Below are positions 1 through 64,000 of a DNA stretch of 64,000 nucleotides, piece after piece. The stretch spans positions 5,821 to 69,820 of the forward strand of contig JBMLOQ010000130.1 of assembly GCA_049242885.1 (NCBI GenBank), given 5' to 3'. How positions within the stretch are numbered: the first letter of the stretch is position 1; each line of letters begins with the position of its first letter. Origin of the DNA: Chitinophagaceae bacterium (GTDB lineage Bacteria; Bacteroidota; Bacteroidia; Chitinophagales; Chitinophagaceae). The notes under the pieces are model-generated. The model had not been told where the DNA came from, did no database searches, and saw only the letters and a program-made list of their open reading frames with translations. The position numbers were made by a program, and so were the translations under genes.

Positions 1-792
1 TGGTGCTGGGTTACAAAAGTCAATAGCATAAGGTACGCCATCTCTAACTGCTAATTCAACAGTATTAAAATCGTAACCTAAATATCTATTTATTCTTAAA
101 ACTATATCTTCCATTTGCTCTAAGCGTTCTTTACTTGGTTTGAAATCTGCTACATATCTTAAATGATGAGGATTACGAGGCTCGTAACTCATTATTCTAA
201 CATATTTCCCTCCAATGCAGTAGCAACGGTAATATTCCTCAAATTTAATTTCTTCTTGGAGCATCATAACCAATTGTCCAGTTTCGGCATGTTTTTCAAA
301 AAACTCATCTAAGCTATTTAATTGATAAACATTTTTCCAACCACCACCAGCAAAAGGTTTCATGTATGCAGGAAAGCCAACATAATCAAAAATTCCTTTC
401 CAATCAAGTGGATAAGCAAGATTTGCAAATGATTGATCACTAGTATCATCTGGTAAATCGTGGCTTGGAAGTATTACTGTTTTTGGAACTGGAACTCCAA
501 TTTTTGTAGCTAAACAATTATTGAAAAACTTTTCATCGGCACTCCACCAAAATGGATTATTAATTACAGTTGTGCCACATAAAGCTGCATTTTTTAGAAA
601 TGCTCTATAAAATGGAACGTCTTGACTAATTCTATCAAAAATAACGGCATAGCCACTTGCTTCTCCTTGCATTACTTTATCAATAGAAACTGGCTCGGCA
701 ATTATACCTGGAATGTTTTTACTATTTATCCTTTCTACAAAGGCTTCAGGAAAACTTCTTTCTTTTCCATGAAGTACACCAATTTTTTTCAT
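1..792 (-). CDS. ATP-grasp domain protein (RimK/GshB-like), N-terminal 264 codons; the C-terminus runs off the window edge
   Basis: Hand translation of the minus strand from the ATG at 790-792 gives an open frame to position 1. It reads MKKIGVLHGKERSFPEAFVERINS...GFPAYMKPFAGGGWKNVYQL...YYRCYCIGGKYVRIMSYEP...ELAVRDGVPYAIDFCNPAP, which looks like an ATP-grasp fold. It is absent from the ORF track only because it is truncated. The 622-810 plus-strand ORF overlapping it is spurious. Confidence 0.6.
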   Translation of the reverse strand, partial: MKKIGVLHGKERSFPEAFVERINSKNIPGIIAEPVSIDKVMQGEASGYAVIFDRISQDVPFYRAFLKNAALCGTTVINNPFWWSADEKFFNNCLATKIGVPVPKTVILPSHDLPDDTSDQSFANLAYPLDWKGIFDYVGFPAYMKPFAGGGWKNVYQLNSLDEFFEKHAETGQLVMMLQEEIKFEEYYRCYCIGGKYVRIMSYEPRNPHHLRYVADFKPSKERLEQMEDIVLRINRYLGYDFNTVELAVRDGVPYAIDFCNPAP

Positions 793-934
793 AATTCAAA
801 TGTTTTTTAGTACATAACAATATTAAGGATAAATGATATCCAATTTAATTTTTTTTAAATATATTTTTAATAAAAGTTAAAAAGTGAGATTTAGTTTGAT
901 TAAACTGTACAAAAAGGTTTGGTACTTAAACAGT

Positions 935-1666
935 TTATAAAGTATGATTAAGCAAATCTAAATCTTTAATGAAATGGTGAAATTTTGAAGATTGAACCAA
1001 ACTCTTGGTCATTTTTAAATGTCCATCATGGTGCATATCGGTTCCTAAGAAATTTACCATTTTGTTTTTTATTAGCCTTTCGGCGGTTTTAAAAACTGGT
1101 TTTCCATAATATCCTGTAAGTGATAATAAATTTACTTGCAACAAGCAGCCACGTTCTATAAACTCATGAAACACATCAAAATTATGGTGATAATAGCTAT
1201 ATCTTTCTGGATGAGCTAAAATTGGTTTATAACCTTTCATTAAAAGGTCAAAAACTACTTCAACTATATTTTGAGAAACAGCTGCAAAGCTCATTTCAAT
1301 TAAAACATAATTTTTGCCAAATGTCAGTATTGGTTTATTACTTTTTATGGCTTCGGCAAATTCTAACCCAACCATATATTCTGCACCAGCATAAATGGGC
1401 ATATCTATATTGGCTTTGACTAATGCACTTTTAACTTCTTCTAACTTACTTAAAATGCCTTCATAAGTATTATCGTGAATACCAGGTAAAATATGTGGAG
1501 TGCAAATTAATTTTTTGTATCCAAGATGTTTCATTTCTTGCACAAAAGCTAATGTTTGTTCCATGGTTTGCAAACCATCATCTATGCCTGGCAATAAATG
1601 GTTGTGCATATCGGCACCTAAGAAACTAAAATTTTTATCGCTTTTTTTATTGAAAAATGAAAACAT
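935..1666 (-). CDS. PHP-family tyrosine-protein phosphatase (CpsB/YwqE type, capsular polysaccharide biosynthesis)
   Basis: N-terminal DMHNHLLPGIDDG, then CTPH and AHPERY motifs typical of CpsB/YwqE metal-dependent phosphatases. About 243 aa with an ATG start. Confidence 0.8.
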   Translation of the reverse strand: MFSFFNKKSDKNFSFLGADMHNHLLPGIDDGLQTMEQTLAFVQEMKHLGYKKLICTPHILPGIHDNTYEGILSKLEEVKSALVKANIDMPIYAGAEYMVGLEFAEAIKSNKPILTFGKNYVLIEMSFAAVSQNIVEVVFDLLMKGYKPILAHPERYSYYHHNFDVFHEFIERGCLLQVNLLSLTGYYGKPVFKTAERLIKNKMVNFLGTDMHHDGHLKMTKSLVQSSKFHHFIKDLDLLNHTL

Positions 1667-1761
1667 GAAATAGTTGTTCTAATTTGTTAAAAAACGTATT
1701 TACTTTAATAATTAACTACTTGATAAATTAGGAACAAGCTTATTCAAATTTTGAAAAGAAA

Positions 1762-2265
1762 TTACACTACCTCTACATCAGCAGTGCTAAATTCAATGCT
1801 CATTACTGTACCAAGTGACTCTATTTGTACATAAACTTTCTTTTTACCAGTTTTGGTTACTTTGCCTCCTTTATTCATAAATACGCCATTAGAAATTCGT
1901 ACTTTATCGTTTATGTTAAAGGTTTTTGAATCTTGCAGCGTTGCAACTGCTTTATCTAACTTTAGGTATTTTTTTATTTCTTCAATTTCTTGTTCCCTAA
2001 CCACTGCAGGTTTACCCAAATAATATACATAATTAAGTACTCCTTGAGTATGCTTTACTTTGTCGGCTTGCTCCAAAAAAATATTCACAAAGATATACGA
2101 CTTAAAAATGGGCTCTTCTACAACTTTAATTCTATCGCTCCATTGCTTTGCAACTTTGTGCATGGGACACCAAGTTTCTATTTTTTCGTCTAATAAAATC
2201 TCGTTCACTTTTTTTTCAGTTCTTGGTTTTACATAAAGAACTCTCCATATTCTTTTGTTGTTCAT
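1762..2265 (-). CDS. UpxY-family (NusG-like) transcription antiterminator
   Basis: WRVLYVKPRTEKKV...PIFKSYIFV is a NusG N-terminal-like domain, and a C-terminal KOW-like segment follows (DKVRISNGVFMNKGGKV). Size and position at the head of a polysaccharide locus fit Bacteroidota UpxY. Confidence 0.8.
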   Translation of the reverse strand: MNNKRIWRVLYVKPRTEKKVNEILLDEKIETWCPMHKVAKQWSDRIKVVEEPIFKSYIFVNIFLEQADKVKHTQGVLNYVYYLGKPAVVREQEIEEIKKYLKLDKAVATLQDSKTFNINDKVRISNGVFMNKGGKVTKTGKKKVYVQIESLGTVMSIEFSTADVEVV

Positions 2266-2315
2266 ATTGTTTCTGTAGTTTACTGTATTTAAAATTTAAG
2301 CCATGAAAATGTTGG

Positions 2316-3326
2316 TTAAGCCATTAAATCTAAAGTTTGCGTTTGAGAAAATTGCTCTTTACTTTCTTTAAAGGCAACTCTTGGTTTAAGTCCAAGCATA
2401 GCAAACATGTCATTATCTTCATCAAAACTTGGGTTTGGAGTGGTAAGCAATTTATCTCCAGCAAAAATGCTGTTGGCACCAGCCATAAAGCAAAAAGCTT
2501 GTTCTGCTATTGTCATACTAGTTCTACCAGCACTAAGACGAACCATAGTTTTTGGCATTAAGATGCGTGCAGTTGCAATCATTCGAACCATATCCCAAAT
2601 ATCTACTTTGTCATTATTTTCAAGTGGGGTTCCAGCGATAGCAACTAAAGCATTTATAGGTACACTTTCTGGATGTTGAGGCATAGTGCAAAGTGTATGT
2701 AACATGCCAATTCTATCTTCATGTTTTTCGCCCAAGCCAATTATGCCACCACAGCAAACACTTACACCAGCTTTACGTACATTATCTAATGTATTTAACC
2801 TATCATCATAAGTACGAGTTGTAATAATTTCGTCGTAATGTTCTTTACTTGTATCTAGATTATGGTTATAAGCAAACAAACCCGCATCTGCCAGTTTTTT
2901 TGCTTGATCTTCAGAAAGCATTCCTAGTGTACAACAAACTTCCATGCCCATTTGGTTTACACCTTTAACCATTTCAATTACTCTATCAAAATCTCTATTA
3001 TCTCTTACTTCACGCCAAGCTGCACCCATGCAAAAACGAGTGCTGCCAGCGTCTTTAGCTTTTTGTGCATAAGCCAATACTTCATCTTGCTTCATTAATG
3101 GATGAACGTTTACGCCTGTATTATACCTTGCTGCCTGAGGGCAATAAGCACAATCTTCACTACAACCTCCAGTTTTAATGCTAAGTAATGTACAAACCTG
3201 TACTTCACCTGTATCATTATACTTTCTGTGTAAGGTAGCTGCATTATATACCAATTCTAAAAGTGGAGAATTATAAATATTTTGAATTTCATTGATGCTC
3301 CAATCGTTTCTAATTTCTGATTTCAT
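2316..3326 (-). CDS. bioB: biotin synthase
   Basis: Radical-SAM [10 protein letters not shown] motif, and the YNHNLDTS and GGIIGLGE motifs are conserved across the full length. Confidence 0.95.
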
Positions 3327-3388
3327 AAATTTATAAAAAACAAATATAAGGTTGAAGCTTTTACAGCTTTATTTTAGTTGAAAAAAAA

Positions 3389-3868
3389 CTATTTTACTAA
3401 TTGCTGTAATGCTTTTTCAACTTCTTTAGGCGTTAAGGAAAACCCATAAAATTTTCTGTAATTTTTGGTGTTATCCAACATTAGGGTTACTGGAATAGTG
3501 CCTTCCCATTTTTTATCTATTATGGGGCAAAATTCTGTGGCGTCGGTTTCGTTTAACCAAAAGTTTACAGCTTCGTAGTTGTTTTTTTTGAGAAACGTTT
3601 TTATGTCTTTCGGATAATTTTCTTCAAAATCTAATGATACCAACACAAGCTCAACCCCTTTGTCTGCATAAGCCTTAGTTTGGGCAACTAAATAAGGCAA
3701 TTCCTCAACACATGGTTTACACCAAGTAGCCCAAAAATTAATCACTAATGGCTTTTTGGACTGATTGATGTAATTTTTTAGTTCATCAATTCTAACCTTC
3801 TTTATATCTTGAGCATTTACGATTGTTGCAAAAAACAAGAATAAAACTCCTATCGAAAATTTCTTCAT
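3389..3868 (-). CDS. TlpA-like thioredoxin-fold thiol-disulfide oxidoreductase, secreted
   Basis: Signal peptide ending VNAQ. WATWCKPC active-site CxxC in a thioredoxin-fold context. Confidence 0.8.
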   Translation of the reverse strand: MKKFSIGVLFLFFATIVNAQDIKKVRIDELKNYINQSKKPLVINFWATWCKPCVEELPYLVAQTKAYADKGVELVLVSLDFEENYPKDIKTFLKKNNYEAVNFWLNETDATEFCPIIDKKWEGTIPVTLMLDNTKNYRKFYGFSLTPKEVEKALQQLVK

Positions 3869-4003
3869 AAATTAAAATATCAATTTGATTTTGGTAAAAA
3901 TAATGGAAGCTTATTGCAATTTTTATTTTACTCCTAATTATTTAGTTAAGTTTTAACTTTTTCCTTTATTTCACTACCCAAAAAAGGTTTATCCTAATTC
4001 CAC

Positions 4004-4011
4004 TACATTTG
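4004..4011 (+). promoter_or_regulatory. candidate Bacteroidota -7 promoter box (TACATTTG)
   Basis: Exact match to TAnnTTTG about 10 nt upstream of the ATG at 4021. It is followed by GCAC, as in the rpsJ and tRNA-Val promoters. Confidence 0.35.
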
Positions 4012-4020
4012 CACCCTTTT

Positions 4021-5028
4021 ATGAAAGATATAAGCAATTTTTATAGTTTATTAGAATCTCCAAAAAAGATTGTTATAACCATGCATCAAAAGCCTGATGG
4101 CGATGCAATGGGAAGCGGTTTGGCTTTGTATCATTTTTTACAATCCTTAGGTCATGAAGTTCAAGTAATTTCTCCTACCAATTACGCTGATTTTTTACGT
4201 TGGATGCCAGGCGTAAAAAAGGTATTGAACTATGAAACTGCTAAAGAAAAAAGTGAAACTATTGTAAATAGAGCTGATATAATTTTTTGCCTAGATTTTA
4301 ATACGTTAAGCAGGGTAAAAAATATGGAACCTATTTTACGCAAAGCTTATTGTATAAAGGTTTTAATTGACCATCATCAAGAACCAGATGTGGAATCATT
4401 TGATTATGGAATTAGCGATACCAATAAAAGTAGCACTTGCGAAATGGTTTATGATTTTATTATGAACTCGCCATTCGCTACTAACCTTAATCTTGATATG
4501 GCAACTTGTATTTATACAGGTACTATGACAGATACAGGTTCATTTAGGTTCCCATCTAGTACAGCATCTGTGCATAAAATGATTGTTCATTTTAAAGAAA
4601 TGGGGTTAAATCATAGCATTATTCATCAAAATATTTACGATACCAATTTAGAAAATAAACTACAATTTGTAGGTAATGCTTTGCTAAACAGAATGACAAT
4701 TATCTATGAATTAAATACAGCTTTAATGTGTATTCCTAAAGCTGACCTCATAAAATTTGATATTAAAACTGGCGACACCGAAGGTTTGGTAAACTATTTA
4801 ACCTCAATCCAAGATATAAAACTAGCAGCCATTGTAATTGATAGAGAAGGAGAAAGAAAATGGAGCTTTAGAAGTAAAAATGGATTTGATGTAAATGAGT
4901 TTGCAAGAAAACATTTTAATGGAGGAGGACATAAAGCAGCTGCTGGTGGAAGCAGTTTAGACACTTTAGAAAATACAACAGAACATTTTAAAACAATTAT
5001 AAAAGAATATGAAGCAGAACTTAATTAG
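4021..5028 (+). CDS. DHH-family phosphoesterase (NrnA-like oligoribonuclease / pAp phosphatase)
   Basis: DGDAMGS, DHH and GGGH motifs. The track start at 4009 is TTG, so I prefer the ATG at 4021 (MKDISN...). Confidence 0.85.
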   Translation: MKDISNFYSLLESPKKIVITMHQKPDGDAMGSGLALYHFLQSLGHEVQVISPTNYADFLRWMPGVKKVLNYETAKEKSETIVNRADIIFCLDFNTLSRVKNMEPILRKAYCIKVLIDHHQEPDVESFDYGISDTNKSSTCEMVYDFIMNSPFATNLNLDMATCIYTGTMTDTGSFRFPSSTASVHKMIVHFKEMGLNHSIIHQNIYDTNLENKLQFVGNALLNRMTIIYELNTALMCIPKADLIKFDIKTGDTEGLVNYLTSIQDIKLAAIVIDREGERKWSFRSKNGFDVNEFARKHFNGGGHKAAAGGSSLDTLENTTEHFKTIIKEYEAELN

Positions 5029-6016
5029 TAGAAAATTATTTGTAAGCATATTAGCAGTTGCTACCATTGCGTTTAGCAGTTGCAACCAGTTTAAAAAAAC
5101 ACCATCTGGCATGCCTTATAAAATTACAAAAGGCAAAGGAACTCAAAAAGTAAAGCATGGTAACTTTGTAAAATACAACTTAGAATACCGTTTAACTACG
5201 CCAAAAGATACCATTTTGGGTACAACTTATAATGGTGCAATGCCTGAATATAAAATGTTCGACACCAGCAAAACACCAAAGTATAGTTTCTTTGAAGTAT
5301 TTAACCAATTGGCTGTTGGTGATAAATTAGAATTTTCATTAAGTATCGATTCCTTGAAAAAAATGGAAATGATAAGAGATTATGATAGACTATTTAAAAA
5401 AGGAGCATATATAAAAGGTAAAATAGAACTTATAAAAATTTTTACCAGCGAAGCTGATGCTAATGCAGATTACCAAAAAGAAATGGTAGCCTTACAAGCA
5501 AAAGAAGACGAAAAAAATAAAGCAAAAGCTAAAGAGCAATCTAAAGCTCTAGTTGAATATGCTAAGAAAAACAATTTAAAAACTGTAACTAGCCCTTTGG
5601 GAGTTTTAGTTAGTGTTGAAAAAGAAGGAGATTTGCCTAAACTAGATACAGGCATGACAGCAAAAGTAACTTATAGAGGCACTTTAATGGATGGTAAAGA
5701 ATTTGATGCCAATACAGGAGCCAATGCTCGTAGCAAAGAGCTTTTGCCAATTATGGTAGGCAACCACAATGTTGTACCAGGCTTAGAAGATGCAATAAAA
5801 ATGTTTGGTAAAGGTGGTAAAGGAAAAATTTTAATTCCAGCAGCTTTGGCTTATGGCGATAAAGAAAACCCTGGCGTTTTTCCTGCAAATTCTAATATGA
5901 TTTTTGAAGTAGAAGTTATTGAAGTTTTAAGCACTAAAGATTTTATGGCACAAGCACAAGCAGCTCAGCAAAAAGCACAACAAGCTGCACCACAACCAAA
6001 CAATCCAAAAAAATAA
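5009..6016 (+). CDS. FKBP-type peptidyl-prolyl cis-trans isomerase, lipoprotein
   Basis: Lipobox (FSSC). C-terminal FKBP domain (VTYRGTLMDGKEFD...IPAALAYG...MIFEVEVIEV). The start overlaps the end of the preceding gene. Confidence 0.85.
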   Translation: MKQNLISRKLFVSILAVATIAFSSCNQFKKTPSGMPYKITKGKGTQKVKHGNFVKYNLEYRLTTPKDTILGTTYNGAMPEYKMFDTSKTPKYSFFEVFNQLAVGDKLEFSLSIDSLKKMEMIRDYDRLFKKGAYIKGKIELIKIFTSEADANADYQKEMVALQAKEDEKNKAKAKEQSKALVEYAKKNNLKTVTSPLGVLVSVEKEGDLPKLDTGMTAKVTYRGTLMDGKEFDANTGANARSKELLPIMVGNHNVVPGLEDAIKMFGKGGKGKILIPAALAYGDKENPGVFPANSNMIFEVEVIEVLSTKDFMAQAQAAQQKAQQAAPQPNNPKK

Positions 6017-6036
6017 ATACTAAGCAAATACTTAAT

Positions 6037-6070
6037 TAAAAAATGCCACTTTTAAAGAGTGGCATTTTTT
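6037..6070. terminator. bidirectional intrinsic terminator between convergent genes
   Basis: Hairpin ATGCCACT-loop-AGTGGCAT with an A-run on the left and a T-run on the right. It lies between the FKBP gene (+) and tilS (-). Confidence 0.6.
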
Positions 6071-6073
6071 AAT

Positions 6074-7435
6074 TTATGTAATAGATATTTTCACACAAGG
6101 CTCCTTTAAGTTTATTAGCTTAAATCTATCATCCAATCTTAACCCTACTACCCAAATAATTTTTTTATTGCTTTCTAGCACCCAAACTTGTTCTTTTTGT
6201 GAAGGAGAAAGTTTTAAATCTATAAAAAATCTACTGAGTTTTTTCTTCTTTTGCATTCCTAATGGGTAAAAATAATCTCCCGTTTTAAATGGTCTTAAAA
6301 CCATAGGAAAACAAAGAAGTTTTGCAGGTATAAAAATTTCTGATATTGCTGCTTTTTTAAAATTTGTTTCTTCAATTGAATTAAACATTTCAAAATGCAA
6401 AGTGCTATTTGCAAAAGCCACATTTTCTGCAAAACTTTCAATTAAAATAGAAGCAAATTGTTCCTCTTCATTTGGTACAATCACCAACCATGCTCTATCT
6501 CTTATAATCTTTACTTTATCTAACTTTATGTATGCTGCATTAGTAGCATCAAACAACTTTATAATTTCTGAAATTTGAGCAGATTGTAATCCAAATGGCA
6601 TTAATACTTCCCACAAAATAGTATTTACAATAGTGGATTTTTTGAGCTTGTTAATAGGCAAATGCAAAACATTGTTTTTATACGTTACAAAACCTTTTAA
6701 CTCATGTTGCAAAGCTTTATTATATAAATATGCAGCATCATGTAAACGCAAAATATTCTGTTGCATGTTTTGCTGCCAATTTGGAAACTTTTCTTCAATT
6801 GCTGGTATTACTGTTTTTCTTAAAAAATTTCTTGTGTATTTTGTACTTTCATTGCTACTATCTTCTACAAATTCAATATTTTCTTTTTGTGCAAATAACA
6901 AAATTTCTTGTTTTGTAAAATTTAATAGCGGTCGAATAATATTTCTTACATAATCTATTGGCTCAATTCCTGTTAATCCATTTAAACCAGTGCCTCTAAT
7001 TAAATGATGTAAAACAGTTTCTACATTATCATTGGCGTGATGAGCAGTAAGTATAAATACATTTTTTATTTTTTTTTCAGTAACTATTTTATTTTGCAAC
7101 TGTGCAAACCAATTGTAGCGAAGATTTCGAGCGGTAACTTGTATTGATTCCTTTGAAATTTCAGCTTCTTTTTGGGTATTAAAACTTTTTAAGTAGCAGG
7201 TTACGTTTAGTTTATTAGCTAGGTTTTCAACAAATTTTTGGTCGCGTTCACTTTCTTCCCCTCTTAAATTAAAATTACAATGTGCCATTGCAAATGGCCA
7301 TTTTAAATGATGTAGTAAATGGCAAAGTACAATACTGTCTAAACCACCACTTACAGCAACAATTCCATAAGAATTAATACTGTTAAAGGGAGCTTTATTT
7401 TTCCAATTATTGTAAAATTGTTCATACAAATTCAT
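6074..7435 (-). CDS. tilS: tRNA(Ile)-lysidine synthase
   Basis: PP-loop SGGLDS motif, full-length TilS architecture. The track start at 7519 is GTG and adds a hydrophobic junk extension, so I chose the ATG at 7435 (MNLYEQF...). Confidence 0.85.
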   Translation of the reverse strand: MNLYEQFYNNWKNKAPFNSINSYGIVAVSGGLDSIVLCHLLHHLKWPFAMAHCNFNLRGEESERDQKFVENLANKLNVTCYLKSFNTQKEAEISKESIQVTARNLRYNWFAQLQNKIVTEKKIKNVFILTAHHANDNVETVLHHLIRGTGLNGLTGIEPIDYVRNIIRPLLNFTKQEILLFAQKENIEFVEDSSNESTKYTRNFLRKTVIPAIEEKFPNWQQNMQQNILRLHDAAYLYNKALQHELKGFVTYKNNVLHLPINKLKKSTIVNTILWEVLMPFGLQSAQISEIIKLFDATNAAYIKLDKVKIIRDRAWLVIVPNEEEQFASILIESFAENVAFANSTLHFEMFNSIEETNFKKAAISEIFIPAKLLCFPMVLRPFKTGDYFYPLGMQKKKKLSRFFIDLKLSPSQKEQVWVLESNKKIIWVVGLRLDDRFKLINLKEPCVKISIT

Positions 7436-7546
7436 GCTGCAATATGGGGTTAAAATTTGTAAACTAAAATCATTTGTAAAAAATAAACCTTCAAAAAAAA
7501 TAATAATTGCAAAATACACTACCTTAGTTGCACAAAAATTAAATTT

Positions 7547-8737
7547 ATGAAAAAAACAATTCTACCCATTTTACTAGTTGCAGCAAGTTTTACATCAAAT
7601 GCACAAACTAAAACCTTTGCTTTTACTTCAGAAAATGTAGGCAGCTACGATTGGAGTGCATTAAGAGAAATTAACATTGCCGAAGGAAAGTTTGAAAAAG
7701 ACATTTACACTAAAGATTTTAAAGGAAGTTTGCTAACCTCTAGATCTTTTCCAAAAAAATCTAATCGAGTTAACTTTAATTTCAACAATCATGAAGCAAT
7801 AGCAGCTGCTGCTTATGACAAAGTGCATAACAGATTGTATTTTGCTAATATGTTTTCTCCAGATTTAAAGTATGTTGATTTAAATAATAATAAAGAAGTT
7901 TCAATAAAAATTATTACAGCCGACAATTTTAGTATAGAACCAAAAAATGGTGAAAACAACATTTTTACAAGAATGTGTTTTGACAGCAAAGGTTTTGGCT
8001 ACGCTCTTACAAATGATGGAAATAATTTGGTAAAATTTAGTACAGGGGATGATAATACTATTACCAACCTTGGTGCATTAAAAGACAGCTACAAAAACAC
8101 AACTATAAGTGTACACACACAATGTACTAGCTGGGGTGGAGATATGGTGGGTGATGTGTTTGGAAATTTATATTTAATTACCTTACGCAACAATGTTTTT
8201 AAAATTAATACCACAACTTTAGAAGCAGAGTTTATTGGAAATATTAAAAATTTACCTGCCGATTTTACTACAAATGGTACAGCTGCTGATGAAGATGGAA
8301 ATTTGTTGATATGCAGTGCAAATAATGCTAAAAATTATTACAAAGTAAATCCAGCAACTTGGCAAGCAGAACCTATTGCAGTAAAAGGTACAGCTTATAA
8401 TGTAAGCGATTTAGCTAATGGAAATTTGGTTTATCAAAGTAGAGGATTAAATAATACTACACGCATTGAAACTAAATTGGCTGCTATAAATGTATATCCT
8501 AATCCTGTGGTAAATAAAAATGTACAAATGCAATTTAGTACCCCATTAAAAGGAAATTTCAATGTAGTAATAACAACTGCTGAAGGAAAAACAATTACTG
8601 CCAATAAGTTAGAATTAACTGGCGAAAAAAACAGAAATATACAATTAAACAAAAGCATTACACCTGGTGCTTACTTACTAAGATTAGTAGATGCTAATGG
8701 AAAACAAGTATATAACAGTACTATTGTAATTCAATAA
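7547..8737 (+). CDS. secreted protein with T9SS C-terminal sorting domain; N-terminal part of unknown function
   Basis: Signal peptide (SNAQ). C-terminal roughly 80 aa of the form INVYPNPVVNKNVQMQF...GAYLLRLVDANGKQVYNSTIVIQ, typical of Por/T9SS CTDs. Confidence 0.7.
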   Translation: MKKTILPILLVAASFTSNAQTKTFAFTSENVGSYDWSALREINIAEGKFEKDIYTKDFKGSLLTSRSFPKKSNRVNFNFNNHEAIAAAAYDKVHNRLYFANMFSPDLKYVDLNNNKEVSIKIITADNFSIEPKNGENNIFTRMCFDSKGFGYALTNDGNNLVKFSTGDDNTITNLGALKDSYKNTTISVHTQCTSWGGDMVGDVFGNLYLITLRNNVFKINTTTLEAEFIGNIKNLPADFTTNGTAADEDGNLLICSANNAKNYYKVNPATWQAEPIAVKGTAYNVSDLANGNLVYQSRGLNNTTRIETKLAAINVYPNPVVNKNVQMQFSTPLKGNFNVVITTAEGKTITANKLELTGEKNRNIQLNKSITPGAYLLRLVDANGKQVYNSTIVIQ

Positions 8738-8758
8738 AAAACTTGCTTAATTTATATT

Positions 8759-8787
8759 GGCTGCTACCAAGTAGCAGCCTTTTTTTT
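8759..8787 (+). terminator. intrinsic terminator
   Basis: GGCTGCTAC-CAA-GTAGCAGCC followed by a T-run, just after the stop at 8737. Confidence 0.7.
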
Positions 8788-8806
8788 ACTTAAATTTATT
8801 TAGAAA

Positions 8807-9124
8807 ATGATAGTTGTAACAACAAACAATATTGAAGGGCATCCTGTACAACACTACTATGGTGTTGTAACAGCACAAGCTATAATTGGAGCCAATTTAT
8901 TTAAAGACATTTTTGCTGGCATTAGAGATATAGTTGGTGGAAGAAGTGGCACCTATGAACGTGTAATTGAAGAAGCTAAAAATAACGCCCTGCAAGAAAT
9001 ACAAAATAAAGCAGCAGCAATGGGGGCAAATGCTGTTATTGGCTTAGATTTAGACTTTGAAACTGTTGGGGCAAAAGGTAGCATGCTAATGGTAGTTGCT
9101 ACTGGCACTGCTGTTAAAATTTAG
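8807..9124 (+). CDS. YbjQ/UPF0145 family protein
   Basis: About 105 aa. GANLFKDIFAGIRDIVGGRSG...ANAVIGLDLDFE is characteristic of the family. Confidence 0.85.
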   Translation: MIVVTTNNIEGHPVQHYYGVVTAQAIIGANLFKDIFAGIRDIVGGRSGTYERVIEEAKNNALQEIQNKAAAMGANAVIGLDLDFETVGAKGSMLMVVATGTAVKI

Positions 9125-9495
9125 CAGCCAATACCATATAATAGTAGATTTAGATTACTGATTACTCAGTCGAAGTTTTTTAATTCAATGAAGTATGATA
9201 TTTCAATTTCAATTTCAATTGGTTGAAATATGATTTGGTTTATGAGTTTCTTAACTTTTGGAATTTCATTTTTTTGAATTAATTCATAAAAAACAGTTTG
9301 TTGGCACTAGCCAACAAACATTCACAAAACCAATATTTGGACAACAGGCTAAAAAATAGTAAAAAATAATGCTTTACTCTCTTTGTAATTAACTTGAACA
9401 ACAGTATTTTGGTGTAATCCGCCAATAACATTTTTAGCATTTTAAAATTATAATATTTTTAAACTAAAATTGCATGCTCAATTTGTACAAAAACA

Positions 9496-10278
9496 ATGTT
9501 TGATTTTCATTACGATAGAACAAGGTATTTCAATATGCAATCTCAAAATGCAAGAGATTTTGTAATACCATTTATTGAAAAATATTTGTCCATTGAAAGT
9601 GGATTAAGAGTTTTAGAAATTGGATGTGGCGAAGCAGGCGTATTGGAGCCTTTTTTGCAAAAAGGTTGCACAGTAGTTGGTGTTGAGTTTGATACACCAA
9701 GATTAGATATGGCTAACGAAAAACTAGCAAGTTTTGTACAAGCTGGCAAAGCTAGTTTTATTGGAAAAGATATTTATAAAGTGGATGCAGCTGAATTGGG
9801 AGGATTGTTTGACATCATTATTTTAAAAGATGTAATTGAACATATACATAATCAACCAAAACTTATGGCTGAAATGCAACGATTTCTTAGGCCAAAAGGT
9901 TGCATTTTTTTTGGGTTTCCGCCTTGGCAAATGCCTTTTGGTGGGCATCAACAATTGTGTAGAACTAAATGGCTAAGCAAATTGCCCTATTGGCATTTAT
10001 TGCCTTATAGTTGGTACAAGGCAATATTAACAAAATTTAATGAGCCTATGGCAGATTTATTAGAAATTAGAGACACTCAAATTTCAATAGAACAATTTGA
10101 AAAATACGCTGCTGAAACTAATTATAAAATTGTAAACAAAACTCATTATATCATAAACCCAATATACAGTTTTAAATTTGGCATAAAACCTTTGAAACAA
10201 TTACCCATATTAAGAAATATTCCTTGGGTAAGAAATTTTTTTACAACTTGTGTGTATTATTTAATTGCAAAAAAATAA
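9496..10278 (+). CDS. class I SAM-dependent methyltransferase
   Basis: Motif I VLEIGCGEAG and post-motif DIIILKDVIEH. Confidence 0.8.
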   Translation: MFDFHYDRTRYFNMQSQNARDFVIPFIEKYLSIESGLRVLEIGCGEAGVLEPFLQKGCTVVGVEFDTPRLDMANEKLASFVQAGKASFIGKDIYKVDAAELGGLFDIIILKDVIEHIHNQPKLMAEMQRFLRPKGCIFFGFPPWQMPFGGHQQLCRTKWLSKLPYWHLLPYSWYKAILTKFNEPMADLLEIRDTQISIEQFEKYAAETNYKIVNKTHYIINPIYSFKFGIKPLKQLPILRNIPWVRNFFTTCVYYLIAKK

Positions 10279-10323
10279 TAATATACAAGAAACTTAATAC
10301 TATAAAACTTAAAACATTATAAC

Positions 10324-13300
10324 ATGAACCCTACAAAAATGAAAATTCTTTTAGCCAGCCTCACTTGCTTTTTTTGCAGTTTTGCTGTAAGTCAAAAAAA
10401 AGAAAACACCCTAAAATATCCTAGTGTTTTATGGGAAATTACTGGCAATGGAATTAAAACCAAAGCTTATCTTTTTGGCACTATGCACGTAAGTAGCAAA
10501 TTAGCTTTTAACCTTAGCGATTCGTTTTACAATGCCTTAAATTCTGTCGATGCGATTGCACTAGAAAACAACCCTAACACTTGGCAAAAAGATTACTTAG
10601 AAAGCATATTCAATAAAATTAGCAAGTTTATGTATGGCACTGGAGAAAATGGAGAAAATGGAATTTCCAACGAATATATAACTAAAAGCAGTTTTCAAAT
10701 TAACTACAATGATATTCCTTTAAGAAGTGCGTTAGCCTGGGATCCAGAAGTAATCAATCATTTTTTGTATAGAAACTTTGGCAGTTCAGGCGATTTTGAA
10801 GAGAATACCTACTTAGATATGCACATTTTTCAATGTGCTCAAAAATTAAAAAAACAATTCTTTAGCTTAGAAGATTTTAAAGAAAGTGAGGCTTTGATGA
10901 TAGAAGGTTACAAAGCATTTGCTGGAGAATCAAAAAGAAAAAGTAGAAGCACCGAAGCCGACGAAGACCAAGGCAATAGATTACAAATTGGCTTGAATAC
11001 TATTGAAGATGCTTATAGAAAAGGTAATCTGGATTTAATGGATAGTCTTTCAAGAAAATCAATGAACAGTGAAGGTTTTTATGAATATTTTTTGTACAAA
11101 CGCAACGAAATTCATGCCAATGAAGTTACAAAAATCTTAAAAAAAGGTAATACTCTATTTGCTGCTGTTGGTGCCATGCACTTACCAGGTAAAAGAGGTG
11201 TAATTGAATTGCTGCGTGCCAAAGGTTATACATTAAGACCAATTATAATGGGAATTGGTATGAGCAAGAAAAGAGACGAAATAAACAAAATTACTATTCC
11301 AAGAAAACTAGAAAAACAGTTTGCCGAAGACAGTTTATTTACTGTAAATGCCCCTGGAAAATTTTATAGTTCTACTTATGCAAATGAAGGTATAAATAAA
11401 CAATGGGTTCATGCAGATTTTAGTAATGGTGCTTACTATATGATTACGAGAGTAGCAACACAAGGATATTTATGGAACTACAATGAAGCTAGAATGAAAT
11501 TAAAAATTGATAGCTTGTTGTACGAGAATATACCTGGAAAAATTATTGACAAAAAAGCTATTAGTTTAAGTGGCTACAATGGTTTCGATATTTTAAACAA
11601 AACCAGAAAAGGAGATTTTCAACGGTACAACATTTTTATTACCCCCTTAGAAGTAATTGTATTTAAAATGAGTGGCTTTGAAGGGTATGTAAAAGGTGCA
11701 GAAGCTACTGAATTTTTTAAAAGCATAAGCTTTACCAAACCCAATGCCAACAATGATTTAAAACCATTTTCGCCAAGTACAGGAGGATTTCAAGTAAATT
11801 TACCTACAATACCTATTGAAAACAATGGTAACACATCGTTTGAAAGAAATTATTTTGGAATGATGAATGGTAGTTCTCGAAAAAGTAAGGGTTACGAAGC
11901 CTACGACACCACTTCTAAAACATATTTTTATATCTTACCAAAAACATTTATCAACTATAATTTTTTAGAAGAAGATACCTTTAGTCTTTCATTATGTGCA
12001 CAAAGTTTTGCAAGTAACAATTATTTTCTTGCCCCAACAATAAAAAAGCTAGGCAATATTAACGGCATGAACTATATAGAATTAAGTGGAAAATGTGTCG
12101 ATGATGATAACTATTTGAATAGAATTTATAATGTTGGTACACATTTCTATTTACTAATTTCCAAGTTCAAAGACAATCAAAAACAAGCACAGCAATTTGT
12201 AGAATCATTTAAAACAATACCATTACATGATGGGGATGCAAAAGAGTATCAAGATAGTACATTGTTTTTTTCTGTAAAGTCAAGCTTAGTTTTAGATAGT
12301 ATTTCAAAAGTATTTTTAGAGATTGCAAGGCTAAGTCAACGAGTGCAAAATGCTGAAAACAAAACAAGCATAAGCATTGAAGACTATACTGAGACCGAAG
12401 AAAAGTTTGTATTTAGCAGCGATAAAACAAATGAAGAAATAGTAGTAAAATCTAAAGCTTATCCAAAATATAAATACGTTGTAGATTCAACTAAATTTTG
12501 GCAAGAATTAGAAGAAGATTTAAATATTACTGCCCTAAATGAATCCTACCAAGATTTTGCCATTACCAATAAATCATTTAGTTATAACAATGGTGTAAGA
12601 ACATTAAATTTTAACTTAACTGATACCAATTCCACGCAATATTTAAAAGTAAAATTAATTTTAAATAAAGCAATGTTGTTTACAATTTATACACATGCCA
12701 ATACAAACGAAAATTTATCTAAATCAAAACAAGATTTTTTTGATAGCTTTAAACCAATGCACGACAGTGCAACAAACTTTGATTTATTTATGCCAAAAGG
12801 TAATAAGTTTTTTGACGATTACAATTCAAAAGATTCAACTATTTCTAAGTATGCAAAAAAACATATAAACGAAGTAAAGTTTATTGAGGCCGACTTGCCA
12901 CTAATTAAAAATGCTATCAACAATTTAGATAATAAAAGCAAAGATTATATATTAGATAAAACCAACCTGATTCAAGAAATTGGTTATTTACGAAAAACAG
13001 ATGATGCAGCTTTTGCCCTAAAAGAATATTATGATAAAGCTGGTGATACTGCTACTTTTCAAAACAAAACCATACTTGCTTTGGGAAATTTAAAAACTAA
13101 TAAAGCTTTTGAAATTTTGGGAGATATTTTACTTAATGATCCTCCTGTTTTTGAGGATGAAGATAATGTAACAACCTTATTTGAAAACTTTAACGATACC
13201 ATTTTACTTGCAAAAAATCTATTACCAACACTATTGCATCTAAGCAGTTTAGACGATTATAAATGGAAAGTATATGATTTAATTTCGAACATGATTGATA

Positions 13301-14118
13301 GCAATTTAATTACAAGCAAAGAATATGAATCGCTAAGTAGTAAATTATTTTTTGATGCAAAAATTGAACAGAAAAAACTTAAAATAAGTGATGAAAAATT
13401 AATTAACAAAAGTAATTCTAGAGATGATGAAAGTGATGTAGACGTTTCGTATTCTTATAAATACAAAAGTTATAATAGTAACAGTAACTTAATGTCGTAT
13501 TCAAATTTATTAATGCCTTTTTGGGATAAAAATCCAAACGTTGCAAGTTTTATAAATAAGAACCTACAATCAAAAACCAGTGAAGTAAAATTCTTTACAG
13601 CCAAGCTATTAGAAAAAAACAAAAAGCCTTTTAGCGATAGCATTTGGAGTGAATTGGCTGAAGATGAAAAAACAAAAATTAGTGTGTTTAGATATTTAAA
13701 AGCCAACAACAAGCTTAATCTTTTACCTAAAAAAATAATATTGCAAGAAGATTTTGCAAAAGCTATTTTAACAAACCGTAGAAGAGAAGACAGTTTAGTG
13801 TATTTAAATAAGTATTTGCCTTTTCAAACAAAAAACAAATCTGGTTGGGTGTACTTTTATAAATATAAAGAAAGCGAAAAAGATGTTGATTGGAAACTAG
13901 CATTTTGTGGATTACAGCCAGCCGATACAACTAAAATTGACATAGATGATACGTTTACACAATTCACTAATAAAGTATTAAAAACTAATCAACCAATTGA
14001 TGAGCAAATTACTAAATTGCTAAAAGAAGCAGCTTATGAATTAAAAAGAAGTAGCAGCCATTTCTTTGATAAATCCAGAAGTTATGGATTGGATTATAAT
14101 TATCCAATCACGAAATAA
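10324..14118 (+). CDS. giant secreted protein: N-terminal TraB/GumN (Tiki-like) domain plus a roughly 950-aa uncharacterised extension
   Basis: Signal peptide. LWEITGNG..KAYLFGTMHV, ALENNP and AAVGAMHLPGKRGVIELLRAKGY match the TraB/GumN/Tiki GxxH...E...HL signature within the first 310 aa or so. The rest has no motif I recognise except a HEAT-like stretch (ILALGNLKTNKAFEILGDILLND). Confidence 0.7.
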   Translation: MNPTKMKILLASLTCFFCSFAVSQKKENTLKYPSVLWEITGNGIKTKAYLFGTMHVSSKLAFNLSDSFYNALNSVDAIALENNPNTWQKDYLESIFNKISKFMYGTGENGENGISNEYITKSSFQINYNDIPLRSALAWDPEVINHFLYRNFGSSGDFEENTYLDMHIFQCAQKLKKQFFSLEDFKESEALMIEGYKAFAGESKRKSRSTEADEDQGNRLQIGLNTIEDAYRKGNLDLMDSLSRKSMNSEGFYEYFLYKRNEIHANEVTKILKKGNTLFAAVGAMHLPGKRGVIELLRAKGYTLRPIIMGIGMSKKRDEINKITIPRKLEKQFAEDSLFTVNAPGKFYSSTYANEGINKQWVHADFSNGAYYMITRVATQGYLWNYNEARMKLKIDSLLYENIPGKIIDKKAISLSGYNGFDILNKTRKGDFQRYNIFITPLEVIVFKMSGFEGYVKGAEATEFFKSISFTKPNANNDLKPFSPSTGGFQVNLPTIPIENNGNTSFERNYFGMMNGSSRKSKGYEAYDTTSKTYFYILPKTFINYNFLEEDTFSLSLCAQSFASNNYFLAPTIKKLGNINGMNYIELSGKCVDDDNYLNRIYNVGTHFYLLISKFKDNQKQAQQFVESFKTIPLHDGDAKEYQDSTLFFSVKSSLVLDSISKVFLEIARLSQRVQNAENKTSISIEDYTETEEKFVFSSDKTNEEIVVKSKAYPKYKYVVDSTKFWQELEEDLNITALNESYQDFAITNKSFSYNNGVRTLNFNLTDTNSTQYLKVKLILNKAMLFTIYTHANTNENLSKSKQDFFDSFKPMHDSATNFDLFMPKGNKFFDDYNSKDSTISKYAKKHINEVKFIEADLPLIKNAINNLDNKSKDYILDKTNLIQEIGYLRKTDDAAFALKEYYDKAGDTATFQNKTILALGNLKTNKAFEILGDILLNDPPVFEDEDNVTTLFENFNDTILLAKNLLPTLLHLSSLDDYKWKVYDLISNMIDSNLITSKEYESLSSKLFFDAKIEQKKLKISDEKLINKSNSRDDESDVDVSYSYKYKSYNSNSNLMSYSNLLMPFWDKNPNVASFINKNLQSKTSEVKFFTAKLLEKNKKPFSDSIWSELAEDEKTKISVFRYLKANNKLNLLPKKIILQEDFAKAILTNRRREDSLVYLNKYLPFQTKNKSGWVYFYKYKESEKDVDWKLAFCGLQPADTTKIDIDDTFTQFTNKVLKTNQPIDEQITKLLKEAAYELKRSSSHFFDKSRSYGLDYNYPITK

Positions 14119-14141
14119 AATTAAAATAAGAATAGAGAAAA

Positions 14142-14966
14142 ATGATTCACATAGTTTTTGAACAAGCGAGTATTTCTGTTTTAAAACAAGCTATTGCCTT
14201 AGATGAAAGTTTAAATGGAAATATTCTAGAAATAAAAGATGATTTTGCAGTTGGGCCAATTGCCAAAATTTTTGAAACAGAGGGTTATCAAGAAAGAAAA
14301 AATTGGTGGGAAAATGCCCTTCTACACTCACCTTATACAGAGCAAATGCAACTGGTTGATGACAAACTTACAGTGCACAATGTTTTAAAACAACTAGAAG
14401 AAAACAACGAAGAGCAAGTTTGGATTTGGATGGCTCAAAATCAACATGATGTTTGTAGTTATTATTGGCTTGTGAGCCAATTAAAAAATTATCAAGGCAG
14501 GATACATGTATTGTATTTAAATAATCTTCCATTTATAAACGAAAAAGGACAAATATTTTACCCACAACACCTACACGAAATACAGCCCAAAGAGTTTTTG
14601 AAAGCAAAAAAATTGGCTCGCCCAATTACTTTAAGTGAGTTTGAAATTGATCCAGACGAATTTTTAAAACTTTGTGATGAAAATGCTACTATAAGAATTT
14701 TAGAAGGTGGTAAAAAAATTGTAAGCAAAGAAGCTAGTTTTTACGATAAAGAACTTTTGACTGCTATTACCAACGACAATCAAAAACTAACCAAAATTTT
14801 AAATAATGTACTAACTAAAATGAAAGTAAAAACTGGCGACGTTTTTTTAGTTTGGAGGCTAAAGCAGTTGGCTTTTGATGGAAAACTTGTAGTAACTGGC
14901 GATTGGGAAAAAGGTTGGAAAGAAATTGAAGTATCCTTGCCCAACACAAAAAACGAAGAAATATAG
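14142..14966 (+). CDS. DUF1835-like protein
   Basis: N-terminus MIHIVFEQASISVLKQAI...DDFAVGPI resembles the DUF1835 start. It lies 23 nt after the giant TraB/GumN gene and is likely co-transcribed. Confidence 0.55.
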   Translation: MIHIVFEQASISVLKQAIALDESLNGNILEIKDDFAVGPIAKIFETEGYQERKNWWENALLHSPYTEQMQLVDDKLTVHNVLKQLEENNEEQVWIWMAQNQHDVCSYYWLVSQLKNYQGRIHVLYLNNLPFINEKGQIFYPQHLHEIQPKEFLKAKKLARPITLSEFEIDPDEFLKLCDENATIRILEGGKKIVSKEASFYDKELLTAITNDNQKLTKILNNVLTKMKVKTGDVFLVWRLKQLAFDGKLVVTGDWEKGWKEIEVSLPNTKNEEI

Positions 14967-15125
14967 AATTACAGTTTGTTAATTCACTAAACTTTAAAAT
15001 AGAGTTTAGCACAACTTGAATTACAATTATTTATTTTAAGAAATTTGGTTTCAATTAACTTTTTGCAAAAACATGATAAATAATAAATCACATGTTTTTT
15101 TGCTTTAGTGATATAATTTATTTAG

Positions 15126-17630
15126 ATGGACGAATTAGAATTACAACAATCACACAAAGGTGTTAACGATCAGTATAAAAATTGGTTTTTAGAATATGCT
15201 TCTTATGTTATTCTAGAACGTGCTGTGCCTGCAATTGATGATGGATTAAAGCCAGTACAACGTAGAATTTTACATGCTATGAAAGAAATGGACGATGGCA
15301 GGTTTAATAAAGTGGCAAACATAATTGGTCAATCAATGCAATACCATCCTCATGGAGATGCAAGTATTGGTGATGCTTTAGTAAACTTAGGGCAAAAAGA
15401 TTTACTTATTGACACTCAAGGAAATTGGGGAGATATAAGAACTGGCGACGATGCAGCTGCTCCACGTTATATCGAAGCTAGGCTCAGCAAATTTGCAAAC
15501 GATGTTGCCTTTAACCCAAAAACTACCAACTGGCAATTAAGTTACGATGGTCGAAAAAATGAACCCATCAACTTGCCAATGAAATTTCCTTTACTACTTG
15601 CCCAAGGTGCTGAAGGAATTGCTGTTGGATTATCTACCAAAATTTTGCCTCATAATTTTTGTGAAATTATTGAAGCAGCTATTAAACATTTAAAAGGCAA
15701 AAAATTTGAACTTTACCCAGATTTTCAAACTGGAGGGATGATTGATGTAAGCAATTACAACGAAGGCAATAGAGGTGGAAAAGTTAAAGTAAGATGCTTT
15801 ATAGAAGAACTGGATAAAAAAAGTTTAGTTATACGAGATGTGCCTTTTGGCGTTACAGTATCTCAACTTTGTGAAAGTATTACAAAAGCAAATGATTCGG
15901 GTAAAATAAAAATTAAAAAAGTTACAGAATTTACTGGTAAATCGGTAGAAATTGTAATTGAATTGGCACCAGGAATTTCTACAGATATTACTATTGATGC
16001 ACTTTATGCATTCACTGATTGTGAAGTGAGTATCAGCCCCAATGCTTGTATTATTGATACCCAAAAACCAAGATTTATTGGCGTTCAAGAATTGTTGAAA
16101 TCCAGTGTTGATCATACCAAAAATTTATTGCAACTCGAACTTCAAATAAAATTAAATGAGCTTCAAGATAAATGGCATTATACCTCTCTAGAAAAAATAT
16201 TTTTTGAAGAAAAAATTTACAAAGAGCTTGAGGCTAAGCACGAAACTTGGGAAATTGTATTGCAATCTATTGAAAAAGCTTTTCTTCCTTTTCGAAAAAA
16301 ACTAAATAGAGATGTAACAAGAGAAGATGTTATAAAACTTACAGAAAAGCCTGTTCGCAGAATTTATAAATTAGATATTGATGAGTTAAATGCTCAAATA
16401 AAAAGTATTGAAGATGATATTGCCGATACCAAACATCATCTTGAACACTTAACTGAATTTACCATCGCCTACTTTGAAACCCTCTATAAAAAATATGGCA
16501 AAGGCAAAGAACGAAAAACTGAAATTAAAGTTTTTGATACCATTAAAGTACAGCAAATTGCCATAGCCAATTCTAAATTATACATTAATAGAGATGAAGG
16601 CTTTGTGGGTACAAGTTTAAAGAAAGATGAATTTTTGTTTGACTGCAGCGACATGGATGATATTATTTGTTTTACCAAAAAAGGAATAATGAAAGTGGTA
16701 AAAGTGGCCGATAAAAACTTTATTGGTAAAGACATTTTACATGCTGCTATTTTTAAAAAGAATGATGAACGTACTACCTACAATATGATTTATGTAGATG
16801 GGGCATCAGGTACAAGCTATGCCAAAAGGTTTAATGTTACAGGCATTACAAGAGACAAAGAATATGATTTAACAAAAGGTAGTGACAAAAGCAAAGTATT
16901 ATATTTCACAGCAAATGCAAATGGCGAAGCAGAAATGGTGAAAATTTTACTTAGTCCAAATTGTAGTGCAAGAAATAAAGAATTAGAATTTTATTTCGAA
17001 GAAATTGAAATTAAAGGAAGAAGTAGCCAAGGCAATATTGCTACAAAATACCCTATAAAATCGGTTAAACTAAAACAAGCAGGAAGAAGCACTTTGGCTG
17101 GAAGAAAAATTTGGTATGATACGCAATTTGGAAGACTAAATGCTGATGAAAAAGGGGTTTTATTGGGAAGTTTTGAAGAGCAAGATAAAATTTTGGTAAT
17201 GTATGTTGATGGGTTTTATGAAATAACAGATATTGAATTTACACAAAGATTAGAGGCAGAAAAAGTAGTGTTGATTGAAAAATTTGATGTAAATAAAATA
17301 GTAACTGCCGTTTACCATGATGTTGAAAAAACACAATTCACAGTTAAGCGTTTTAAAATAGAAACCACCACTTTAAAAACCAAGTATAGTTTTATAAAAG
17401 AAGGAAATGGAAACACAGTTACTAGTGTAACCACATTAGAAGAGCCAGTATTAGCTGTACAACAAGGGCGTGGCGACCAAATACGAAAAGGCAAACTTAA
17501 GATTAGTAAAATGGTGGAAGTTATGGGTTACAAGGCAATTGGTGCTAAACTTTTAGACTTTTCAAAATCTGTACAAATGAGCTGGGAAGAAGCTCCAAAA
17601 ACTGATAATGCCCAACCTGAGTTGTTTTAA
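15126..17630 (+). CDS. parC: DNA topoisomerase IV subunit A
   Basis: YASYVILERAVPAIDDGLKPVQRRILHAM and catalytic-Tyr region AAPRYIEARL. The Bacteroidota ParC-type N-terminus (YKNWFLEY) distinguishes it from GyrA. Confidence 0.9.
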   Translation: MDELELQQSHKGVNDQYKNWFLEYASYVILERAVPAIDDGLKPVQRRILHAMKEMDDGRFNKVANIIGQSMQYHPHGDASIGDALVNLGQKDLLIDTQGNWGDIRTGDDAAAPRYIEARLSKFANDVAFNPKTTNWQLSYDGRKNEPINLPMKFPLLLAQGAEGIAVGLSTKILPHNFCEIIEAAIKHLKGKKFELYPDFQTGGMIDVSNYNEGNRGGKVKVRCFIEELDKKSLVIRDVPFGVTVSQLCESITKANDSGKIKIKKVTEFTGKSVEIVIELAPGISTDITIDALYAFTDCEVSISPNACIIDTQKPRFIGVQELLKSSVDHTKNLLQLELQIKLNELQDKWHYTSLEKIFFEEKIYKELEAKHETWEIVLQSIEKAFLPFRKKLNRDVTREDVIKLTEKPVRRIYKLDIDELNAQIKSIEDDIADTKHHLEHLTEFTIAYFETLYKKYGKGKERKTEIKVFDTIKVQQIAIANSKLYINRDEGFVGTSLKKDEFLFDCSDMDDIICFTKKGIMKVVKVADKNFIGKDILHAAIFKKNDERTTYNMIYVDGASGTSYAKRFNVTGITRDKEYDLTKGSDKSKVLYFTANANGEAEMVKILLSPNCSARNKELEFYFEEIEIKGRSSQGNIATKYPIKSVKLKQAGRSTLAGRKIWYDTQFGRLNADEKGVLLGSFEEQDKILVMYVDGFYEITDIEFTQRLEAEKVVLIEKFDVNKIVTAVYHDVEKTQFTVKRFKIETTTLKTKYSFIKEGNGNTVTSVTTLEEPVLAVQQGRGDQIRKGKLKISKMVEVMGYKAIGAKLLDFSKSVQMSWEEAPKTDNAQPELF

Positions 17631-17685
17631 TTTCTAAAGTTACTTTTCTATTTTAAAATAGCCCTCTTCTTTAATTAAAACTATA

Positions 17686-17762
17686 ACGTCATTTCGATGG
17701 TTCTTGCCAGAGAAATCTGTATAAATTGTACAATTAGATTTCTCCTATCGTCGAAATGACGT
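17686..17762. repeat. REP-like imperfect palindromic element
   Basis: ACGTCATTTCGA..(C)AGAGAAATCT - loop - AGATTTCTCC..TCGAAATGACGT. It sits in the gap between the convergent parC and thioesterase genes. Confidence 0.5.
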
Positions 17763-17974
17763 AAATGATTTTATTTCAAATCAATTGTCGAAGAGGTCTA
17801 ATCTTTTTTGTAGGATTTTATGCCGTTGTAGTTATTACAAAGCCTACCAACAACTTAACTCGTTGTAGTTTTAATACAGCATATGGCTTTGCAAACATTG
17901 TACTGGTTTTAAGCAGCATTTGTTGTTCTATTTCCGCTAAAATTTTGTTCTATTGATTAAAATCACAAACAACT

Positions 17975-18403
17975 TCAAGATAAATGGAAGTTTCCAGCAA
18001 AATCGTCAGGTAAATTTATTTTCCTTTTTAGTGTATAATCAAAGCAAACCATTCCTGTTTTTGCTATTGCAACAACTGCTTGTGTTTTTGTATTTATTAG
18101 TTTGTAAAAAATATCGAAACCTAACTTATCAAAATTAGTGCCTTGTACAAATACTTCAAATTCATCGCCATAAACAAGTTCGCTTTTAAGTTGTACTGCA
18201 ATATCACTCATTATTAAACTACACCCATTTACATTAAGCTCTGTATGATTGAAATGATTTAAATACTGCATTCTTGCTTCGTGCAGATAACTTAAGAATG
18301 TATCATTACCTACATGATTTCCATAGTTAATGTCAGTAATTCTTACTTTAATTTTTGTACTAAATTTAAATTCTACTGGAGGGGTTAGTTTAATTCTTTC
18401 CAT
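17975..18403 (-). CDS. acyl-CoA thioesterase (hotdog fold, 4HBT/YbgC-like)
   Basis: 142 aa. Pattern INYGNHVGNDTFLSYLHEAR near the N-terminus is typical of the 4HBT hotdog family. The start overlaps the rdgB stop (TAATG). Confidence 0.7.
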   Translation of the reverse strand: MERIKLTPPVEFKFSTKIKVRITDINYGNHVGNDTFLSYLHEARMQYLNHFNHTELNVNGCSLIMSDIAVQLKSELVYGDEFEVFVQGTNFDKLGFDIFYKLINTKTQAVVAIAKTGMVCFDYTLKRKINLPDDFAGNFHLS

Positions 18404-18978
18404 TAAAACCTGTTTAAAAAATCAATTAATTTTTTGGTTGCTTTTTTACGATGGCTGAAAATATTTTTTTCGTCCATAGTCATTTGAGCAAAAGTTTTTG
18501 TACTTCCATTTGGAATAAAAATGGGGTCGTAACCAAAGCCATTTTCACCTGTAGGATGGTCAATTATTTTGCCTTCGCAAACGCCTTCAAATAAATGTAA
18601 ACTTCCATTAAATCGCAAAGCAATTATGGTTGTAAAATTTGCATTTCTATTTTCAATTCCTTCTAAGTTTTTTAACAATAGTTCAATGTTTTTGATATCA
18701 CTTTTCGCATCACCTGCATACCTTGCACTTTTTACGCCTGGCTCTCCATTTAAAGCTTCAACTTGCAAGCCTGTATCTTCGGCAAATGCATTTTGATTTG
18801 TATCATTAAAAATGTAATCAACTTTCTCTATAGCATTTGCTTGCAAAGTTTCGTGTGGCTCAGGAATATCAACAAAAATTCCTGCTTCTTTAAGTGTAGT
18901 AATTACAAAATGTGGTGGTAATACTTTCCTAATTTCGAGTACTTTGTTGTTGTTGTTTGTAGCAAATACTAAATTCAT
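18403..18978 (-). CDS. rdgB: non-canonical purine NTP pyrophosphatase (RdgB/HAM1)
   Basis: VFATNNNNKVLE, EDTGL.VEALNGEPGV.SARY and GFGYDPIF..., SHR motifs. The track start at 18981 is GTG, and the adjacent ATG at 18978 is preferred. Confidence 0.9.
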   Translation of the reverse strand: MNLVFATNNNNKVLEIRKVLPPHFVITTLKEAGIFVDIPEPHETLQANAIEKVDYIFNDTNQNAFAEDTGLQVEALNGEPGVKSARYAGDAKSDIKNIELLLKNLEGIENRNANFTTIIALRFNGSLHLFEGVCEGKIIDHPTGENGFGYDPIFIPNGSTKTFAQMTMDEKNIFSHRKKATKKLIDFLNRF

Positions 18979-19043
18979 CACGGTTATTTTAAATATTGAA
19001 TTTAAATCGATGAGGGCATTTTAAAAAAATGCTTTCAAATAAG

Positions 19044-20387
19044 TTAAATGGCTTGCCTTTTCTTAATTTCAAGATATTTATTCACTGCATCTATGGTAAG
19101 ATTTTCTGGAGTAGTAAGAATGCACAAAATTCCATATTGCTGCAATTCCTTAGCCATTAATTTCTTTTCGTATAAAAATTTATCAGCAATGGTTTTTATA
19201 TAAATTTCTTCTGTATTTACAGCTGTTTTTTGGTGCAACTTTTTTATTTCAGTATTTTCAAAAAATACAACAAGCAACAAATGATGTTGAGCCATTTTTC
19301 TAAGGTAAGGCAATTGCCTATCTAGATTGTACTTACTTTCAAAATTAGTAAACAAAATCAGCAAACTACGTTGTTTAATTCTATGTCTTACTTGGGCATA
19401 TAAATTCTCAAAACTGGCATCCAAAAAATTAGTTTGTTGCTTGTACAATGTGTCTAAAATGGTTGGCATTTGCAAACTATTTTTCTCAGCAGTAATAAAA
19501 TTATCAACTTTTTGAGAAAAGCATAGTAGCCCTGCTTTATCCTGTTTTTGAATAGCTATATTGGTAAGCACTAAGCTGGCATTTATGGCATAATCTAAAA
19601 GTGTCATTCCATCAAAAGGCATTTTCATGGTTCTACTTTTATCAACTAAGCAATAAACTTGTTGGCTTTTTTCATCAATATAAGTGTTTACCATAAGGCT
19701 TGCTTTACGAGCACTAGCCTTCCAATTTATTGTTCTAAAATCATCACCTGGTATGTACTCTTTTATTTGCTCAAACTCCGTGCTATTTCCTAATTTTTTT
19801 AAGAGCTTACTTCCCGTTTGATTTAAATTATTACCAATTGCATTTAAACTAAATTGTTTTAATTGAGAGTAAGATGGATATACATGTATGGTAATATTTG
19901 CAGGAAAATTAAATTTTCTTTGTACAATATTTAAAGGTGATTGTACAAAAGCCAAAATGTTTCCAAAGTTGTATTCTCCTCGTTGTGTAGGTTTTAAATT
20001 GTACTCAATAATATGATTTTGTGCTCCACTAATTTTTACAATTGGAAGTTCTAAGTTTTTATTAAACTGGTATGGTAATTCATCAATAATAAAAATGCTA
20101 ATTGGAAAATTGTAGTTATTTTTTATTTCGATAGTTACTTCATTGAGGGCACCATTGCTAAATCTTGAGGCACAGGTTCTTGCAGCTAATAAAGCTCTAC
20201 GTTTTAGGTATAGCATACCCACATCGATTAAAAATATTAGTACAACAGCAGCCAATAAAAATGTAGCTATATCTAAAATAGGTGGCACAAAAAATGATGA
20301 AGCCATTAAAACTGCAATAGCTATGATAGCCCAATAAAGATATTTGGTTACATAAAACGAATTATATAAAGCTATTATTCCTCTCAT
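19044..20387 (-). CDS. DUF58 domain protein (two N-terminal TM helices, vWA-like core)
   Basis: EFEQIKEYIPGDDFRTINWKASAR is the DUF58 signature. It lies immediately downstream of the MoxR ATPase. Confidence 0.8.
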   Translation of the reverse strand: MRGIIALYNSFYVTKYLYWAIIAIAVLMASSFFVPPILDIATFLLAAVVLIFLIDVGMLYLKRRALLAARTCASRFSNGALNEVTIEIKNNYNFPISIFIIDELPYQFNKNLELPIVKISGAQNHIIEYNLKPTQRGEYNFGNILAFVQSPLNIVQRKFNFPANITIHVYPSYSQLKQFSLNAIGNNLNQTGSKLLKKLGNSTEFEQIKEYIPGDDFRTINWKASARKASLMVNTYIDEKSQQVYCLVDKSRTMKMPFDGMTLLDYAINASLVLTNIAIQKQDKAGLLCFSQKVDNFITAEKNSLQMPTILDTLYKQQTNFLDASFENLYAQVRHRIKQRSLLILFTNFESKYNLDRQLPYLRKMAQHHLLLVVFFENTEIKKLHQKTAVNTEEIYIKTIADKFLYEKKLMAKELQQYGILCILTTPENLTIDAVNKYLEIKKRQAI

Positions 20388-20392
20388 AATTG

Positions 20393-21370
20393 TTATCGAG
20401 GAATTTCTATTTGTTGAATAATTTGTTGTATTACTTCATTTGCAGTAATGCCCTCCATTTCTTTTTCTGGTGTTAATATTACTCTATGTCGTAGAACATA
20501 AGGTGCAACATAAACAACATCTTCTGGTGTTACAAAATCTCTTCCATTCATAGCAGCTATAGCTTTTGATGCATTCATTAAAGCAATGGAAGCTCTTGGG
20601 GAAGCTCCCAAATAAATTGACTTATAGTTACGAGTAGTTGTAGTAATAGAAGTAATAAACTTTATAAGTTTTTCATCAATTATTATTTGCTTTATTGTGT
20701 TTCTAATTGCTTCAATATCATTAGCTGTTAAAACACTATTAATATCTTCAAAAACATTTTTACTACCAAGTTTATTGAAATTTGATAGGATATTAGTTTC
20801 TTGTTCTGCCGTAGGATATGGTACAGAAATTTTAAATAAAAATCTGTCTAACTGAGCTTCTGGCAAACGATATGTACCTTCATATTCAATTGGATTTTGA
20901 GTAGCAATTACCATAAATGGTGGTGGCATTTTATACGTTTTTCCATCCATAGTTACTTGCCTTTCTTCCATAACTTCAAACAATGCAGCTTGAGTTTTTG
21001 CTGGGCTTCTATTTATTTCATCAATCAAAACAATATTACTAAATATTGGGCCAGGTTTAAACTCAAAATTTTGTTCTTTAGGATTAAAGATTGATGTACC
21101 CAATACATCACTTGGCATAAGGTCTGGGGTAAACTGTATTCTACTAAATTGTACATCAATGCTTTTGGCTACAAGCCTAGCTGTCATTGTTTTTGCAACA
21201 CCTGGAGCACCTTCAATTATTACATGTCCATCAGCTAAAATAGCAGCTACTAGCATTCTTACCATATCATCTTGCCCAACAATTACTTTTCTTATTTCAT
21301 TGTTAAGATTTACTACTGCTTGTTGCACATGTTGCAAATCTAGCCTTTGCTCAAAAACATTTTCTTCCAT
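20393..21370 (-). CDS. MoxR-family AAA+ ATPase
   Basis: Walker A GAPGVAKT, Walker B LIDEINR, and ATQNPIEYEGTYRLPEAQLDRF typical of MoxR/RavA-like proteins. Confidence 0.9.
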   Translation of the reverse strand: MEENVFEQRLDLQHVQQAVVNLNNEIRKVIVGQDDMVRMLVAAILADGHVIIEGAPGVAKTMTARLVAKSIDVQFSRIQFTPDLMPSDVLGTSIFNPKEQNFEFKPGPIFSNIVLIDEINRSPAKTQAALFEVMEERQVTMDGKTYKMPPPFMVIATQNPIEYEGTYRLPEAQLDRFLFKISVPYPTAEQETNILSNFNKLGSKNVFEDINSVLTANDIEAIRNTIKQIIIDEKLIKFITSITTTTRNYKSIYLGASPRASIALMNASKAIAAMNGRDFVTPEDVVYVAPYVLRHRVILTPEKEMEGITANEVIQQIIQQIEIPR

Positions 21371-21375
21371 ATTTA

Positions 21376-22596
21376 TTAAGTTGTTGTGTGATTATAAAAT
21401 TGTTGAAATTGTAAATAAAACCTATTTAAAGAAACTTCATTGATATATTTATTAGTTTTAATTTCTGTGATACTATTAACTAATTCTTTTATTTTTTCTT
21501 CTTCGTATCCAGATTTTCCGCTTAGTTTAGTTACAAAATTTTCATCCAAAATACTAGTATTTAACAAGTATTTGTTGCGAACATGTTCTAAAAAATAGGT
21601 TGCCATTTTTTGAGCAAGATTAGCATGATCTTTTTGCTCATAATATAACCTTCCAATAGTTTTAGCAAACTCAATACTATCGTTTGTTGGTGGTGGAATA
21701 TGTTTTATATAACGCTGTTTTCGTTTTATATTTATTAGTCCGTATAAAATTCCCATTAAAATTAATAACCAAAATGCCCACTTAAAAGCAGGATAACTAA
21801 ATAGTATTCTTAAAGGTGAATCGTTTTTAGAAGTCTCCTTTTTTTGTGGATTAAAGTAATATTCATCCCAAATAAATTTATTTGCGTCGCTAGGCAACAA
21901 GGCTAAACATTTTTGCAAATAATCACTATTACCTTCTTTTAGAATAAAGTAGTTGGTAAACAAAAAAGGATCGGTGTGTAAATACAAATTTCCTTCACCA
22001 ATTTTTAGAGCTATAAAATTTGGTTGTTTTTTATGATTTTCTCCAACAACAAGTGCTTTTGAAGTATCATACTTCACTACTCCTGTACTACTAGAAAACC
22101 CATAATTTAAGTAAGTGGTATCAGTTTTAAACAAAGGAGTCTTAAGGTATGTATTTACACTATCTGAATAATTTGCAAATCCAAATAAGTTGAATCCATA
22201 TTCATTAAAATCGACATCAAAAAAGGTTTTAGTAGCTTCATTAAACTTAGCAGAACTTATAAAAACAGTATTTCCCTGATAAACAAATGACTCAATCAAC
22301 TTAAGCTCATATTCTGATGGCTCAAATTGTTTGGTATGAATAAACAAAATATTGTCGCCATTTTTAACACTATCTTCATAGCACCAAAACCCAGGAGATT
22401 TTGCATTTACAACAAATCGCTTGTTAGGATATAGTTGTTTTAAACTATTGTACAACACTTTTGTACCATAAGGGCGAGTGTCGTTTTTTTTGAAAGTTGT
22501 TTTTTTATCGAATTCCTTATCTTTTTTGTTATTTACAATTACATAAATACCAGCAAGTAGCAATAAAATAGGGAGCAAATAAATTAGCTTTTTCAT
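21376..22596 (-). CDS. DUF4350-like membrane-anchored protein
   Basis: N-terminal TM, then DTRPYGTKVLYNSLKQL, plus a second TM near residue 280. The position between DUF4129 and MoxR matches the conserved module. Confidence 0.55.
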   Translation of the reverse strand: MKKLIYLLPILLLLAGIYVIVNNKKDKEFDKKTTFKKNDTRPYGTKVLYNSLKQLYPNKRFVVNAKSPGFWCYEDSVKNGDNILFIHTKQFEPSEYELKLIESFVYQGNTVFISSAKFNEATKTFFDVDFNEYGFNLFGFANYSDSVNTYLKTPLFKTDTTYLNYGFSSSTGVVKYDTSKALVVGENHKKQPNFIALKIGEGNLYLHTDPFLFTNYFILKEGNSDYLQKCLALLPSDANKFIWDEYYFNPQKKETSKNDSPLRILFSYPAFKWAFWLLILMGILYGLINIKRKQRYIKHIPPPTNDSIEFAKTIGRLYYEQKDHANLAQKMATYFLEHVRNKYLLNTSILDENFVTKLSGKSGYEEEKIKELVNSITEIKTNKYINEVSLNRFYLQFQQFYNHTTT

Positions 22597-22598
22597 GA

Positions 22599-23411
22599 TT
22601 ACTGTATTTGTTTTTTTAGGTTTAAAAATACAGTTTCAATAATAAAATATTGGTCTTTGTTAAGTTCAAAATCGCCATACCAAACAAATTCATAATTACG
22701 AGTAGCTTTAGCAAAATCTTTATATAAATTGGTATTTCCAAGGCTCACTAAATAATCGAAGTTTGTTTTTTCTTTGCTATAAATAATTTTTCCTTGTTGG
22801 TGCAAAAGCAATAAAATGTGTAAATAATGTAATCTTGTGGCTAAAGGAAAGTCGTTGCTATTTTTAGCTAATTCTATAGCTTTATCAAAATCAGTTTCAA
22901 AAATATTTTCTTCTTTAGTTTCATTTGTGCTGGCATCATTTACATTTCTAGATTTCCTTTTGAAAAAGCTAATATTGTTTTCATTAAAAAACAAAACAAG
23001 AACTGTTATAGCTACCCCAATTATTAAAGTCCAAATAATAATTCTAAATGCTAAACTTGCAAAGAAAGTACTCCAAAAACCATTGTTGTTTTGAACATTA
23101 TTTTTTTTGGTTTTGTCTTTAAACACTGCATTTACATACCAATATTCTTCTTGATTTTTTAACTTATTTAAAGTATCTGTTAAATTATTAATTGGTAGAT
23201 AAGGATAATTTGCACTATCTATATAATATAAATGAGCTTTATAAATAGAGTCTTCGTTTTCAATTACAGTCTCATCCTCCAATGTTTCATCATCTCCATC
23301 ATTTGGAGTAACTTCTATTTTTGTGCTGTCTTCAATTATTTTCGCTTCTTGAGCAATAGCTGAAAATACTCCAAATAATAAAAAAAATAAAATAAATAAT
23401 TTTGCTTTCAT
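22599..23411 (-). CDS. DUF4129-like protein
   Basis: Signal/TM, central TM, and a C-terminal ATRLHYLHILLLLHQQGKIIYSKEKTNFDY pattern like DUF4129. The start overlaps the upstream stop by 1 nt. Confidence 0.55.
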   Translation of the reverse strand: MKAKLFILFFLLFGVFSAIAQEAKIIEDSTKIEVTPNDGDDETLEDETVIENEDSIYKAHLYYIDSANYPYLPINNLTDTLNKLKNQEEYWYVNAVFKDKTKKNNVQNNNGFWSTFFASLAFRIIIWTLIIGVAITVLVLFFNENNISFFKRKSRNVNDASTNETKEENIFETDFDKAIELAKNSNDFPLATRLHYLHILLLLHQQGKIIYSKEKTNFDYLVSLGNTNLYKDFAKATRNYEFVWYGDFELNKDQYFIIETVFLNLKKQIQ

Positions 23412-24376
23412 TAAACTGTAACGCTGTTAATTTTTGAAAACTTTTTTTTAACTTTTAATGGATAAATCCCAAAATAAAAAATCATAAAAGAAGCAGATGC
23501 TAATAAAATACTGGCACTAATAATGGGATTCATTTTGTAATGTCTGGTTACAAAACCTTCAAAAAAAGCTGCAATTATAAAAATGGGTACTAATCCTATA
23601 ATTATTTTAAGTGATTCTTTTGCTCCTATTTTAAATGCTTCTAATCTGTTTAATGTACCTGGAAACATCCAACTTTTCCCCAAAACTACACTTGCTGCAA
23701 CAGCAATTACAATGGCACTTAACTCTAAAGTACCATGTATCATTACAGTTAGTATAAATAAACCACCTAATCCTTTTGAATAGAAAAAGTAATCGAAGCT
23801 ACCCACCATTAATCCATTTTCAATAAGATTTACAGGTGCATACCAAAAGAAAGCTAACCCTTGTAAATAATAAATAAAAGAGACTTTTGTGTTGTTTATA
23901 AAAATGCCCAACCACATTAATAAAGGATTATCTCGCTGATAAACTCCAAATGGATTTCCATCAGCAATATTTTTTTCTGTCATTCTAAGATATTCATCTC
24001 CCAAAATATCGGCTACAATGGTTTCATCTTTCATAGCACTAAAAAATCCTACAAAAAAGAAAACTAAAAAAAGAATAAAACAAATACCTATTACTTTTTG
24101 GTGTTTGGCTATTGTTAGGGGTAAACTAGTTTTAAAAAAATATACTATTTTGTTTTGGTCTTCTTTTCTATTACTATAAATAGTTAAATATCTTTTACTA
24201 GCTTCTGCATTTAAAAAATTTGTAACCTTGCTATGTGGGTAAAAGGTTTTAGCAAAACCTAAATCTTCAACTAAAGAAGTAAATTCGTTGGCCATTTCAT
24301 CAATATCGTTTGATGGATGGTGTGCAATGTTTTCCCAACGGTCTTTATTTTTTTTTATAAATAGTGCTTCTCTCAA
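23411..24376 (-). CDS. SpoIIM-like (stage II sporulation protein M family) integral membrane protein
   Basis: Multi-TM with the HGTLELSAIVIA motif. The N-terminus MREALFIKKNKDRWE looks like the family. Apparent TTG start. Confidence 0.65.
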   Translation of the reverse strand: MREALFIKKNKDRWENIAHHPSNDIDEMANEFTSLVEDLGFAKTFYPHSKVTNFLNAEASKRYLTIYSNRKEDQNKIVYFFKTSLPLTIAKHQKVIGICFILFLVFFFVGFFSAMKDETIVADILGDEYLRMTEKNIADGNPFGVYQRDNPLLMWLGIFINNTKVSFIYYLQGLAFFWYAPVNLIENGLMVGSFDYFFYSKGLGGLFILTVMIHGTLELSAIVIAVAASVVLGKSWMFPGTLNRLEAFKIGAKESLKIIIGLVPIFIIAAFFEGFVTRHYKMNPIISASILLASASFMIFYFGIYPLKVKKKFSKINSVTV

Positions 24377-24452
24377 CTGGTTTGTGATTAAACTGTATGA
24401 GTAGCAATATTAGGATTAAAATTTAGTATAAAAATATTTTTATTTGCAAGTA

Positions 24453-25373
24453 ATGACAATTGAAAATTTAAAACTTAGTGTAGTAATTTGCAGCTACAAT
24501 AGAGCAAAATATATTGCCAATGCAATGGAAAGTTTGTACAACCAAACAATTGATAAATCGTTGTACGAAGTATTTGTTGTAGATAATAACAGCACTGATA
24601 ATACAAAAGAGATTTGCCAAAATTATATTACCAAAAATACTGATTTTAACATTAGTTATATAGAAGAAAAGCGACAAGGAGCCACCTATGCACGCAATAC
24701 AGGTGCAGCTTTGGCCAAAGGAAAGTATTTAGTTTTTATGGATGATGATGCCGAAGCCAATGTTGATTTTTTAGAAAGAATTCTTCTTTTTTTTAAAAAT
24801 AACCCCAATGCAGATGGTGTTGGTGGACGAATTATTCCTTTATACATACCAGAAGAGCCAAAGTGGATGAGTTACTATGTTTCTAGCCTTGTAGGAAATT
24901 TTGATTATAGCAACACTGTAAAAGAATTTGCACCCGAAAAATTTCCTTTAGAAAGCAATATGGTAACTCCTAAACAGCTTTTTGATGAAGTGGGTGGTTT
25001 TGATGAAAATTTATTAGGCGTAGTGGGCACTTTACGAATTGGCGGAGAGAGTAAAGGATATCATATAAAGCTCCAAAAAATGGGTAAAAAAATTTATTAC
25101 GATCCAACTATAATTGTGCGACATGTAATTGAAACTGAAAAACTTACTAGAGCCTATATGTATAGAGTTGCAAGTGGTATTGGGCGTGGAGAACGTGCAA
25201 GAACTTTAGCTATTGGCTATTGGAGTTTTATTAAAAAGAATATGGAATACTTTGTTAAGTGGGGAGCATCAATTATTTTGGCAATAAAGTATATTTTAAA
25301 AGGTAATCCTTCGCAGGCCCTTCCCATAATACAATTTAGAAATGATGCTTTTTTAGGCCTTTGGGGAAAGTAA
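24453..25373 (+). CDS. family 2 glycosyltransferase
   Basis: LSVVICSYNR...VVDNNSTD...FMDDD are GT-A motifs. The track start at 24444 is TTG, and the ATG at 24453 is preferred. Confidence 0.85.
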   Translation: MTIENLKLSVVICSYNRAKYIANAMESLYNQTIDKSLYEVFVVDNNSTDNTKEICQNYITKNTDFNISYIEEKRQGATYARNTGAALAKGKYLVFMDDDAEANVDFLERILLFFKNNPNADGVGGRIIPLYIPEEPKWMSYYVSSLVGNFDYSNTVKEFAPEKFPLESNMVTPKQLFDEVGGFDENLLGVVGTLRIGGESKGYHIKLQKMGKKIYYDPTIIVRHVIETEKLTRAYMYRVASGIGRGERARTLAIGYWSFIKKNMEYFVKWGASIILAIKYILKGNPSQALPIIQFRNDAFLGLWGK

Positions 25374-25545
25374 AATTTCAACTATTTAAAACTGTAATAT
25401 TTTGCAAAAACACAAGTAATTTAGATTGACAATTTACTATCATTAATTTTTAATCTACAATACTAAGTTATCGTACAAAACAGTTTACAAACAACAAATA
25501 GTACATTATAAATCAACTAACTAATCTTTTTGTCAAATTTTAGGC

Positions 25546-25574
25546 AAAAAAAAGTCTCACTTTTCAGTGAGACC
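25546..25574 (-). terminator. intrinsic terminator of tRNA-Val
   Basis: Minus-strand GGTCTCACT-GAAA-AGTGAGAC followed by T8, directly after the tRNA 3' end. Confidence 0.65.
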
Positions 25575-25577
25575 TTG

Positions 25578-25652
25578 TGGGAGTTGACGGAGTCGAACCG
25601 CCGACCCTCTGCTTGTAAGGCAGATGCTCTAAACCAACTGAGCTAAACTCCC
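25578..25652 (-). tRNA. tRNA-Val (anticodon TAC)
   Basis: Hand-folded cloverleaf. Acceptor GGGAGTT/AACTCCC, D stem GCTC/GAGC, anticodon stem TCTGC/GCAGA with loop CTTACAA, T stem GGCGG/CCGTC with loop TTCGACT, discriminator A. CCA is not encoded. 75 nt. Confidence 0.95.
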
Positions 25653-25700
25653 TTTTTTGTTTTTAACCGATAAAAACTGTTACTTTTTTCGATTGGAGTG

Positions 25701-25708
25701 CAAATATA
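25701..25708 (-). promoter_or_regulatory. candidate -7 promoter box (TATATTTG) for tRNA-Val
   Basis: Minus-strand TATATTTGCACTCCAATCGAAAAAA about 50 nt upstream of the tRNA. It shares an extended motif with the rpsJ promoter. Confidence 0.45.
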
Positions 25709-25840
25709 GAAGTTCAATTAATTCCACCAAATTTTGAACTCTTTTTTTAAAAAAATAATTTCAACCCTAAAATTAATACAATGTTAAAATACAAACTCTA
25801 ATAATTCATACACATTAAATTTACACCCAAAATTTACTCA

Positions 25841-27490
25841 ATGATTAAATCTTTATTTACAAAAGCATTACTAATTTTTAGCATTACAGCGGTAGCACAA
25901 CAAAATTCATTACCTCAAAACTGGCATTTATTAAGCAAACAAAAAGATGGATTCTATGGAATTAACTTAGACTCTGCTTATAAATTATTAGCTAAAAACA
26001 AAAAAATATCTAAACCTATAATTGTTGCAATTCTAGACAGTGGAATTGATACTGCACACGAAGATTTAAAAAATGTACTATGGACAAACAATCAAGAAAT
26101 TCCAAACAACAATAAAGATGATGATGGAAATGGTTACATAGACGATGTTTATGGCTGGAACTTTTTGGGTAATAAAAATGGAGAACAAATTAAAAATGCA
26201 TCCAGCGAAAAAGTAAGAATGTATCACGAATTTAAACAAAAGTTTGAAGGTGCTATTGATACCAATCAACTAAATATTATTGATAAACATATCTATCAAA
26301 ATTGGCTAGCAACAAAAAAAGAATTAAATCCATCAACAGAAGAATTGATGAATTTAATGATTATGGAGAATATTTATAAAAGGTTAAAAGCCCAAGGCAA
26401 GTTACTTACAGATGAAATGAAAGTTGCAGATTTTACAATTGACTCCCTCGAAAAATACAAACCACAAACTGCAGAAACCAAAGATGCCAAACTAAGAGTT
26501 ATATCGGTATATAAACTTTTTCAATTAGACAATTCTGAATCATTCTCAAACTTAATAACACAGCTCGAAAGTGAAATTGAAAGTAAAAATAAAAATAATG
26601 AAGGCTCCAAAAAAGCCCCAGAAAATACTCGTCTAAAAATTGTACAAGACGATTATTACAATATTAATGATAAGTTTTATGGCAACAATAATGTTAAAGG
26701 ACCAGGCCCAATGCACGGCACTCATGTTGCCGGAATTGTAGCTTCTCAAAGAGATAATTCCATTGGTAGTGAAGGAGTTGCAAACAATGTTAAACTTATG
26801 GCTTTAAGAGTTGTACCTGATGGGGATGAGTATGATAAAGATGTAGCACTTGCCATTTTTTATGCTGTTGATAATGGTGCTAAGGTTATAAATATGAGCT
26901 TTGGCAAACCTTTTTCGCCCCAAAAATATTGGGTTGACAGTGCTATACAATATGCTGCAAAAAAGGATGTGCTCTTAATTCACAGTGCAGGAAATGATGC
27001 TAAAAATATTGATGAGGAAAACAGCTACCCTACCTCGTTTTACTTAAACAAAACAAAAGCTCCAAATTATATTACAGTTGGTGCAAGTACAGATCCTTCA
27101 ATATCAAAGGAAACTGTTATTGCCGACTTTAGCAACTACGGTGCAAACAATGTTGATGTTTTTGCACCTGGGGTGAAAATTTATAGCACCTTACCTCATT
27201 TTAATAATTATGGAAGGCAACAAGGTACGAGTATGAGTGGACCTGTTGTAGCTGGACTTGCAGGACTACTTAGAGGAAACTTCCCATGGCTTACTGCTGT
27301 AGAAACTAAAAAAATTATTGAAGAAACCGTTTATAAACCATCAGAAGATTTGATAAATATCCCATCAGACAAAAATGAAAAATGCAAATTTACTAGGCTT
27401 TGTAAAACTGGTGGAATTGTTGATGCTGGTGCTGCTGTAGCAAAAGCTATTGAACTAGAAAAACAAATGTTAAAAAAGAAAAAGAATTAA
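25841..27490 (+). CDS. S8 family (subtilisin-like) serine peptidase, secreted
   Basis: Catalytic triad motifs AILDSGID, HGTHVAGI and GTSMSGP. Signal peptide present. Confidence 0.9.
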   Translation: MIKSLFTKALLIFSITAVAQQNSLPQNWHLLSKQKDGFYGINLDSAYKLLAKNKKISKPIIVAILDSGIDTAHEDLKNVLWTNNQEIPNNNKDDDGNGYIDDVYGWNFLGNKNGEQIKNASSEKVRMYHEFKQKFEGAIDTNQLNIIDKHIYQNWLATKKELNPSTEELMNLMIMENIYKRLKAQGKLLTDEMKVADFTIDSLEKYKPQTAETKDAKLRVISVYKLFQLDNSESFSNLITQLESEIESKNKNNEGSKKAPENTRLKIVQDDYYNINDKFYGNNNVKGPGPMHGTHVAGIVASQRDNSIGSEGVANNVKLMALRVVPDGDEYDKDVALAIFYAVDNGAKVINMSFGKPFSPQKYWVDSAIQYAAKKDVLLIHSAGNDAKNIDEENSYPTSFYLNKTKAPNYITVGASTDPSISKETVIADFSNYGANNVDVFAPGVKIYSTLPHFNNYGRQQGTSMSGPVVAGLAGLLRGNFPWLTAVETKKIIEETVYKPSEDLINIPSDKNEKCKFTRLCKTGGIVDAGAAVAKAIELEKQMLKKKKN

Positions 27491-27573
27491 GATATTTAAA
27501 ATCAACAAAACAATACAAAACAATAATAATCAATAGTTTAAATAATTTTATTTAAAATTAAATTCAATATCAT

Positions 27574-27609
27574 AAAGAGCAAGCACTAAGCTTGCTCTTT
27601 ATTTGTTTT
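27574..27609 (+). terminator. intrinsic terminator
   Basis: AAAGAGCAAGC-ACTAA-GCTTGCTCTTT followed by a T-rich tract, downstream of the S8 peptidase gene. Confidence 0.6.
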
Positions 27610-27805
27610 CCACTTATTAGTCTTATTTATTCACACAACTATGTGGGTAGTTTTTAATACTACATAAACACATTATGTTCGCAGACCCTAGTAAAAAATT
27701 CACCTTTTTTCTTTGGGAATATTTACAATTTAATCTTTTTACAAAACAACGATTGTATTGTAAATCAACAAATTATAACTTTTTGCTTAATATAAATAAC
27801 ATTTT

Positions 27806-30800
27806 ATGAGACTTAAGAGTTTGGAAATGAAAGGTTTTAAAAGTTTTGCCGATAAAACTATTGTAAGTTTTGATGAAGGCATTACTGGCATCATTGGCCC
27901 TAATGGATGTGGTAAAAGCAATATTGTTGATAGCATAAGATGGGTTATTGGTGAGCAAAAAATTAGTCAACTCCGTAGCGAAAACCAAGCAGCTTTGGTT
28001 TTTAATGGTAGCAAAAACAGAAGTGCAAGTGGCCTAGCAGAGGTGAGTTTAACTTTTGAAAATACCAAAAATTTATTGCCAACAGAGTTTTCAACCATAA
28101 CAGTTACTCGAAGATTTTACAAAAATGGTGAAAGTGAATATCGCCTAAACGATGTTCAATGCAGATTAAAAGACATTCATAACCTATTCCTTGACACTGG
28201 AGTAAGTACAGATAGTTATGCCATTATTGAGCTTGGAATGGTTGACGATATTATTAGAGATAAAGAAAATTCTCGTCGCCGAATGTTAGAACAAGCTGCT
28301 GGAATTACCATTTATAAAACCCGCAAAAAAGAAGCTAAAAATAAATTAGATGCTACTGAACAAGATTTAGCTCGTATCGAAGATTTATTATTCGAGATAA
28401 ATAATCAGCTAAAAACCTTAGAAAATCAAGCTAAAAAAGCAGAGAAATATTATGAACTTAAAAAAGAATATAAAGAAATTGCAGTAGAATTAGCCAAAGC
28501 TAGCTTACAAGGGTTTAATATTACTTACAAAGATTTACAAGAACAACAAGAAAGTCAAACCAATATTCGTGTGCAATTAGAAGCTTCAATTGCAACCGAA
28601 GAGGCTGCTTTAGAAGCCGATAAAGTAGGGTTTATAGAAAAAGAAAAAGCCCTACAAAGCATGCAACAAGGCTTTAACGAATTAGTACAAACATTAAGAA
28701 CCAAAGAAAATGAGAAAAATCTTGCTACACAAAAACTTCAATACTTAAAAGAAAAAGAAGAAAGCATTAAAGATTTTTTGGCTAAAGCCGAAGGCCAACT
28801 TCAAGGAATTAATGATGGAATTGAACTTAGTCAAACCCAAATATCTGAGGAAGAAACACGCCTTCAAACCACTCAACAAGAAGTAGAAGCTGCAAGAACA
28901 AAAGCTGATGAGGCTCGTAAAATTGTAGATGAAAAAAGAGGATTGTTAGATAGCAACAGAATGGGTTATCAAGCCATTCAACGTCAACAATTTGATGCAG
29001 AAAAAACTGTGGCTATTGCGGATACTTCTATACAAAATTTACAAAGAAGTGTATATCAACTTACACAAGAAAACACTCAAAGAGAACAACAATTACAACA
29101 ATTGCAAGCAGAATTGCAACAAAAAGAAAATCAACTAACCGAAAAGAAAACTGATTTAGAACAATTACAAGAGCATCAAAACAAAACCAAAGAACAAATT
29201 TTTGAAACTCAGGCAAGCCTAGAAGTTTTAAGAAACAAGTTGAACGATGAAAATAGAACTTTAGATGCTAAACGCAACGAATACAACCTACTTAAAAGTA
29301 TGGTTGATAAAATGGAAGGCTATCCTGAAAGTGTAAAATTTTTACACAATAATGATGGCTGGAACTCTAAAAGCCCAATTCTTAGCGATATTATTTATGT
29401 AAAACCAGAGTTTAGAGCTGCAGTTGAAAATGTATTAGAACCTTACCTAAACTATTATGTTGTAAACAACTTACAAGAAGGTTTGCAAGCTGTAAACTTA
29501 CTTAGCAATCACAAAAAAGGTAAGGCTAACTTTTTTATAAAAGATTTAGTAAGTGAAAGGTCAACAAACTATAACCAACCTGCCAATACCATTAAAGCCT
29601 TGGATGTTATTGAGGTGGATGATGCTTATAAATCTTTAGCAAATCATTTACTAGGCAATGTATTTATTGCCGAAAACGACGATGCACTCGAAAATAGTAA
29701 TGATGCTGTAGTACTCGAAAAAACAGGTAAATATGTTAAAGGCACTTATACTTTAACTGGTGGAAGTGTTGGTTTGTTTGAAGGTAAAAAAATAGGTAGA
29801 GCTAAAAATTTAGAAAAGCTACACGAAGAAATTGTAGCTCAAGAAGTTGTTGTAAATGAGTTAAAAGCAAATATTCAAGCAAAACACAACGAAGTAATTG
29901 GGTACAATGAGCAGCTTAAAGAAAATGTAATTAAGCAAACCGAGCAAGAGATTAATCAACTAATTAATACCGTATTTAGTACAAAAAATAGAATCGAAAA
30001 CATCCAATCTACTTATAATAGTACAGTAGAAAAAATTGAAGATAATCAAGAAAGACTTCATACCGAAAATGACAATATTGCCAATACAAGAACTTTATTG
30101 CTTGAGTTAAATACTAGCATTGCAGAGGCCTTAAGTAACATGAAAGTTATTGAGGATGATTACAAAAATGCCGAACAACTATATAGCAACGAATCGTTTA
30201 CATTCAATCAAAAAAATATTGAACTTACTAAGCAACAAAGCAAAATTGCTGCTTTAAAACAGGAGTTACAATTTAAACAACAACAATTACATAATCTTAC
30301 AGCACAAGTTGAGCAAAACAATACACAATTAAAAGATAGTGTAGAAACTATTGCACAAAACGAATTTTTATTGCAAAGTGCACAAGATGGTTTGGTAGAT
30401 TTACTACGTAATAAAGAAGCAGAAGAAAAGAAGCTAAACGAAGCCGACCAAGCCTATTATCTTTTACGCAATGTGTTGCAAGAAAAAGAAACAGTGCTTC
30501 GCCAACAAGTAAAACAAAAAGAAATTTGTGAGCATAGCTTAGCCGAAATAAAAGACAAATTAAACGAACTTAAACTGCAATTGGCTGGTATGAAAGAGCG
30601 ATTGTATGTTGAGTTTAAAATTAATATTGATGATGTGTTAGACGAAGCTAGAAACACAGAAAGCACATTAGAAGATTTAATTGCTACCAGTGATAGAATG
30701 AAAAAGCGTATGGAAAACATGGGCGAAATAAACCCTACAGCCATAGAAGCTTTTACTGAAATGAAAAAAAGGTATGAGTTTATCTTGGAGCAAAAAAACG

Positions 30801-31324
30801 ACCTTGTAACAGCAAAAGATAGCTTACTACAAACCATTCAAGAAGTAGAAGCCACTGCCAACCAACAGTTTTTAGATACGTACAATAAAGTAAGAGAAAA
30901 TTTCCAAAAAGTATTTAAAGCCTTATTTACTGAGGAAGATACTGCTGATATGGTTTTAATGAATCCTGAAAACCTAGCAGAAACGGGGATAGAAATTATT
31001 GCAAAACCAAAAGGCAAACGCCCAGCAAGTATTCAACAACTAAGTGGTGGAGAAAAAACACTTACCGCTACTGCCCTACTCTTTGCTATTTACTTAATTA
31101 AACCAGCACCATTCTGTATTTTAGATGAGGTTGACGCTCCTTTAGATGATGCCAATGTGGGTAAATTTACCAACATGATTAAGCAATTTAGCGAAAACTC
31201 TCAATTCATTATTGTAACCCACAACAAGCAAACTATGGGTGCTGTTGATGTAATTTATGGGGTAACTATGCAAGAACCTGGAGTAAGTAAATTAGTGCCA
31301 GTAGATTTTAGGAATTTGAATTAA
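27806..31324 (+). CDS. smc: chromosome segregation protein SMC
   Basis: N-terminal Walker A GPNGCGKSN, long coiled coils, hinge, and C-terminal LSGGEKTLTATALLFA signature with Walker B ILDEVDAPLD. Confidence 0.95.
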   Translation: MRLKSLEMKGFKSFADKTIVSFDEGITGIIGPNGCGKSNIVDSIRWVIGEQKISQLRSENQAALVFNGSKNRSASGLAEVSLTFENTKNLLPTEFSTITVTRRFYKNGESEYRLNDVQCRLKDIHNLFLDTGVSTDSYAIIELGMVDDIIRDKENSRRRMLEQAAGITIYKTRKKEAKNKLDATEQDLARIEDLLFEINNQLKTLENQAKKAEKYYELKKEYKEIAVELAKASLQGFNITYKDLQEQQESQTNIRVQLEASIATEEAALEADKVGFIEKEKALQSMQQGFNELVQTLRTKENEKNLATQKLQYLKEKEESIKDFLAKAEGQLQGINDGIELSQTQISEEETRLQTTQQEVEAARTKADEARKIVDEKRGLLDSNRMGYQAIQRQQFDAEKTVAIADTSIQNLQRSVYQLTQENTQREQQLQQLQAELQQKENQLTEKKTDLEQLQEHQNKTKEQIFETQASLEVLRNKLNDENRTLDAKRNEYNLLKSMVDKMEGYPESVKFLHNNDGWNSKSPILSDIIYVKPEFRAAVENVLEPYLNYYVVNNLQEGLQAVNLLSNHKKGKANFFIKDLVSERSTNYNQPANTIKALDVIEVDDAYKSLANHLLGNVFIAENDDALENSNDAVVLEKTGKYVKGTYTLTGGSVGLFEGKKIGRAKNLEKLHEEIVAQEVVVNELKANIQAKHNEVIGYNEQLKENVIKQTEQEINQLINTVFSTKNRIENIQSTYNSTVEKIEDNQERLHTENDNIANTRTLLLELNTSIAEALSNMKVIEDDYKNAEQLYSNESFTFNQKNIELTKQQSKIAALKQELQFKQQQLHNLTAQVEQNNTQLKDSVETIAQNEFLLQSAQDGLVDLLRNKEAEEKKLNEADQAYYLLRNVLQEKETVLRQQVKQKEICEHSLAEIKDKLNELKLQLAGMKERLYVEFKINIDDVLDEARNTESTLEDLIATSDRMKKRMENMGEINPTAIEAFTEMKKRYEFILEQKNDLVTAKDSLLQTIQEVEATANQQFLDTYNKVRENFQKVFKALFTEEDTADMVLMNPENLAETGIEIIAKPKGKRPASIQQLSGGEKTLTATALLFAIYLIKPAPFCILDEVDAPLDDANVGKFTNMIKQFSENSQFIIVTHNKQTMGAVDVIYGVTMQEPGVSKLVPVDFRNLN

Positions 31325-31358
31325 AAGAGTATTCCAATAAATGTGCAAATCATTTTAT

Positions 31359-31398
31359 GAGATTGTCTCGGACTTTTGAGACAATCTCTTTACTTTTT
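31359..31398 (+). terminator. intrinsic terminator
   Basis: GAGATTGTCTC-loop-GAGACAATCTC followed by a T-rich tail after the smc stop. Confidence 0.65.
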
Positions 31399-31447
31399 AA
31401 TAACTTACAAAGTTTATGTAATAGTGCTTAGCTTACTTAAAGTTGGC

Positions 31448-33709
31448 TTATTTCATCCTCCATCTAAAACCAATATAAACTTCTCTACCTCTTGTAGGGC
31501 CCCAAACACTTGAAGTGTCAAAGTAATCGTCAAAAGGATTTTGCCAATTTACTATGGGTTTTAGCTGTCTAAAATCAAATAAATTTTCGCATCCTACATA
31601 AATTTCTAATTCATTTACTTTATGAGTTATTTGGGCATTTACAACTGTATATGATTTTGAGAAAGATGGAGCTCTAAAAGCTGTTGGACTATTACTCGTA
31701 TTTGGTAATCTTTGAGTGCCAACCCAATGAATATTGGCATCTACAAACCATTTATCATTAGTTGGTCTATAAGAAAACTCCCACATTACTCTATCACTTG
31801 GGTTAAATGGCAAAACATTCTTCATGTTATTTTCAACTCTAAATACATCTAAATTACTATAGCCAATTTTTGATTCTACAATTTTATTATAACGAATACT
31901 AGCTTCTATTTGAAACGAATTAGAAGTAGAATTTCCTGTAAAATTTCTAATAAAAGCTTTTTTAGCATCTCTATCATAATCGGGAAAAAACTGATTTTGA
32001 AATTGAGTTTGAAAATAATCGGCACTTATATTTAAGTCAAAATTATTACCTGTAATTTTATGTGTATAGTTTATACCCCAATTAAAAGCTTGCTCTGGCT
32101 TAATTGTTTCTTCAAAAATCACATCCCTAGAACTAGCTAGCAAGTTTATGTTTTCGCTAAATAAATTTACTTGCCTCCAACCTGTGCCTACACTTGCTCT
32201 TAAAGTTCCATTTTTGCCAACATTAATTTTCAGCAAACTTCTAGGCGTTAAATAAGTTCCATATTGTTGATGCTTATCTAATCTTACGCCTACAATCCAC
32301 ACTATTTTATCGTTATTAAACTTTGTTGTGTTTTCTGCAAACACACCTGGCACATTTAATTTTGTTGTGTATTTTCCATCATAAGTTCGCATTAAACTAT
32401 TGTTTGTAAAAGCAATTTCTTCATTCAAAATTTGGTGCCTGTAACTTATTCCATATTTTAAGTTTGATTGATTTTGCCAATTAAATTCGTGTTGTAAATT
32501 AAAATAACTATTTACTTGATTGGCATTATATTTTAATGTTCCAAAATAACTTTCTTGATTTTGCTGATGGGTTGATGCTATTAAAACAATAGCATGTTTA
32601 TCGTTAAATTTATAACCTGTTTTAGTGTAAAGTTCTGGCTGTACATAGTTTACAGTTTGCCCATAACTAAGGGTTGTTCCTTTTTGGGTAGCAACATCAA
32701 AATTTATTTGTCCGCCTACACGTTGCTCATTTACAATACGCAAACCAATATTTGTAAAAAAACCCACGGTTGTTTCGCTTCCATATTTCCATTTATTATA
32801 AAGGCTGTATCTTGTAAGTTTTGGCAAGTCTAAAAAATTATCACCATCTCTATCAGTAGTTTGTGCTGGTTGTACTACATGAGCTGCTAACAACATGTTC
32901 CATTTTTTTGTTGCACCTACATTGTTTGCATAATTTACGTTAAAGTGTTTTTCTAAAAAACTATTCATATACATATTTATAAATAGTTTATCGGTTTTTT
33001 CGGGCGATTTTGGAATTACATTTATTTGCCCACTAATACTTTCGAAGCCTTGTAATACAGAATTAGTTCCTTTTACAACATAAATATTATCTACCAAACT
33101 TCCTTGAATATTGCTAATGCCATAGGTTTGAGTAAGCCCTTGCATTAAAGGCATACCATCAAAAAGTAATTGATTATAAATTCCTGAAAGTCCTAAAATT
33201 CTCAATTCTTTTGTATTGGTAACTACATTTGTAGTTTGAGGTTGAACAGTTATTTGTGTTTCAAAGCAGCCCGCTAAATCACAACATGCCGATTTGGTTA
33301 ATTCTTTCTGAGTAATAACTTCTGTTTTTATAGGATTAGTTGAGGATATAAAGGAAAACTTATTGCCTGTAGAAACCAATACTTCTTTAAGGTTTGCAAT
33401 TTCTTCTTCCATTAAAGTAATAGATACATAAGTTTCATTTTTTATCAAAATGGTATCTGCTTTAAAACCTATATGCGAAACTATTAGTTTTTTTAAAGTA
33501 TCAGCAATTAAAGGTATTTCAAACACCCCATTAGCATTACTTATTGTGCCACTATCACTATTATGCCATTTAATACTAGCTTGTGCCAAAACTTTTTTTG
33601 AGCTTTGGGTTTTAGAAAATATTTTACCTCGTAATTGTTGTGCTTGTACTGCAAAAAACAAAAAACAAAAAATTAGTACAGCTAAATATTTAAGTTTAAT
33701 TGAGTTCAC
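31448..33709 (-). CDS. TonB-dependent receptor with N-terminal carboxypeptidase-regulatory-like domain
   Basis: Signal peptide (VQAQ). CarboxypepD_reg-like segment (GKIFS...ISNANGVFEI). Plug region, then a long beta-strand-patterned barrel ending ...YIGFRWRMK. Apparent GTG start overlapping the upstream stop. Confidence 0.85.
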   Translation of the reverse strand: MNSIKLKYLAVLIFCFLFFAVQAQQLRGKIFSKTQSSKKVLAQASIKWHNSDSGTISNANGVFEIPLIADTLKKLIVSHIGFKADTILIKNETYVSITLMEEEIANLKEVLVSTGNKFSFISSTNPIKTEVITQKELTKSACCDLAGCFETQITVQPQTTNVVTNTKELRILGLSGIYNQLLFDGMPLMQGLTQTYGISNIQGSLVDNIYVVKGTNSVLQGFESISGQINVIPKSPEKTDKLFINMYMNSFLEKHFNVNYANNVGATKKWNMLLAAHVVQPAQTTDRDGDNFLDLPKLTRYSLYNKWKYGSETTVGFFTNIGLRIVNEQRVGGQINFDVATQKGTTLSYGQTVNYVQPELYTKTGYKFNDKHAIVLIASTHQQNQESYFGTLKYNANQVNSYFNLQHEFNWQNQSNLKYGISYRHQILNEEIAFTNNSLMRTYDGKYTTKLNVPGVFAENTTKFNNDKIVWIVGVRLDKHQQYGTYLTPRSLLKINVGKNGTLRASVGTGWRQVNLFSENINLLASSRDVIFEETIKPEQAFNWGINYTHKITGNNFDLNISADYFQTQFQNQFFPDYDRDAKKAFIRNFTGNSTSNSFQIEASIRYNKIVESKIGYSNLDVFRVENNMKNVLPFNPSDRVMWEFSYRPTNDKWFVDANIHWVGTQRLPNTSNSPTAFRAPSFSKSYTVVNAQITHKVNELEIYVGCENLFDFRQLKPIVNWQNPFDDYFDTSSVWGPTRGREVYIGFRWRMK

Positions 33710-34059
33710 TAATTATTTTTTATAGCAATGTTTTTTACTTTGTAAGGAAATACTTTAGCATTTGAGCAACTGGGTATTTTCTCAATAATTGCTTTAAACT
33801 GTGTTTCTTTTAAAACACTTGTATGATAAATTATAGTAAAATTTGATGACCCATTTTTTAAACTCGTAAATAATACGTCATCAATACCTTCTTTATTAAT
33901 TAATAGTTCTTTTATTTCGGGCATGTCGCCTTCACAATGAATGCCAGAAACCTTAACTATAGCAGTTTTTACACTATCAACAGTTGCTTGTGCTTTTAAT
34001 GTACTAGTTTTAAATACTATAAAACTAAAAATAAAAATGGCTTTTACAATTTTTTTCAT
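33709..34059 (-). CDS. small secreted HMA-fold-like protein with a degenerate metal-binding motif
   Basis: Signal peptide. VKVSGIHCEGDMPEIKELL occupies the place of the GMxCxxC motif but has a single Cys. Translationally linked to the TonB-dependent receptor. ATG at 34059 is preferred over the TTG at 34068. Confidence 0.4.
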   Translation of the reverse strand: MKKIVKAIFIFSFIVFKTSTLKAQATVDSVKTAIVKVSGIHCEGDMPEIKELLINKEGIDDVLFTSLKNGSSNFTIIYHTSVLKETQFKAIIEKIPSCSNAKVFPYKVKNIAIKNN

Positions 34060-34128
34060 GACATTCAAATAGGGTTAATTAATGCTGTAACCTAACAGAT
34101 TAATTTACCATTTTAAAATGCAAATTTA

Positions 34129-34144
34129 AGATGTAATTACATCT
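34129..34144. promoter_or_regulatory. perfect 16-nt palindrome AGATGTAATTACATCT (candidate operator)
   Basis: Seen directly in the divergent intergenic region between the HMA-like/TBDR operon (-) and the alanine-dehydrogenase-family gene (+). Confidence 0.3.
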
Positions 34145-34264
34145 AAGACTCAAGAAAGATGACTACGTGATTTTCCATTAAACTAACTCAAACGAAGTAT
34201 TAATTAGCAGCGTATCTATGAATTGTAGATTAAAATGTTTAATTAAGAATTCCATCCCATCACT

Positions 34265-34272
34265 TACCTTTG
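34265..34272 (+). promoter_or_regulatory. candidate -7 promoter box (TACCTTTG)
   Basis: Exact TAnnTTTG match about 25 nt upstream of the ATG at 34297. Confidence 0.4.
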
Positions 34273-34296
34273 AAATAATAAAAAAATAACTACTGC

Positions 34297-35511
34297 ATGT
34301 CTTCTACCATACCTGTAATTACAACATCTTTTAACTACGAACCTTTAGAAGAAAAACTAGATATTAAACCCAAAGGTGCAAAGTTGCATATTGGTATTCC
34401 TAAAGAAACTGCTTTTCAAGAAAACCGTGTTGGGCTTACGCCAGATGCTGTGGGTGTTTTAACTAGTAATGGGCATAGTGTTACTGTGGAGCATCATGCA
34501 GGCGAAGCTAGTCATTACAGCAATAAAGATTATACAGAGGCTGGTGCTTCTATTGCTTACAATCACGAAGATGTTTTTAAAGCTCCCATATTAGTAAAAA
34601 GTGCCCCAATTGTTGAGGACGATTTACCTCTTTTACAATTAAACCAAACCATCATCTCTCCTATTCATTATAGTGCTTTACAACAAAATGTGGTTCAAAA
34701 AATGATGGAGAAAAAAATTACTGCTCTAAGTTTTGAAAACCTTAAAGACGATAGTGGCACTTATCCTATTGTACGTAGCATGAGTGAAATTGCTGGTAGT
34801 GCTGTAATGCTAATTGCAGGGCAATACCTTAGTAGTTTTAATAATGGCAAAGGGGTATTACTGGGTGGCATAAGTGGCATTCCTCCTACAAAAGTGGTTA
34901 TTATTGGGGCAGGTATTGTGGGTGAATTTGCTACAAGAAATGCTTTAGCCTTAGGTGCAAGTGTTAAAGTATTCGACAACAATGTAAGCAGATTAAAACA
35001 ATTGCAAAACAATTTAGGTCAACGTGTATGGACAAGTGTTTTAGAGCCTAGAATTTTGAGTAAACAATTAAAAACTTGTGAAGTAGCTGTTGGTGCCATG
35101 AGCAATGAATTTGGTAGAGCACCAGTAGTAGTTTCTGAAGAAATGGTTGCTTCTATGAGGCCAGGAAGTATTATTATTGATGTGGCTATTGATAGAGGTG
35201 GATGTTTTGAAACTAGTGAACTTACCAGCCACCAAAAACCTACTTTTATTAAACACGATGTTATACACTATGGTGTACCTAATATTCCAAGTGGATTTGC
35301 CCGTACTGCTAGCCAAGCTATAAGTAACGTATTAATGCCGTTACTTTTAAACATTAGCGAAGAAGGTGGTATTGAGGAAATAGTATGGCACAATTTTAAT
35401 GTACGTGAGGGAATTTATTTATTTAAAGGCTCACTTACAGATTTGTACATGAGCCAAAAATTTGATCTTAAATTCACCGACCTTAACTTGTTAATTGCTG
35501 GCAGAAGGTAG
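34297..35511 (+). CDS. alanine dehydrogenase / PNT-family NAD(H)-binding dehydrogenase
   Basis: IGIPKETAFQENRVGLTP N-domain and the Rossmann motif VVIIGAGIVG. About 400 aa, as in Bacteroidota Ald-family proteins. Confidence 0.7.
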   Translation: MSSTIPVITTSFNYEPLEEKLDIKPKGAKLHIGIPKETAFQENRVGLTPDAVGVLTSNGHSVTVEHHAGEASHYSNKDYTEAGASIAYNHEDVFKAPILVKSAPIVEDDLPLLQLNQTIISPIHYSALQQNVVQKMMEKKITALSFENLKDDSGTYPIVRSMSEIAGSAVMLIAGQYLSSFNNGKGVLLGGISGIPPTKVVIIGAGIVGEFATRNALALGASVKVFDNNVSRLKQLQNNLGQRVWTSVLEPRILSKQLKTCEVAVGAMSNEFGRAPVVVSEEMVASMRPGSIIIDVAIDRGGCFETSELTSHQKPTFIKHDVIHYGVPNIPSGFARTASQAISNVLMPLLLNISEEGGIEEIVWHNFNVREGIYLFKGSLTDLYMSQKFDLKFTDLNLLIAGRR

Positions 35512-35550
35512 TTATCTATTTCATTCTACCCATTCCCAGAATTATTATAG

Positions 35551-37437
35551 TTATTCTTTAACTAATTTATGTACAACCCCATTTGATGTTTTTAATACAT
35601 AAATTCCTGGAGAAAAGTGGCTAATGTTTAAACTAAAATTAGATTGGGTTACTTTGTTTTGTTGCATAATGCTTCCCTTTACGTCGCTAATGGTATAGTT
35701 TTCGCCAACAGCTAACCCTTTAATGGTAATTAACGATTTTGTTGGATTAGGATAAACTTCTACTCCCCCACTTGCATTACTAAAAGATAGTTGCCTCACT
35801 TCGCTATAACTTTTACTTCCATCTTTATCAATACTTTGCAATTGATAGTAATATTTATTTTGGTTAGTAGTGGATGGCAATTCATCGTAATAAGTGTAGC
35901 TATTAATTGTGTTATTTTTTGCAGCAATTTTTGCAATGGTAGAAAAATCTCTTCCGTTTGTACTTCTTGTTAAATTAAAGTAAGCAACATTAACTTCGTT
36001 TGCAGTTACCCATTTATTTTCAACTGTTTTACTGCTATTTAATGCTATGTTATAATGTGTGAAGTTTAAAGGAAGTGGTGGGTTTGCTTGGTACACTCTT
36101 ACATAATCAATTTCCATTGCCGATTGTGCAAAACCACTCGTTACTCTAGGTTCAATAGCTACATTCAAAAGCAAAAATTGCTCAGCATCAAACGGCCAAG
36201 TATATTGGTTTTTTACCGCAGGACTATAGCTAAAATGATTAATACCATCTACACTAAACGTAATTCGTTGAGCATCCCAATCAACAGTATATACATGAAA
36301 CTCACTTGAAACAGTTGTTTTAGTTTGTGCATTGGTTACATATTGCCCAGCATTTAAATTCCCATTTACAGGAAAATGTATAGCACTTGAAACTACATTT
36401 TGATTACTGCCCCAATGTTCCATAATATCAATTTCACCACAAGCTGGCCAATTTGTAGTGCCATGTGTTGGTTGCCAAAATGCTCCAGGCTCGTTAATAT
36501 TTTTTCCAAGCATCCATATAGCAGGCCATGTACCAGCTCCAGTTGGTAATTTAGCACGAACTTCTACACGTCCGTATTTAAAAGCAAACTTTGAATTTAA
36601 TCTTGCAGATGTAAATTGCTTTGTATGCCCTTGACTGTTAAGAACTTCTCTTTTGGCTACAATATTAAGTATGCCATTAGAACGAAAAGAATTAGTTAAA
36701 CTATTAGTATAATGCTGTAATTCTCCATTATACCAACTACTTCCATTTGGCAGTTGAGTTTGATGAAACCAGTTTAAATTATTTACAGCACCACTGCCAT
36801 CAAATTCGTCTGTCCAAACCAAATTGTTAAATGTTGAGTATGAGCCACTGTACAAAAAGTCGTCAATAAAAGCTAGTACATTAGCATTGTTGTTTTCGCC
36901 ATTTACTTGTAATAAAACTCTACTAAAATCCCATCTATTTATAGGATTGCCTGAATTGATATTATAGTTTACATAAGTGTCTGTAGCAAAATTAAACGTG
37001 ATAGTTTGCCATTGATTTAATAGAATAGGTTTTACTATTTCACATTGAGTTTCCCAAGGTGCAGCTAAAACCCCATTTTGCAATTTTAATGAAATTTGAT
37101 TGGGTTGGCTTCCTGTAATACCACTTGAAGGAACAAATATTTTTAAGGAAAAAACACTACTTGTACTTAAATTAAATGAAGATTTAGAATCAAACCTAAT
37201 ATTGGCAAACTGCCCTCCAACATCGGCATATCGTAAAACCTTTGAAGAAGTATTTATTCCATTAGATTGAGGATTGTTAAAATTAGTATCAATAACACAA
37301 TCATCTCCAATCCATCTAGTTATAGTTTTATTCCCTTCAAAATCGTCTCTTAAAATTAATGATTGTGAAAATAATTTACTAAAGGAAAAAAGAAAACTAA
37401 AAAGTCCGAGGATAGTAATTACTGTATTTTTTTTCAT
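35551..37437 (-). CDS. GH16 endo-beta-1,3-glucanase (laminarinase) with N-terminal CBM-like domain and T9SS C-terminal sorting domain
   Basis: GH16 catalytic motif GEIDIMEH (ExDxxE), WTDEFDG and WPAIWMLG motifs. An N-terminal roughly 190-aa beta-sandwich-like domain. C-terminal VEVYPNPTKSLITIKG...GIYVLKT is a Por sorting domain. Confidence 0.85.
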   Translation of the reverse strand: MKKNTVITILGLFSFLFSFSKLFSQSLILRDDFEGNKTITRWIGDDCVIDTNFNNPQSNGINTSSKVLRYADVGGQFANIRFDSKSSFNLSTSSVFSLKIFVPSSGITGSQPNQISLKLQNGVLAAPWETQCEIVKPILLNQWQTITFNFATDTYVNYNINSGNPINRWDFSRVLLQVNGENNNANVLAFIDDFLYSGSYSTFNNLVWTDEFDGSGAVNNLNWFHQTQLPNGSSWYNGELQHYTNSLTNSFRSNGILNIVAKREVLNSQGHTKQFTSARLNSKFAFKYGRVEVRAKLPTGAGTWPAIWMLGKNINEPGAFWQPTHGTTNWPACGEIDIMEHWGSNQNVVSSAIHFPVNGNLNAGQYVTNAQTKTTVSSEFHVYTVDWDAQRITFSVDGINHFSYSPAVKNQYTWPFDAEQFLLLNVAIEPRVTSGFAQSAMEIDYVRVYQANPPLPLNFTHYNIALNSSKTVENKWVTANEVNVAYFNLTRSTNGRDFSTIAKIAAKNNTINSYTYYDELPSTTNQNKYYYQLQSIDKDGSKSYSEVRQLSFSNASGGVEVYPNPTKSLITIKGLAVGENYTISDVKGSIMQQNKVTQSNFSLNISHFSPGIYVLKTSNGVVHKLVKE

Positions 37438-37721
37438 TTTTCCTATTTTATGGATTTTACTTTTAATTATGGACTTGAATATTTTATTCTGAAATAGAAG
37501 ATTTCACAAACTTATTGAGATTGATCGAATTAATTTACTTTATCTTACTTTATGTTGAGAAAGGCTTCACTTTACAAAGCTTGAACACATGGATACCTCT
37601 AAAATCACTTTATTTTAATCTCACAAAAAACTACTACACAAAAGCAATTTTGCTAAATATATAAAACTTTTGAAATGGTAAAATGTTGATACTTAAACAA
37701 TCCAAATAAATAAAGGAATAT

Positions 37722-37753
37722 AAAAAAACAAGCCCACAATGTTACTTGTGGGC
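37722..37753 (-). terminator. intrinsic terminator ending the S10-spc cluster after secY
   Basis: Minus strand GCCCACAA-loop-TTGTGGGC followed by TTGTTTTTTT, about 100 nt downstream of the secY stop. Confidence 0.6.
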
Positions 37754-37849
37754 CTATTTAAACAAAATCAAAAAATCATGAAAACCAAACACAAATTTAT
37801 GTAGAAGTTTGACACTACCAAAATCAAACTCTTAAAATTTCATTATAAT

Positions 37850-39229
37850 TTATACTGTTGCTGTTGGCATTTCAGTTGCACCTTGTCGTCCTTGTACTCT
37901 TCCACTACTCATTAATCCATCATACTTTTTCATTAGTAAGTAAGTTTCTATTTGTTGTAAGGTATCTAAAATTACACCAACCATAATTAACAAACTTGTA
38001 CCTCCAAAAAATGTACTAAATTCTTGAGAACTTACAAAAGAGCTTGCTCCAAATTTCATACTCATAAAACCTGGCAAAATACCTACAATTGCTAAGAAAA
38101 TCGCTCCAGGCAAAGTAATTCTATCCATTACGGCACCAATGTAATCTGCAGTGGGTTCACCTGGTTTTACACCTGGTATAAAACCATTACTACGTTTTAA
38201 ATCTTCGGCAATTTGCTTAGGATTGAAAATTAAAGCTGTATACAAGAATGTAAAAGCAATAACCATAACACTGTAAATAACCATGTACCAAACATTGCTA
38301 TGATCACTAAATATTCTTACAATTCCTTTAGCTGAATCCATATTAGTAAAGCTAAATAAGGTAGGTATAAACATAATTGCTTGTGCAAAAATGATAGGCA
38401 TTACACCAGCACTATTTACTTTAATTGGCAAAAAGTTTCTAGCTCCGCCGAAATCTCTATTCCCTACAATTTGTTTTGCATAGTTCAAAGGTATTTGACG
38501 TACCCCTTGTACTAATAATATCAAACCAAATATTATAGTAATTAATATTACGATTTCTAAAGTAAAACCTAGTAAGCCACCAGCACCTCTTTCGAATTTA
38601 GAGTTAAATTCTTTTAACAAACTTGCTGGTAATCTGCTTAAAATACCAACCATAATTATGATTGAAGTACCATTACCTAAGCCTTTGTCTTGAATTTTTT
38701 CACCCAACCACATTACAAACAATGTACCAGCGGTTAAGCTAATTACAGTGATGAATGTAAATAATGGTCCATTTATTAATAATGCAGGAGCATAAGGTCC
38801 ACTAGGATTTGTTAAAAAAGCAACATAAGCAGTTGCTTGAAAAGCAGTTACAATAACTGTAAGGTAGCGAGTCCATTGAGTAATCTTTTTTCTACCTGTT
38901 TCTCCTTCTTTTTGAATTTTTTGTAATTGAGGAACCAAAATTGTCATCAATTGCATAAAAATAGAAGCAGAAATGTAAGGCATTATACCCAAAGCGAAAA
39001 TTGAGGCCTGAGAGAAAGAACCCCCAGCAAAAGCATCAAATAAACCCAAAATACCTTTTGAACCTTTACTTGCTGCATCGGCTAAAGAAGGATTGTTTGG
39101 ATCTATACCTGGTAACACGATATGTGAACCAACTCGATAAATTAAAATTAGTAAAAGGGTATAAATGATTTTCTTTTTAAGTTCATCTATTTCCCAAATA
39201 TTTTTTAATGTTTGTATTAATTTTTTCAC
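37850..39229 (-). CDS. secY: preprotein translocase subunit SecY
   Basis: Full-length 10-TM SecY (LILIYRVGSHIVLPGID..., GIMPYISASI...). Apparent GTG start. Confidence 0.97.
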   Translation of the reverse strand: MKKLIQTLKNIWEIDELKKKIIYTLLLILIYRVGSHIVLPGIDPNNPSLADAASKGSKGILGLFDAFAGGSFSQASIFALGIMPYISASIFMQLMTILVPQLQKIQKEGETGRKKITQWTRYLTVIVTAFQATAYVAFLTNPSGPYAPALLINGPLFTFITVISLTAGTLFVMWLGEKIQDKGLGNGTSIIIMVGILSRLPASLLKEFNSKFERGAGGLLGFTLEIVILITIIFGLILLVQGVRQIPLNYAKQIVGNRDFGGARNFLPIKVNSAGVMPIIFAQAIMFIPTLFSFTNMDSAKGIVRIFSDHSNVWYMVIYSVMVIAFTFLYTALIFNPKQIAEDLKRSNGFIPGVKPGEPTADYIGAVMDRITLPGAIFLAIVGILPGFMSMKFGASSFVSSQEFSTFFGGTSLLIMVGVILDTLQQIETYLLMKKYDGLMSSGRVQGRQGATEMPTATV

Positions 39230-39265
39230 GAATAATTTTTTGTCTTGGTAATTATCTTAAAGTCT

Positions 39266-39296
39266 TAAAATCAAAAAGGTGCATTTTAAATGCACC
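39266..39296 (-). terminator. terminator-like hairpin plus T-run between rplO and secY (possible attenuator)
   Basis: Minus strand GGTGCATTTAAAATGCACC (perfect palindrome) followed by TTTTTGATTTT. Confidence 0.5.
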
Positions 39297-39310
39297 GCAA
39301 ATATGTGAAA

Positions 39311-39760
39311 TTATTTTAGAATTTCAACGGTTCCGCCCGATGCTTCAATTGCTGCTTTAGCTTTATCGCTAATAGCATTTACTTTGAAGTTTAATGTAGC
39401 TTTTAACTCACCATTTCCTAAAATTTTAACTCTATCTGTACGGCTTATTAAGCCATTCATATACAAATTCTCTAATGAAAACTCAGAGAAGCTATATTTT
39501 TCGTTTAATTGTTCAATTTGTCCTAAGTTAAATACAACGTATTCAATACGTCCTGCATTTTTAAATCCACGTTTTGGAACTCTACGTTGTAATGGCATTT
39601 GACCACCTTCAAAAGCATTTTTTCTTTGATAACCAGCTCTTGATTGACCACCTTTATTACCTTTTGTAGAAGTTCCTCCTTTACCAGAAGCTTCACCTCT
39701 ACCTAATCTTTTTTCTTTGTGTGTACTACCTGCAGCAGGCTTTAGTGTATGTAATTTCAT
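39311..39760 (-). CDS. rplO: 50S ribosomal protein L15
   Basis: Conserved uL15 sequence (MKLHTLKPAAGS...GGQMPLQRRVPKRGF) and position in spc order. Confidence 0.97.
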   Translation of the reverse strand: MKLHTLKPAAGSTHKEKRLGRGEASGKGGTSTKGNKGGQSRAGYQRKNAFEGGQMPLQRRVPKRGFKNAGRIEYVVFNLGQIEQLNEKYSFSEFSLENLYMNGLISRTDRVKILGNGELKATLNFKVNAISDKAKAAIEASGGTVEILK

Positions 39761-39881
39761 TTTTTAGATTTTTTACTTACGGGAAAATCTTTCCCTCGCT
39801 TATTTAATGTTAAAATTAATAAATAAGAAAATTAGCAAATTGAAAGACATTTTCGTATTTACTAATTTACAAATTTGCTAA

Positions 39882-40061
39882 TTAAATATTTTCTACTTTA
39901 ATTAGATGGTTTACTTTATTTACCATTCCTAAAATTTGAGGAGTAGCTTCAACTTCTTTTGTAGCATGAAGTTTATTTAATCCTAATGCTATTAAAGTTT
40001 GCTTTTGACGCTCACTTCTGTCAATTCCGCTTTTTATTTGTGTTATTTTAATTTTTGCCAT
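39882..40061 (-). CDS. rpmD: 50S ribosomal protein L30
   Basis: MAKIKITQIKSGIDRSERQKQTLIALGL matches uL30. The internal ATG at 40061 is preferred over the one at 40079. Confidence 0.9.
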   Translation of the reverse strand: MAKIKITQIKSGIDRSERQKQTLIALGLNKLHATKEVEATPQILGMVNKVNHLIKVENI

Positions 40062-40144
40062 GACGATTATTTTGGTCATTGGTCATTTGTCGCTAGTCAA
40101 TTAAATCTTTTATCAATTTTTTGACTGATGACTTAATGACTAAT

Positions 40145-40666
40145 TTATCCATTAAATACTTTTGATAATTTTATATTTCTATTTTTTGCTACAGCTATTG
40201 GCTCACGTAATTCACTAAGTGCTTTTATTGTAGCCTTAACTACGTTATGTGGATTTGCACTACCTAAGCTTTTAGCTAATACGTCGGTAATTCCTGCACT
40301 TTCCAAAACTGCACGCATACTACCTCCTGCAATTACACCTGCTCCATGTGCTGCTGGTTTTATTAAAACTTTAGCTGCACCAGCTTTACTGAATTGTTCG
40401 TGAGGAATAGTGCCATGCATTACAGGAACTTTAACTAAATTCTTTTTAGCATCTTCAATACCTTTAGTAATAGCTTCTTGAACTTCTTTTGCTTTACCTA
40501 ACCCTTGTCCAACAACGCCATTTTCGTTACCTACAACTACAAGTGCTGAGAAAGAAAAAGTACGACCACCTTTAGTAGTTTTAACTACTCTGTTTATAGC
40601 AACTACTTTGTCTTTAAATTCAACGTCAGTATTTGCTTTTACTTTATTATCAACTGTTCTAGACAT
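40145..40666 (-). CDS. rpsE: 30S ribosomal protein S5
   Basis: uS5 motifs ([21 protein letters not shown]..., [15 protein letters not shown]). Confidence 0.97.
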
Positions 40667-40734
40667 AATTATTTAAGATTTAATGCTTGAATATGGGTAT
40701 TAATAAACCCAATTTCCAAACGCTTAATTATCAA

Positions 40735-41091
40735 TTAAAATTGTAATCCTCCTTCTCTTGCACCTTCTGCAACTGCTTTTATACGACCATGATATAGATT
40801 ACCACCTCTATCGAAAGTCACTTTGCTCAATCCTAATTCAGTTGCTTTACGAGCTATCGCTTCACCAACTAATTTAGATTTGCTACATTTATTACCAGCT
40901 TGTGCTACAATATCTTTATCTTTTGAAGATGCTGCTGCTAAGGTAACTCCAGCATTATCATCAATTAATTGAGCATAGATATCTGTATTGCTTCTAAACA
41001 CACTTAAACGTGGTTTTGAAGAACTACCAGAGATTTTTTTACGAATACGGAACTGAATTTTTTGTTTTGTTCCTATTTTATTACTGTTCAT
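40735..41091 (-). CDS. rplR: 50S ribosomal protein L18
   Basis: uL18 ([18 protein letters not shown]...[26 protein letters not shown]). Confidence 0.97.
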
Positions 41092-41175
41092 TTGAACCGA
41101 ATTTGAAAATTTAAAAATTTAAAACTACTCTGAGAAGATTTGAATATTTAATAGCCAATCTTCCAACTAGTAATT

Positions 41176-41730
41176 TTATTTACCAGCAGCTTTACCAGCT
41201 TTTCTTCTTAATACTTCACCAGCGAATTTCACACCTTTACCTTTGTATGGTTCTGGTTTACGCAAGCTTCTTAATTTAGCACAAACTTGACCAATTAATT
41301 GTTTGTCGCTACCTTCTAATATGATTATAGGATTTTTACCTTTTTCAGTTACAGTATTTACTTTTAACTCTTTTGGTATTTCAAATATAATATTGTGAGA
41401 ATATCCTAATGCTAAGTCTAAAACGTTACCTGTATTTGCAGCTTTAAAACCTACCCCTACTAATTCCATTTGTTTTACATAACCATCAGTAACACCTTTA
41501 ACCATATTTTGCACTAAAGATCTGTACAAACCATGTAAGGCTTTATGACGAATTTGTTCTGTAGGACGAGAAACGTTGATTACTGAACCATCAACAGTTA
41601 CAATAATGTCTCTATCAACAGTTTGAGTTAAAGTACCCTTTGGACCTTTAACACTTATTACATTCCCAGCTTCAACAGAAGCAGTTACACCTGCTGGCAA
41701 AGAAATGGGTTGTTTACCTATACGACTCAT
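41176..41730 (-). CDS. rplF: 50S ribosomal protein L6
   Basis: uL6 (MSRIGKQPISLPAGV...PEPYKGKG). Confidence 0.97.
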   Translation of the reverse strand: MSRIGKQPISLPAGVTASVEAGNVISVKGPKGTLTQTVDRDIIVTVDGSVINVSRPTEQIRHKALHGLYRSLVQNMVKGVTDGYVKQMELVGVGFKAANTGNVLDLALGYSHNIIFEIPKELKVNTVTEKGKNPIIILEGSDKQLIGQVCAKLRSLRKPEPYKGKGVKFAGEVLRRKAGKAAGK

Positions 41731-41876
41731 ATTATTTTATGTATATATTTTAATTAAAATTGATAATGTTTGATGTTTTCAGCAATGTATAGAATGCTTA
41801 ATTATCATCGTTAAAGAAATACGATTTACACTATCAAAAAATCGTACTATTATTAAAAATTTGTACTAACAAATAA

Positions 41877-42275
41877 TTAACTAATGTAGCAAAGAACTTC
41901 ACCTCCAACGTTTTGTGCTTTTGCTTGTTTATCAGTCAAAACACCTTTAGAAGTACTAATTATTGCAATACCTAAACCATTAATTACTCTTTTCATTTCA
42001 GCAGGTTTAGCATATGCTCTTAATCCTGGACGGCTAACACGCTCTAAGCTTTTTATTGCTGGAACTTTTGTAGCTACATCATATTTCAAAGCTATTTTAA
42101 TTAAACCTTGCTTACTATCATCTTCAAATTTATACTTCAATATATACCCTTGATCGTACAAAATTTCAGTGATTCTTTTTTTAAGATTTGATGCAGGTAT
42201 TTCAACTATTCTATGACCTGCCATTTGTGCGTTTCTAACTCTAGTTAAAAAATCTGCTATAGGATCTGTAACCAT
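41877..42275 (-). CDS. rpsH: 30S ribosomal protein S8
   Basis: uS8 (DPIADFLTRVRNA...GGEVLCYI). Confidence 0.97.
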   Translation of the reverse strand: MVTDPIADFLTRVRNAQMAGHRIVEIPASNLKKRITEILYDQGYILKYKFEDDSKQGLIKIALKYDVATKVPAIKSLERVSRPGLRAYAKPAEMKRVINGLGIAIISTSKGVLTDKQAKAQNVGGEVLCYIS

Positions 42276-42283
42276 AATATTCT

Positions 42284-42320
42284 AATTTGCTAATTAGCCT
42301 ATTTGCTAATGTGCTAATTT
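42284..42320. repeat. cluster of TTGCTAAT word repeats in the rpsH upstream spacer
   Basis: AATTTGCTAATTAGCCTATTTGCTAATGTGCTAATTT holds three copies of the (T/G)TGCTAAT word. The same word recurs in both orientations in other r-protein spacers. Confidence 0.7.
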
Positions 42321-42380
42321 TTATTTAAAAATTTTTTTTCATTTGTTAATCAACTTAAGGCTAATTAACATATTGATTTT

Positions 42381-42650
42381 TTACCAACTTGCTTTTTTAA
42401 CACCTGGTATTAAACCATTTAAAGCCATGTCTCTAAACATTACCCTTGATACTCCAAAATATCTCATGTATCCTTTAGGACGACCAGTTAACTGACATCT
42501 ATTTTTTAGACGTACTGGTGATGAATTTTTAGGCAACATATCTAAGCCAGCTGTGTCGCCTGCAGCTTTTAATGCAGCTCTTCTTTCTGCAAATTTTGCT
42601 ACTAGTTTCTCTCTTTTAGCTTGACGTGCTACAATTGATTTTCTTGCCAT
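42381..42650 (-). CDS. rpsN: 30S ribosomal protein S14
   Basis: uS14 long form, ending [11 protein letters not shown]. Confidence 0.97.
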
Positions 42651-42716
42651 GTTTATTTTTTATAATCAGATAATATTGTATCAATCAAATTAAACAACTT
42701 ATCTTGTAACTTAAAA

Positions 42717-43289
42717 TTAATCTTTTTTATTTGCTCCTTTAAATGGCATACCTAATTCTTTTAACAATTCGTATGCTTCTTCATTTGTTTCTGCACTGGT
42801 TACAAAGGTTATGTCCATACCAGTGATTTTGTTTACTTTGTCTATATCTATTTCAGGGAAAATAATTTGTTCAGTTACTCCCAGTGTATAGTTTCCTCTA
42901 CCATCAAAAGCTTTATCACTAATACCTTTAAAGTCTCTTACACGTGGTAAGCTAACACTTACCAATCTATCTAAAAATTCATACATTTTTTCTCCACGTA
43001 AAGTAACTCTTGCACCTATTGGCATTCCTTTACGTAACTTAAAGTTTGATATGTCTTTTTTAGACAAAGTAGGAACTGCCTTTTGACCTGTTATTTGCTC
43101 CAATTCGCCAATTGTAACGTCAATTAATTTTTTATCATTAACTGCACCGTTTACACCACGATTTATACAAATTTTTTGCAATTTTGGTGCCTGCATTACA
43201 GTTTTGTAACCAAACTTTTTCATTAAAGCTGGAATTACATCTGCTCTATATTTTGAGGCCAATCTTGGAGTATATTTTGTAGTACTCAT
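42717..43289 (-). CDS. rplE: 50S ribosomal protein L5
   Basis: uL5 ([29 protein letters not shown]). Confidence 0.97.
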
Positions 43290-43328
43290 ATTGATTTTTT
43301 ATTGTTTAACACGACTTTTAACCGTGCA

Positions 43329-43667
43329 TTATTTTATTTCGTTGCCAGATTTTTTACTTACTCTTACTAATTTACCAGTTTCTCTAGTACGTTTAACTTT
43401 GGTAGCTACTTTTGCTTTAGCATCCCATAACATTACATTGCTTATTGCAATTGGTGCCTCAACTTTTACAATTCCGCCTCCAGTGTTTTGAGCTGTTGGT
43501 TTAGTGTGTTTAGTTGCTATTGCTACTCCTTCAACCACAACTTTTGCTTTATCAATTAAAACAGAAAGTACAGTTCTTGGTTTTGTTAAATCCTTATCAT
43601 CACCAGCAATTACTACTACTTGGTCTCCTTTTTTAATATTAAACTTAGGTTTAAATCTGTTGCTCAT
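43329..43667 (-). CDS. rplX: 50S ribosomal protein L24
   Basis: uL24 KOW motif (IKKGDQVVVIAGDDKD). Confidence 0.95.
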   Translation of the reverse strand: MSNRFKPKFNIKKGDQVVVIAGDDKDLTKPRTVLSVLIDKAKVVVEGVAIATKHTKPTAQNTGGGIVKVEAPIAISNVMLWDAKAKVATKVKRTRETGKLVRVSKKSGNEIK

Positions 43668-43735
43668 AATTTCTTTTTTTGAAGATTAAAAGTTGTAATT
43701 ATCAAACCTTTCAATCTTAAACTTTAAATATTTAC

Positions 43736-44104
43736 TTATAATACTTCTGGTGCTAATGAAATAATTTTCATGTATCCTTTATCTCTTAATTCACGAGCTA
43801 CTGGCCCAAATATACGAGTGCCTCTAGGCTCATCTGAATTGTTAAGTAAAACTACTGCATTATCATCAAAGCGAATATAAGAACCATCTTTTCTGCGTAA
43901 TTTATTTACTGTGCGTACAATTACAGCTTTAGATACAGTACCTTTTTTAATACCACCTGCAGGTATTGCATCTTTTACAGTAACTACAATTTTATCTCCA
44001 ATTTTAGCATAGTCTTGTCCACTATTACCTAAAACTTTAATACAAAGTACCTCTTTTGCTCCACTATTATCGGCTACATTAAGCCTTGATTCTTGTTGTA
44101 TCAT
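43736..44104 (-). CDS. rplN: 50S ribosomal protein L14
   Basis: uL14 ([18 protein letters not shown]...). Confidence 0.98.
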
Positions 44105-44209
44105 TTTTATATTTTTTGATTTTTGGATTTCTGATTATTTTTCTCAGAAAGCTAAATCATATTCAAATTGTACATTGGTTGTTATACACTTTAATAGTGT
44201 ACAACCTAA

Positions 44210-44464
44210 TTATTTTGCTTTCTCAACTACTTCTACTAATCTCCAACGTTTTGTTTTGCTCATTGGACGAGTTTCCATGATTTTTACAATGTCTCCAATT
44301 GTGCACTCATCTTTTTCATCATGTGCATGGAAACGAGTAGTTTTCTTTACGAATTTTCCGTAAATAGGGTGTTTTACTTTTCTTTCAACTGCAACTGTAA
44401 TGGTTTTTGTCATTTTGTTGCTTGTTACTACCCCTGTTCTTGTTTTTCTTAAATTTCTTTCCAT
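44210..44464 (-). CDS. rpsQ: 30S ribosomal protein S17
   Basis: uS17 ([18 protein letters not shown]...HPIYGKFV). Confidence 0.97.
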
Positions 44465-44551
44465 TTTTTTTATTTGAAAATATGAAAAAGTGAAAAAGTG
44501 AAAAAATATTTTACAACAATTTCGGAATTTTCATACTTGCGTATTTCCTAA

Positions 44552-44755
44552 TTAGTTTCTACTGTTTGCCTCAGTTTTAAGACGTGCAATATCTCTTCTT
44601 AAAGATTTAATCATTTGAGGATTTTCAAGTGGTGTCATTGCATGTGCAAATTGCAACTTTGTAAGTCTTAATTTATCTTCAGCAATTCTACCTTTTAAAG
44701 ATTCAACGCTCATATCTTTTAAATCCTCTTTTTTATTTACTTTTTTCTTTGCCAT
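44552..44755 (-). CDS. rpmC: 50S ribosomal protein L29
   Basis: uL29-like 67-aa helical protein at the expected position between rplP and rpsQ. Confidence 0.9.
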   Translation of the reverse strand: MAKKKVNKKEDLKDMSVESLKGRIAEDKLRLTKLQFAHAMTPLENPQMIKSLRRDIARLKTEANSRN

Positions 44756-44867
44756 TTTATTCTAATTTGCTAATGTGATAATTTGCTAAAAAGCTTATTT
44801 ACCACACTATTTGAATTTTCGTTTTATTTACTCCATAATTAGCACATGGGCTAATTTGCTTATTAAA

Positions 44868-45287
44868 CTAAGCTTGCAAATCTCTTCTAATTACAAACTT
44901 TGTTTTAATAGGTAATTTTTGAGCGGCTAAATCCATCGCTGCTTTTGCAGTTTCAACAGATACACCATCGCATTCAAAAATTATACGTCCTGGCTCTACT
45001 ACAGCTGCCCAAAACTCAGGATTACCTTTACCTTTACCCATCCTTACTTCAGCTGGCTTACGTGTAATGATTTTGTCAGGGAAAATTCTTATCCAAACAT
45101 TACCTTCACGTTTCATTGCACGTGTCATACTTTGACGAGCAGCTTCTATTTGACGATTAGTAAGCCATATTGGTTCAAGTGCTTTAAGAGCGAAACTTCC
45201 AAAAGATATGGCAGTACCACGCTTAGCTACTTCTCTTATTCTTCCTTTTTGTTGTTTTCTGTGTTTACTTCTTTTAGGTTGTAACAT
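44868..45287 (-). CDS. rplP: 50S ribosomal protein L16
   Basis: uL16 ([16 protein letters not shown]...[11 protein letters not shown]). Confidence 0.98.
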
Positions 45288-45295
45288 TTTTCTAA

Positions 45296-45320
45296 TTTGA
45301 AAATTTGAAAATTGAAAATT
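45296..45320. repeat. tandem TTGAAAAT-type word repeats directly upstream of the rplP start
   Basis: TTTGAAAATTTGAAAATTGAAAATT seen directly. The minus-strand sense is AATTTTCAATTTTCAAATTTTCAAA, followed by TTAGAAAA-ATG. Confidence 0.75.
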
Positions 45321-45371
45321 CAGAAATTATATCTTCCTCTTCAGATTTGCTAATTTGCTCATTTGCAAATT

Positions 45372-46163
45372 TTAGTTTCTTCCTCTTCCTCCCCCACTTC
45401 TTCTATCTCCACCACCTCTTCTATCACCTCCTCTATCGCCTCTATCATTTCCACCTCTATCGTTTCTACCATCATTTCTTCTTTCACCAGCAGTATCTTT
45501 ACCACCAATAAAATTAGGATTTAAGTCTCTTTTTCCTAAAACTTCTCCTCTACAAATCCAAACTTTAATACCAATTTTACCGTATACAGTTTGTGCAAAA
45601 ACATTTGCATAATCTATATCCATTCTAAAAGTATGTAATGGTGTACGACCTTGCTTTAACTCTTCGCTTCGTGCAATTTCAGCTCCACCTAAACGACCAC
45701 TCAATTTAACTTTTATTCCTTCAGCACCCATTCTAAGTGTAGAAGCAATAGCCATTTTGGTAGCTCTTTTAAAATTGATACGATTTTCTATTTGACGTGC
45801 AATTGTATCTCCAACAATATTGGCATCTAACTCTGGACGACGAATTTCTAAGATATTGATTTGAACATCACTATTGCTAGTAAGTTTTTTCAATTCTTCT
45901 TTTATTCTATCAACTTCACCACCACCTTTACCAATGATAATTCCTGGTTTGCTGGTATGAATAGTTGTAATAAGCTTACCTAAAGTACGCTCAATAACAA
46001 TTTTAGAGATTCCACCTTTATTGATACGTGCATTTAAATATTTACGAATTTTTTGGTCTTCGATTAATTTACCAGCATAATCTTTTTTGCTGCCATACCA
46101 GTTACTATCCCATCCTCTGATGATGCCTAATCTGTTACCAATTGGATTTGCCTTTTGACCCAT
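45372..46163 (-). CDS. rpsC: 30S ribosomal protein S3 with a roughly 43-aa Arg/Gly/Asp-rich C-terminal tail
   Basis: uS3 core ([13 protein letters not shown]...KH and C-terminal domains), then [44 protein letters not shown]. Confidence 0.97.
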
Positions 46164-46180
46164 TGTTTTAATTTAGTAAT

Positions 46181-46206
46181 TTGAAAATTTGAAAATTTGA
46201 AAATTT
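46181..46206. repeat. three tandem TTGAAAAT copies upstream of the rpsC start
   Basis: TTGAAAATTTGAAAATTTGAAAATTT seen directly in the rplV-rpsC spacer. Confidence 0.8.
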
Positions 46207-46266
46207 CTTTATCAAATTGTTTTTATTTTATTTAGATGAAATTTTATATCCCACCTAAAACTTTTT

Positions 46267-46608
46267 TTATCCTTTATCAACAATAATTGTAACGTGATTA
46301 CTTCTTTTTCTTATTTTGTATCCACGTCCTTGAGGTGCTGGTCTCATTCTTTTAATAACTCTACCACCATCCACAAAAATTGTTTTTACTATCAAACTGC
46401 TATCAGCAGCATTGCTTCCTTCGTTTTTTTGTTCCCAATTGTTAATGGCACTTTTTAATAATTTTGCCAATGGTAATGCATTGTGTTGAGGATGATGCTC
46501 TAAAATTGCTAATGCCTTTTCAACTTGCATTCCACGAATTACATCGGCTAACAAACGCATTTTGCGTGGTCCAGTTGGGTAATTATTTAATTTAGCTACT
46601 GCTTCCAT
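46267..46608 (-). CDS. rplV: 50S ribosomal protein L22
   Basis: uL22 ([14 protein letters not shown]...[19 protein letters not shown]). Confidence 0.97.
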
Positions 46609-46659
46609 TTTTTTATTTTTCTTATTCTGAAATTTCTAGTTAAGACTAAAAATATAAAA

Positions 46660-46926
46660 TTATTTTTGACCTGAATGACCTTTAAAGTTTCTTGTTGGAG
46701 AAAATTCACCTAATTTATGACCTACCATGAACTCAGTTACATATACAGGTATAAACTTATTTCCATTGTGAACTGCAAATGTATTGCCAACAAAATCTGG
46801 AGTAATGGTACTTCTACGACTCCAAGTTTTTATAACGCCTTTCTTTGCTTTTCCGTCATTCATCCCTAACACTTTTGCTTCTAAATTAGCATCTACGTAA
46901 GGACCTTTTTTAATTGAACGTGCCAT
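46660..46926 (-). CDS. rpsS: 30S ribosomal protein S19
   Basis: uS19 ([11 protein letters not shown]...[23 protein letters not shown]). Confidence 0.98.
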
Positions 46927-47011
46927 TTTTATTTTTTATTTATGATGTAAAATCAACCACTTACATCTTGTTTATTATTCCAAACTATTTTGGAACATTT
47001 TAACTTTTAAA

Positions 47012-47851
47012 TTATTTGCTTAATTTTTTTCCATTACTTCTTTGAATAATGAATTTATCTGTTCCTTTTCCTTTAGTTCTAGTTTTTTCACCTTTTGCAT
47101 ACTTACCAGTTCTGCTTCTTGGATGTCCACCAGATGATCTACCTTCACCACCACCCATTGGATGATCTACAGGGTTCATGGCAACACCTCTTACTCTTGG
47201 TCTTCTTCCTTTCCAACGGTTTACACCAGCTTTACCAGCAGTTTCCAAGTTATGATCTCCGTTGCTTGTAACACCAACTGTTGCATAACAATTGATTAAA
47301 ACTTTTCTTAACTCACCACTTGGCATTTTAAGTACAGCATATTTCTCTTCTTTATTAGCTAATTGTGCACTAGTACCAGCACTACGAGCCAATTTTCCTC
47401 CTTGTCCAGGTTGTAATTCAATGTTGTGAATCATAGTACCCAAAGGCATATTTTTCATTTGTAAAGAATTTCCTAATTCTGGAGCAACAGCATCTCCACT
47501 CATTACTTTAGCACCAACTTGTAACCCTTGTGGAGCTAAAATATATCTTTTTTCTCCATCAGCATATTCCAACAAGGCAATAAATGCAGTTCTATTTGGA
47601 TCATACTCGATAGTTAATACAGTAGCTTCTACATTATACTTATTTCTCTTGAAATCAATAATACGATATTGTTTTCTTGCACCACCACCTATGTATCTCA
47701 TGGCTCTTCTACCTTGAGAATTACGACCACCAGATCTTGAGATACGCTCAATTAAGCTTTTTTCTGGCTCATTAGTTGTTATTTCTGCATATGCATTACC
47801 AATTCTCCATCTAGTACCAGCGGTCATTGGTTTGTATTTCTTTAATGCCAT
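47012..47851 (-). CDS. rplB: 50S ribosomal protein L2
   Basis: uL2 (GRNSQGR...[17 protein letters not shown]). Confidence 0.98.
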
Positions 47852-47949
47852 TTTCTTTTTATTTAATTTGATGATTTAATTTACTTATCATCAGTTTTTG
47901 CAATTATTATCAGATTTGCTTTCTATAATCTCTTTTGATGTTAATTAAA

Positions 47950-48249
47950 TTATACACCAGAGTATAAATCAATAGTTTCACCATCAGCTACAGTAACTAA
48001 AGCTTTTTTGTAAGAGCTTTTTGTACCTTGTATATAACCAGCTTTTGTGAAACGGCTTTTATTTTTTGCAGGAGCTACTAATGTGTTTACACTAGTTACA
48101 GTTACTCCATAAAAACTTTCTATCGCTCTTTTAATCTCTAATTTATTAGCTTTTTTACCAACTCTAAAAGCATAAGTACGCAACTTAGTTTGTTGCAAAT
48201 TTGCTTTTTCGGTTAAAATTGGCTTTATTAAAATTTCTGACTGTCTCAT
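47950..48249 (-). CDS. rplW: 50S ribosomal protein L23
   Basis: uL23 (ILIKPILTEKA...KKALVT). Confidence 0.95.
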   Translation of the reverse strand: MRQSEILIKPILTEKANLQQTKLRTYAFRVGKKANKLEIKRAIESFYGVTVTSVNTLVAPAKNKSRFTKAGYIQGTKSSYKKALVTVADGETIDLYSGV

Positions 48250-48314
48250 TTTATTTTATTTAAACTTAGAAAGTATCAGTTTAATGCAACACTTTCTTGT
48301 TTTAGAATTTATTA

Positions 48315-48950
48315 TTACTCAGCTCCTTCTTCTTCTTCTGCGAATATTTTTGCAGCTCCTTCAGATAATACTAATACATCTGCGTTCATAATATCGTATG
48401 TATTAACATCTGCTAATAAAGTAGTTGCAATGTTTGGTATGTTACGAGTGCTTAAAAATACGTTGTCGTTATAATCAGCTAAAACAAACAATGATTTTTT
48501 TGAACCAATGTTTAAGTTGCCCATTGCTGTAGCAATTTCTTTAGTTTTTGGAGCAGCAAAATTCATATCTTCTACAACCAAAATTGCATTTTCTTTTGCT
48601 TTATAGCTAAGAGCAGAAATTTTTGCTAAATCTTTAACTTTTCTGTTCAACTTAATATCGTAAGCATGAGGTTTTGGTCCAAATATAGTACCACCACCTT
48701 TGTATAATGGGTTACGAATATTACCTTTACGTGATCCACCAGTTCCTTTTTGTTTGTGTAATTTGCGACTTGCACCTTGAACTTCGGCACGTGTTTTTAC
48801 TTTGTGTGTTCCTTGACGTTGTGCACCTAAGTATTGCTTAACTGCTAAATAAATAACATGATCGTTAGGCTCAACACCAAAAACTTCAGCAGGTAACTCA
48901 ACAGTACGTCCTGTTGCTTTTCCTTGTATATTTAAAACTTCTACTTGCAT
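48315..48950 (-). CDS. rplD: 50S ribosomal protein L4
   Basis: uL4 (RQGTHKVKTRAEV.G..RKLHKQKGTGGSR.G). Confidence 0.97.
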   Translation of the reverse strand: MQVEVLNIQGKATGRTVELPAEVFGVEPNDHVIYLAVKQYLGAQRQGTHKVKTRAEVQGASRKLHKQKGTGGSRKGNIRNPLYKGGGTIFGPKPHAYDIKLNRKVKDLAKISALSYKAKENAILVVEDMNFAAPKTKEIATAMGNLNIGSKKSLFVLADYNDNVFLSTRNIPNIATTLLADVNTYDIMNADVLVLSEGAAKIFAEEEEGAE

Positions 48951-49017
48951 TTTTTTAATTTGAAAATTGAAAATTATTTTCTTTTTTTCTTTTTGCTAAT
49001 TGTTGTATTAGCTAATT

Positions 49018-49638
49018 TTATTTTTGAACTAATACGATTGATCCATTATGACCAGGTACTGAACCAGTAACTAATATATAATTTTGTTCAGGGAAAATTT
49101 TAACAACTTTTAAGCCTTTCATTTTTACTCTGTCGCCACCCATTCTTCCTGCCATTCTCATGCCTTTGAATACACGTGATGCATCAGAAGAGTTACCAAT
49201 AGAACCTGGAGCTCTTTGACGATCATGCTGACCATGAGAAGCCTCACCAACTCCAGAGAATCCATGACGTTTTACAACACCTTGGAAACCTTTACCTTTG
49301 GTAGTACCAACCACTTCAATATCATCACCTTCAGCAAAAATGTCAACAGTAACAGTTTCGCCTAATGCTTTTTGTATAGAGTAGTTTCTAAATTCTTTTG
49401 TAAATCTTTTTGGAGCAGTGCTAGCTTTTGCAAAGTGGTTAATTTCTGCTTTTACGCTGTGCTTTTCTTTTTTATCAACAACGGCTAATTGTAAAGCGTT
49501 GTAACCGTCTGTTTCAACAGTTTTGATTTGAGTAACCGTATTTGGTTGAGCCTCAATAATGGTGCAAGCTGTTTGTTTGCCATCGGCACCAAAAATGCTT
49601 GTCATCCCAATTTTTTTTCCAATAATTCCTTTCATCAT
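49018..49638 (-). CDS. rplC: 50S ribosomal protein L3
   Basis: uL3 (GIIGKKIGMTSIF...GKGFQGVVKRHGF.G). Two consecutive ATGs at the start. Confidence 0.97.
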   Translation of the reverse strand: MMKGIIGKKIGMTSIFGADGKQTACTIIEAQPNTVTQIKTVETDGYNALQLAVVDKKEKHSVKAEINHFAKASTAPKRFTKEFRNYSIQKALGETVTVDIFAEGDDIEVVGTTKGKGFQGVVKRHGFSGVGEASHGQHDRQRAPGSIGNSSDASRVFKGMRMAGRMGGDRVKMKGLKVVKIFPEQNYILVTGSVPGHNGSIVLVQK

Positions 49639-49654
49639 TTGCGGTTTTAAATTT

Positions 49655-49828
49655 GCCCGCGAGGTTTAATAAAGGACATATAGAAGATGAATATCTATAG
49701 TCAATCCTTGTTTGCCAACGACCTTTTCTTTTGTTTTAAGTATTAAACTTAAGTAGAAGTACCGTTGGTAAACAAACCTCGAAGGGCTTGTTTATATTTA
49801 GCCTTCTCACCACTATTAAGTGGGGAAG
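49655..49828 (-). promoter_or_regulatory. GC-enriched multi-stem RNA structure in the 286-nt rpsJ-rplC spacer (candidate cis-regulatory leader or small RNA)
   Basis: Hand-folded on the transcribed strand. The outer stem GCCCUUCGAGG/CCUCGCGGGC encloses the hairpin GUUUACCAACG...CGUUGGCAAAC (10 bp, 1 mismatch) and a second hairpin AAGGAU..UAUAGA-loop-UCUAUA..GUCCUU. An upstream hairpin CUUCCCCAC-UUAAUA-GUGGUGAGAAG is also present. No ORF longer than about 10 codons. Confidence 0.4.
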
Positions 49829-49924
49829 ATAATTAGTTAAAATCAGAGCTCTTTTAATTCCTAATGAACTTGAGAGTTGATATATTTATTTTTTAGAACT
49901 TTTTTTGTTTTGTCAAAACTTTCA

Positions 49925-50230
49925 TCAAGCTTTGATTTCAACCTCAACACCACTTGGCAAATCTAATTTGCTTAATGCATCAACTGTACGTGAACTAGAA
50001 GTGTAGATATCTAATAATCTTTTATGAGTGCATAATTGAAATTGCTCTCTACTTTTTTTGTTTACGTGGGGAGAACGCAATACTGTGAAAATTCTTTTAC
50101 GAGTAGGTAAAGGAATAGGACCTGTAACTACGGCTCCTGTGCTACGAACAGTTTTTACAATTTTGTCAGCAGACTTGTCTACTAAATTGTGGTCGAAGCT
50201 TTGTAATTTTATTCTAATTCTTTGTGACAT
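49925..50230 (-). CDS. rpsJ: 30S ribosomal protein S10
   Basis: uS10 ([18 protein letters not shown]...). The ATG at 50230 gives the canonical 101 aa, and the track extension (MKKWSPN) is rejected. Confidence 0.97.
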
Positions 50231-50259
50231 ATTCGGTGACCATTTTTTCAAATGGAGTG

Positions 50260-50267
50260 CAAATGTA
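50260..50267 (-). promoter_or_regulatory. candidate -7 promoter box (TACATTTG) for the S10-spc cluster
   Basis: Minus strand TACATTTGCACTCCATTTGAAAAAATGG about 30 nt upstream of the rpsJ ATG. It is followed by a CCATTT-GAAA-AAATGG hairpin in the short 5' UTR. Confidence 0.5.
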
Positions 50268-50418
50268 TGGGTAAGTTTTTTAGTAGAAAAATTATTTTAT
50301 TGTTTTTTTTAAAATTTGTTGATAAAAGTTGAAAAATCATTACTTATTACCAAGTTTGGTGATGCACTTACATCTAACTTCTCTTTTTCAAAATACACAA
50401 AACTAACATCATTTTTTT

Positions 50419-51207
50419 TTACCAACCACTGCTTAAACCCTGCTCCAATGCTTTATTATACTTTTCCAAATTAAACTTATAATAGTTGGGCGACTTATGT
50501 GGTACTCCTTTTTTTGTTTCATCTAGCTTTTCCAAAATATCATACCCTATCATTTTTCGCTGAAAATTTCTTCTGTCCAATTTTACATCTAATAAGGTTT
50601 CATAAAGCTTTTGAAGCTCGGGCATGGTAAATTTTTCTGGTAACAAATTATACCCAATTGGCTGATAATGTAGTTGTAACCGCAAAGAAGCCAAAGCTTT
50701 ATCTAGTATTTTTTTATGATCAAGAATAAAATTTGGAAGATTACTCAAATCACACCACTCATAATTTTCTGTTGTAGCATCTGCAATTTGTTTCACTTCC
50801 AAAAAATCAATTAATGCATAATAGCCAACAGTTACAAACCTTTGAATAAGCCAATGGTTTTCGTGAATTACTAATCCATCATTTAACAAATCTTCTATAT
50901 GAAATTCTTTAGTATATCTTTTTGTATCTCCAAATGTAAAAAACTGCTGCAAAAAAACCTCTGTTAACCCAGTTCTATCCTTTAAAACCCTATAAGCAGC
51001 TGCATCGCAGGGCTCATCTTTACTTACAAACCCACCTGGCAAAGACCACATATCTCTATACCTATGTTTTATCAGTAGCACTTTCAACTCCCCTTCATGA
51101 AAACCAAAAATTACACAGTCTACCGATACAGAAGGCAAAAATGAATTTTCACCCACTTTAACCATGGCGTCTAAACTTTCATTCTTTGGAATTTTTTGTT
51201 CAATCAT
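50419..51207 (-). CDS. NrtR-like Nudix-domain transcriptional regulator (degenerate Nudix box plus C-terminal winged helix)
   Basis: The Nudix-box position reads GGFVSKDEPCDAAAYRVLKDRTGL, so the REUxEE glutamates are replaced by RVLKDR. The C-terminal FTMPELQKLYETLLDVKLDRRNFQRKM is wHTH-like. The track start is TTG, and the ATG at 51207 is preferred. Confidence 0.7.
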   Translation of the reverse strand: MIEQKIPKNESLDAMVKVGENSFLPSVSVDCVIFGFHEGELKVLLIKHRYRDMWSLPGGFVSKDEPCDAAAYRVLKDRTGLTEVFLQQFFTFGDTKRYTKEFHIEDLLNDGLVIHENHWLIQRFVTVGYYALIDFLEVKQIADATTENYEWCDLSNLPNFILDHKKILDKALASLRLQLHYQPIGYNLLPEKFTMPELQKLYETLLDVKLDRRNFQRKMIGYDILEKLDETKKGVPHKSPNYYKFNLEKYNKALEQGLSSGW

Positions 51208-51273
51208 TTGTATTAAAAAAGGCAAAAAAAAAATTTTTTCTTGGAATTGTAAAATTTATTTCTATATATTGCG

Positions 51274-51299
51274 TCACAATGACACAATGAGAATTGTGT
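51274..51299. promoter_or_regulatory. candidate operator: CACAATGA direct repeat plus inverted repeat ACACAAT-N4-ATTGTGT
   Basis: TCACAATGACACAATGAGAATTGTGT seen directly in the divergent region between the Nudix regulator and the first glucan-locus gene. Confidence 0.35.
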
Positions 51300-51460
51300 T
51301 ATCTAACGAAAAAACATTTGGCTTGCAATAATAGTATGTATTACATTAGTATTTAAAATTTACTAAACTCAATCATACATAGCATTCCATTTTGTTATAG
51401 TACTTAGTTAAATGTATTCTTCTAATATTAAAAAACAATTGTTTAATTTAAAATTGCTTT

Positions 51461-54400
51461 ATGAAAAAGTTAAGAAGTGCTTTGGCACTGCTGGTTCTTA
51501 CAACTGGGCTAATGGCTCAAGTTTCAGTAAAAAATGGTAATGATGGCATGAAACTCTCGGTCAATGGCAAAGATTTCTTTGTAAATGGAATGAACTGGGA
51601 TTATTTTCCTATTGGAACTAACTACAATTATAGTTTGTGGAACCAAAGTGACGATCTTGTAAAACGAGCTTTAGACAATGAAATGCCACTTCTTAAAAAT
51701 ATGGGGGTGAACACCATAAGACAATATACAGGCGTACCTGCTAAATGGATAAAGTATATTTATGAAAATTATGGCATTTACACCATGCTTAACCACTCTT
51801 TTGGTCGTTATGGTTTAAACGTAAAAGGCAAATGGGAACCTAATACAGATTATGCTAACCCTAATGTTAGAGAATTGCTTTTAAAAGAAACAAAAGATAT
51901 GGTAAACCAATACAAAAACACTCCAGGTTTACTATTATTTCTTTTAGGAAACGAAAATAACTATGGTTTATTTTGGCGTGGTGCTGAAACCGAAAATATT
52001 CCTGTACAAGACAGAAAATCTACTAAAGATGCTGAATTTATGTACAAGCTTTTTAACGAAGCTGCTAAAGAAATGAAAGTTTTAGATCCTAATCATCCTA
52101 TGGCAATATGCAATGGAGATTTATTGTTTCTTGAAATTATTGCTAAGGAATGTAAAGACATTGATATTCTTGGTATTAACGCATATAGAGGAATGACTTT
52201 TACTGACATGTATGACAGAGCAAAAAAAGAATTTCCTAAACCAATAATTCTTACAGAGTTTGGTAGCGATGCTTATAATACACAAGCTAATAAAGAAGAT
52301 CAAGAATACCAAGCTAAAGTTTTAGTAAGCAATTGGAAAGATATTTATGCAAATGCTGCTGGAATGGGTAAAAACAACAATAGCCTTGGTGGATTTACAT
52401 TTCAATTTAGTGATGGATGGTGGAAAACTGGACAAACTGTAAATTTAGACGACCATGATGCTACTGCATCTTGGGCAAATGGTGGTTACACTAATGATTT
52501 TGTAAAAGGCGAAAACAATATGAACGAAGAGTGGTTTGGAATTTGTGCTAAAGGAAAAACCAATGAAAACGGCATTTACGATTTATATCCTCGTGCTGCT
52601 TACTATGTTTTAAAACAAGTTCATCAATTCAATCCATTTTCAGTTGCCAAAGCCAATTTAAATTTTATTGATAATATTCAAATTACCGAAGCAATGCTTT
52701 TGGCTCGTGGCGATAAAGCAGCCTTACAAGCAGAAAGCAAAGGCAACTTATACCTTAGTGATTTACAAGCAAATTTTTACACATTCAACACTGGAGGAAG
52801 TTTAATTACTACACCAAAATCTACTGAAGCTGCTTTGGCAAATGGTTATCCAAACAGACAAGGTTTTGACCACATGCAATCATTTAACCTTGGAATTACT
52901 GCAAAACCTGCTCCAAACGTATCAGCAAATGTTCAATTTAACTTATTGGGCAATGTAGCAGAAAATGCTATTGATGAAGTGTTTTACGAAAATAGAGGAA
53001 GACGTTTTGCAGTGAGTACACCAACAGGGCCTGTATTAATGAATTCAAATAATAGAGTTCAATTGTATAGAGCAAGTTATAGCTGGGATGCAAAAGATTT
53101 TAAACTAACTGGTTTTTACAGAACTGGACATTATCATTGGGCTTATGAAGGAGATATGTTTAACCTTTACCAAGAAGCAAATTATGGCCCAAACATAGAT
53201 ATATACAATGGTGAAGCTCCATTTGGATTTGAGTTAGAAGGTAAAAAGAAATTGAAAGGATTGAAGGTTGCTTTTGGCCCAGAACTTTGGTGGGGAGCCA
53301 ACCCTGCTATATTAGCTAAATACAATTTTAAATTAGCTAAGTTTGATGCTACAGCAATTTTTCATGAAGATTTAGTGCAACGTAGTGGTTTACAAAGTTC
53401 GTTTGCTGTGCCTGTACCAAAAACACGAAAAGCTACTTTTGCTTTAGCAAGAAAATTTGAAAAATTTGGTATTGAAATTGGTGGTATTTGGGGAGGACAG
53501 CCTTTAAATGGTAGGGTTTTTCAACTCGAAAGAGATGGAAAATACTATCAAGATGTAATAAAAAGTACCGACAATTTTGGAGGAAAAGTTAAACTTACTT
53601 ATTCAAGTGGTGCTATTCAATGGTATGGATTATCCTCTTACATGGGCTTAGTAGCAAATGGAGGATTCGATCAAACTCAAACCTTTACTGGATGGCGTTT
53701 AAAAGATGTTGGAAGTGGAAATATGTTTAATGTATTAAGTGGTTTTACATATAGTATTGGAAAATTACAAATTGCTCCAAACTTCATGTATCAAAAACCT
53801 CTAGAAGGGCCACTTTCTGCAAGTGCACAAGCACCAGCAAGACCAAGAAATATTTTAGATGATCCTTTTTCTGTTCGTTCAAATAGAGAAACAGTTGGTG
53901 GAGAATTATTATTAACTTACGATCCTACACCAGCAACTTGGATGTATCAATGGGATAATGACAGAGCAGAAGATGCAAAATTTGCAATAAGTGCTGGCTT
54001 TGTTTTCAGACATTTACCAACAGTTCAAGATGCTGCAATTGGTATCCTAGCCAATAGAAATTTATTTGCTTTCCCTGGCTCTGCTCCTGCTCAAGATTTG
54101 TGGGAAGTAAATACAAGAATTGTATCAAAATTAAACCCCAACTTTGGAATAATTGCCAATTTATATGCTGGTAATGGACAAGCAAATGGTAGCGATGCTA
54201 GAACAATTAATCGCTTTGGTGCAGATGTTAGAACCATTTACAAAAAAATGAAATTCATGGCAATTGCCAAGTTCAACGATTGGGGACCATTTGACTATCA
54301 TAGAGATTTTAACTTAACCTTTCCTTTGCAATTAACTGCTGATATTTCTACAGAAGTTGGCAAGCCAGATTGGTTTGTTTTACCAAGTACAAAAATTGGT

Positions 54401-54565
54401 TTAAGAGCAACATATAGAACGCTTGATAAATATTCTCCACGTTACGCTCCAATTAAAGTTTTAGACCCAGCAGGCAATTGGGTTCCAGATCCAAATGCAA
54501 TAGGTTTTCCAAATGGTAATGAGTGGGAATTTAGAACATACATTCAATTCAATCTAGGCAGATAA
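51461..54565 (+). CDS. secreted fusion protein: clan GH-A (GH2/GH5-like) TIM-barrel glycosidase-like domain plus a roughly 600-aa predicted outer-membrane beta-barrel
   Basis: Signal peptide. GVNTIRQY, LLFLLGNENNY (acid/base-like NE) and PIILTEFGSDAY (nucleophile-like E) lie in the first 400 aa or so. From about residue 430 there are 20 or more amphipathic alternating strands (VSANVQFNLLGNV, FKLTGFYRTG, LKVAFGPELWWG, FGIEIGGIWGG, KVKLTYSSG, FAISAGFVFRH, FGIIANLYAGNG, KIGLRATYRT, EWEFRTYIQFNLGR) with aromatic girdle residues. Confidence 0.6.
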   Translation: MKKLRSALALLVLTTGLMAQVSVKNGNDGMKLSVNGKDFFVNGMNWDYFPIGTNYNYSLWNQSDDLVKRALDNEMPLLKNMGVNTIRQYTGVPAKWIKYIYENYGIYTMLNHSFGRYGLNVKGKWEPNTDYANPNVRELLLKETKDMVNQYKNTPGLLLFLLGNENNYGLFWRGAETENIPVQDRKSTKDAEFMYKLFNEAAKEMKVLDPNHPMAICNGDLLFLEIIAKECKDIDILGINAYRGMTFTDMYDRAKKEFPKPIILTEFGSDAYNTQANKEDQEYQAKVLVSNWKDIYANAAGMGKNNNSLGGFTFQFSDGWWKTGQTVNLDDHDATASWANGGYTNDFVKGENNMNEEWFGICAKGKTNENGIYDLYPRAAYYVLKQVHQFNPFSVAKANLNFIDNIQITEAMLLARGDKAALQAESKGNLYLSDLQANFYTFNTGGSLITTPKSTEAALANGYPNRQGFDHMQSFNLGITAKPAPNVSANVQFNLLGNVAENAIDEVFYENRGRRFAVSTPTGPVLMNSNNRVQLYRASYSWDAKDFKLTGFYRTGHYHWAYEGDMFNLYQEANYGPNIDIYNGEAPFGFELEGKKKLKGLKVAFGPELWWGANPAILAKYNFKLAKFDATAIFHEDLVQRSGLQSSFAVPVPKTRKATFALARKFEKFGIEIGGIWGGQPLNGRVFQLERDGKYYQDVIKSTDNFGGKVKLTYSSGAIQWYGLSSYMGLVANGGFDQTQTFTGWRLKDVGSGNMFNVLSGFTYSIGKLQIAPNFMYQKPLEGPLSASAQAPARPRNILDDPFSVRSNRETVGGELLLTYDPTPATWMYQWDNDRAEDAKFAISAGFVFRHLPTVQDAAIGILANRNLFAFPGSAPAQDLWEVNTRIVSKLNPNFGIIANLYAGNGQANGSDARTINRFGADVRTIYKKMKFMAIAKFNDWGPFDYHRDFNLTFPLQLTADISTEVGKPDWFVLPSTKIGLRATYRTLDKYSPRYAPIKVLDPAGNWVPDPNAIGFPNGNEWEFRTYIQFNLGR

Positions 54566-54585
54566 AACAAATTAAAAAAAATTAT

Positions 54586-55989
54586 ATGAAAAATAATAAA
54601 ACAATTCAAACCATATTATTCAATCTTTTAGGATTAATAATTTTAACTGGTGTTGCTTGCAAAAAAAGAGATGTTACAGGCTTAGAAGCACCAAAGTTTC
54701 CAAAAACAGCAGATGTGTTTATCGACGATTTTACTGGCGATTTAGGTTATGGTGCCTTTGGCGGTTCGGATGTAAGAGCTTTTAGCATAGAAACAAGAGA
54801 AACTTATAATAATTCTCGTCAATCCATGCGATTTGATGTACCAGATGCAAATAGCCCACTTGGCTCATACGCAGGTGGAGTTTTTATAAGCAATTCTGGA
54901 AGAGATTTAAGTGGTTTTAATGCTTTAACTTTCTACATCAAAGCTAATCAAGCAATTACAGTGGGAGAAATTGGTTTTGGCAACGATTTTGGAGCAAACA
55001 GATATGTAGTATCCATAAAAGATTTACCAGTAGCAACAGGTTGGAAAAAAATTATCATTCCAATTCCAGATCCTTCAAAATTAACAGCAGAAAAAGGATT
55101 AATGTATTATGCAGCTGCACCAATAGGCAATAGAGGCTATACATTTTGGATTGACGAAGTAAAGTTTGAAAAACTAGGAACTATAGGTTTAGGCCAAGCA
55201 TCAATTAATAATGGAAATAATACTTCTATTACAACATTTGCAGGTGTAAATACTACAATCACTGGTGTAATTGCTACATTTAATTTACCAACAGGTGTAA
55301 ATCAAGTAGTTAACTTAAGCACAGCTTATTTTGATTTTAAATCTTCAAATACAGCAGTAGCCTCTGTAAATGCAAATGGAGTAGCAACAGCCTTAAGTGC
55401 TGGAACATCTACAATTACAGCAACAATAAGTGGTAAGCCTGCTACAGGAAGTTTAACCATTAATTGTGCAGGTAGATATATAAATGCACCTACACCAACA
55501 AGACCACAATCTAATGTAATTTCAATTTTCTCAGATGCTTATACCAATGTACCAGTTAATTATTACAATGGTTATTGGGCTCCATGGCAAACTACTATTT
55601 CCAATGATTTTACTGTAAATGGAGATAATGTTTTAAATTATAACGTGTTCAACTTTGTTGGAATGGAATTTACTGCACCAACTGTGAATGCAACCAATAT
55701 GACCCATTTTCACCTTGATGCCTTTTTCCCAGGTACAATTGCTCCAGGAAGACAATTAAGGATTATTCTTGTTGATTTTGGTGCAGATCGTTCTTTTGGT
55801 GGTGGAGATGATACAAGACATTCAACCACATTTACTGCACCAACCTTAGTATCACAAAGTTGGGTGCAACTAGACATTCCTTTTTCTGCAATGCCAGGTT
55901 TAGTAAGCAGAAACAATATAGCTCAAATAATTTTAGAAGGTGGCGACAACTCAACGCTTTATGTTGACAATGTTTATTTCTGGCGTTAA
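54586..55989 (+). CDS. surface lipoprotein with CBM-like beta-sandwich, Big_2 Ig-like and C-terminal CBM-like domains (candidate glycan-binding protein)
   Basis: Lipobox LTGVAC. The Big_2-like segment is NTAVASVNANGVATALSAGTSTITATISG. The flanking domains have beta-sandwich sequence character, and the C-terminal one ends ILEGGDNSTLYVDNVYFWR, like the CBM-like domain of the GH16 at 35551-37437. Confidence 0.55.
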   Translation: MKNNKTIQTILFNLLGLIILTGVACKKRDVTGLEAPKFPKTADVFIDDFTGDLGYGAFGGSDVRAFSIETRETYNNSRQSMRFDVPDANSPLGSYAGGVFISNSGRDLSGFNALTFYIKANQAITVGEIGFGNDFGANRYVVSIKDLPVATGWKKIIIPIPDPSKLTAEKGLMYYAAAPIGNRGYTFWIDEVKFEKLGTIGLGQASINNGNNTSITTFAGVNTTITGVIATFNLPTGVNQVVNLSTAYFDFKSSNTAVASVNANGVATALSAGTSTITATISGKPATGSLTINCAGRYINAPTPTRPQSNVISIFSDAYTNVPVNYYNGYWAPWQTTISNDFTVNGDNVLNYNVFNFVGMEFTAPTVNATNMTHFHLDAFFPGTIAPGRQLRIILVDFGADRSFGGGDDTRHSTTFTAPTLVSQSWVQLDIPFSAMPGLVSRNNIAQIILEGGDNSTLYVDNVYFWR

Positions 55990-56039
55990 TAAAATAGATT
56001 TAAACAAATAAATAGCTTAAATAAATTAAAAAATTAAAA

Positions 56040-56876
56040 ATGAACTTTCAAATAATTAAAACAAAAAAAATAAACAAGGCAAACACATTTGCCTACCTAG
56101 CTTTAATAGTTTTGCTAAGTAGTTGCCAAAAAGATGGTATTCAAAATTTACCAAAAAGGTCTTGGGAGCTTACTTGGAGTGATGATTTTAATGGCACTGC
56201 AGGCTCGGCACCAGATAATTCTAAATGGAATTTTGACCTTGGTACTGGTACAAATGGTTGGGGAAACAGTGAGTTACAAACTTACACCAACCAGCCTTCT
56301 AATATTCAGCAAGACGGTAATGGAAGACTATTAATTACTGCTAGAAGTGGCGGTTTTACTAGTGCAAGAATTAATACAAAAGGGAAATTTGCACAAGCTT
56401 ATGGTAGATTTGAAGCTAGAATAAAAACTACTCATGGCCCTGGTATTTGGCCAGCATTTTGGATGATGGGAGCTAACATAGATTCTAAACCTTGGCCTCA
56501 ATGTGGTGAAATTGATATTTTGGAACAAAAGGGTCAAGAGCCTCATATCACTTATAGCACTATACATGGCCCTGGATATGCAGGTGGTAGTTCTATTGCA
56601 AAAATGTTTTCATTAGAGAATGATAGATTCGATAACGATTTTCATATCTATGCTGTAGAATGGGGAACAGATTTTATTGATTTTTATGTAGATGATTTTT
56701 TGTTCCATCGCATTACTCCTGAAACACTTAAAGGAAAAGAGTGGGTATTTAATCAACCATTTTTCATCCTTTTAAATGTTGCTATTGGTGGTAACTATGT
56801 TGGCTTTCCTACAGCTGGCACACCATTTCCACAAAGTATGATGGTTGATTATGTAAAAGTATATAAGCAACGTTAA
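56040..56876 (+). CDS. GH16 endo-beta-1,3-glucanase (laminarinase), lipoprotein
   Basis: Lipobox LLSSC. WSDDFNG, WPAFWMMG and the catalytic motif GEIDILEQ (ExDxxE). Confidence 0.9.
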   Translation: MNFQIIKTKKINKANTFAYLALIVLLSSCQKDGIQNLPKRSWELTWSDDFNGTAGSAPDNSKWNFDLGTGTNGWGNSELQTYTNQPSNIQQDGNGRLLITARSGGFTSARINTKGKFAQAYGRFEARIKTTHGPGIWPAFWMMGANIDSKPWPQCGEIDILEQKGQEPHITYSTIHGPGYAGGSSIAKMFSLENDRFDNDFHIYAVEWGTDFIDFYVDDFLFHRITPETLKGKEWVFNQPFFILLNVAIGGNYVGFPTAGTPFPQSMMVDYVKVYKQR

Positions 56877-56978
56877 TTTATAACAAAAATCAATTCTTAA
56901 AATTCTTCATAAAGCTTTAAAAGATAACTAAATAACTTTTAAAGCTTTGTTTCTTAATAGTCTGTAAAAAAAACCTCA

Positions 56979-59900
56979 ATGAATTCTGCAAGTACTGTAA
57001 ATAAGCCTTTAGAATCGGTAGTAATTAATGATGAAATATTTTATAAAATAGAAAATGTAGATGCTTTGCGTCCATTTTTTATGAGCATTGTAAGCGATAG
57101 TAATCATTGGCTTTTTGTAGCTAGTAATGGTGGTTTAAGTGCTGGAAGAAAAAATGCACAGTTTGCACTATTTCCTTACTATACAGATGATAAAATTACA
57201 GAAAGTGCCGAAAATACAGGTAGCAAAACAATTGTTAAAGTACATCAAAACAATTCTACTGTTTTGTGGCAACCTTTTTCGGTTAAAGACGAAGGAAAAT
57301 TCAATAAAACCAATAATTTGTATCAAAGCAAATGGGGTAATAAAATTATTTTCGAAGAAATAAATCATGATTTACAAATAAGTTTTTCATACGAATGGAG
57401 TAACAGTAACGAATTTGGATTTGTAAAAAAATCTACCCTTACAAATTTATCTAATAACAAAGTTGAAGTTAGCTTTATAGATGGCTTACAAAACATTATG
57501 CCATATGGTGTTCCATCGGATGTACAAAATAGCACCAGTAATTTAGTTGATGCCTATAAAAGAAGTGAACTTTTGCCAGAATGTGGAATTGGTATTTATG
57601 CACTAAGTGCCATAATTGTAGATAAAGCAGAACCAGCCGAAGCCCTAAAAGCTAATATTGTTTGGAGTTTTGGCTTAGATAATGTAACCTACTTATTATC
57701 TTCATTTCAATTAAAAAACTTTATAAAAAATGTAGCAATAACCCAAGAAGAAGATGTAAAAGGTGAAAAGGGTGCTTACTTTATTACTAGTAATATTTCT
57801 TTAGAAGCAAATGCTAACAAAAGCTGGTATTTTGTTGCTAATGTAAACCAAACACAAAGCAATGTTATTGCATTAAATGAGTTTTTAAAAACCGAGAAAA
57901 AATTAGCTGAAAAAATTAAAAGCAGCATTGATTTAGGAACCCAAAATTTGCAACAGCTAACTGCCGCTGCTGATAGTTTGCAATTTACAGCAGATACTTT
58001 AAAAGATACAAGGCACTATAATAATGTTTTGTTCAACATAATGCGAGGTGGCATTTTCGACAACAACTATCAAATTGAAAAATGGGACTTTGAATTGTAC
58101 ATTCAAAAAGCAAACAAACAACTTTTTGAAAGTTTAAGTGCAACCCTTAATTCTTTACCAAATGAATGTAGCATTTTTCAGTTAAAAGCAATTGCTGAGC
58201 AAAGCAACAACAATGATTTTATAAGGTTAGCCACAGAATACTTACCACTAAAATTTAGTAGAAGACATGGAGACCCAAGTCGCCCTTGGAATCAATTTTC
58301 AATCAACACTCGTAGCGAAGTTGATGGCTCTAAAATTTTAGATTATCAAGGTAACTGGAGAGATATTTTTCAAAACTGGGAAGCTTTAGCACATGCATAT
58401 CCAGCGTTTATAGAAGGCATGATTACAAAGTTTTTAAATGCCTCTACATTTGATGGATATAATCCTTATCGTGTAACTAAAGATGGTTTTGATTGGGAAA
58501 CAATAGAACCAGATAATCCTTGGAGTTATATTGGCTATTGGGGTGATCATCAAATAATTTATTTACTTAAATTTTTAGAATTTGCAGAGCAACATCAAGC
58601 AGGATTTTTAAGTTCTAAATTATTGAACAATCATTTTGTGTACGCCAACGTGCCTTACAAAATTAAATCGTATGATGCCATTGTAGCTAATCCAAAAGAT
58701 ACCATTGAATACGACCATGCTAACGAAAAAAATATTCATTATAGAATTGCTACATTAGGTGCTGATGGAGCATTGTTAGCTACAAAAAATGGTGAAATTT
58801 ATAAAGTAAATTTCATAGAAAAAATATTAGCAACCACTCTTGCAAAACTTTCAAACTTTGTACCAGAAGCTGGGATTTGGATGAATACACAACGCCCAGA
58901 ATGGAATGACGCCAATAATGCTTTAGTAGGCAATGGTGTATCAATGGTAACGTTATATTATTTAAGAAGATTTTTAAACTTTTTAATTGAATCATTAGAC
59001 AATAACTCCATTCATAATATTGAAATTTCAAATGAAATTCATAGTTTTTATACTGCTATTGCAGAAACTTTGAAACATCATGAGACATTACTTTCGACTT
59101 CAATTTCCAACAAAAAAAGAAAAGAAATAGTTGATGCTTTAGGCAATGCTGCAAGTAGCTTCAGAAATAATGTTTATGACAATTCTTTCAGTGGCTCAAA
59201 ATCTATAATTTCAACTTGTGAGCTGATTAACTTCTTTAAAACTGCTTTGCAATTTATTGATCATTCTATTAAAGCAAATAAACGAAACGACAATCTTTAT
59301 CACGCCTACAATTTACTCAATTTTGAAAATGATGGTTTAAGTATTTCTTACTTAAGCGAAATGTTAGAAGGGCAAGTTGCTGTATTAAGTGCTGGTATTT
59401 TAACAGCTGAGGAAAGTATAAAAGTTTTAGATGCTTTAAAAGCTAGTTCATTGTATCGAGCTGATCAGAATAGCTATATACTTTACCCAAACAAACAACT
59501 ACCTAGATTTTTAGTAAAAAATAACATCACATCATCAGCAATACAAACTTCTAGTTTGCTTCAACAACTTTTACAAGATGGCAACACTTCAATTATTGAA
59601 AAAGACATACTTGGTGGATTTCATTTTAATGGCAATTTTAAAAATGCCGATGATGTTGCAACGGCATTAAACAATTTAAACGAAGTTTATAGCAACCTTG
59701 TATCTCAAGATAAAGACCTGGTTTTAGATATTTTTGAAACGGTATTTAACCATAAAGAATTTACAGGTCGTTCTGGAACTTTCTTTGCTTTTGAAGGGTT
59801 AGGATCCATTTATTGGCACATGGTAAGCAAGTTGGCTGTTGCTGTGCAAGAAACTTGTTTAAGAGCAATAAGTTCAGGTGCTTCAAATGATTTAATTAAT

Positions 59901-60413
59901 AAACTAGTAGCACATTATTATGCTGTTAGCGATGGCATTGGTGTTCATAAATCACCAAGTGTTTATGGTGCTTTCCCAATTACGCCATACTCTCATACAC
60001 CATTGCATAAAGGAGCTCAACAACCAGGAATGACAGGGCAAGTAAAAGAAGATATTCTTACACGCCTGGGTGAATTGGGAGCTAACATAAAACAAGGAAA
60101 GCTACATTTTGAACCAACCATTTTGCTAAAGAAAGAATTGTTGCAGGATTCCCTTAACGCAAATTTTGCTTTGGTAGATGGAAGTTCAAAAACCATTTTG
60201 ATACCAAAAGATGCTTTAGCTTTTACCATTTGTCAAGTTCCAATAATATATAAAATTTCAACTTTAGTAAAAATTGAAATTGAATTCGCAATTGGCGTAA
60301 TTGAAACTTTAAACGGCAATTGCTTATCAGAAATTTTAACTCAAAAAGTAGTTAATAGAACAGGTGAAATTAATCGAATCACAGTTTATTTAAATGAAGG
60401 TTGCTTTAAATAA
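56979..60413 (+). CDS. large cytoplasmic GH94-clan-like glycoside phosphorylase, GH149-like (candidate beta-1,3-glucan phosphorylase)
   Basis: No signal peptide, 1144 aa. GNWRDIFQNWEAL resembles the RDxxQ motif. RPEWNDANNALVG resembles the catalytic DWND-type motif. FEGLGSIYWHM resembles the GSxxW phosphate-site motif of GH94-type phosphorylases. Size and neighbours (GH16/GH17/GH30/GPH) fit what is reported for bacterial GH149. Confidence 0.55.
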   Translation: MNSASTVNKPLESVVINDEIFYKIENVDALRPFFMSIVSDSNHWLFVASNGGLSAGRKNAQFALFPYYTDDKITESAENTGSKTIVKVHQNNSTVLWQPFSVKDEGKFNKTNNLYQSKWGNKIIFEEINHDLQISFSYEWSNSNEFGFVKKSTLTNLSNNKVEVSFIDGLQNIMPYGVPSDVQNSTSNLVDAYKRSELLPECGIGIYALSAIIVDKAEPAEALKANIVWSFGLDNVTYLLSSFQLKNFIKNVAITQEEDVKGEKGAYFITSNISLEANANKSWYFVANVNQTQSNVIALNEFLKTEKKLAEKIKSSIDLGTQNLQQLTAAADSLQFTADTLKDTRHYNNVLFNIMRGGIFDNNYQIEKWDFELYIQKANKQLFESLSATLNSLPNECSIFQLKAIAEQSNNNDFIRLATEYLPLKFSRRHGDPSRPWNQFSINTRSEVDGSKILDYQGNWRDIFQNWEALAHAYPAFIEGMITKFLNASTFDGYNPYRVTKDGFDWETIEPDNPWSYIGYWGDHQIIYLLKFLEFAEQHQAGFLSSKLLNNHFVYANVPYKIKSYDAIVANPKDTIEYDHANEKNIHYRIATLGADGALLATKNGEIYKVNFIEKILATTLAKLSNFVPEAGIWMNTQRPEWNDANNALVGNGVSMVTLYYLRRFLNFLIESLDNNSIHNIEISNEIHSFYTAIAETLKHHETLLSTSISNKKRKEIVDALGNAASSFRNNVYDNSFSGSKSIISTCELINFFKTALQFIDHSIKANKRNDNLYHAYNLLNFENDGLSISYLSEMLEGQVAVLSAGILTAEESIKVLDALKASSLYRADQNSYILYPNKQLPRFLVKNNITSSAIQTSSLLQQLLQDGNTSIIEKDILGGFHFNGNFKNADDVATALNNLNEVYSNLVSQDKDLVLDIFETVFNHKEFTGRSGTFFAFEGLGSIYWHMVSKLAVAVQETCLRAISSGASNDLINKLVAHYYAVSDGIGVHKSPSVYGAFPITPYSHTPLHKGAQQPGMTGQVKEDILTRLGELGANIKQGKLHFEPTILLKKELLQDSLNANFALVDGSSKTILIPKDALAFTICQVPIIYKISTLVKIEIEFAIGVIETLNGNCLSEILTQKVVNRTGEINRITVYLNEGCFK

Positions 60414-61663
60414 TGCTCAAAAAAATCTCTATCATATTCACAGCAACTGTTGCTTTTTTAAACACTGGTTTTGCTCAACAAAAAAATGCAAACCCAACAG
60501 CAGCTACTATTTTAGGTAATCCAAAATATAAAGCTATTTGCTATGGAGGTTATAGACAGTGTAATAGAGATAGTGCCCCTACAATTGCTCAAATAAAAGA
60601 AGATCTTAAAATTTTAACTGCTTTAAACTATAAAATATTAAGAACCTATAATGTACATAAACAAGAAATTTCTAATATACTTGAAGCTATAACACAACTA
60701 AAAAAAGAGCGAAAGCAATTTGAAATGTATGTTATGCTTGGTGCTTGGATTGATTGTAAAAATGCTTGGACCAACTTACCTCCTATTCATAACGAAGAAA
60801 GTGAACGTAATGCTGTTGAAGTAGCTGAAGCTGTGAGATTAGCCAATAAATATCCTTCAATAGTTAAAATAATTTCTGTAGGCAATGAAGCAATGGTAAA
60901 CTGGGCTACGAGCTATTATGTAACCACAAATATCATTTTAAAATGGGTTAATCATCTTCAAAATCTTAAGAAAACCAACCAACTAAATAAAGATATTTGG
61001 ATTACAAGTTCTGACAATTTTGCTTCTTGGGGTGGTGGAGATTCTAGTTATCATTCAAACGACTTAAAAGCATTAATAAATGCAGTAGATTATGTGTCTA
61101 TACACACCTACCCTATGCACGATACCCATTATAATCCAACGTTTTGGGGTACTAAAGCCAACGAAAAAAACCTATCCCAAAAAGAACAAGTTAAAGCTAT
61201 AATGCTTAGAGCAAGGGACTATGCTATTAATCAATATAACAGTGTTGTACACTATATAAAAGCTAATGGTATTAAAAAAGCTGTGCACATTGGTGAAACT
61301 GGTTGGGCTACTCAATGCAATGAGCTTTATGGCAATAATGGATCAAAAGCAATTGACGAATATAAAGCTGCTATTTATCATCAACTAATTAGCGATTGGG
61401 CAACTAAACAAAAAATAAGTTGCTTTTACTTCGAAGCATTTGATGAATGTTGGAAAAACGGAAGTAATCCTATGCACTCTGAAAATCATTTTGGTTTCAT
61501 TAACCTTAATGGTCAAGCAAAATATGCACTTTGGAAATTAGTTGACAAAGGCGTTTTTAAATCACTTACTAGAGATGGCAAAAATATTACTAAAACTTAT
61601 GATGGAAATGAAGCTTTGCTAATGAAAGAAGTGCAATTACCCACATCAATTTTAAAAAATTAA
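60413..61663 (+). CDS. GH17 family beta-1,3-glucanase / glucanosyltransferase, secreted
   Basis: Signal peptide. ISVGNEAMVNW (acid/base) and HIGETGWATQ (nucleophile), as in GH17. The start overlaps the upstream stop (TAATG). Confidence 0.8.
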   Translation: MLKKISIIFTATVAFLNTGFAQQKNANPTAATILGNPKYKAICYGGYRQCNRDSAPTIAQIKEDLKILTALNYKILRTYNVHKQEISNILEAITQLKKERKQFEMYVMLGAWIDCKNAWTNLPPIHNEESERNAVEVAEAVRLANKYPSIVKIISVGNEAMVNWATSYYVTTNIILKWVNHLQNLKKTNQLNKDIWITSSDNFASWGGGDSSYHSNDLKALINAVDYVSIHTYPMHDTHYNPTFWGTKANEKNLSQKEQVKAIMLRARDYAINQYNSVVHYIKANGIKKAVHIGETGWATQCNELYGNNGSKAIDEYKAAIYHQLISDWATKQKISCFYFEAFDECWKNGSNPMHSENHFGFINLNGQAKYALWKLVDKGVFKSLTRDGKNITKTYDGNEALLMKEVQLPTSILKN

Positions 61664-61674
61664 AAAGTATCAAC

Positions 61675-63174
61675 ATGAAAAAACTTATAAAAAGTGCAAA
61701 ACTGTTGATGATTACATTAAGTATGATTGCTGTTTTAAATGAAAATAGTTCAGCCCAAAAATTAATAGTAGAAATTTATGAAACTGCTGCGAATGGAAAT
61801 TCTTTAAAAAAAATTGCTCCTATTTCAAAGGCTATTAATCCTATAAAAATTTCTATTAATCCAGAAGAAAAATTTCAAAAAATTACTGGTTTTGGGGGTT
61901 CTTTTACACAATCAACAGCCTATTTACTAAACAAGCTTAGTGCTGCCAATCGAAAAAAAATTATTGATGGTTATTTCAGCGAAGCTGGAGCAAACTACTC
62001 CCTCACCAGAACACATATAAACTCTTGTGATTTTAGTACGCATCAATATGCTTATAACACTACTCCCAATGATACAGCTTTAAATCAGTTTGATATTAGT
62101 GAAGATGAAAAGGGTATTATACCTATGATTAAGGCTGCAAAAAAAACCAGCAAAGATGGCTTTAAAATAATTGCTTCGCCTTGGACTGCACCACCTTGGA
62201 TGAAAGACAACAACCTTTGGGTGGGCGGAAAATTGCTACCAAAATATTACGATACTTGGGCATTATATTTTAGCAAATACTTTAAGGCATATAAAAAACA
62301 CAACATCAATTTTTGGGGCATTACTGTAGAAAACGAACCTCATGGAAATGGCAATAATTGGGAAAGTATGTTGTATAGTCCAAAAGAAATGACAGATTTT
62401 GTAGAGTTTCATCTTGGACCTAAGCTAGAAAAAGATGGATATGGTAAAATAAAAATTTTAGGTTACGATCAAAACCGTGCTGGCATACAAGAATGGGTAG
62501 ATGAAATGTATCGTTCTCCCAACTCAACCAAATATTATGCAGGTTTAGCAGTTCATTGGTACGAAAGCACCTATGATTATTTTGGTGATGCTTTACAATA
62601 TGCACACAAAAAAAATCCATCGAAACATTTAATAAATACTGAGGCTTGCATTGATAGTGATGTGCCAGCTTGGAAAAATGATAGTTGGTATTGGAGCAAA
62701 GAAGCAACAGATTGGGGCTGGGATTGGGCAAGTGAAAAAGAAAAACATTTGCACCCCAAATATGCCCCAGTATTTAGATATGCTACAGATATTATTGGCT
62801 GTTTAAATAATTATGTAGATGGTTGGGTAGATTGGAATATGGTTTTAAACAAACAAGGTGGCCCAAATTGGTTTAAAAACTGGTGTGCTGCTCCTGTGTT
62901 GGTAGATGAAGATAAAGACGAAGTGTATTTTACCCCTTTGTATTACACTATGGCTCACTTTAGTAAATTTATAAGACCAGGAGCTACTAGAATTGGCTTT
63001 ACAAATCCTGATAAAGACTTGATGGTTACTGCTGCAAAAAATGTTGATGGAAGTATTGCAGTAGTTGTATTTAATCAAACAGAAGAAACAAAAAACATTT
63101 CACTAACGATTAATAAAAAACTTGTTGACTTAAAAATTTCAGCAAAAGCTATTCAAACCATTTTTATAAAATAA
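61675..63174 (+). CDS. GH30 family glycosidase (beta-1,6-glucanase / glucosylceramidase-like), secreted
   Basis: GFGGSFTQS, SPWTAPPWMK, ITVENEP (acid/base) and INTEAC (nucleophile). Signal peptide present. Confidence 0.85.
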   Translation: MKKLIKSAKLLMITLSMIAVLNENSSAQKLIVEIYETAANGNSLKKIAPISKAINPIKISINPEEKFQKITGFGGSFTQSTAYLLNKLSAANRKKIIDGYFSEAGANYSLTRTHINSCDFSTHQYAYNTTPNDTALNQFDISEDEKGIIPMIKAAKKTSKDGFKIIASPWTAPPWMKDNNLWVGGKLLPKYYDTWALYFSKYFKAYKKHNINFWGITVENEPHGNGNNWESMLYSPKEMTDFVEFHLGPKLEKDGYGKIKILGYDQNRAGIQEWVDEMYRSPNSTKYYAGLAVHWYESTYDYFGDALQYAHKKNPSKHLINTEACIDSDVPAWKNDSWYWSKEATDWGWDWASEKEKHLHPKYAPVFRYATDIIGCLNNYVDGWVDWNMVLNKQGGPNWFKNWCAAPVLVDEDKDEVYFTPLYYTMAHFSKFIRPGATRIGFTNPDKDLMVTAAKNVDGSIAVVVFNQTEETKNISLTINKKLVDLKISAKAIQTIFIK

Positions 63175-63205
63175 TTAAATCTAACGAAAAAACAACTAAC
63201 GCCTT

Positions 63206-64000
63206 ATGTCAAATTCAGTACAAACAAATAAAGTACCTATGGTTAAAAAGGTAGCTTTTGGTGTAGGTATGCTTGCAAACCAAATGTTTCCTGCTGCCCT
63301 TGGAGTATTTATGGTTGTATTAGTAAACGGTTTTGGATTTCCTGTTTGGATGGTTGCTATTTTAACCTTTGCTCCAAGACTTTTAGATTTTGTAATTGAT
63401 CCAATCATGGGTTTTATTACTGATAATACACGCTCTCGTTGGGGCAAAAGAAGACATTATGTTTTTATTGGTGCTATAATATTAGGCATTAGTTTTTTAT
63501 TCATGTGGCAAATACATAAAGACAATGGAATAACATTTAATTTTTTCTATTTTCTGTTTTTTAAACTTTGCTTATACATTGGGCTTACTATTTTTAGTAT
63601 TCCTTTTGTAGCCATGGGTTATGAAATGAGCGAAGATTTTCACGAGCGTACACAAATTATGGCTATTGCACAATGGATTGGTCAATGGGCTTGGGTAATT
63701 GTTCCTTGGTTTTGGATAATTATTTACGACCCAACTTGGTTTCCTTCTCCTGAAGCAGGGGCAAGGTCATTATCAGTTTGGGTAGCAATAATTTGCATGC
63801 TTTTTGCTATGGTTCCTGCCTTTTTTATAAAGTCGGCATCTACCTTAAACGAAACAAGTTTTAAATCCATAAGCTTAAGAAATATTGGAGGTATTTTTAA
63901 AAATTTAATTCACGAATTTAAAGAGGCATTTAAATTACAAGACTTTAGAAGATTGTGCTATGCAACCTTTTTTACCTTCAATGCTTTTAACACAGTTGCA
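63206..64000 (+). CDS. GPH-family (glycoside-pentoside-hexuronide:cation symporter) MFS transporter, 5' partial (continues past the window end)
   Basis: Hand translation from the ATG at 63206 stays open to the window end. The GPH signature is IDPIMGFITDNTRSRWGKRRHY, and multiple TM helices are present. The antisense ORF at 63196-63447 is rejected. Confidence 0.85.
   Translation, partial: MSNSVQTNKVPMVKKVAFGVGMLANQMFPAALGVFMVVLVNGFGFPVWMVAILTFAPRLLDFVIDPIMGFITDNTRSRWGKRRHYVFIGAIILGISFLFMWQIHKDNGITFNFFYFLFFKLCLYIGLTIFSIPFVAMGYEMSEDFHERTQIMAIAQWIGQWAWVIVPWFWIIIYDPTWFPSPEAGARSLSVWVAIICMLFAMVPAFFIKSASTLNETSFKSISLRNIGGIFKNLIHEFKEAFKLQDFRRLCYATFFTFNAFNTVA

Follow-up and report, generated by a model that had tools for sequence, protein, structure and literature searches.

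The window analysed here, a stretch of 64,000 nucleotides, carries an S10 cluster on its minus strand, in which rpsJ is followed by rplC and then by rplD, rplW and rplB. The rpsJ gene (49925..50230, minus strand), whose product S10 is also NusE, lies immediately upstream of the region under study and ends with a stop codon at 49927-49925. Immediately downstream is rplC (49018..49638, minus strand), encoding L3 and presumed to be the regulated gene, with its first ATG at 49638-49636. A sequence-only reading of the window had singled out the 286-nt spacer between these two genes (49639-49924, minus strand) as the longest in the neighbourhood, and its coordinates were confirmed, the other spacers nearby measuring 67 nt (rplC-rplD), 65 nt (rplD-rplW) and 98 nt (rplW-rplB). 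The start of rplC is probably the second of two adjacent ATG codons (49635-49633, within 49633-49638); in relatives a single rplC ATG is followed by AAA GG, and ACG, AAG or AAA stands before the ATG. If rplC begins at the second ATG, as in relatives, the spacer is 289 nt. The description of the spacer as GC-enriched was borne out in comparison with its neighbours but not with coding sequence. The structured part has a G+C content of 30-37%, against 17-25% in the adjoining spacers, and since this equals the coding level, the term holds only relative to other spacers. That the spacer holds no credible ORF was also found to be correct, no ORF of at least 30 aa lying wholly within it.

A scan of the whole window with Rfam at gathering thresholds assigned no family to the spacer, and at E values up to 10 the segment 49400-50400 returned only chance matches to microRNA and snoRNA families. 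A match to the S15-Flavobacteria family was seen upstream of rpsJ and outside the spacer (50199-50267, minus strand), where it overlaps the rpsJ promoter and 5' UTR; its score of 19.6 bits (E = 9.9) falls short of the gathering score, 46.5, and chance likeness in an A/U-rich promoter region is the most likely explanation. No second copy of the spacer was found in the 2.6-Mb genome, where BLAST and a covariance model of its 5' half (R2, below) returned the self-match only, and a repeat, MITE or mobile element was rejected on the strength of this single copy. A search of the genome for a target-like complement of the element likewise found none. No intrinsic terminator was found in the spacer, and a terminator or attenuator was rejected accordingly. 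The spacers also share no conserved promoter motif: only 8 of 131 homologous spacers contain the -7 motif of Bacteroidota, TAnnTTTG, at scattered positions with no fixed place, and an internal promoter that would make the spacer a 5' UTR was rejected for this reason. Matches to the sigma-70 consensus were set aside, as this consensus is not relevant to Bacteroidota.

Homologues were then collected. BLASTN recovered the spacer in 25 of 36 Chitinophagaceae genomes and in 0 of 24 other families of the order, and a sequence pattern of the conserved core added 120 more loci, retrieved from Sediminibacterium, Lacibacter, Niabella, Niastella, Puia, Segetibacter, Flavihumibacter, Hydrotalea and Chitinophaga. 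The resulting set comprised 131 distinct Chitinophagaceae spacers of 205-493 nt, most of them gathered with the junction-core pattern, so that the set is biased to conserved cores. In every homologous locus the element was located between rpsJ and rplC, and this synteny (tblastn) supports the placement of rplC downstream of the element.

Two covariance models were used to follow the element further, R1 describing a three-way junction (163 positions) and R2 a BoxA-like motif together with a hairpin domain, P1 (68 positions). R1 scored 135.9 bits on the window (E = 5.7e-26), and each model had one match in the window's own genome. Among 120 sampled Chitinophagaceae genera, R1 matched 84 (about 70%) and R2 matched 81, each once per genome and in nearly the same genomes. 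R1 gave no match in 139 genomes of 25 other Chitinophagales families. R2 gave a single match outside Chitinophagaceae in a class-wide sample, which adjoins neither rpsJ nor rplC and was rejected as a true element. In four of five other Chitinophagales families the rpsJ-rplC spacers measured 3-14 nt, and in the fifth the spacer was 75 nt long. The element is thus restricted to one bacterial family, Chitinophagaceae. Two loci filed under other names, a Brevundimonas vancanneytii MAG and Flavobacterium sp. MAG17, carry Chitinophagaceae-like rpsJ and rplC with a Sediminibacterium-type element; mis-binning or a wrong label in the public records is the probable explanation for these contigs.

From 5' to 3' the element consists of a variable hairpin, the BoxA-like motif, P1, a second variable hairpin, the three-way junction, and a tail leading to the rplC AUG. 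The first hairpin (hp0, GUUUUG-A-CAAAAC, 49907..49919, minus strand) lies just past the rpsJ stop codon and differs in sequence among species. In the window it is weak, at -0.8 kcal/mol; across 108 homologues the segment before the motif had a median minimum free energy (MFE) of -8.6 kcal/mol against -4.2 kcal/mol in shuffles, with 78% at -5 or lower. The second variable hairpin (Pv, 49802..49828, minus strand), between P1 and the junction, corresponds to an independent 9-bp hairpin that had been noticed upstream of the junction. Its sequence is not conserved, but the linker that holds it folds in most relatives, with a median MFE of -10.5 against -3.7 kcal/mol in shuffles and 80% of 128 homologues at -5 or lower.

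P1 itself (49843..49880, minus strand) pairs UCA-A-CUCU with AGAG-CUC-UGA around a conserved 1x3 internal loop, with CAA/AAAA loops and a variable apical hairpin at 49870-49856; its family form is YCA-U-CUNN...NNAG-CKC-UGR. In 63 sequences 99.1% of cells were paired. Pair 39:79 was CG in 37 sequences, GC in 15, AU in 6 and UA in 5, and pair 40:78 was UA in 39 and CG in 23. The covariation score of P1 was reached by 0 of 500 shuffles, and slid controls paired in 32-43%. The 5' strand of P1 (49871-49880; family consensus CAUCUCUCAAU) includes CUCAAU, which may resemble the rrn BoxC RNA bound by Mycobacterium NusA. Two alternative partners for the GUUCUU of the BoxA-like motif were considered and rejected. 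Pairing with AAGAGC of the P1 3' strand was discarded, as P1 covaries (CUGC/GCAG, CUUC/GAAG) while GUUCUU is unchanged; in the case of AAAGG at the rplC start, the rplC bases are set by the coding sequence.

The BoxA-like motif, AGUUCUAAAAAA (49889..49900, minus strand), is a conserved block, single-stranded in the fold, with the family consensus A-GUUCUU-(A/U)-N-AAA. A relaxed pattern ([GA][TCA]TCT[TA], required to lie 30 nt or more ahead of the P1 3' strand) was present in 112 of the 131 spacers, 10-30 nt upstream of P1, while about 12% of spacers gave no match to the motif. The copy in the window, GUUCUAAAAAA, is degenerate and is without the sixth U of the family consensus; in the window's S10-spc cluster this is the only intergenic site of AGTTCT[TA]. 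For comparison, 28 GUUCUU sites were taken from the rRNA operons of six Chitinophagaceae genomes, all of them distinct from the window's own genome. In these operons A-GUUCUUU-(A/U/G)-A stands within about 15-25 nt downstream of each TAnnTTTG promoter, and more copies occur in the 16S-23S spacer. The rRNA leaders of the six genomes have two or three tandem TAnnTTTG promoters, each followed by AGUUCUUU, and their 16S-23S spacers contain two or three further motif copies, with GUUCUUUGACAUAUUGG just before the 23S gene.

The base profile of the rpsJ-rplC spacer sites matches that of the rRNA-operon sites (n=111 and n=28, respectively). The base before G is A in 96% of spacer sites and 89% of rRNA sites; the second base is U in 93% (C in 5%) and in 89% (C in 11%), respectively; the third to sixth bases are U, C, U and U in both, at 97% in the spacers; and the following bases are A-rich in both. 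At the seventh position the spacer sites have A in 67% and U in 32%, and the rRNA sites U in 86% and A in 14%. When the spacers were compared with the rRNA leaders by blastn-short, the BoxA-like motif was all that they had in common. The spacer core GUUCUU(U/A)NAAA is close to the published consensus, GYTCTTTAANA, of the BoxA elements of rRNA leaders, lambda nut and the suhB 5' UTR (Baniulyte et al. 2017, PMC5725501). BoxA is the site bound by NusB with S10/NusE (PMC5725501; PMC10931766), it represses suhB translation in E. coli, and for a few genera of Gammaproteobacteria a BoxA close to the S10 gene has been put forward (PMC5725501). The spacer motif differs from known BoxA elements in lying downstream of rpsJ, about 250 nt upstream of the next start codon, and in being joined to two large covarying RNA domains, and the copy in the window is degenerate. 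The BoxA of lambda nut has A at its seventh position, as do most sites in the spacer family, and is followed by the BoxB hairpin, much as P1 follows the motif here. Judged by its base profile, the spacer motif is probably a BoxA-like candidate site for NusB/S10.

A motif of this kind raises the alternative that the element acts only as a processive antitermination RNA, in which element and BoxA would modify polymerase to pass Rho-dependent sites across the S10-spc operon, with no feedback and no translational switch. The BoxA-like motif is the same in kind as the rRNA-leader sites, the position is intercistronic, long untranslated spacers are found throughout the cluster, and the spacer itself is without terminator or promoter. 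A precedent is the eps-associated RNA (EAR) of Bacillales, a structured RNA about 120 nt long, which acts in cis on elongation as a processive antitermination RNA and in Bacillus likewise lies between genes within a long operon. EAR is, however, not known to contain BoxA and is found outside r-protein operons, and its sequence and fold are unrelated to the present element, as the Rfam scan indicated. Antitermination alone would also leave two conserved, mutually exclusive helices and a covarying hairpin at the rplC AUG (both described below) unexplained, and the motif is missing from about 12% of the spacers that keep all else. We consider this explanation unlikely.

Chitinophagaceae without the three-way junction have a short form of the element. 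In three such loci a BoxA-like motif is accompanied by a P1-like hairpin, about 20 nt ahead of the rplC AUG, and two others have two BoxA-like plus P1-like units each. In these five genomes the spacers were 90-246 nt, and the P1-like hairpin, CCAA-U-CCCGG..CCGGG-CGC-UUGG, was close to the rplC AUG. Since junction-less lineages keep the short form, the junction may have been added as a domain to an older core made up of the BoxA-like motif and P1.

The three-way junction (49655..49787, minus strand) had been drawn by hand from the sequence alone, and the MFE fold of the spacer RNA reproduced it with all of its helices. This fold had an energy of -66.6 kcal/mol (z = -3.0), and 0 of 100 dinucleotide shuffles were as stable. 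The outer helix P2 (49787-49775 with 49666-49655, minus strand) pairs GCCCUUCGAGG with CCUCGCGGGC; its family form is GCCN-UUC-NNGGUU with AACCNN...NGGC, and it holds a conserved loop, CC-N-UUC-RR-GGUU. P3 (49773-49710, minus strand) pairs GUUUACCAACG with CGUUGGCAAAC and contains the invariant loops GGUACUUC and GAAAAGGUC. P4 (49709-49672, minus strand), formed by AAGGAU...UAUAGA and UCUAUA...GUCCUU, has the conserved internal loop GGAUUGA/AUGUCC. The P2 3' arm stops 16 nt short of the rplC AUG, the distance given in the sequence-only reading, and the element closes with a conserved GGCAYAAAC tail that leads to the AUG. A pairing of this tail (GCAYAAAC) with GUUUGU was rejected as it is lost in U30A lineages (see below), and a leader peptide was rejected as the AUG in AUGUCC opens non-conserved reading frames.

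Among 86 homologues of the junction, 93.2% of cells formed a standard pair, and changes on both sides were seen in 18 pairs and 301 cells. None of 500 shuffles reached any of the covariation measures, although such shuffle tests ignore phylogeny and the relatedness of the sequences inflates the measures; partners slid by 1-3 columns paired in 36-55%. Across the set of 131 distinct spacers, covariation upholds all of the hand-drawn stems. About 60 nucleotides are highly conserved, and the junction has many invariant bases in internal loops and bulges; the loops are invariant and the apical hairpins vary freely.

These data also bear on whether the spacer could be a non-functional, lineage-specific insertion remnant conserved through close kinship only. 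The restriction to one family, and the fact that other Chitinophagales families do without the element, would suit such an origin. Compensatory changes, however, were found in every helix and in many genera, invariant loops stand beside freely varying apical hairpins, and the single copy excludes a mobile repeat, so that a remnant seems scarcely credible. The element is a conserved, single-copy, modular structured RNA.

The junction is not the only conserved fold. A segment at its 5' side, GGUUUGUUU, can pair either downstream, where it contributes to P2 and the base of P3, or upstream with AAACAAGCC, where it forms a 9-bp local hairpin, AAACAAGCC-CUUCGA-GGUUUGUUU (49770..49793, minus strand), that excludes P2 and the base of P3. 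In 85 distinct sequences 100% of the cells of this local hairpin were paired. Its pair A15:U30 is replaced by U:A in 7 of the 85 sequences, and in 18 of 131 in the larger set, in lineages that read GGUUAGUUU; this pair cannot form in the junction fold. When each fold was enforced, the energy of the junction minus that of the local-hairpin form averaged +0.47 kcal/mol (sd 4.35) over the 86 homologues; 52 of them favoured the junction and 33 the alternative. The window itself gave -39.7 kcal/mol for the junction and -36.1 kcal/mol for the alternative. RNAalifold returned the junction as consensus with ribosum scoring and the local hairpin with default settings.

A further hairpin, GCGG-GCAAAUUUAAAA-CCGC (49641..49660, minus strand), reaches to within 2-5 nt of the rplC AUG. 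It shares its 5' arm with the 3' arm of P2 and can form once P2 opens. The possibility of this GCGG/CCGC pairing had been raised at the outset; it is indeed present in the homologues, where 80% of cells were paired and all four of its pairs change on both sides (GCGG/CCGC, GUGG/CCAC, ACAG/CUGU and AUACGG/CUGUAU). It is absent in several clades, and sequestration of the start site is thus not a universal mechanism. Two conserved, exclusive folds of predicted near-equal energy, adjoining a start codon, are as found in regulatory leaders and riboswitches.

The covarying 3' hairpin also helps to weigh a processing or stability element or an embedded small RNA, whereby a cleavage site would split off the rpsJ mRNA or a released non-coding RNA would act in trans. 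The structure is strong and conserved enough for either, and given the second role of S10 as NusE, it would be sensible to uncouple its amount from that of the other r-proteins. The covarying pairs, however, link the structure at its 3' end to the region where rplC starts, which argues for action in cis. As described above, there is neither a promoter motif nor a terminator to bound a separate transcript, and neither a second copy nor a target-like complement in the genome. Such a role therefore seems quite improbable.

A riboswitch, with the junction as aptamer for a growth-state small molecule or ion and the competing helices as expression platform, has to be weighed against the same observations. 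A conserved, aptamer-like domain with mutually exclusive helices resembling an expression platform was indeed found, although protein-responsive leaders share these features; the extent of conservation, the three-way architecture and the two alternative folds of similar energy would all be compatible with a riboswitch. Riboswitch classes tend to recur in several gene contexts and across broader taxa, whereas the present element occurs in one family and at one locus per genome, and the wider recurrence expected of metabolite control was not seen. Its conserved bases are found not in the junction itself but in the internal loops and bulges of helices, which would be more typical of protein sites, and its context is an r-protein gene. 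We regard a riboswitch as very unlikely. The combination of invariant internal-loop bases, a single locus and a narrow taxon is better explained by a protein-binding leader than by a metabolite riboswitch.

Mimicry of rRNA could be envisaged as a clue to the protein bound, and the spacer was compared with one Chitinophagaceae 23S rRNA, with which shared 8- and 9-mers were at chance level. R1 gave no match to rRNA loci. A likeness between GGUACUUCC..GGAAAAGGUC and the 23S segment AAGUACCCGGAGGAAAAG was dismissed as it depends on a single 8-mer. With no rRNA likeness beyond chance, L3, encoded by the nearest gene, and L4, the ligand with precedent (PMC3616713, PMC7247131), are conjectural candidates for the protein bound.

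Taken together, the fold is more stable than shuffled sequences, its helices covary and no Rfam family matches it, and these findings make an undescribed, structured cis element upstream of rplC the best-supported class. The sequence-only reading had proposed an undescribed leader of the r-protein type in front of rplC; that proposal stands as to class, but the element goes well beyond the outline given there, since the BoxA-like motif with the P1 domain, the local hairpin that excludes P2 and the restriction to one family are all additions to it. As in r-leaders, the covarying structure lies immediately upstream of an r-protein gene and on the same transcript; no promoter motif or terminator lies between rpsJ and rplC. 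It also overlaps the initiation region, the P2 3' arm lying within 16 nt of the AUG and the 3' hairpin within 2-5 nt of it in many lineages. From these sequence comparisons, we consider it probable, at roughly 60%, that the element is a Chitinophagaceae-specific, cis-acting intercistronic regulatory leader in the S10-spc transcript, which governs rplC and probably the approximately 20 genes behind it.

Several known systems resemble this proposed leader in part. The E. coli S10 leader, which mediates L4-dependent attenuation and translational repression, is likewise a structured mRNA element in the same operon and is thought to serve r-protein feedback. That leader precedes rpsJ, has a terminator hairpin at its end and occurs only in Gammaproteobacteria (PMC3616713). 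Nus factors are at work there too, namely NusA (literature cited in PMC3616713). In contrast, the present element comes after rpsJ, is without a terminator, has a different fold and gave no Rfam match, and it is thus not of the E. coli type. An L4 r-leader candidate of Archaeoglobi is located directly upstream of rplC-rplD-rplW-rplB (Eckert and Weinberg 2020, PMC7247131), and so shares with the present element its position directly before rplC, but it is archaeal, without BoxA and not intercistronic after rpsJ, and had no match in the Rfam scan. The rpsJ motif of Peptostreptococcaceae is a family-restricted r-leader candidate in the rpsJ 5' UTR of Firmicutes (Narunsky et al. 2024, PMC11109978); it is similarly confined to a family and linked to the S10 gene, but differs in its 5' UTR position, phylum and structure. 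No description of the element was found in PMC7247131, PMC11109978, PMC8632094 and PMC3616713, or in literature searches on Chitinophagaceae riboswitches and leaders. It is best filed as an apparently undescribed cis-regulatory RNA of the ribosomal-leader kind, in which a BoxA-like module and a two-state junction are combined at an unusual intercistronic position.

As a mechanism for the proposed leader, we suggest that a trans factor would tip the balance between the two folds. This factor would most likely be an r-protein of the operon (L3 or L4), binding to the conserved internal loops of the junction, and the fold balance would in turn set access to the unstructured, A-rich initiation region of rplC. 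Bacteroidota do not use Shine-Dalgarno pairing and depend on an open initiation region. Just past rpsJ, the BoxA-like motif could load the elongating polymerase with NusB-S10 (NusE), in the manner of the family's rRNA leaders. The loaded Nus complex might then shield transcription from Rho across the untranslated leader of about 290 nt and across an operon with long spacers; or the BoxA-like motif might repress translation, followed by Rho termination, as at E. coli suhB. The genes of the cluster are 40-146 nt apart, which makes translational coupling unlikely, and a decision taken at rplC would therefore need a transcriptional arm (Rho versus Nus) to reach the distal genes.

A more specific form of the proposed leader would be a checkpoint that senses S10 (NusE). 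The BoxA-like motif and P1 would load NusB-S10 only when free S10 is at hand, licensing Rho-resistant transcription of about 20 r-protein genes, and the junction switch would provide a second input (L3, L4 or another r-protein) at rplC initiation. We put this forward tentatively, as a conjecture that is on balance rather doubtful. If true, it would amount to a two-input control of ribosome synthesis, exerted on transcription as well as translation, for which no counterpart has been described in bacteria, and would provide the first Nus-factor target outside rRNA in Bacteroidota.

To our knowledge, the balancing of r-protein synthesis in Bacteroidota is largely undescribed. The element offers a concrete RNA with which this could be approached, some 250 nt long, whose helices are clear and whose loops are invariant, and which occurs in natural variants with and without the junction; the covariance models R1 and R2 would permit its annotation across Chitinophagaceae, which are common in soil and freshwater. 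If the BoxA-like motif works, Nus control in this family would extend from rRNA to an r-protein operon, at the very gene that encodes NusE, and the RNA and protein arms of ribosome production would be linked via one factor.

Follow-up and report, generated by a model that had tools for sequence, protein, structure and literature searches.

A closely packed row of genes in the DNA of a Chitinophagaceae bacterium (GCA_049242885.1 JBMLOQ010000130.1:5821-69820; this stretch of 64,000 nt is the window, and the locus lies at 50419-64000) probably constitutes a β-1,3-glucan (laminarin-type) utilisation operon of a freshwater Bacteroidota bacterium. Its first structural gene encodes a 1034-aa protein in which a GH158-like domain is joined to an outer-membrane β-barrel. 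The reading preferred here is that of a SusC/SusD-independent laminarin/chrysolaminarin operon, with the barrel acting as a TonB-independent channel for β-1,3-oligosaccharides that carries a tethered GH158-like endoglucanase; we put the probability of this explanation as a whole, barrel channel included, at roughly 0.55. The enzymes of the locus form a textbook laminarin set. What is new is the barrel protein, not phosphorolysis and not the missing SusC/SusD pair, since clusters with GH149 but no susC/D were reported earlier (PMC5827456). The glucanase-barrel fusion protein is widespread and, it appears, undescribed.

Laminarin is among the largest fluxes of the aquatic carbon cycle, and SusC/SusD pairs are the conventional basis for defining polysaccharide utilisation loci (PULs) in Bacteroidota and for quantifying their activity from metaproteomes. 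A locus type found in at least 584 species genomes of several orders, with related forms in two other phyla, would escape PUL prediction based on SusC/D. Should the barrel be a channel, it would add a new outer-membrane transporter family and a rare enzyme-channel fusion, and would offer a simple, genetically tractable system for the TonB-free crossing of the outer membrane by oligosaccharides.

Gene content of the locus

ORF and Pfam analysis places the forward-strand genes close together, with a NrtR/AraR-type regulator gene divergent from them (Table 1). The row runs from the 1034-aa fusion through a 467-aa CBM/Big_2 lipoprotein, a GH16 lipoprotein, GH149, GH17 and GH30 to a GPH/MFS_2 symporter, and its intergenic gaps of only 0-102 bp make a single operon likely. 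All eight genes of the preliminary description were recovered in the same order by Pfam, NCBIfam and PDB matches, and each assignment in its laminarin toolkit of GH16, GH17 and GH30 held; the locus cannot, however, be called complete, as it was there, since its last gene is truncated at 64000 by the window end.

A SusC-like protein was taken to be TonB-dependent, about 1000 aa long and equipped with Plug and CarboxypepD_reg domains. No ORF in the 64-kb window combines that size with those domains, and Pfam detects no SusD anywhere in it. At E ≤ 0.01, Pfam matches neither of the genes that stand where SusC/D would be to Plug, TonB_dep_Rec or SusD, and the other ORFs of at least 900 aa encode only a TraB-family protein and an SMC protein. 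Adjacent susC-like and susD-like genes, on which the strict definition of a PUL rests, are thus not present in the 64 kb. The absence already claimed from the sequence extends to related loci, 77 of 80 of which have no SusC-like gene within ±10 kb (the three exceptions are L052, L080 and L069). A 753-aa TonB receptor is encoded elsewhere in the window, at 31448-33709.

Table 1. Features of the locus and of one separate GH16 gene, in window coordinates
Feature	Position	Strand	Basis
NrtR/AraR-family regulator	50419..51225	-	Pfam NrtR_WHD 5.6e-23, NUDIX 4.6e-9, AraR_C 1.1e-6
Candidate operator palindrome, 21 bp	51268..51288		Conservation in NrtR-bearing loci
1034-aa outer-membrane fusion protein	51461..54565	+	AF2, Foldseek, profile searches
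467-aa CBM/Big_2 lipoprotein	54586..55989	+	Lipobox TGVAC; CBM_11 4.7e-5 (below cut-off), Big_2 5.5e-5
GH16 lipoprotein, predicted laminarinase type	56040..56876	+	Pfam GH16 2.7e-25; lipobox LLSSC
GH149, predicted phosphorylase	56979..60413	+	NF058639 1720.7 bits; PDB 6hq6 1522 bits
GH17 with type I signal peptide	60413..61663	+	PDB 6fcg 534 bits, E 1.5e-159
GH30 with type I signal peptide	61675..63174	+	Glyco_hydro_30 7.5e-76, GH30C 6.8e-14
GPH/MFS_2 symporter, first 264 residues, cut at window end	63206..64000	+	MFS_2 1.2e-27; TIGR00792 1e-23
628-aa GH16 with T9SS sorting domain	35551..37437	-	GH16 1.3e-22, Por_Secre_tail 3.6e-11

The 467-aa lipoprotein, which has no SusD Pfam match, carries a C-terminal module that resembles modules of a 1417-aa GH16 (29-30% identity) and is a candidate surface glucan-binding protein. 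The solved structures nearest to the GH16 lipoprotein are β-1,3-glucanases/laminarinases (3atg at 260 bits, 2hyk and 3azx), and it is predicted to be an endo-β-1,3-glucanase of the laminarinase type. GH149 exceeds the cut-off of its NCBIfam equivalog (1720.7 against 1150 bits) and matches PDB 6hq6 (Pro_7066) over its full length, residues 11-1140. With neither a signal peptide nor an N-terminal hydrophobic segment, it is predicted to be a cytoplasmic β-1,3-(oligo)glucan phosphorylase, in agreement with the phosphorolytic cytoplasmic end-step proposed earlier. The GH17 gene, the start of which overlaps the GH149 stop, has a structural match in a GH17 family glycoside hydrolase (6fcg) and would encode a periplasmic endo-β-1,3-glucanase, while GH30, nearest to the GH30_1 glucosylceramidases among solved structures (278 bits), is by homology a putative GH30_1-like, debranching β-1,6-glucosidase.

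The full-length symporter may measure about 470 aa, as a plain transporter, or about 780 aa, as an MFS-GH17 fusion; both kinds occur among relatives at 61-66% identity, and the last gene of the nearest relatives encodes a 777-aa MFS_2-GH17 fusion. In relatives a T9SS-secreted GH16 is usually encoded next after the transporter; here the T9SS GH16 lies 13 kb from the operon. Its homologues (48-54% identity) stand directly behind the transporter gene in seven related loci (L085, L086, L097, L098, L109, L123 and L151), and it is probably a secreted, first-attack laminarinase that would belong to the system of the locus though unlinked to it here.

The fusion protein and its family

The 1034-aa protein comprises a type I signal peptide (residues 1-19), a GH158-like (β/α)8 domain (about 21-400), a linker helix (408-423) and a β-barrel (430-1033). 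Pfam gives a weak GH2_C/clan GH-A match at the N-terminus, and residues 430-1034 match no Pfam or NCBIfam model. The AF2 model, computed from a 76-sequence alignment (pLDDT 85.9, pTM 0.77), shows a TIM barrel, then the linker helix and some 26 strands in antiparallel arrangement; the membrane barrel amounts to about 22-26 strands in about 600 aa. Turns of 2-3 residues share one side with both termini, and loops of 18-36 residues project from the opposite one, which, with the signal peptide, is the organization of an outer-membrane β-barrel. The barrel is free of cysteine, with an abundance of Gly, Asn and aromatic residues. Foldseek returned the GH158 structures 9p26 and 6pal as top matches (E 1e-14) and, for the barrel, the generic matches BtuB3, PfeA and MOMP; the matches to BtuB3 and PfeA appear to reflect a shared barrel fold only. 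Model and searches agree with the GH-A/barrel fusion of the preliminary description.

Two glutamates, E165 (GNENNYG) and E266 (TEFG), are invariant in the 76-sequence alignment at identities down to 36%, and the N-terminal domain has both the (β/α)8 clan GH-A fold and the acid/base and nucleophile glutamates of GH158. Profile searches against PDB sequences matched this domain to 6pal (2.6e-9) and 9oro (1.3e-7) over a stretch of only some 150-200 residues, and a single-sequence search reached GH158 at 1.6e-5. Residues 330-370 of the model are of low confidence, with few strands, and largely unstructured; the helix and then the membrane barrel follow, and no Ig-like domain C-terminal to the catalytic barrel is clearly seen in the model.

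Profile searches against PDB sequences found no similarity between the barrel and solved channels, and Pfam detects neither Plug nor CarboxypepD_reg nor TonB_dep_Rec in the protein. A SusC or other TonB-dependent transporter, marked by an N-terminal plug and a TonB box within a 22-strand barrel, was rejected as its identity given the missing plug domain and an N-terminus occupied by a 400-aa TIM barrel. A type Va autotransporter was likewise rejected, in view of the number of strands, the lack of an autotransporter Pfam match and the retention of the helix in stand-alone soluble orthologues. The C-terminus reads ...YIQFNLGR, with a terminal residue that is not aromatic; in more distant members of the family the last residues are ...YFTYSF, ...YFTYAF or ...YATYKF.

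More than 5634 homologues, all of about 1035 aa, were found, and proteins of this type are encoded in 584 or more species genomes of GTDB. Gene succession (barrel, CBM lipoprotein, GH16, GH149, GH17, GH30, GPH) is kept across several Bacteroidota orders: the CBM lipoprotein follows the barrel gene in 66 of 67 loci, GH16 comes next in 61 of 62, and GH149 lies downstream in 44 of 56. Across related loci the barrel gene is fixed at the operon head, and its product is at least as well conserved as the enzymes. Directly before the fusion gene, 40 of 80 loci carry a BguR-type regulator; in published marine laminarin PULs the slot after that regulator is held by SusC (bioRxiv 10.64898/2026.01.10.698779).

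Both halves of the protein also occur separately. Stand-alone barrel proteins of 588-596 aa, each equipped with a signal peptide and an aromatic β-signal at the C-terminus, are 30% identical to residues 425-1034 of the window protein (E 1e-48) and are encoded in gammaproteobacterial laminarin clusters together with an Opp-type ABC importer, LacI and GH16; the barrel forms an outer-membrane protein family of its own. The best conserved stretches of this family are long aromatic/acidic loops, common to the enzyme-less barrels. Stand-alone orthologues of the enzyme domain (59-63% identity) have SPI signal peptides with neither lipobox nor T9SS tag and terminate right behind the linker helix, which argues that the helix belongs to the enzyme module and is not a pore-threading segment; in one locus the domain is fused to GH17. 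Fused and split forms together make a natural 'Rosetta stone' linking enzyme and barrel function. Fusion proteins occur as well in equivalent myxobacterial operons, with an Archangium cluster (ROK, GH16, ABC importer, GH1, fusion protein) and in that of a Tara gammaproteobacterium (GH30, fusion protein, GH149, ABC importer), neither of which encodes a TonB receptor.

Proposed route and competing explanations

In the proposed route, gene identities, fold, conservation, synteny and the absence of SusC/D are shown computationally, whereas the channel activity, the side on which the enzyme domain lies, the substrates and the regulatory control are inferred. The CBM lipoprotein would bind glucan at the cell surface, where the GH16 lipoprotein, probably aided by the unlinked T9SS GH16, would cut it into oligosaccharides. 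These would cross the outer membrane through the C-terminal barrel of the 1034-aa protein, acting as a TonB-independent, substrate-specific channel, and the emerging chains would be cleaved by the GH158-like domain, which is connected to the barrel by 6 residues and most likely lies on the periplasmic side. Periplasmic GH17 would then shorten the chains and GH30 remove β-1,6 branches, before the GPH symporter imports short laminari-oligosaccharides and cytoplasmic GH149 converts them to glucose-1-phosphate and glucose. The divergent regulator would control the operon, probably at a 21-bp palindrome. The gene assignments behind the route first outlined for this DNA stand, while the order of its steps has changed, with the enzyme domain now probably facing the periplasm; the stand-alone orthologues with plain SPI signal peptides and the fusion to GH17 suggest this placement. 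Passage through the fused barrel, likewise suggested then, gains comparative support from the enzyme-less barrels of the gammaproteobacterial clusters with ABC importers, although transport itself we only infer. Counted against a channel were the want of a sequence match to any solved channel, the generic nature of the Foldseek barrels, the ...FNLGR end, a SusC near 3 of 80 related loci and the surface location of the enzyme BuGH158 (PMC7157763).

The same arrangement would look different if the barrel were an autotransporter-like anchor presenting the glucanase outside, with oligosaccharides entering through unrelated porins or transporters. N-terminal enzyme, helix and C-terminal barrel do follow the type Va order, the Bacteroides enzyme BuGH158 is surface-acting (PMC7157763), and a barrel could replace the lipid anchor of a protein with an SPI signal peptide and no lipobox. 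Yet the enzyme-less barrels of laminarin clusters have nothing to anchor, the supposed linker is kept by stand-alone enzymes as part of their own module, the most conserved loops are shared with enzyme-less barrels, and about 22-26 strands in about 600 aa contrast with the 12 of an autotransporter barrel, of which Pfam finds no match; we consider surface display unlikely. It is quite unlikely, too, that the locus is a CAZyme cluster served by SusC/SusD or another TonB-dependent transporter encoded elsewhere, the fusion being an accessory enzyme. Many SusC/D pairs are usual in Bacteroidota genomes, and such a transporter might be sought in the 753-aa TonB receptor of the window or the SusC-like genes within 10 kb in three loci; marine laminarin PULs, moreover, pair SusC/D with a stand-alone GH158 (bioRxiv 10.64898/2026.01.10.698779). 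Against this, SusC is missing within ±10 kb from 77 of 80 loci while the barrel gene keeps its place at the operon head, conserved as much as the enzymes or more. The same barrel also occurs in operons of Myxococcota and Gammaproteobacteria, groups not known to have SusC/D, and the clusters concerned lack genes for a TonB receptor.

Several polysaccharide exporters have a periplasmic N-terminal domain followed by a C-terminal barrel, and by analogy barrel and glucanase might process the cell's own β-glucan exopolysaccharide, as do BcsC/BcsZ or PgaA/PgaB. This is highly improbable, as all loci examined lack a glycosyltransferase or synthase and the neighbours are all catabolic (GH16, GH17, GH30, GH1, GH3, GH149 phosphorylase and importers). 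An extension of the channel reading, tentative and rather doubtful, is that the barrel stands for a new family of glycan translocons that work without TonB in Bacteroidota, Myxococcota and Gammaproteobacteria, in which the fused glucanase at the periplasmic mouth would act as a ratchet, gripping and cleaving the emerging β-1,3-glucan and in this way pulling long chains across the outer membrane with no energy from TonB. Processive action is possible in GH158 enzymes (PMC13195107). If true, a ratchet would be a second, mechanistically distinct solution to the problem solved by SusCD, and SusC/D counts would underestimate the glycan uptake capacity of environmental Bacteroidota.

Relation to known systems and the regulatory region

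Canonical laminarin PULs of Formosa spp., Formosa agariphila and Christiangramia forsetii (the 'variant 1' type) contain the same GH16_3, GH17, GH30_1, GH149, GH158 and MFS, the last often GH17-fused (PMC6246565; PMC10108472; bioRxiv 10.64898/2026.01.10.698779), as well as CBM-bearing surface proteins and, like half of the fusion loci, a BguR-type head regulator. They are defined by SusC/SusD and encode GH158 separately (about 430 aa), whereas the present locus lacks SusC/D, has in the place of SusC a fusion of the GH158-like domain with a barrel of about 600 aa, and carries a regulator of the NrtR/AraR type. Some GH149 CAZyme clusters without susCD-like pairs were noted by Kuhaudomlarp et al. 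2018 (PMC5827456), and a Muricauda 'laminarin PUL' (LuxR, 'GH2', GH16, GH149, GH17A, GH30_1, MFS, GH17B) was described with no mention of SusC/D (PMC13188888). Judged by published gene lists and order, both are probably the same locus type; the first gene was treated in these papers as an ordinary 'GH2' or left uncommented, and neither a barrel domain nor outer-membrane crossing was discussed.

Known GH158 enzymes (BuGH158, PDB 6pal; GH158(Pro), PDB 9oro/9p25) share the fold and the retaining Glu/Glu pair at equivalent motif positions, but structural alignments with the N-terminal domain give only 12-13% identity, and the sequence match is confined to the barrel core. In GH158 a C-terminal Ig-like domain packs on the catalytic barrel (PMC13195107), and a loop of it forms the processive tunnel of GH158(Pro); that domain is not evident in the 1034-aa protein. 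The known enzymes are soluble or lipid-anchored, unlike the membrane-barrel fusion found here. The fusion may be likened to GluM, an Oar homologue of the TonB-dependent-receptor type (PMC6971385), in that glucanase activity was reported for an outer-membrane barrel protein of a glucan-degrading bacterium. Unlike GluM, the 1034-aa protein lacks Plug and CarboxypepD_reg and has a separate TIM-barrel catalytic domain.

The maltoporins LamB/ScrY, the chitoporin ChiP and CymA are passive, substrate-specific sugar channels of the outer membrane that do not depend on TonB; each is encoded in the catabolic operon for its oligosaccharide and partnered by an inner-membrane importer. The mode of action proposed for the barrel would be analogous to theirs, but they have 14-18 strands against about 22-26, no detectable sequence similarity to it and no fused enzyme.

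The divergent regulator combines a Nudix-fold effector domain with a C-terminal winged helix, as in the NrtR family. It scores 124 bits against the NCBIfam NtrR model (cut-off 400), short of the ADP-ribose-responsive equivalog threshold, and its AraR_C match points to a sugar-responsive subgroup. A regulator of this type is found at the locus in the nearest relatives only (L001, L010, L012 and L081-84), its place being taken in 40 of 80 other loci by a Reg_prop/Y_Y_Y (BguR-type) regulator. The palindrome in the divergent promoter region, ATTGCGTCA-CAA-TGACACAAT, a candidate operator for the NrtR-type protein, occurs nowhere else in the window (chance expectation 0) and is the best-conserved intergenic block in all NrtR-bearing loci. 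Positions 51293-51301 contain a third half-site, ATTGTGTTA.

Gene content of the locus and absence of SusC/SusD

The locus comprises a divergent regulator gene and, between 51461 and 64000, seven plus-strand genes which, by ORF listing and translation, are spaced 0-102 bp apart, the GH17 start overlapping the GH149 stop (see table). The window has a low GC content of 31%. The translations of the 1034-aa GH158-like/barrel fusion protein, GH17, and GH30 carry type I (SPI) signal peptides, and those of the 467-aa CBM lipoprotein (TGVAC) and GH16 (LLSSC) carry lipoboxes, while no signal peptide is found in that of GH149, which also matches the characterised phosphorylase Pro_7066 (6hq6) with 1522 bits. 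ORF, Pfam, NCBIfam, PDB-sequence, and signal-peptide data thus agree with the gene list of the preliminary description, and the beta-1,3-glucan locus that it had recognized is confirmed and its overall reading supported. That the locus as a whole serves to break down beta-1,3-glucan, with phosphorolysis as the last step, is nearly certain. The CBM lipoprotein gave only a Big_2-type match against PDB sequences. Its C-terminal module (residues 310-465) is 29-30% identical to repeat modules of a 1417-aa gammaproteobacterial GH16 (L165), which suggests a common, putative beta-1,3-glucan-binding module not modelled by Pfam.

Features of the window and of related loci (L-numbers)
Feature	Position	Strand	Remarks
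TonB-dependent receptor	31448-33709	-	753 aa; CarbopepD_reg_2 + Plug
GH16, T9SS C-terminal sorting domain	35551-37437	-	628 aa; homologue of relatives' T9SS GH16
SecY (Pfam) and a series of small ORFs	37850-50251	-	immediately upstream of regulator gene
Regulator	50419-51225	-	268 aa; divergent; Pfam NrtR_WHD + NUDIX, AraR_C weaker
Palindrome (candidate operator)	51268-51288		with third half-site, 51268-51301
GH158-like/barrel fusion	51461-54565	+	1034 aa
CBM lipoprotein	54586-55989	+	467 aa
GH16	56040-56876	+	Pfam; closest solved structures endo-beta-1,3-glucanases/laminarinases
GH149	56979-60413	+	NCBIfam equivalog, 1720.7 bits (cut-off 1150)
GH17	60413-61663	+	6fcg match, 534 bits
GH30 + GH30C	61675-63174	+	Pfam; GH30_1 enzymes closest
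MFS_2/GPH symporter	from 63206	+	first 264 residues; Pfam MFS_2 + NCBIfam
Operon-end genes	L081:21721-23108
GH158-like + GH17 fusion	L108:7418-9889	+	single 823-aa ORF
FG-GAP/ASPIC protein	L110:6330-9620		directly after transporter gene
FG-GAP/ASPIC protein	L116:11651-14947		directly after transporter gene
FG-GAP/ASPIC protein	L149:15909-19199		after GH17 + GH3
GH16	L165:13848-18101	-	1417 aa

The lack of SusC/SusD, likewise part of the preliminary description, was borne out within the 64-kb window. The only other ORFs of at least 900 aa encode a TraB-family protein and SMC, and the single TonB-dependent receptor noted falls short of SusC in length and lacks a SusD-like neighbour. For the two genes occupying the position of SusC/SusD, Pfam gave no Plug, TonB-receptor, or SusD match. 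Among the 80 best related loci, a SusC-like gene lies within 10 kb in only three. Two groups of large ORFs suspected of being SusC were rejected on Pfam evidence: those of ~950 aa recurring upstream of the barrel gene are Reg_prop/Y_Y_Y regulators, and those of ~1096-1119 aa located 3' of the transporter in metagenome loci are FG-GAP/ASPIC and CHU_C proteins. Other large flanking ORFs encode GH3, PKD/CBM4_9 proteins, and unrelated housekeeping functions. FG-GAP/ASPIC (CRTAC1-like) proteins of ~1096 aa recur a few kb 3' of the transporter in marine laminarin loci. The absence of SusC/D together with a GH149 end-step is in itself not new; GH149 genes of Bacteroidetes were reported by Kuhaudomlarp et al. 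from PULs as well as from 'CAZyme clusters lacking susCD-like gene pairs' (PMC5827456).

The GH158-like/beta-barrel family

For the fusion protein, Pfam yields a weak GH2_C/clan GH-A match at residues 68-287 and none past residue 430, and no NCBIfam model matches. Searched against PDB sequences, the single sequence found the GH158 enzyme 9oro (1.6e-5) and the family profile the GH158 enzyme 6pal (2.6e-9). An AF2 model built from 39 close homologues (76-94% identity) had a pLDDT of 52.7 and was set aside; an alignment of 76 sequences reaching down to 36% identity, Myxococcota homologues included, gave a pLDDT of 85.9 and a pTM of 0.77. The latter model is confident and comprises a (beta/alpha)8 domain from residue 21 to ~400, a helix at 408-423, and, over residues 430-1033, ~26 long antiparallel strands. 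Turns of 2-3 residues all lie on the side of both termini with loops of 18-36 residues opposite, the signature of an outer-membrane barrel. Hydrophobic alternation in these strands shows a modest excess (2.4 vs. 1.9 in the control), weak evidence taken alone. Foldseek against the PDB placed the GH158 structures 9p26 and 6pal on top (E 1e-14) and also returned the outer-membrane barrels BtuB3 (8p98), PfeA (5out), and MOMP (5ldv). The residues at the acid/base and nucleophile positions of clan GH-A, E165 (GNENNYG) and E266 (TEFG), do not vary across the alignment. In solved GH158 enzymes, however, an Ig-like domain caps the active site (PMC13195107), and no such domain is evident in the window protein; the N-terminal domain is therefore termed GH158-like rather than a proven member of GH158.

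Homologues of the protein are numerous, with more than 5634 among 8000 candidates scored in a protein search and 2118 clusters at E <= 0.001 when 50%-identity representatives were searched exhaustively, full-length members reaching down to ~29% identity. Among the 120 matches listed, nearly all are ~1035 aa long (three are 992-1029 aa), and database names are 'hypothetical' or 'GH2 TIM barrel.' With each GTDB species represented by one genome, at least 584 species carry the protein, among them Chitinophagaceae, Flavobacterium, Chryseobacterium, Cloacibacterium, Saprospiraceae, Bacteroidales, Cytophagales, Algoriphagus, and Balneola. In a Chitinophagaceae MAG, the closest match listed, it is 94% identical, and the window therefore most probably stems from a freshwater, low-GC member of this family. 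In the 80 best loci by tblastn the order barrel protein, CBM lipoprotein, GH16, GH149, GH17, GH30, GPH is kept, often with extra CBM lipoproteins after the first. Counting only loci with enough flank, a CBM lipoprotein lies directly 3' of the barrel gene in 66 of 67, GH16 within 5.5 kb of it in 61 of 62, and GH149 within 10 kb downstream in 44 of 56. The barrel protein equals or exceeds the enzymes in conservation; that of L005, for instance, shares 75% identity with the window protein, as against 50-66% for its neighbours. These fusion proteins and the related barrels devoid of the enzyme appear to be new. They make up a large, uncharacterised outer-membrane family residing consistently within beta-1,3-glucan uptake operons, in the place taken by SusC/D in classical loci.

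Both the enzymatic toolkit of such loci (GH16, GH17, GH30, GH149, GH158, and MFS) and the fact that laminarin induces it are well established (PMC6246565, PMC10108472). A 'laminarin PUL' described from Muricauda in 2026, with LuxR, 'GH2,' GH16, GH149, GH17, GH30_1, MFS, and GH17 and with SusC/D unmentioned, is probably of the same locus type (PMC13188888). Across the GH158, GH149, and laminarin-porin literature we found no enzyme-fused barrel and no outer-membrane route for such loci. The 'porin' in work on Formosa is part of a nitrogen cluster unrelated to these loci, and GluM of Corallococcus, a known 'outer-membrane glucanase,' is an unrelated Oar/TonB-receptor homologue.

Role of the barrel and side of the enzyme domain

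The barrel might serve purely as a membrane anchor for the enzyme, or it may itself provide passage across the outer membrane, as the preliminary description had proposed. Bearing on this choice are barrels that occur without any enzyme. The search of 50%-identity representatives found ~590-aa proteins matching only residues 470-1000, and with one of these as seed, numerous marine gammaproteobacterial clusters of 575-598 aa were retrieved beside fused forms of ~1020 aa. The short barrels have their own signal peptides, end in the canonical outer-membrane insertion signal (...YFTYSF or ...YFTYAF), and are 30% identical to window residues 425-1034 (E 1e-48), the similarity taking in the aromatic and acidic loop segments, where conservation within the family is highest. 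In one gammaproteobacterial cluster (L165) a stand-alone barrel gene accompanies SBP_bac_5, two permeases, two ATPases, LacI, GH16, and a large GH16; in another (L166), adjoined by a type I secretion system, it is found with some genes of that ABC set and with LacI, GH1, GH16, and a large GH16-CBM4_9. Fused forms are found in Archangium gephyra, in an overlapping operon with ROK, GH16, an Opp-type ABC importer, and GH1, and in a Tara Oceans gammaproteobacterium between GH3, a regulator, and GH30 on one side and GH149 (45% identical) and a CUT1 ABC importer on the other. Across the three phyla compared the inner-membrane importer varies and the barrel, the sole outer-membrane component encoded, is constant; in the gene contexts examined outside Bacteroidota, no TonB receptor occurs in the barrel clusters. 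A barrel with nothing to anchor speaks against pure anchoring and argues for a predicted role in carrying beta-1,3-oligosaccharides across the outer membrane, lending support to the passage first proposed. We consider a channel function somewhat better than an even chance (~0.55).

A surface position of the enzyme domain would fit BuGH158, which is located at the surface (PMC7157763), and the domain order of the fusion, which resembles that of autotransporters. Stand-alone proteins of ~400-440 aa, 59-63% identical to fusion residues 1-427, adjoin GH149 in transporter-centred metagenome loci (L096, L114, L116, L119, and L132). They have type I signal peptides with neither lipobox nor T9SS tag, and are most simply regarded as periplasmic. 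They stop just past the segment corresponding to the linker helix of the fusion, marking this helix as part of the enzyme module. The same module has another partner in L108, where GH158-like and GH17 domains (63 and 66% identical, respectively) are combined in one ORF that has a type I signal peptide. In the barrel fusion, the helix is followed after only six residues by strand 1, whose start is on the barrel's short-turn side. Because of the signals of the stand-alone enzymes, the GH17 fusion, and this spacing, the periplasmic side is favored for the enzyme domain by roughly two to one; the preliminary reading is supported overall, with the correction that the enzyme domain probably faces the periplasm.

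Regulator, borders, and neighbouring genes

In 40 of the 80 loci, the barrel gene is directly preceded by that of a ~950-aa Reg_prop/Y_Y_Y regulator (Pfam), which matches the BguR type heading marine laminarin PULs (bioRxiv 10.64898/2026.01.10.698779). In the window lineage this usual type has been exchanged for an NrtR/AraR-type regulator. The divergent intergenic region contains a 21-bp palindrome, ATTGCGTCACAATGACACAAT, found once in the window. It is a perfect 9-3-9 inverted repeat, ATTGCGTCA-CAA-TGACACAAT, with a third half-site beside it, and is kept in all loci bearing the NrtR-type regulator; we propose it as a candidate operator.

The locus had been called complete; the gene list holds, but completeness is not shown, as the last gene is represented by its first 264 residues only. 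In the nearest relatives (L081-L084, Logan SRR298448xx; barrel protein 94% identical) the operon ends with a 777-aa MFS_2-GH17 fusion, a form also known from Formosa (PMC6246565). The MFS part of this fusion shares only 53% identity with the window symporter, compared with 74-94% for the other genes, and close relatives have apparently exchanged the transporter gene. Among the closest matches of the window symporter (61-66%) there are plain as well as fused forms, and a metagenome scan with the GPH fragment gave nothing above 66% identity. With this low identity to the nearest relatives and such mixed forms among the closest matches, the 3' end is not predictable. In the nearest relatives the same gene block lies in a different genomic neighbourhood, and the regulator gene is therefore the left border. 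Many relatives encode a T9SS-secreted GH16 directly after the transporter gene; that of the window is set apart from the operon by the SecY-containing block, which looks like a ribosomal-protein operon. The GC skew is strongly negative over 40-48 kb, in agreement with this minus-strand block.

Follow-up and report, generated by a model that had tools for sequence, protein, structure and literature searches.

The locus described here raises the question of what a large fusion protein does at the place where a SusC transporter is usually encoded. In the window, by which we mean the whole 64,000-nucleotide stretch that was analyzed, the gene at positions 51461..54565 (plus strand, ATG start) encodes a 1034 aa protein that joins a clan GH-A glucanase domain to a predicted outer-membrane beta-barrel. 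It is the first gene after a divergent gene for a NUDIX/NrtR-type winged-helix protein (50419..51225, minus strand; Pfam NrtR_WHD, E 5.6e-23; NUDIX, E 4.6e-9; AraR_C, E 1.1e-6), which is probably the regulator of the locus and keeps its position in the related loci L002, L009, L016 and L017. The genes 3' of the fusion gene encode, in this order, a CBM lipoprotein, GH16, GH149, GH17, GH30 and an MFS symporter. An earlier note on this DNA had the fusion gene heading a glycan locus at the usual place of SusC, and as the first gene past the regulator it indeed sits there. No SusC or SusD was found in the window locus; the sole TonB-dependent transporter within the window is 20 kb from the fusion gene. 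We favor, with a probability of about 0.6, a reading in which the fusion protein is the outer-membrane part of a system for the use of beta-1,3-glucan (laminarin) without SusC/SusD, combining a TonB-independent channel with a periplasmic glucanase.

The fusion protein has matches in more than 5600 clusters at 90% identity, and nearly all of the best 120 listed are full length; a chance ORF at 51461-54565 is therefore ruled out. The signal peptide, read from the sequence, comprises residues 1-19 (MKKLRSALALLVLTTGLMA|Q; 51461..51517, plus strand), and residues 2-15 within it were modelled as a helix by AlphaFold2. It lacks a lipobox Cys and is thus of the signal peptidase I type, and the Gln at +1 of the cleavage site matches the Bacteroidota 'Q-rule'. 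The 1034 aa protein is thus predicted to be secreted.

Residues about 20-400 (51518..52660, plus strand) make up a GH158-like (beta/alpha)8 domain of clan GH-A. Pfam Glyco_hydro_2_C matched residues 68-287 (E 6e-7; 29.3 bits versus a cut-off of 21), and Glyco_hydro_cc was the second match in this half. Among PDB sequences, GH158(Pro) was found with the domain alone (E 1.4e-6) and with the family profile (E 2.5e-8), and BuGH158 with the family profile (E 5.5e-8). The best Foldseek matches were GH158 9p26 and 6pal (E 4e-14) and GH157 9g5g, and the AlphaFold2 model shows TIM-type alternation over residues 21-388. These closest solved relatives, GH158(Pro), BuGH158 and GH157, are all beta-1,3-glucanases. 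The predicted acid/base pair N164-E165 (51950..51955, plus strand) lies in the motif GNENNY (residues 163-168) and the predicted nucleophile E266 (52256..52258, plus strand) in TEFGSD (residues 265-270). They align with LGNE and TEFG of GH158(Pro), which occupy the clan GH-A sites for the catalytic acid/base and the nucleophile, and are invariant in 286/286 homologues carrying the N-domain. In BuGH158, N136/E137 are essential (PMC7157763). The clan GH-A hallmarks and the two intact catalytic Glu residues (E165 and E266) that had been claimed for the N-terminal part therefore stand, and the assignment can be sharpened: judged from its sequence, the enzyme half is predicted to be a retaining, GH158-like beta-1,3-glucanase, and the beta-1,3 specificity is likely.

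A linker helix (residues 408-425; 52682..52735, plus strand; DSSP) separates the enzyme domain from strand 1 of the C-terminal half (residues 430-1034; 52748..54562, plus strand); the mean pLDDT of the linker region 401-430 is 94, 91 and 75 in successive 10-residue blocks. The AlphaFold2 model, which was run on an alignment of 136 sequences, has a pLDDT of 89.5 and a pTM of 0.81. By our own count, its DSSP string has 24 long strands, each of 7-18 residues, between 430 and 1032, arranged as consecutive hairpins. A hydrophobic/polar dyad is present in most strands, and turns of 2-3 residues, often Lys-rich, alternate with loops of 7-36 residues. The 20 or more amphipathic strands proposed in the earlier note are thus about 24 in the model, and the structure, predicted with high confidence, is a single run of hairpin-paired amphipathic strands over the C-terminal 600 aa, not a soluble beta-sandwich array.

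These features make it very improbable that the C-terminal region is a soluble beta-rich domain, carbohydrate-binding or structural, of a secreted glucanase with no membrane barrel. Domain boundaries typical of Ig or CBM arrays are absent, and the top 50 Foldseek matches listed are only GH enzymes and transporter barrels, with no array of beta-sandwich modules. Such a domain would fit the low TM-scores that Foldseek gave against transporter barrels (0.33-0.35 for each target, with rmsd 14-16 A) and the C-terminus of the window protein (...FNLGR), with its non-aromatic final residue; furthermore, barrel closure is a prediction. However, a C-terminal Phe, the usual BAM signal, occurs in 33/36 standalone (enzyme-less) and 33/35 fused gammaproteobacterial homologues, every named source organism of the family belongs to a diderm phylum, and the standalone forms are secreted and have no more than the length of the barrel. 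An outer-membrane location of the fusion protein is very likely.

Residues 420-1034 gave no Pfam match at E≤10, and what the PDB sequence search found for them was at chance level (E 0.59); a PDB profile search gave no match to the barrel half, and no model matched the C-terminal half in an NCBIfam scan of the whole protein. The barrel is a family without a Pfam or NCBIfam model. The only non-GH matches among the Foldseek top 50 were barrels of TonB-dependent transporters, BtuB3 8p98 (E 2e-9) and PfeA 5m9b (E 2e-8). This, the location of the gene at the SusC place directly after the regulator, and ExbB/ExbD genes 7.5-9 kb away in one locus (L089) would be consistent with TonB-energized import by a divergent TonB-dependent transporter whose plug has been replaced by the glucanase domain. 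We consider this improbable, since neither the window protein nor any of 24 diverse members gave a match to Plug, TonB_dep_Rec or CarboxypepD_reg in Pfam, hhalign against six TonB-dependent transporters returned a probability of 0.1, and no TonB-box-like motif was seen by eye at the mature N-terminus. In addition, a 380-aa TIM barrel would be too big for the lumen of the barrel, and in the standalone forms strand 1 is preceded by only about 10 residues. The same searches uphold the view that plug and TonB box are missing, and together with the NCBIfam and PDB profile results they indicate that the C-terminal half is not a known plug-bearing transporter family. On balance we favor uptake that is independent of TonB.

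Conservation in the barrel is concentrated in loops that are common to fused and standalone forms, which fits a functional lumen. The most conserved loop is formed by residues 553-590 (YRTGHYHWAYEGDMF...DIYN..AP; 53117..53230, plus strand), in which H559, W560, G564, D565, F566, D580 and P587 are conserved at ≥90% over distant fused forms and a four-sequence standalone subset. Its loop length of 34 is unchanged between the two forms, and it is a candidate for a lumen or constriction element. Two further stretches are conserved in both forms. These are the loop of residues 780-810 (..PRN..DDPF.V..NRE; 53798..53890, plus strand), with R796, D801, F803, V805, N808 and R809, and a segment of residues 821-841 (DPTPATW..WDND..ED; 53921..53983, plus strand), with D821, P822, T823, P824, T826, W831, E837 and A839. 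The latter, which served as one alignment-derived peptide pattern in the homologue scan, has an invariant length of 21 residues and, by strand parity in the model, would lie on the periplasmic side.

The neighboring genes, all on the plus strand, point to the breakdown of beta-glucan in several compartments. Directly downstream is a lipoprotein gene (54586..55989; lipobox LTGVAC|KK) whose product has a CBM11-like and a Big_2 domain, by weak matches to the Pfam models CBM_11 and Big_2, and is probably a surface glycan-binding partner; a homologue is present in 76/88 loci examined, and in nearly all Bacteroidota gene maps it lies directly 3' of the fused gene. The next gene, found in 78/88 loci, encodes a GH16 lipoprotein (56040..56876; Pfam Glyco_hydro_16, E 2.7e-25; lipobox LLSSC|QKD), a predicted surface endo-beta-1,3-glucanase. 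It is followed by a GH149 beta-1,3-glucan phosphorylase (56979..60413; NCBIfam NF058639, 1720.7 bits versus a cut-off of 1150), which lacks an N-terminal signal peptide and is therefore cytoplasmic. GH17 (60413..61663; PDB 6fcg of the GH17 family, E 1.5e-159) and GH30 (61675..63174; Pfam Glyco_hydro_30, E 7.5e-76, plus the GH30 C-terminal domain) both have signal peptides of the SPI type and are assigned to the periplasm. GH30 matched the NCBIfam model of the endo-1,6-beta-glucanase BT3312 with E 2.9e-72, albeit under the cut-off of this model, and its predicted targets are beta-1,6-glucosidic linkages. The last gene, which runs off the window (63206..64000), encodes an inner-membrane sugar symporter of the MFS/GPH type with the motif DPIMGFITDNTRSRWGKRR in its translation; its homologue in L002 is annotated MFS_1/MFS_2.

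The family occurs in at least 584 species genomes from Bacteroidota, Gammaproteobacteria, Myxococcota and Desulfuromonadales. In the loci from four phyla the neighbors are always beta-1,3-glucan genes (GH16, GH149, GH30, GH17, GH1); the importers are Opp-type ABC or MFS proteins and the regulators LacI, ROK, GntR, NUDIX or BguR-like. Entner-Doudoroff genes and ABC transporters with binding proteins are also found near family members. This catabolic and import context, with its sugar-responsive repressors, argues against a device that exports or remodels a self-made beta-glucan by means of an export porin and a trimming hydrolase, as in BcsC/BcsZ or AlgE/AlgL. Outer-membrane barrels are indeed paired with periplasmic hydrolases in exopolysaccharide export, and some family members weakly match Glyco_hydro_72, a Pfam family of glucanosyltransferases. 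A glycosyltransferase or synthase was seen in no locus, however, and we regard an export role as the least credible of the explanations.

A SusC/SusD pair lies within 10 kb in only 3/80 Bacteroidota loci, so that an adjacent pair is not a constant companion of the fusion; an unlinked pair may be encoded elsewhere in these genomes. The Formosa agariphila laminarin PUL apparently also has SusC/SusD and a GH158 gene (bioRxiv 10.64898/2026.01.10.698779). With three such loci, and apparently this PUL, the barrel is not a strict alternative to SusC/SusD. Equivalent proteobacterial loci contain standalone barrels and lack a nearby GH158-like gene. These barrels carry a signal peptide of their own, end in Phe and start, past the signal peptide, near the point of the linker helix (ARG.D motif). 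Their presence in such loci favors a channel over a mere anchor as the role of the barrel.

The standalone forms also bear on the other function that the earlier note had offered, a surface-anchored hydrolase. In an autotransporter-like arrangement, the barrel would export the glucanase and anchor it on the surface to cut laminarin, and uptake would proceed via an unlinked transporter. A cell-surface location is predicted for BuGH158 (PMC7157763), the confident helix 408-425 ahead of strand 1 resembles autotransporter linkers, and SusC/SusD are present in the three loci mentioned. Nevertheless we consider surface display unlikely, because passenger-less barrels are found in loci of this kind and share the most conserved loop residues. 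Moreover, with 600 aa and about 24 strands the barrel is much larger than that of an autotransporter, which has 12 strands; no autotransporter model was matched, and a gene close by already encodes a surface GH16 lipoprotein. To our knowledge, soluble domains that precede a barrel lie in the periplasm (BamA, LptD, ushers, PgaA), with the exception of autotransporter passengers. Since this canonical topology places the N-terminal domain in the periplasm, a periplasmic enzyme domain is rather likely; a coevolution analysis (Meff 148) gave a signal too weak for positioning the domains. Of the two functions, the oligosaccharide channel is thus favored by the standalone barrels and the topology, and we hold channel function to be somewhat the better supported.

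In the favored reading the protein would be exported by Sec and cleaved by signal peptidase I, and its C-terminal 600 aa would enter the outer membrane as a barrel of about 24 strands. This barrel would pass, independently of TonB, laminarin fragments that the GH16 lipoprotein makes on the cell surface and the CBM lipoprotein captures. The GH158-like retaining glucanase would hang from strand 1 on the periplasmic side and cleave the chains as they emerge; its products would go to periplasmic GH17 and GH30, then through the MFS symporter to the cytoplasmic GH149 phosphorylase. We found no description of a glucanase-barrel architecture in the searchable literature, and regard the fusion as a strong candidate for a device of sugar-chain uptake that has not yet been described.

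How does this architecture compare with known systems? The best sequence and structure matches to residues 20-400 are the endo- and processive beta-1,3-glucanases of GH158 (BuGH158, 6pal; GH158(Pro), 9oro/9p26). They share the clan GH-A TIM barrel, the Asn-Glu acid/base and the Glu nucleophile in aligned motifs, and both BuGH158 and the fusion belong to laminarin loci with GH16. However, identity is only 12-13% in the structural alignment (sequence E 1e-6 to 2.5e-8). BuGH158 has a C-terminal Ig-like domain (PMC7157763) in place of the 600-aa barrel, and is a predicted cell-surface enzyme, whereas the fusion has an SPI signal peptide.

PapC usher, LptD, BamA, PgaA and BcsC likewise carry a soluble domain ahead of a large barrel at the C-terminus, a common layout that supports a periplasmic N-domain in the fusion. 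None of them is known to be joined to a glycoside hydrolase or to serve nutrient import, and no sequence similarity to them was detected. GluM of Corallococcus is a protein of the Oar/TonB-dependent-receptor type that is not known to have a recognizable GH domain. As cited in PMC10800785, it is an outer-membrane beta-barrel beta-1,6-glucanase; it acts on beta-glucan, as the fusion is predicted to do, and the present family also occurs in Myxococcota. The present protein differs from GluM in that its canonical GH-A domain is a separate unit and its barrel is unrelated. In marine laminarin PULs of Formosa an MFS-GH17 fusion is known (PMC6246565, PMC10108472). There, as proposed for the present fusion, a transporter is covalently joined to a beta-1,3-glucan-active enzyme for laminarin use, but it is an alpha-helical MFS protein of the inner membrane, in contrast to the predicted outer-membrane beta-barrel with a GH158-like domain.

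With SusC/SusD the fusion shares the position as first gene past the regulator, the gene for a surface glycan-binding lipoprotein that follows and a large predicted outer-membrane barrel, transporter-like by Foldseek. It differs from SusC in having neither plug, NTE, CarboxypepD_reg domain nor TonB box, no sequence similarity, and about 24 strands by our count versus 22; its partner is a CBM/Big_2 lipoprotein instead of SusD, and its enzyme domain is N-terminal. Finally, the sugar-specific porins LamB, ScrY, ChiP, CymA, KdgM and OprB resemble the barrel in the proposed passive, substrate-selective passage of oligosaccharides and in being encoded in the matching catabolic operon; the standalone barrels look like members of this class. 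In contrast to these porins of 12-18 strands, the barrel has about 600 aa and about 24 strands, matches no porin model in sequence, is usually fused to a hydrolase, and occurs in Bacteroidota, where SusC/SusD are normally credited with glycan import.

The ATG-initiated open reading frame at 51461-54565 on the forward strand (1034 codons) encodes a protein with a signal-peptidase I type signal peptide (MKKLRSALALLVLTTGLMA, cleaved before Q) and no lipobox cysteine. The earlier note had read the N-terminal half as a clan GH-A TIM barrel with both catalytic glutamates apparently intact, and the present analysis agrees with this. The TIM-barrel model Glyco_hydro_2_C (PF02836) matches residues 68-287 above its gathering score (E value 6e-7, 29.3 bits); Glyco_hydro_cc is the only other Pfam match in the whole protein. 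The two motifs quoted for the catalytic positions were located at residues 163-168 (GNENNY) and 265-270 (TEFGSD). N164, E165 and E266 are retained in all 286 family members that have the N-domain (alignment of 334). The predicted fold is TIM-type; as in clan GH-A, beta-4 is followed by an Asn-Glu acid/base and beta-7 by a Glu nucleophile.

The nearest PDB relative of this domain in sequence is the beta-1,3-glucanase GH158(Pro) (9oro), with E values of 1.4e-6 for the domain alone and 2.5e-8 for a family profile; the profile matches a second beta-1,3-glucanase, BuGH158 (6pal), at 5.5e-8. These are weak matches spanning about 150-200 residues. The LGNE and TEFG motifs align onto the same motifs of GH158(Pro); in BuGH158, N136, E137 and E220 are essential (PMC7157763). 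Foldseek placed GH158(Pro), BuGH158 and a GH157 laminaribiose complex on top (E values 4e-14 to 1e-13, at an identity of 12-13%), followed by GH2 glucuronidases. In BuGH158 a C-terminal Ig-like domain is packed on the TIM barrel (PMC7157763), whereas the present protein has no such domain and continues from about residue 390 into a linker helix and then the barrel. We read the N-terminal half as a predicted active, retaining GH158-like beta-1,3-glucanase, an activity predicted from the locus context and the nearest structures. In public annotation such proteins are called "GH2 TIM barrel-domain containing" or "beta-galactosidase", names that come solely from the HMM. Assignment to CAZy family GH2 was rejected, as the TIM region begins at about residue 30, right after the signal peptide, and the GH2 sugar-binding and Ig-like domains are absent; the LacZ-type NCBIfam models score about 22 bits against cut-offs of >1200. 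One relative's locus (L049) contains, together with a full fusion, a free-standing secreted homologue of the N-domain (17613-18620, 335 aa, E value 1e-18).

AlphaFold2 gave a pLDDT of 51 with 30 close homologues, and a pLDDT of 89.5 and a pTM of 0.81 with an alignment of 136 sequences, a non-redundant set drawn from the representative search and two further homologue searches. In the latter model, which was also used for Foldseek, the linker helix (408-425) is confident. It is followed by 24 long strands between residues 430 and 1032, as counted from the DSSP string, with four short hairpins within the long loops. The run of 20 or more amphipathic strands that had been noticed by eye is thus borne out by the model, and most strands are two-faced, hydrophobic on one side and polar on the other. 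Short turns, typically of 2-3 residues, alternate regularly with loops of 7-36 residues; 10 of the 11 predicted periplasmic turns have 2-10 residues and several are Lys-rich (AK, FEK, GK, KK, KKKLKG). Turn and loop lengths are almost constant between distant clades. From this model we infer both the closure of the barrel and its exact strand number. The Sec signal peptide, the even strand number, the short turns and the long loops are all as in BAM-assembled barrels in general. A C-terminal Phe is the classical outer-membrane insertion signal, and it is found in gammaproteobacterial members of the family (33 of 36 barrels without an enzyme domain and 33 of 35 fused forms). The clade with Myxococcota mostly has L, M or I as the last residue, and the Chitinophagaceae clade has K or R after ...IQFNLG; the present protein, of the latter clade, ends in ...YIQFNLGR.

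HMM searches with the two halves separately, as the earlier note had proposed, matched GH-A models in the N-terminal half and no Pfam or NCBIfam model in the barrel half. The latter holds for Pfam on residues 420-1034 (E<=10), on 10 standalone barrels and on 24 diverse members, and for NCBIfam on the whole protein and on the barrel. PDB sequences searched with the barrel by phmmer and by profile gave no meaningful match. Among the top 50 Foldseek matches, those other than glycoside hydrolases are TonB-dependent transporters only, namely BtuB3 (8p98, E value 2e-9, with a TMt of 0.35) and PfeA (5m9b, E value 2e-8); the TM-scores to transporters are modest. A comparison by hhalign of the barrel profile with six TonB-dependent/SusC sequences, which is a weak one because the alignment is small, returned a probability of 0.1. 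The likeness to TonB-dependent transporters is therefore one of fold only, with no sequence relationship detected. The claim that there is no plug domain also held: Plug (PF07715) is missing from the whole protein (E<=0.01), from residues 1-419 or 420-1034 (E<=10) and from 24 diverse members (E<=1), and the same scan does detect a TonB-dependent transporter elsewhere in the window. No TonB box, a very degenerate motif, was recognised by eye in the mature N-terminus (QVSVKNGNDG...). The detected transporter, the only one of its kind in the window, is a lone 752-aa protein (31448-33709, reverse strand; CarbopepD_reg_2 and Plug) with no adjacent SusD, 20 kb from the glucan locus.

The family is large. 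The whole protein retrieved >5600 clusters from a 90%-clustered database, the barrel alone retrieved 490 representatives from a set clustered at 50% identity, and a pattern scan with one genome per species found carriers in at least 584 species. They include Chitinophagaceae (among them a MAG, L009, with a 94% identical protein), Flavobacterium terrisoli, F. franklandianum, F. chungnamense and F. piscinae, Chryseobacterium aquaticum, Cloacibacterium rupense, Algoriphagus, Saprospiraceae, Bacteroidales, Balneola, Chromatiales, Leucothrix, Desulfuromonadales and the myxobacteria Archangium, Myxococcus, Corallococcus and Pyxidicoccus. All named source organisms belong to diderm phyla. All long representatives, to as low as about 30% identity in the barrel, have the N-domain, which indicates that the fusion is old; one variant has an added CBM_4_9 domain.

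Barrels that lack the enzyme are the chief reason to favour a channel over a secretion device or a mere anchor. Some 36 clusters, 560-650 aa long, comprise the barrel only, start where the present protein has its linker helix and carry their own signal peptide (for example MSSPNKHFALLPVVLALISTQANG, cleaved before RGADLP...). Splits made by gene calling were ruled out by these signal peptides and by the upstream gene, which is a LacI regulator or a GH16. One flank of the standalone barrels has a LacI regulator or a GH16, the other a type I secretion cluster or a GH16; in their vicinity are an Opp-type ABC importer, sometimes a GH1, and no GH158-like gene. The fact that the barrel is kept in the same pathway without the enzyme implies a function of its own. 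Five standalone loci (L001, L005, L006, L007 and L008) carry a type I secretion set (OEP, ABC, HlyD-like), and all of these but L006 have GH16 proteins of 498-1417 aa.

In the window, the fused gene comes next to a divergently transcribed NUDIX/NrtR-type regulator on the minus strand. It is followed by a CBM11/Big_2 lipoprotein (54586-55989), a GH16 lipoprotein, a GH149 phosphorylase without signal peptide (NCBIfam, 1720 bits), a GH17 (PDB 6fcg, E value 1.5e-159) and a GH30, both with signal peptides, and an MFS/GPH symporter that extends past the window edge. By its predicted gene content this is a full laminarin pathway from the surface to the cytoplasm, in which the fusion is the only candidate for outer-membrane passage. 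Base 60413 is common to the stop codon of GH149 and the start codon of GH17, which suggests translational coupling; at locus L090, overlaps of 4 nt likewise join the fused gene to its neighbours. The divergent promoter region between regulator and fused gene contains a perfect palindrome (ACACAAT-GAGA-ATTGTGT, 51282-51299; 0.04 matches expected per window by chance). It is absent from the other 88 loci and is therefore only a weak operator candidate. Further genes in the window are a ribosomal-protein operon (43736-50251, reverse strand; L3, L4, L2, S3 and others) directly adjoining the glucan locus; a second GH16 14 kb upstream of it (35551-37437, reverse strand) with a T9SS C-terminal sorting domain (Por_Secre_tail), presumably a secreted glucanase; and an unusually large protein of 1264 aa (10324-14118, forward strand), in which only an N-terminal TraB/PrgY/GumN domain was recognised.

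Similar gene sets surround the relatives. Among the 88 loci examined, GH16 occurs in 78, a CBM lipoprotein in 76, GH149 in 53, GH30 in 50, GH17 in 48 and an MFS transporter in 41. In nearly all Bacteroidota loci the CBM11/Big_2 lipoprotein stands directly 3' of the fused gene, as SusD does after SusC; its end (...DNVYFWR) resembles that of a second lipoprotein in myxobacterial loci (...DNLYFTAE). A NUDIX-type regulator as in the window is found in only 4 of the 88 loci (L002, L009, L016, L017). In about 43 of the 80 Bacteroidota loci a regulator of about 940 aa whose N-terminus is Reg_prop-like adjoins the fused gene (e.g. L027, 6889-9705; L010, 6834-9728), similar to BguR of Formosa agariphila (bioRxiv 10.64898/2026.01.10.698779). 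The fused gene of Archangium, of a related metagenomic contig and of a Desulfuromonadales MAG lies in or beside a cluster that includes GH16, an Opp-type ABC importer and a regulator of the ROK or GntR type, with a GH1 in two of the three. One contig, of the clade retrieved with the gammaproteobacterial standalone barrel, has the fused gene 3' of a 4171-aa GH16 protein and upstream of a GH149-sized gene, Entner-Doudoroff genes and GH30. No locus examined contains a glycosyltransferase, which disfavours a role in export. In a MAG with an 83% identical protein (L017, 1314-14419), the fused gene, GH149 and GH30 are broken into several ORFs, suggesting either decay or assembly errors that caused frameshifts.

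All four fused loci outside Bacteroidota have a small lipoprotein (184-215 aa, with lipobox) directly after the fused gene (L003, 13218-13772; L004, 13003-13629; L089, 13117-13764; L090, 13201-13764). Across Gammaproteobacteria, Myxococcota and Desulfuromonadales its sequences share 39-54% identity, and no Pfam match is recorded for it; a profile search did not find it in the Bacteroidota and standalone-barrel loci searched. It may be a partner of the barrel.

To our knowledge, the uptake of beta-1,3-glucans by Bacteroidota is explained almost entirely by SusC/SusD. The loci were screened with SusC and SusD queries from two relatives' loci (L085 and L080), and every unassigned ORF of at least 650 aa was read by eye. 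SusD is never next to the fused gene, SusD homologues occur in only 3 of the 80 Bacteroidota loci, and a SusC/SusD pair within 10 kb is found only at L055, L080 and L085. The suspicion that the fusion stands where a SusC-like transporter would be expected thus survived the check that could have countered it. Other TonB-dependent transporters are present at L058 and L070, and unlinked SusC/SusD may exist elsewhere in the carrier genomes. The only context with parts of a Ton system nearby is a Desulfuromonadales MAG (L089), with ExbB and two ExbD (20654-22295, reverse strand) 7.5-9 kb downstream of the fused gene.

The side of the membrane on which the enzyme sits bears on how such a protein might work. 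Short turns of outer-membrane barrels are periplasmic, and domains N-terminal to a barrel are periplasmic as well (BamA, LptD, ushers, PgaA), autotransporter passengers excepted. With a periplasmic C-terminus and 24 strands, strand 1 would also start in the periplasm. In the AlphaFold2 model the enzyme is joined to this strand through only about 40 well-ordered residues, and signals for surface delivery, whether a lipobox or a T9SS sorting domain, are absent. The start of strand 1, the short linker, the precedent of other N-terminal domains and the missing delivery signals together place the glucanase in the periplasm, with a probability of roughly two in three. Coevolution analysis (MI-APC, 357 sequences, Meff 148) of which barrel face contacts the enzyme gave top pairs mostly in variable or indel regions and inter-domain pairs pointing to both faces, and was discarded as noise.

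Residues kept in both fused and standalone forms concentrate in three segments, the loops 553-590 (HYHW.YEGDF...D) and 780-810 (PRN..DDPF.V..NRE) and the 21-residue segment 821-841 (DPTP.TW..WDND..ED). These would form, we infer, the working surface of the lumen or a built-in constriction. Comparison of the two forms revealed no residues conserved in fused forms alone; standalone forms have a shorter loop 638-655 and a shorter turn 967-976, which is suggestive, not decisive.

A route for laminarin can be proposed from these predictions. The surface GH16 and the CBM lipoprotein would capture and nick the polymer, and fragments would pass into the plug-less barrel and be cut on emergence by the tethered GH158-like domain. 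GH17 and GH30 would complete the processing in the periplasm, the MFS transporter (in other phyla the ABC importer) would move short oligosaccharides over the inner membrane, and cytoplasmic GH149 would phosphorolyse them. GH158(Pro) is processive, with a tunnel-forming active site, and releases laminaribiose (PMC13195107). By analogy, a tethered processive glucanase at the periplasmic mouth might grip the entering beta-1,3-glucan, cut short products from it and so bias a long chain to thread inward without TonB or proton-motive force; we consider this hydrolysis-driven ratchet unlikely. If true, it would be a mode of outer-membrane glycan import that differs from passive porins as well as from the pedal-bin transport of SusC/SusD.

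Laminarin and its beta-1,3-glucan relatives abound in the sea and in the walls of fungi and oomycetes. The widespread conserved module of fused barrel, lipoprotein and GH16, usually with GH149, GH17, GH30 and MFS, has no SusC/SusD. If the barrel is the import route, then PUL prediction based on susC/susD overlooks a whole class of glycan loci, the annotations "GH2 TIM-barrel" and "GH158" conceal a transporter, and depolymerisation is coupled with outer-membrane passage in a new way. For myxobacteria, the family may be relevant to how they prey on fungi and oomycetes. The question is directly testable because carriers are in culture, some of them in genera with genetic tools (Flavobacterium, Chryseobacterium aquaticum, Algoriphagus, Archangium, Myxococcus, Corallococcus).

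The fusion of a GH domain with an outer-membrane barrel of this kind was not found described in open-access full texts and bioRxiv preprints, and no GH158 entry was found in the supplement of the Woeseiaceae paper. "GH158" has been reported with GH149, GH17, GH16 and GH30 in marine laminarin PULs (PMC10108472, PMC12175321; bioRxiv 10.64898/2026.01.10.698779). Since these are the same partner genes, fusions may already have been labelled there as plain GH158, with the barrel unnoticed. We rate as new the unmodelled barrel family and the unprecedented fusion; the parts themselves are of known kinds.

Two further known classes of barrel protein were considered and rejected. A type Va autotransporter does not fit, with no PF03797 match, about 24 strands as opposed to 12 and homologues without a passenger. 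The sugar-specific porins (LamB, OprB, KdgM, ChiP) have 12-18 strands compared with about 24 here, and no porin model of Pfam or NCBIfam matched. Partial precedents exist for the combination of parts: the MFS-GH17 of Formosa is an enzyme-transporter fusion of the inner membrane (PMC6246565), and GluM of Corallococcus is a glucanase that is itself an outer-membrane barrel (PMC10800785). We propose, from sequence and model, that the fused protein works like a sugar-specific porin and occupies the place of SusC; by its features it belongs neither to the porins nor to the SusC-like transporters.

Follow-up and report, generated by a model that had tools for sequence, protein, structure and literature searches.

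Laminarin is among the most abundant marine glycans. The window considered here, that is, the whole stretch of 64,000 nucleotides that was analysed, carries a laminarin gene cluster in which the gene of a predicted cytoplasmic enzyme shares one nucleotide with the gene of a predicted secreted one. Two questions arise from this arrangement: which enzyme is encoded by the first gene, and whether the overlap ties the synthesis of both proteins together. The first gene (56979..60413, + strand, ATG start) very probably encodes a cytoplasmic GH149 β-1,3-glucan (laminaridextrin) phosphorylase of 1144 aa whose reaction would be the final one of a laminarin (β-1,3/1,6-glucan) locus. The overlap with the downstream GH17 gene is real, but not remarkable.

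Family membership and active site of the phosphorylase

A preliminary description of this DNA had read positions 56979 to 60413 as a 1144-aa ORF with three motifs of the GH94 clan and, from its length, had guessed at family GH149. The ORF and all three motifs are present as described: NWRDIFQNWEAL starts at residue 459, PEWNDANNAL at residue 640 and GLGSIYWHM at residue 940. The family guess proved correct, since the top HMM match is the NCBIfam GH149 phosphorylase equivalog NF058639.1, with 1720.7 bits against a cut-off of 1150 and covering profile positions 7-1133 of 1134. This model has no match in any of 14 control genomes, and the host genome contains a single GH149 copy. A frame of 1144 codons at 31.5% G+C, together with an HMM E-value of 0, far exceeds chance.

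The proposed absence of a signal peptide was also upheld. The N-terminus of the protein (MNSASTVNKPLESVVINDEIFYK...) has no hydrophobic stretch, and the open frame, of just 1150 codons in all, is too short for a start further upstream to bring in a signal peptide. The characterized bacterial enzyme Pro_7066 (PDB 6HQ6/6HQ8; PMC5827456, PMC6771811) is likewise devoid of one. In the HMMER comparison with 6HQ6, residues 11-1140 align to residues 41-1171 with 1522 bits in one stretch, end to end and with only small differences in length. All the published domains of Pro_7066 are covered (the N-terminal β-sandwich, the linker, the (α/α)6 catalytic domain and the C-terminal jelly roll), and the sequence alignment also matches the GH149-specific insertions Dom1 (370-428) and Dom2 (852-938).

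GH149, GH94 and GH161 share a clan-level catalytic apparatus (GH-Q) and inverting phosphorolysis (PMC5827456, PMC6771811). Membership in GH94, which includes the cellobiose and laminaribiose phosphorylases, and in the β-1,3-glucan phosphorylase family GH161 was rejected on score. The GH161 chain 9QQK reaches 64.9 bits in three short fragments, against 1522 for the GH149 structure, and the chain named cellobiose phosphorylase reaches 62 bits. The Pfam GH94 model has no match at E<0.01; in the Pfam search neither a GH149 nor a GH94 model was matched, the sole match being a spurious, sub-threshold BRCT hit of 16.9 bits.

Residues of Pro_7066 were mapped with a constant 19-residue tag offset. The catalytic loop W651-N652-D653 corresponds to W642-N643-D644, so that D644 is the equivalent of the general-acid Asp, R470/D471 correspond to R461/D462, E951 to E939 and H959 to H947. 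These seven residues are identical in both enzymes and invariant in 80 of the 80 aligned sequences. The checks that could have overturned the preliminary description, the family of the top HMM match and the conservation of the catalytic Asp and of the phosphate and sugar-phosphate residues, came out in its favour, and its placement in the GH94 clan (that of GH-Q) is supported.

The surface oligosaccharide-binding site is different. Only two of its eight residues are kept (K831 as K821 and Y993 as Y981), while six are replaced (E838A, Y841N, E982N, E990A, E994A and R1062L in Pro_7066 numbering; A828, N831, N970, A978, A982 and L1050 in the 1144-aa protein). Most of the 80-sequence alignment retains Y841, Y993, E994 and R1062, and the Pro_7066-type surface site is a subgroup feature that does not define the family. 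Because so little of this site is retained, the chain-length behaviour of the enzyme may differ from that of Pro_7066, as far as can be judged from the alignment, and a GH149 protein devoid of the site might serve as a natural variant to probe its role.

GH149 relatives, which had been attributed to "a few Bacteroidota", are in fact encoded in at least 594 stretches of species-representative genomes. The identity of the 1144-aa protein is 66% to the nearest species-representative genome among the matches listed, and 78% to a congener. Judged by its sequence, it is a typical member of a family already described, divergent in sequence, and it leaves the understanding of the family unchanged.

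The laminarin cluster and the predicted pathway

The genes of the cluster run in the order GH158-like barrel fusion, lipoprotein, GH16, GH149, GH17, GH30 and MFS::GH17. Its first gene (51461..54565, +) encodes a 1034-aa protein with a clan-A, GH158-like glycosidase domain: residues 68-287 match the Pfam GH2 TIM-barrel with 29.3 bits and the PDB GH158 chain 9ORO gives 26.3 bits, while no model covers its long C-terminal part. It is followed by the gene of a 467-aa lipoprotein (54586..55989, +) with Big_2 (Pfam, 23.5 bits) and CBM-like modules, the CBM_11 match of 23.9 bits being below the cut-off. Both genes are syntenic in about 40 of 80 loci. The third gene (56040..56876, +) encodes a GH16 lipoprotein (Pfam Glyco_hydro_16, 89.3 bits; lipobox LLSSC) that is a candidate laminarinase.

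Downstream of the phosphorylase gene lies that of a 416-aa GH17 endo-β-1,3-glucanase (60413..61663, +), predicted to be periplasmic or secreted. The Pfam GH17 model does not match it, and its assignment comes from PDB 6FCG ("Glycoside hydrolase, GH17 family"; 534 bits, E 1.5e-159, residues 17-411 to 26-421), which we take to be FbGH17A of Formosa. Its N-terminus, MLKKISIIFTATVAFLNTGFA|QQ, was judged by eye to be a type-I signal peptide; in most relatives a lipoprotein signal is found instead. The next gene (61675..63174, +) encodes a GH30 protein with a signal peptide (Pfam Glyco_hydro_30, 255.8 bits, plus GH30C), a putative β-1,6-glucosidase that would debranch laminarin; it scores 243.8 bits, below the cut-off, with the NCBIfam endo-1,6-β-glucanase model. 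The last gene (63206..64000, +) is part of a 778-aa ORF that continues beyond the window, as far as contig position 65542. It codes for an MFS (GPH-family) sugar transporter (MFS_2, 200.9 bits) with a C-terminal GH17 fusion (Glyco_hydro_17, 36.9 bits), whose residues 535-760 match the GH17 β-1,3-glucanosyltransferase 4WTP with 104.5 bits. An NrtR-family regulator (Nudix plus winged-helix) is transcribed divergently from the cluster (50419..51225, - strand; Pfam NrtR_WHD 81.3 and NUDIX 36.8 bits), and a 63%-identical homologue occupies the same position in one related locus (L008).

The set GH16-GH149-GH17-GH30-MFS is kept in dozens of Bacteroidota genomes, including that of Formosa sp. Hel1_33_131. 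The laminarin PUL 2 of this strain (GH149, FbGH17A, FbGH30, MFS-GH17B; PMC6246565) and the laminarin PUL of Muricauda lutaonensis (bioRxiv 10.64898/2026.01.22.701063) have the gene order found here, from the "GH2-like" 1034-aa gene through the lipoprotein, GH16, GH149, GH17 and GH30 to MFS-GH17. However, their regulators are of the LuxR/BguR type instead of a divergent NrtR-type Nudix protein, and the GH149 and GH17 genes, which overlap by 1 nt here, are separated by 15 nt in the Formosa MAG (L016). The cluster is thus widespread, matches published loci and is already known. Within the genus its distribution is patchy (three of 14 congeneric genomes), and in the small, low-G+C genome of this host it is an accessory locus.

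The localization, substrate flow and activity of the pathway are those that we infer from these assignments. At the surface or outer membrane, laminarin would be bound and cut by the GH158-like barrel fusion together with the CBM and GH16 lipoproteins, and the fragments would be trimmed in the periplasm by GH17 (endo-β-1,3) and GH30 (β-1,6 debranching). Laminari-oligosaccharides would then be imported by the MFS::GH17 fusion. With inorganic phosphate, GH149 would release the non-reducing-end glucose as α-glucose-1-phosphate, D644 acting as general acid and R461/D462, E939 and H947 holding the sugar phosphate. A phosphoglucomutase (two PGM/PMM-family genes are present in the host genome) would feed the product into glycolysis, saving one ATP per glucose with respect to hydrolysis. 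In many Bacteroidota, GH149 provides the energy-saving cytoplasmic end-step of laminarin breakdown. The enzymology of FbGH17A, FbGH30 and MFS-GH17B has been published and the Formosa locus type is laminarin-induced (PMC6246565; see also the Muricauda preprint and PMC5827456); Pro_7066 has been biochemically characterized (PMC5827456).

Other functions can be envisaged for a GH149 protein. The enzyme might be mainly synthetic, producing intracellular β-1,3-gluco-oligosaccharides from Glc-1-P for storage or priming, since GH149 enzymes are reversible in vitro, the products of Pro_7066 are detectable up to DP 11 (PMC5827456), and the Muricauda preprint speculates on intracellular β-1,3-glucan handling. 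However, the gene is surrounded by genes of secreted, degradative glucanases and of an importer, its counterpart in Formosa belongs to the locus induced by laminarin, and the patchy presence in the genus fits an accessory catabolic trait, so that a mainly synthetic role appears extremely improbable. It is also very unlikely that a protein with the GH149 fold acts here on another substrate, such as branched or mixed-linkage oligosaccharides or another sugar 1-phosphate. Just two GH149 enzymes are reported as characterized in PMC5827456 and the surface binding site departs from that of Pro_7066, but the -1 subsite and the catalytic residues are all invariant in the 80-sequence alignment, the equivalog score lies far above its cut-off and the neighbouring enzymes all target β-1,3/1,6-glucan. 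Phosphorolysis of imported laminari-oligosaccharides is the function that best accommodates these data.

Transcription signals and the GH149-GH17 junction

The 102-nt spacer between the GH16 and GH149 genes contains a 15-bp A/U-rich hairpin (56909..56950, +) with a predicted folding energy of -15.3 kcal/mol and a z of -3.46; none of 200 shuffles was as good. Many relatives carry terminator-like hairpins at the same GH16-GH149 position. This structure could possibly be a terminator, an attenuator or a transcript-end structure. Scans of positions 51000-64000 were at shuffle level for sigma-70 promoters (51 against 57.5 expected) and terminators (7 against 7.4 expected), these models not being informative for Bacteroidota. 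The Bacteroidota -7 box TAnnTTTG was absent from the plus strand of both the GH16-GH149 spacer and the leader 51226-51460, so a promoter could not be placed; neither scan identified one for the genes from GH149 onwards.

Read directly in the sequence, the GH149 stop codon TAA (60411-60413) and the GH17 ATG (60413-60415) share one nucleotide in TAATG (60411..60415, +), confirming the overlap with a signal-peptide-bearing GH17 gene. This ATG is the first start codon past the upstream in-frame stop, and no further Met follows for about 100 residues, so no other GH17 start could provide a signal peptide. The preliminary description had concluded that a cytoplasmic and a periplasmic enzyme are stoichiometrically coupled, and had called this unusual. 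Neither conclusion is supported: a stop/start overlap can permit termination-reinitiation, yet alone it imposes no 1:1 ratio; in most groups of prokaryotes about 15% of gene pairs overlap co-directionally (PMC6728339), and the tight junction recurs in many relatives. The TAATG overlap is operon compaction.

A stronger reading is that the overlap is a selected device, in which reinitiation at TAATG or ATGA ties GH17 synthesis to that of GH149 at a set ratio. This junction shows an overlap of -1 or -4 nt in 14 of 59 relatives, as against 4 of 218 cases for the five other junction types of the cluster (Fisher p 1.6e-7, uncorrected for kinship). Such overlaps are scarce in the host genome, where a crude count, which gives a rough base rate only (ATG starts; upstream ORF ≥150 aa, downstream ≥100 aa), found 36 after 1797 long ORFs. 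TAATG itself occurs in a same-family relative, and one same-genus relative keeps the 1-nt overlap by different codons (TAGTG, the start being GTG). However, 45 of the 59 relatives have no overlap and the median gap at the junction is 8.5 nt; in two same-genus relatives the genes are 4 nt apart. Bacteroidota ribosomes do not use Shine-Dalgarno sequences, and start codons in this phylum favour an A-rich context. The last sense codon of GH149 genes is commonly Lys AAA, followed by TAA or TGA. Since AAATGA automatically creates an ATG in that favoured context, the overlaps may be a by-product. Overlapping pairs reportedly often encode subunits of heteromeric complexes (PMC10666635); GH149 and GH17, with their predicted locations in different compartments, could not form one. 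We therefore regard a selected coupling of both genes as unlikely. The same low probability is given to the wider proposal of a repeatedly evolved, selected device that sets the phosphorylase:endo-glucanase ratio, combined with a hairpin separating the inner-compartment unit from the surface-protein genes.

A small new point concerns the frequency of the overlap at this junction and its recurrence, both of which count in favour of a selected device. On the GH149 tree the overlap state changes at least nine times, seven of these changes being forced by well-supported branches, which gives at least seven to nine independent changes. Nowhere else in the conserved cluster do stop/start overlaps recur, and the GH149-GH17 junction might thus be a convenient natural case in which to study reinitiation in Bacteroidota.

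The phosphorylase, its active-site residues and the Pro_7066 surface site

The ORF list contains, as the preliminary description had it, an ATG-initiated open reading frame of 1144 amino acids on the forward strand (56979-60413), in which the three phosphorylase motifs recognized earlier begin at residues 459, 640 and 940. No hydrophobic segment was seen at the N-terminus of the protein, and its open frame, only 1150 codons in all, is too short to conceal a signal peptide, in agreement with the initial reading.

The assignment to GH149, at first a guess, is borne out by profile searches. No Pfam model matches the protein, and its best profile match is not to a non-phosphorylase family but to the NCBIfam equivalog NF058639 (1,3-beta-D-glucan phosphorylase, GH149 family; cut-off 1150 bits), with 1720.7 bits over model positions 7-1133 of 1134. 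The solved bacterial GH149 beta-1,3-oligosaccharide phosphorylase Pro_7066 (PDB 6HQ6/6HQ8) aligns in one stretch (residues 11-1140 to 41-1171, 1522 bits), whereas the PDB runners-up, a GH161 phosphorylase (65 bits) and a chain named cellobiose phosphorylase (62 bits), match only as fragments. Because the PDB chain of Pro_7066 shows a constant 19-residue offset in numbering, its active-site residues could be placed at W642-N643-D644, R461/D462, E939 and H947. All seven positions, including the catalytic Asp (D644, 80/80), are invariant in an alignment of the protein with 79 relatives translated from their loci, in which 245 of the 1144 positions are invariant overall. The equivalog match and these invariant residues thus favour GH149 in the sequence-based checks proposed beforehand. 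Judged from its sequence, the protein is a straightforward orthologue of the characterized GH149 family, in a locus type that has been described.

A different picture emerges for the Pro_7066 surface site for laminarihexaose, composed of K831, E838, Y841, E982, E990, Y993, E994 and R1062. Only two of these eight residues are retained (K821 and Y981; region covered, residues 821-831, 970-982 and 1050), the other six positions being A828, N831, N970, A978, A982 and L1050. In contrast, the Tyr, Glu and Arg residues central to the site are conserved in most relatives (in the 80-sequence alignment, Y841 in 58, Y993 in 64, E994 in 72 and R1062 in 50). The protein falls in a minority devoid of a Pro_7066-type surface site, an absence that the paper describing this site also noted for the GH149 of Flavobacterium aquatile.

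The gene cluster and its distribution

A divergently transcribed gene for an NrtR-type regulator precedes the cluster, which encodes, in order, a 1034-aa protein, a lipoprotein of 467 aa containing CBM-like and Big_2 modules, a GH16 lipoprotein, the GH149 phosphorylase, a GH17 enzyme (60413-61663, forward strand, 416 aa), a GH30 enzyme and an MFS transporter. The GH17 protein matches PDB chain 6FCG, deposited as 'Glycoside hydrolase, GH17 family' (534 bits), which we take to be FbGH17A of Formosa. The transporter (window 63206-64000, running to 65542 on the contig; L081:127-2463) has 778 amino acids and ends in a GH17 domain, a fusion of transporter and glycosidase as described for Formosa FbGH17B. 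If the transporter has 12 helices, this domain would lie on the cytoplasmic side, like GH149. The cluster contains no SusC/SusD pair. The 1034-aa protein combines a clan-A glycosidase domain (weak GH158 match) with a C-terminal part of about 600 residues matched by no model; this protein and the 467-aa lipoprotein (together 51461-55989) co-occur in about 40 of the 80 GH149 loci. A second GH16 gene (35551-37437, reverse strand) lies 14 kb upstream of the cluster, with S10-spc ribosomal genes in between, and encodes 628 amino acids with a T9SS C-terminal sorting domain; its product may act in this pathway, as a secreted laminarinase.

Relatives of the phosphorylase occur in at least 594 stretches of species-representative genomes; the 80 kept among these matches are 55-66% identical to it. 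When the window's proteins were mapped onto the 80 loci, the gene order was found to be shared by dozens, in Flavobacteriaceae, Saprospiraceae, Chitinophagales, Cyclobacteriaceae, a Balneola MAG and Formosa sp. Hel1_33_131. The locus type is already published: Bacteroidota GH149 genes have been described as sharing PULs and CAZyme clusters with GH16, GH17, GH30 and GH3 (PMC5827456), induction by laminarin has been demonstrated, as have the activities of FbGH17A, FbGH30 and FbGH17B, the last of these fused to an MFS transporter (PMC6246565), and a 2026 preprint reports the same arrangement in Muricauda. GH149 is present in 8 of 40 relatives searched, including 3 of 14 of the same genus, which indicates an accessory trait. 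The genome has one GH149 gene and two PGM/PMM-family genes, whose products could convert Glc-1-P.

Two loci deserve separate mention. A MAG labelled uncultured Burkholderiales (CAZUIT010000018.1) holds a complete Bacteroidota-type cluster, with a 1034-aa protein 71% identical, which points to a transfer or else to a mistake in binning or labelling. In a Bacteroidota MAG (L066:8001-11435) the GH149 match is interrupted by one in-frame stop, and may be a pseudogene or contain a sequencing error.

Transcription units and the GH149-GH17 junction

The GH16-GH149 spacer measures 102 nt (median about 100 nt in relatives) and contains an A/U-rich hairpin of 15 bp (56909-56950; -15.3 kcal/mol, z -3.46). 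A clear stem with a T-run occupies the same site in loci L003, L010, L020, L032, L033, L036, L045, L053, L055, L080 and L088, and the related hairpin of a congener (L085) differs in both arms. The long spacer and the hairpins in many relatives suggest either a second unit beginning with GH149 (GH149-GH17-GH30-MFS::GH17) or attenuation of read-through at this point; the hairpin may divide the surface-protein genes from a GH149-led unit. No promoter for the latter could be placed.

The TAATG said to join the phosphorylase to a signal-peptide-bearing GH17 is indeed found at 60411-60415: bases 60410-60415 read A-TAA-TG, the GH149 stop (60411-60413) and the GH17 ATG (60413-60415) having one base in common. 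The GH17 N-terminus, MLKKISIIFTATVAFLNTGFA followed by QQ, looks by inspection like a type-I signal peptide. Stop and start were located in the 59 relatives with the two genes adjacent. In 14 of them an ATG overlaps the stop, with 1 or 4 nt shared between the genes; the gap has a median of 8.5 nt and does not exceed 15 nt in 42 of the 59. Overlaps at five other junction types number 0/40, 1/40, 0/29, 2/45 and 1/53, and 0/11 at GH17-MFS; pooled, 4/218 against 14/59 (Fisher p 1.6e-7, ignoring kinship). On a FastTree phylogeny of GH149 proteins the overlap state changes at least nine times, seven of them forced by well-supported branches. Therefore, GH149-GH17 really is the tightest junction of the cluster, and overlap has arisen repeatedly. 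A same-genus relative (78% identity) keeps the 1-nt overlap as TAGTG, with a GTG start, two further congeners have a 4-nt spacer, and a same-family relative has TAATG.

The preliminary description regarded this overlap between genes for proteins of different compartments as an unusual, stoichiometric coupling. Such overlaps do look rare in this genome (2.6 Mb, 31.7% G+C), with only 36 after 1797 long ORFs in a crude count. However, in most prokaryote groups co-directional overlaps account for about 15% of gene pairs, and reinitiation in Bacteroidetes involves no SD motif (PMC6728339). Most relatives have the two genes without overlap, and an overlap by itself sets no 1:1 ratio. GH149 genes commonly have a Lys codon before the stop (AAA TAA or AAA TGA), an ending that supplies an ATG or A-rich start context for free. 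The unusual coupling from which the finding drew its interest is thus not supported, and what remains at this junction is a modest statistical tendency. The type-I signal peptide of the GH17 protein (60413-60480) recurs in two relatives, L012 and the congener L085, and most relatives carry a lipoprotein signal with a Cys lipobox, so that anchoring of this enzyme differs between lineages.
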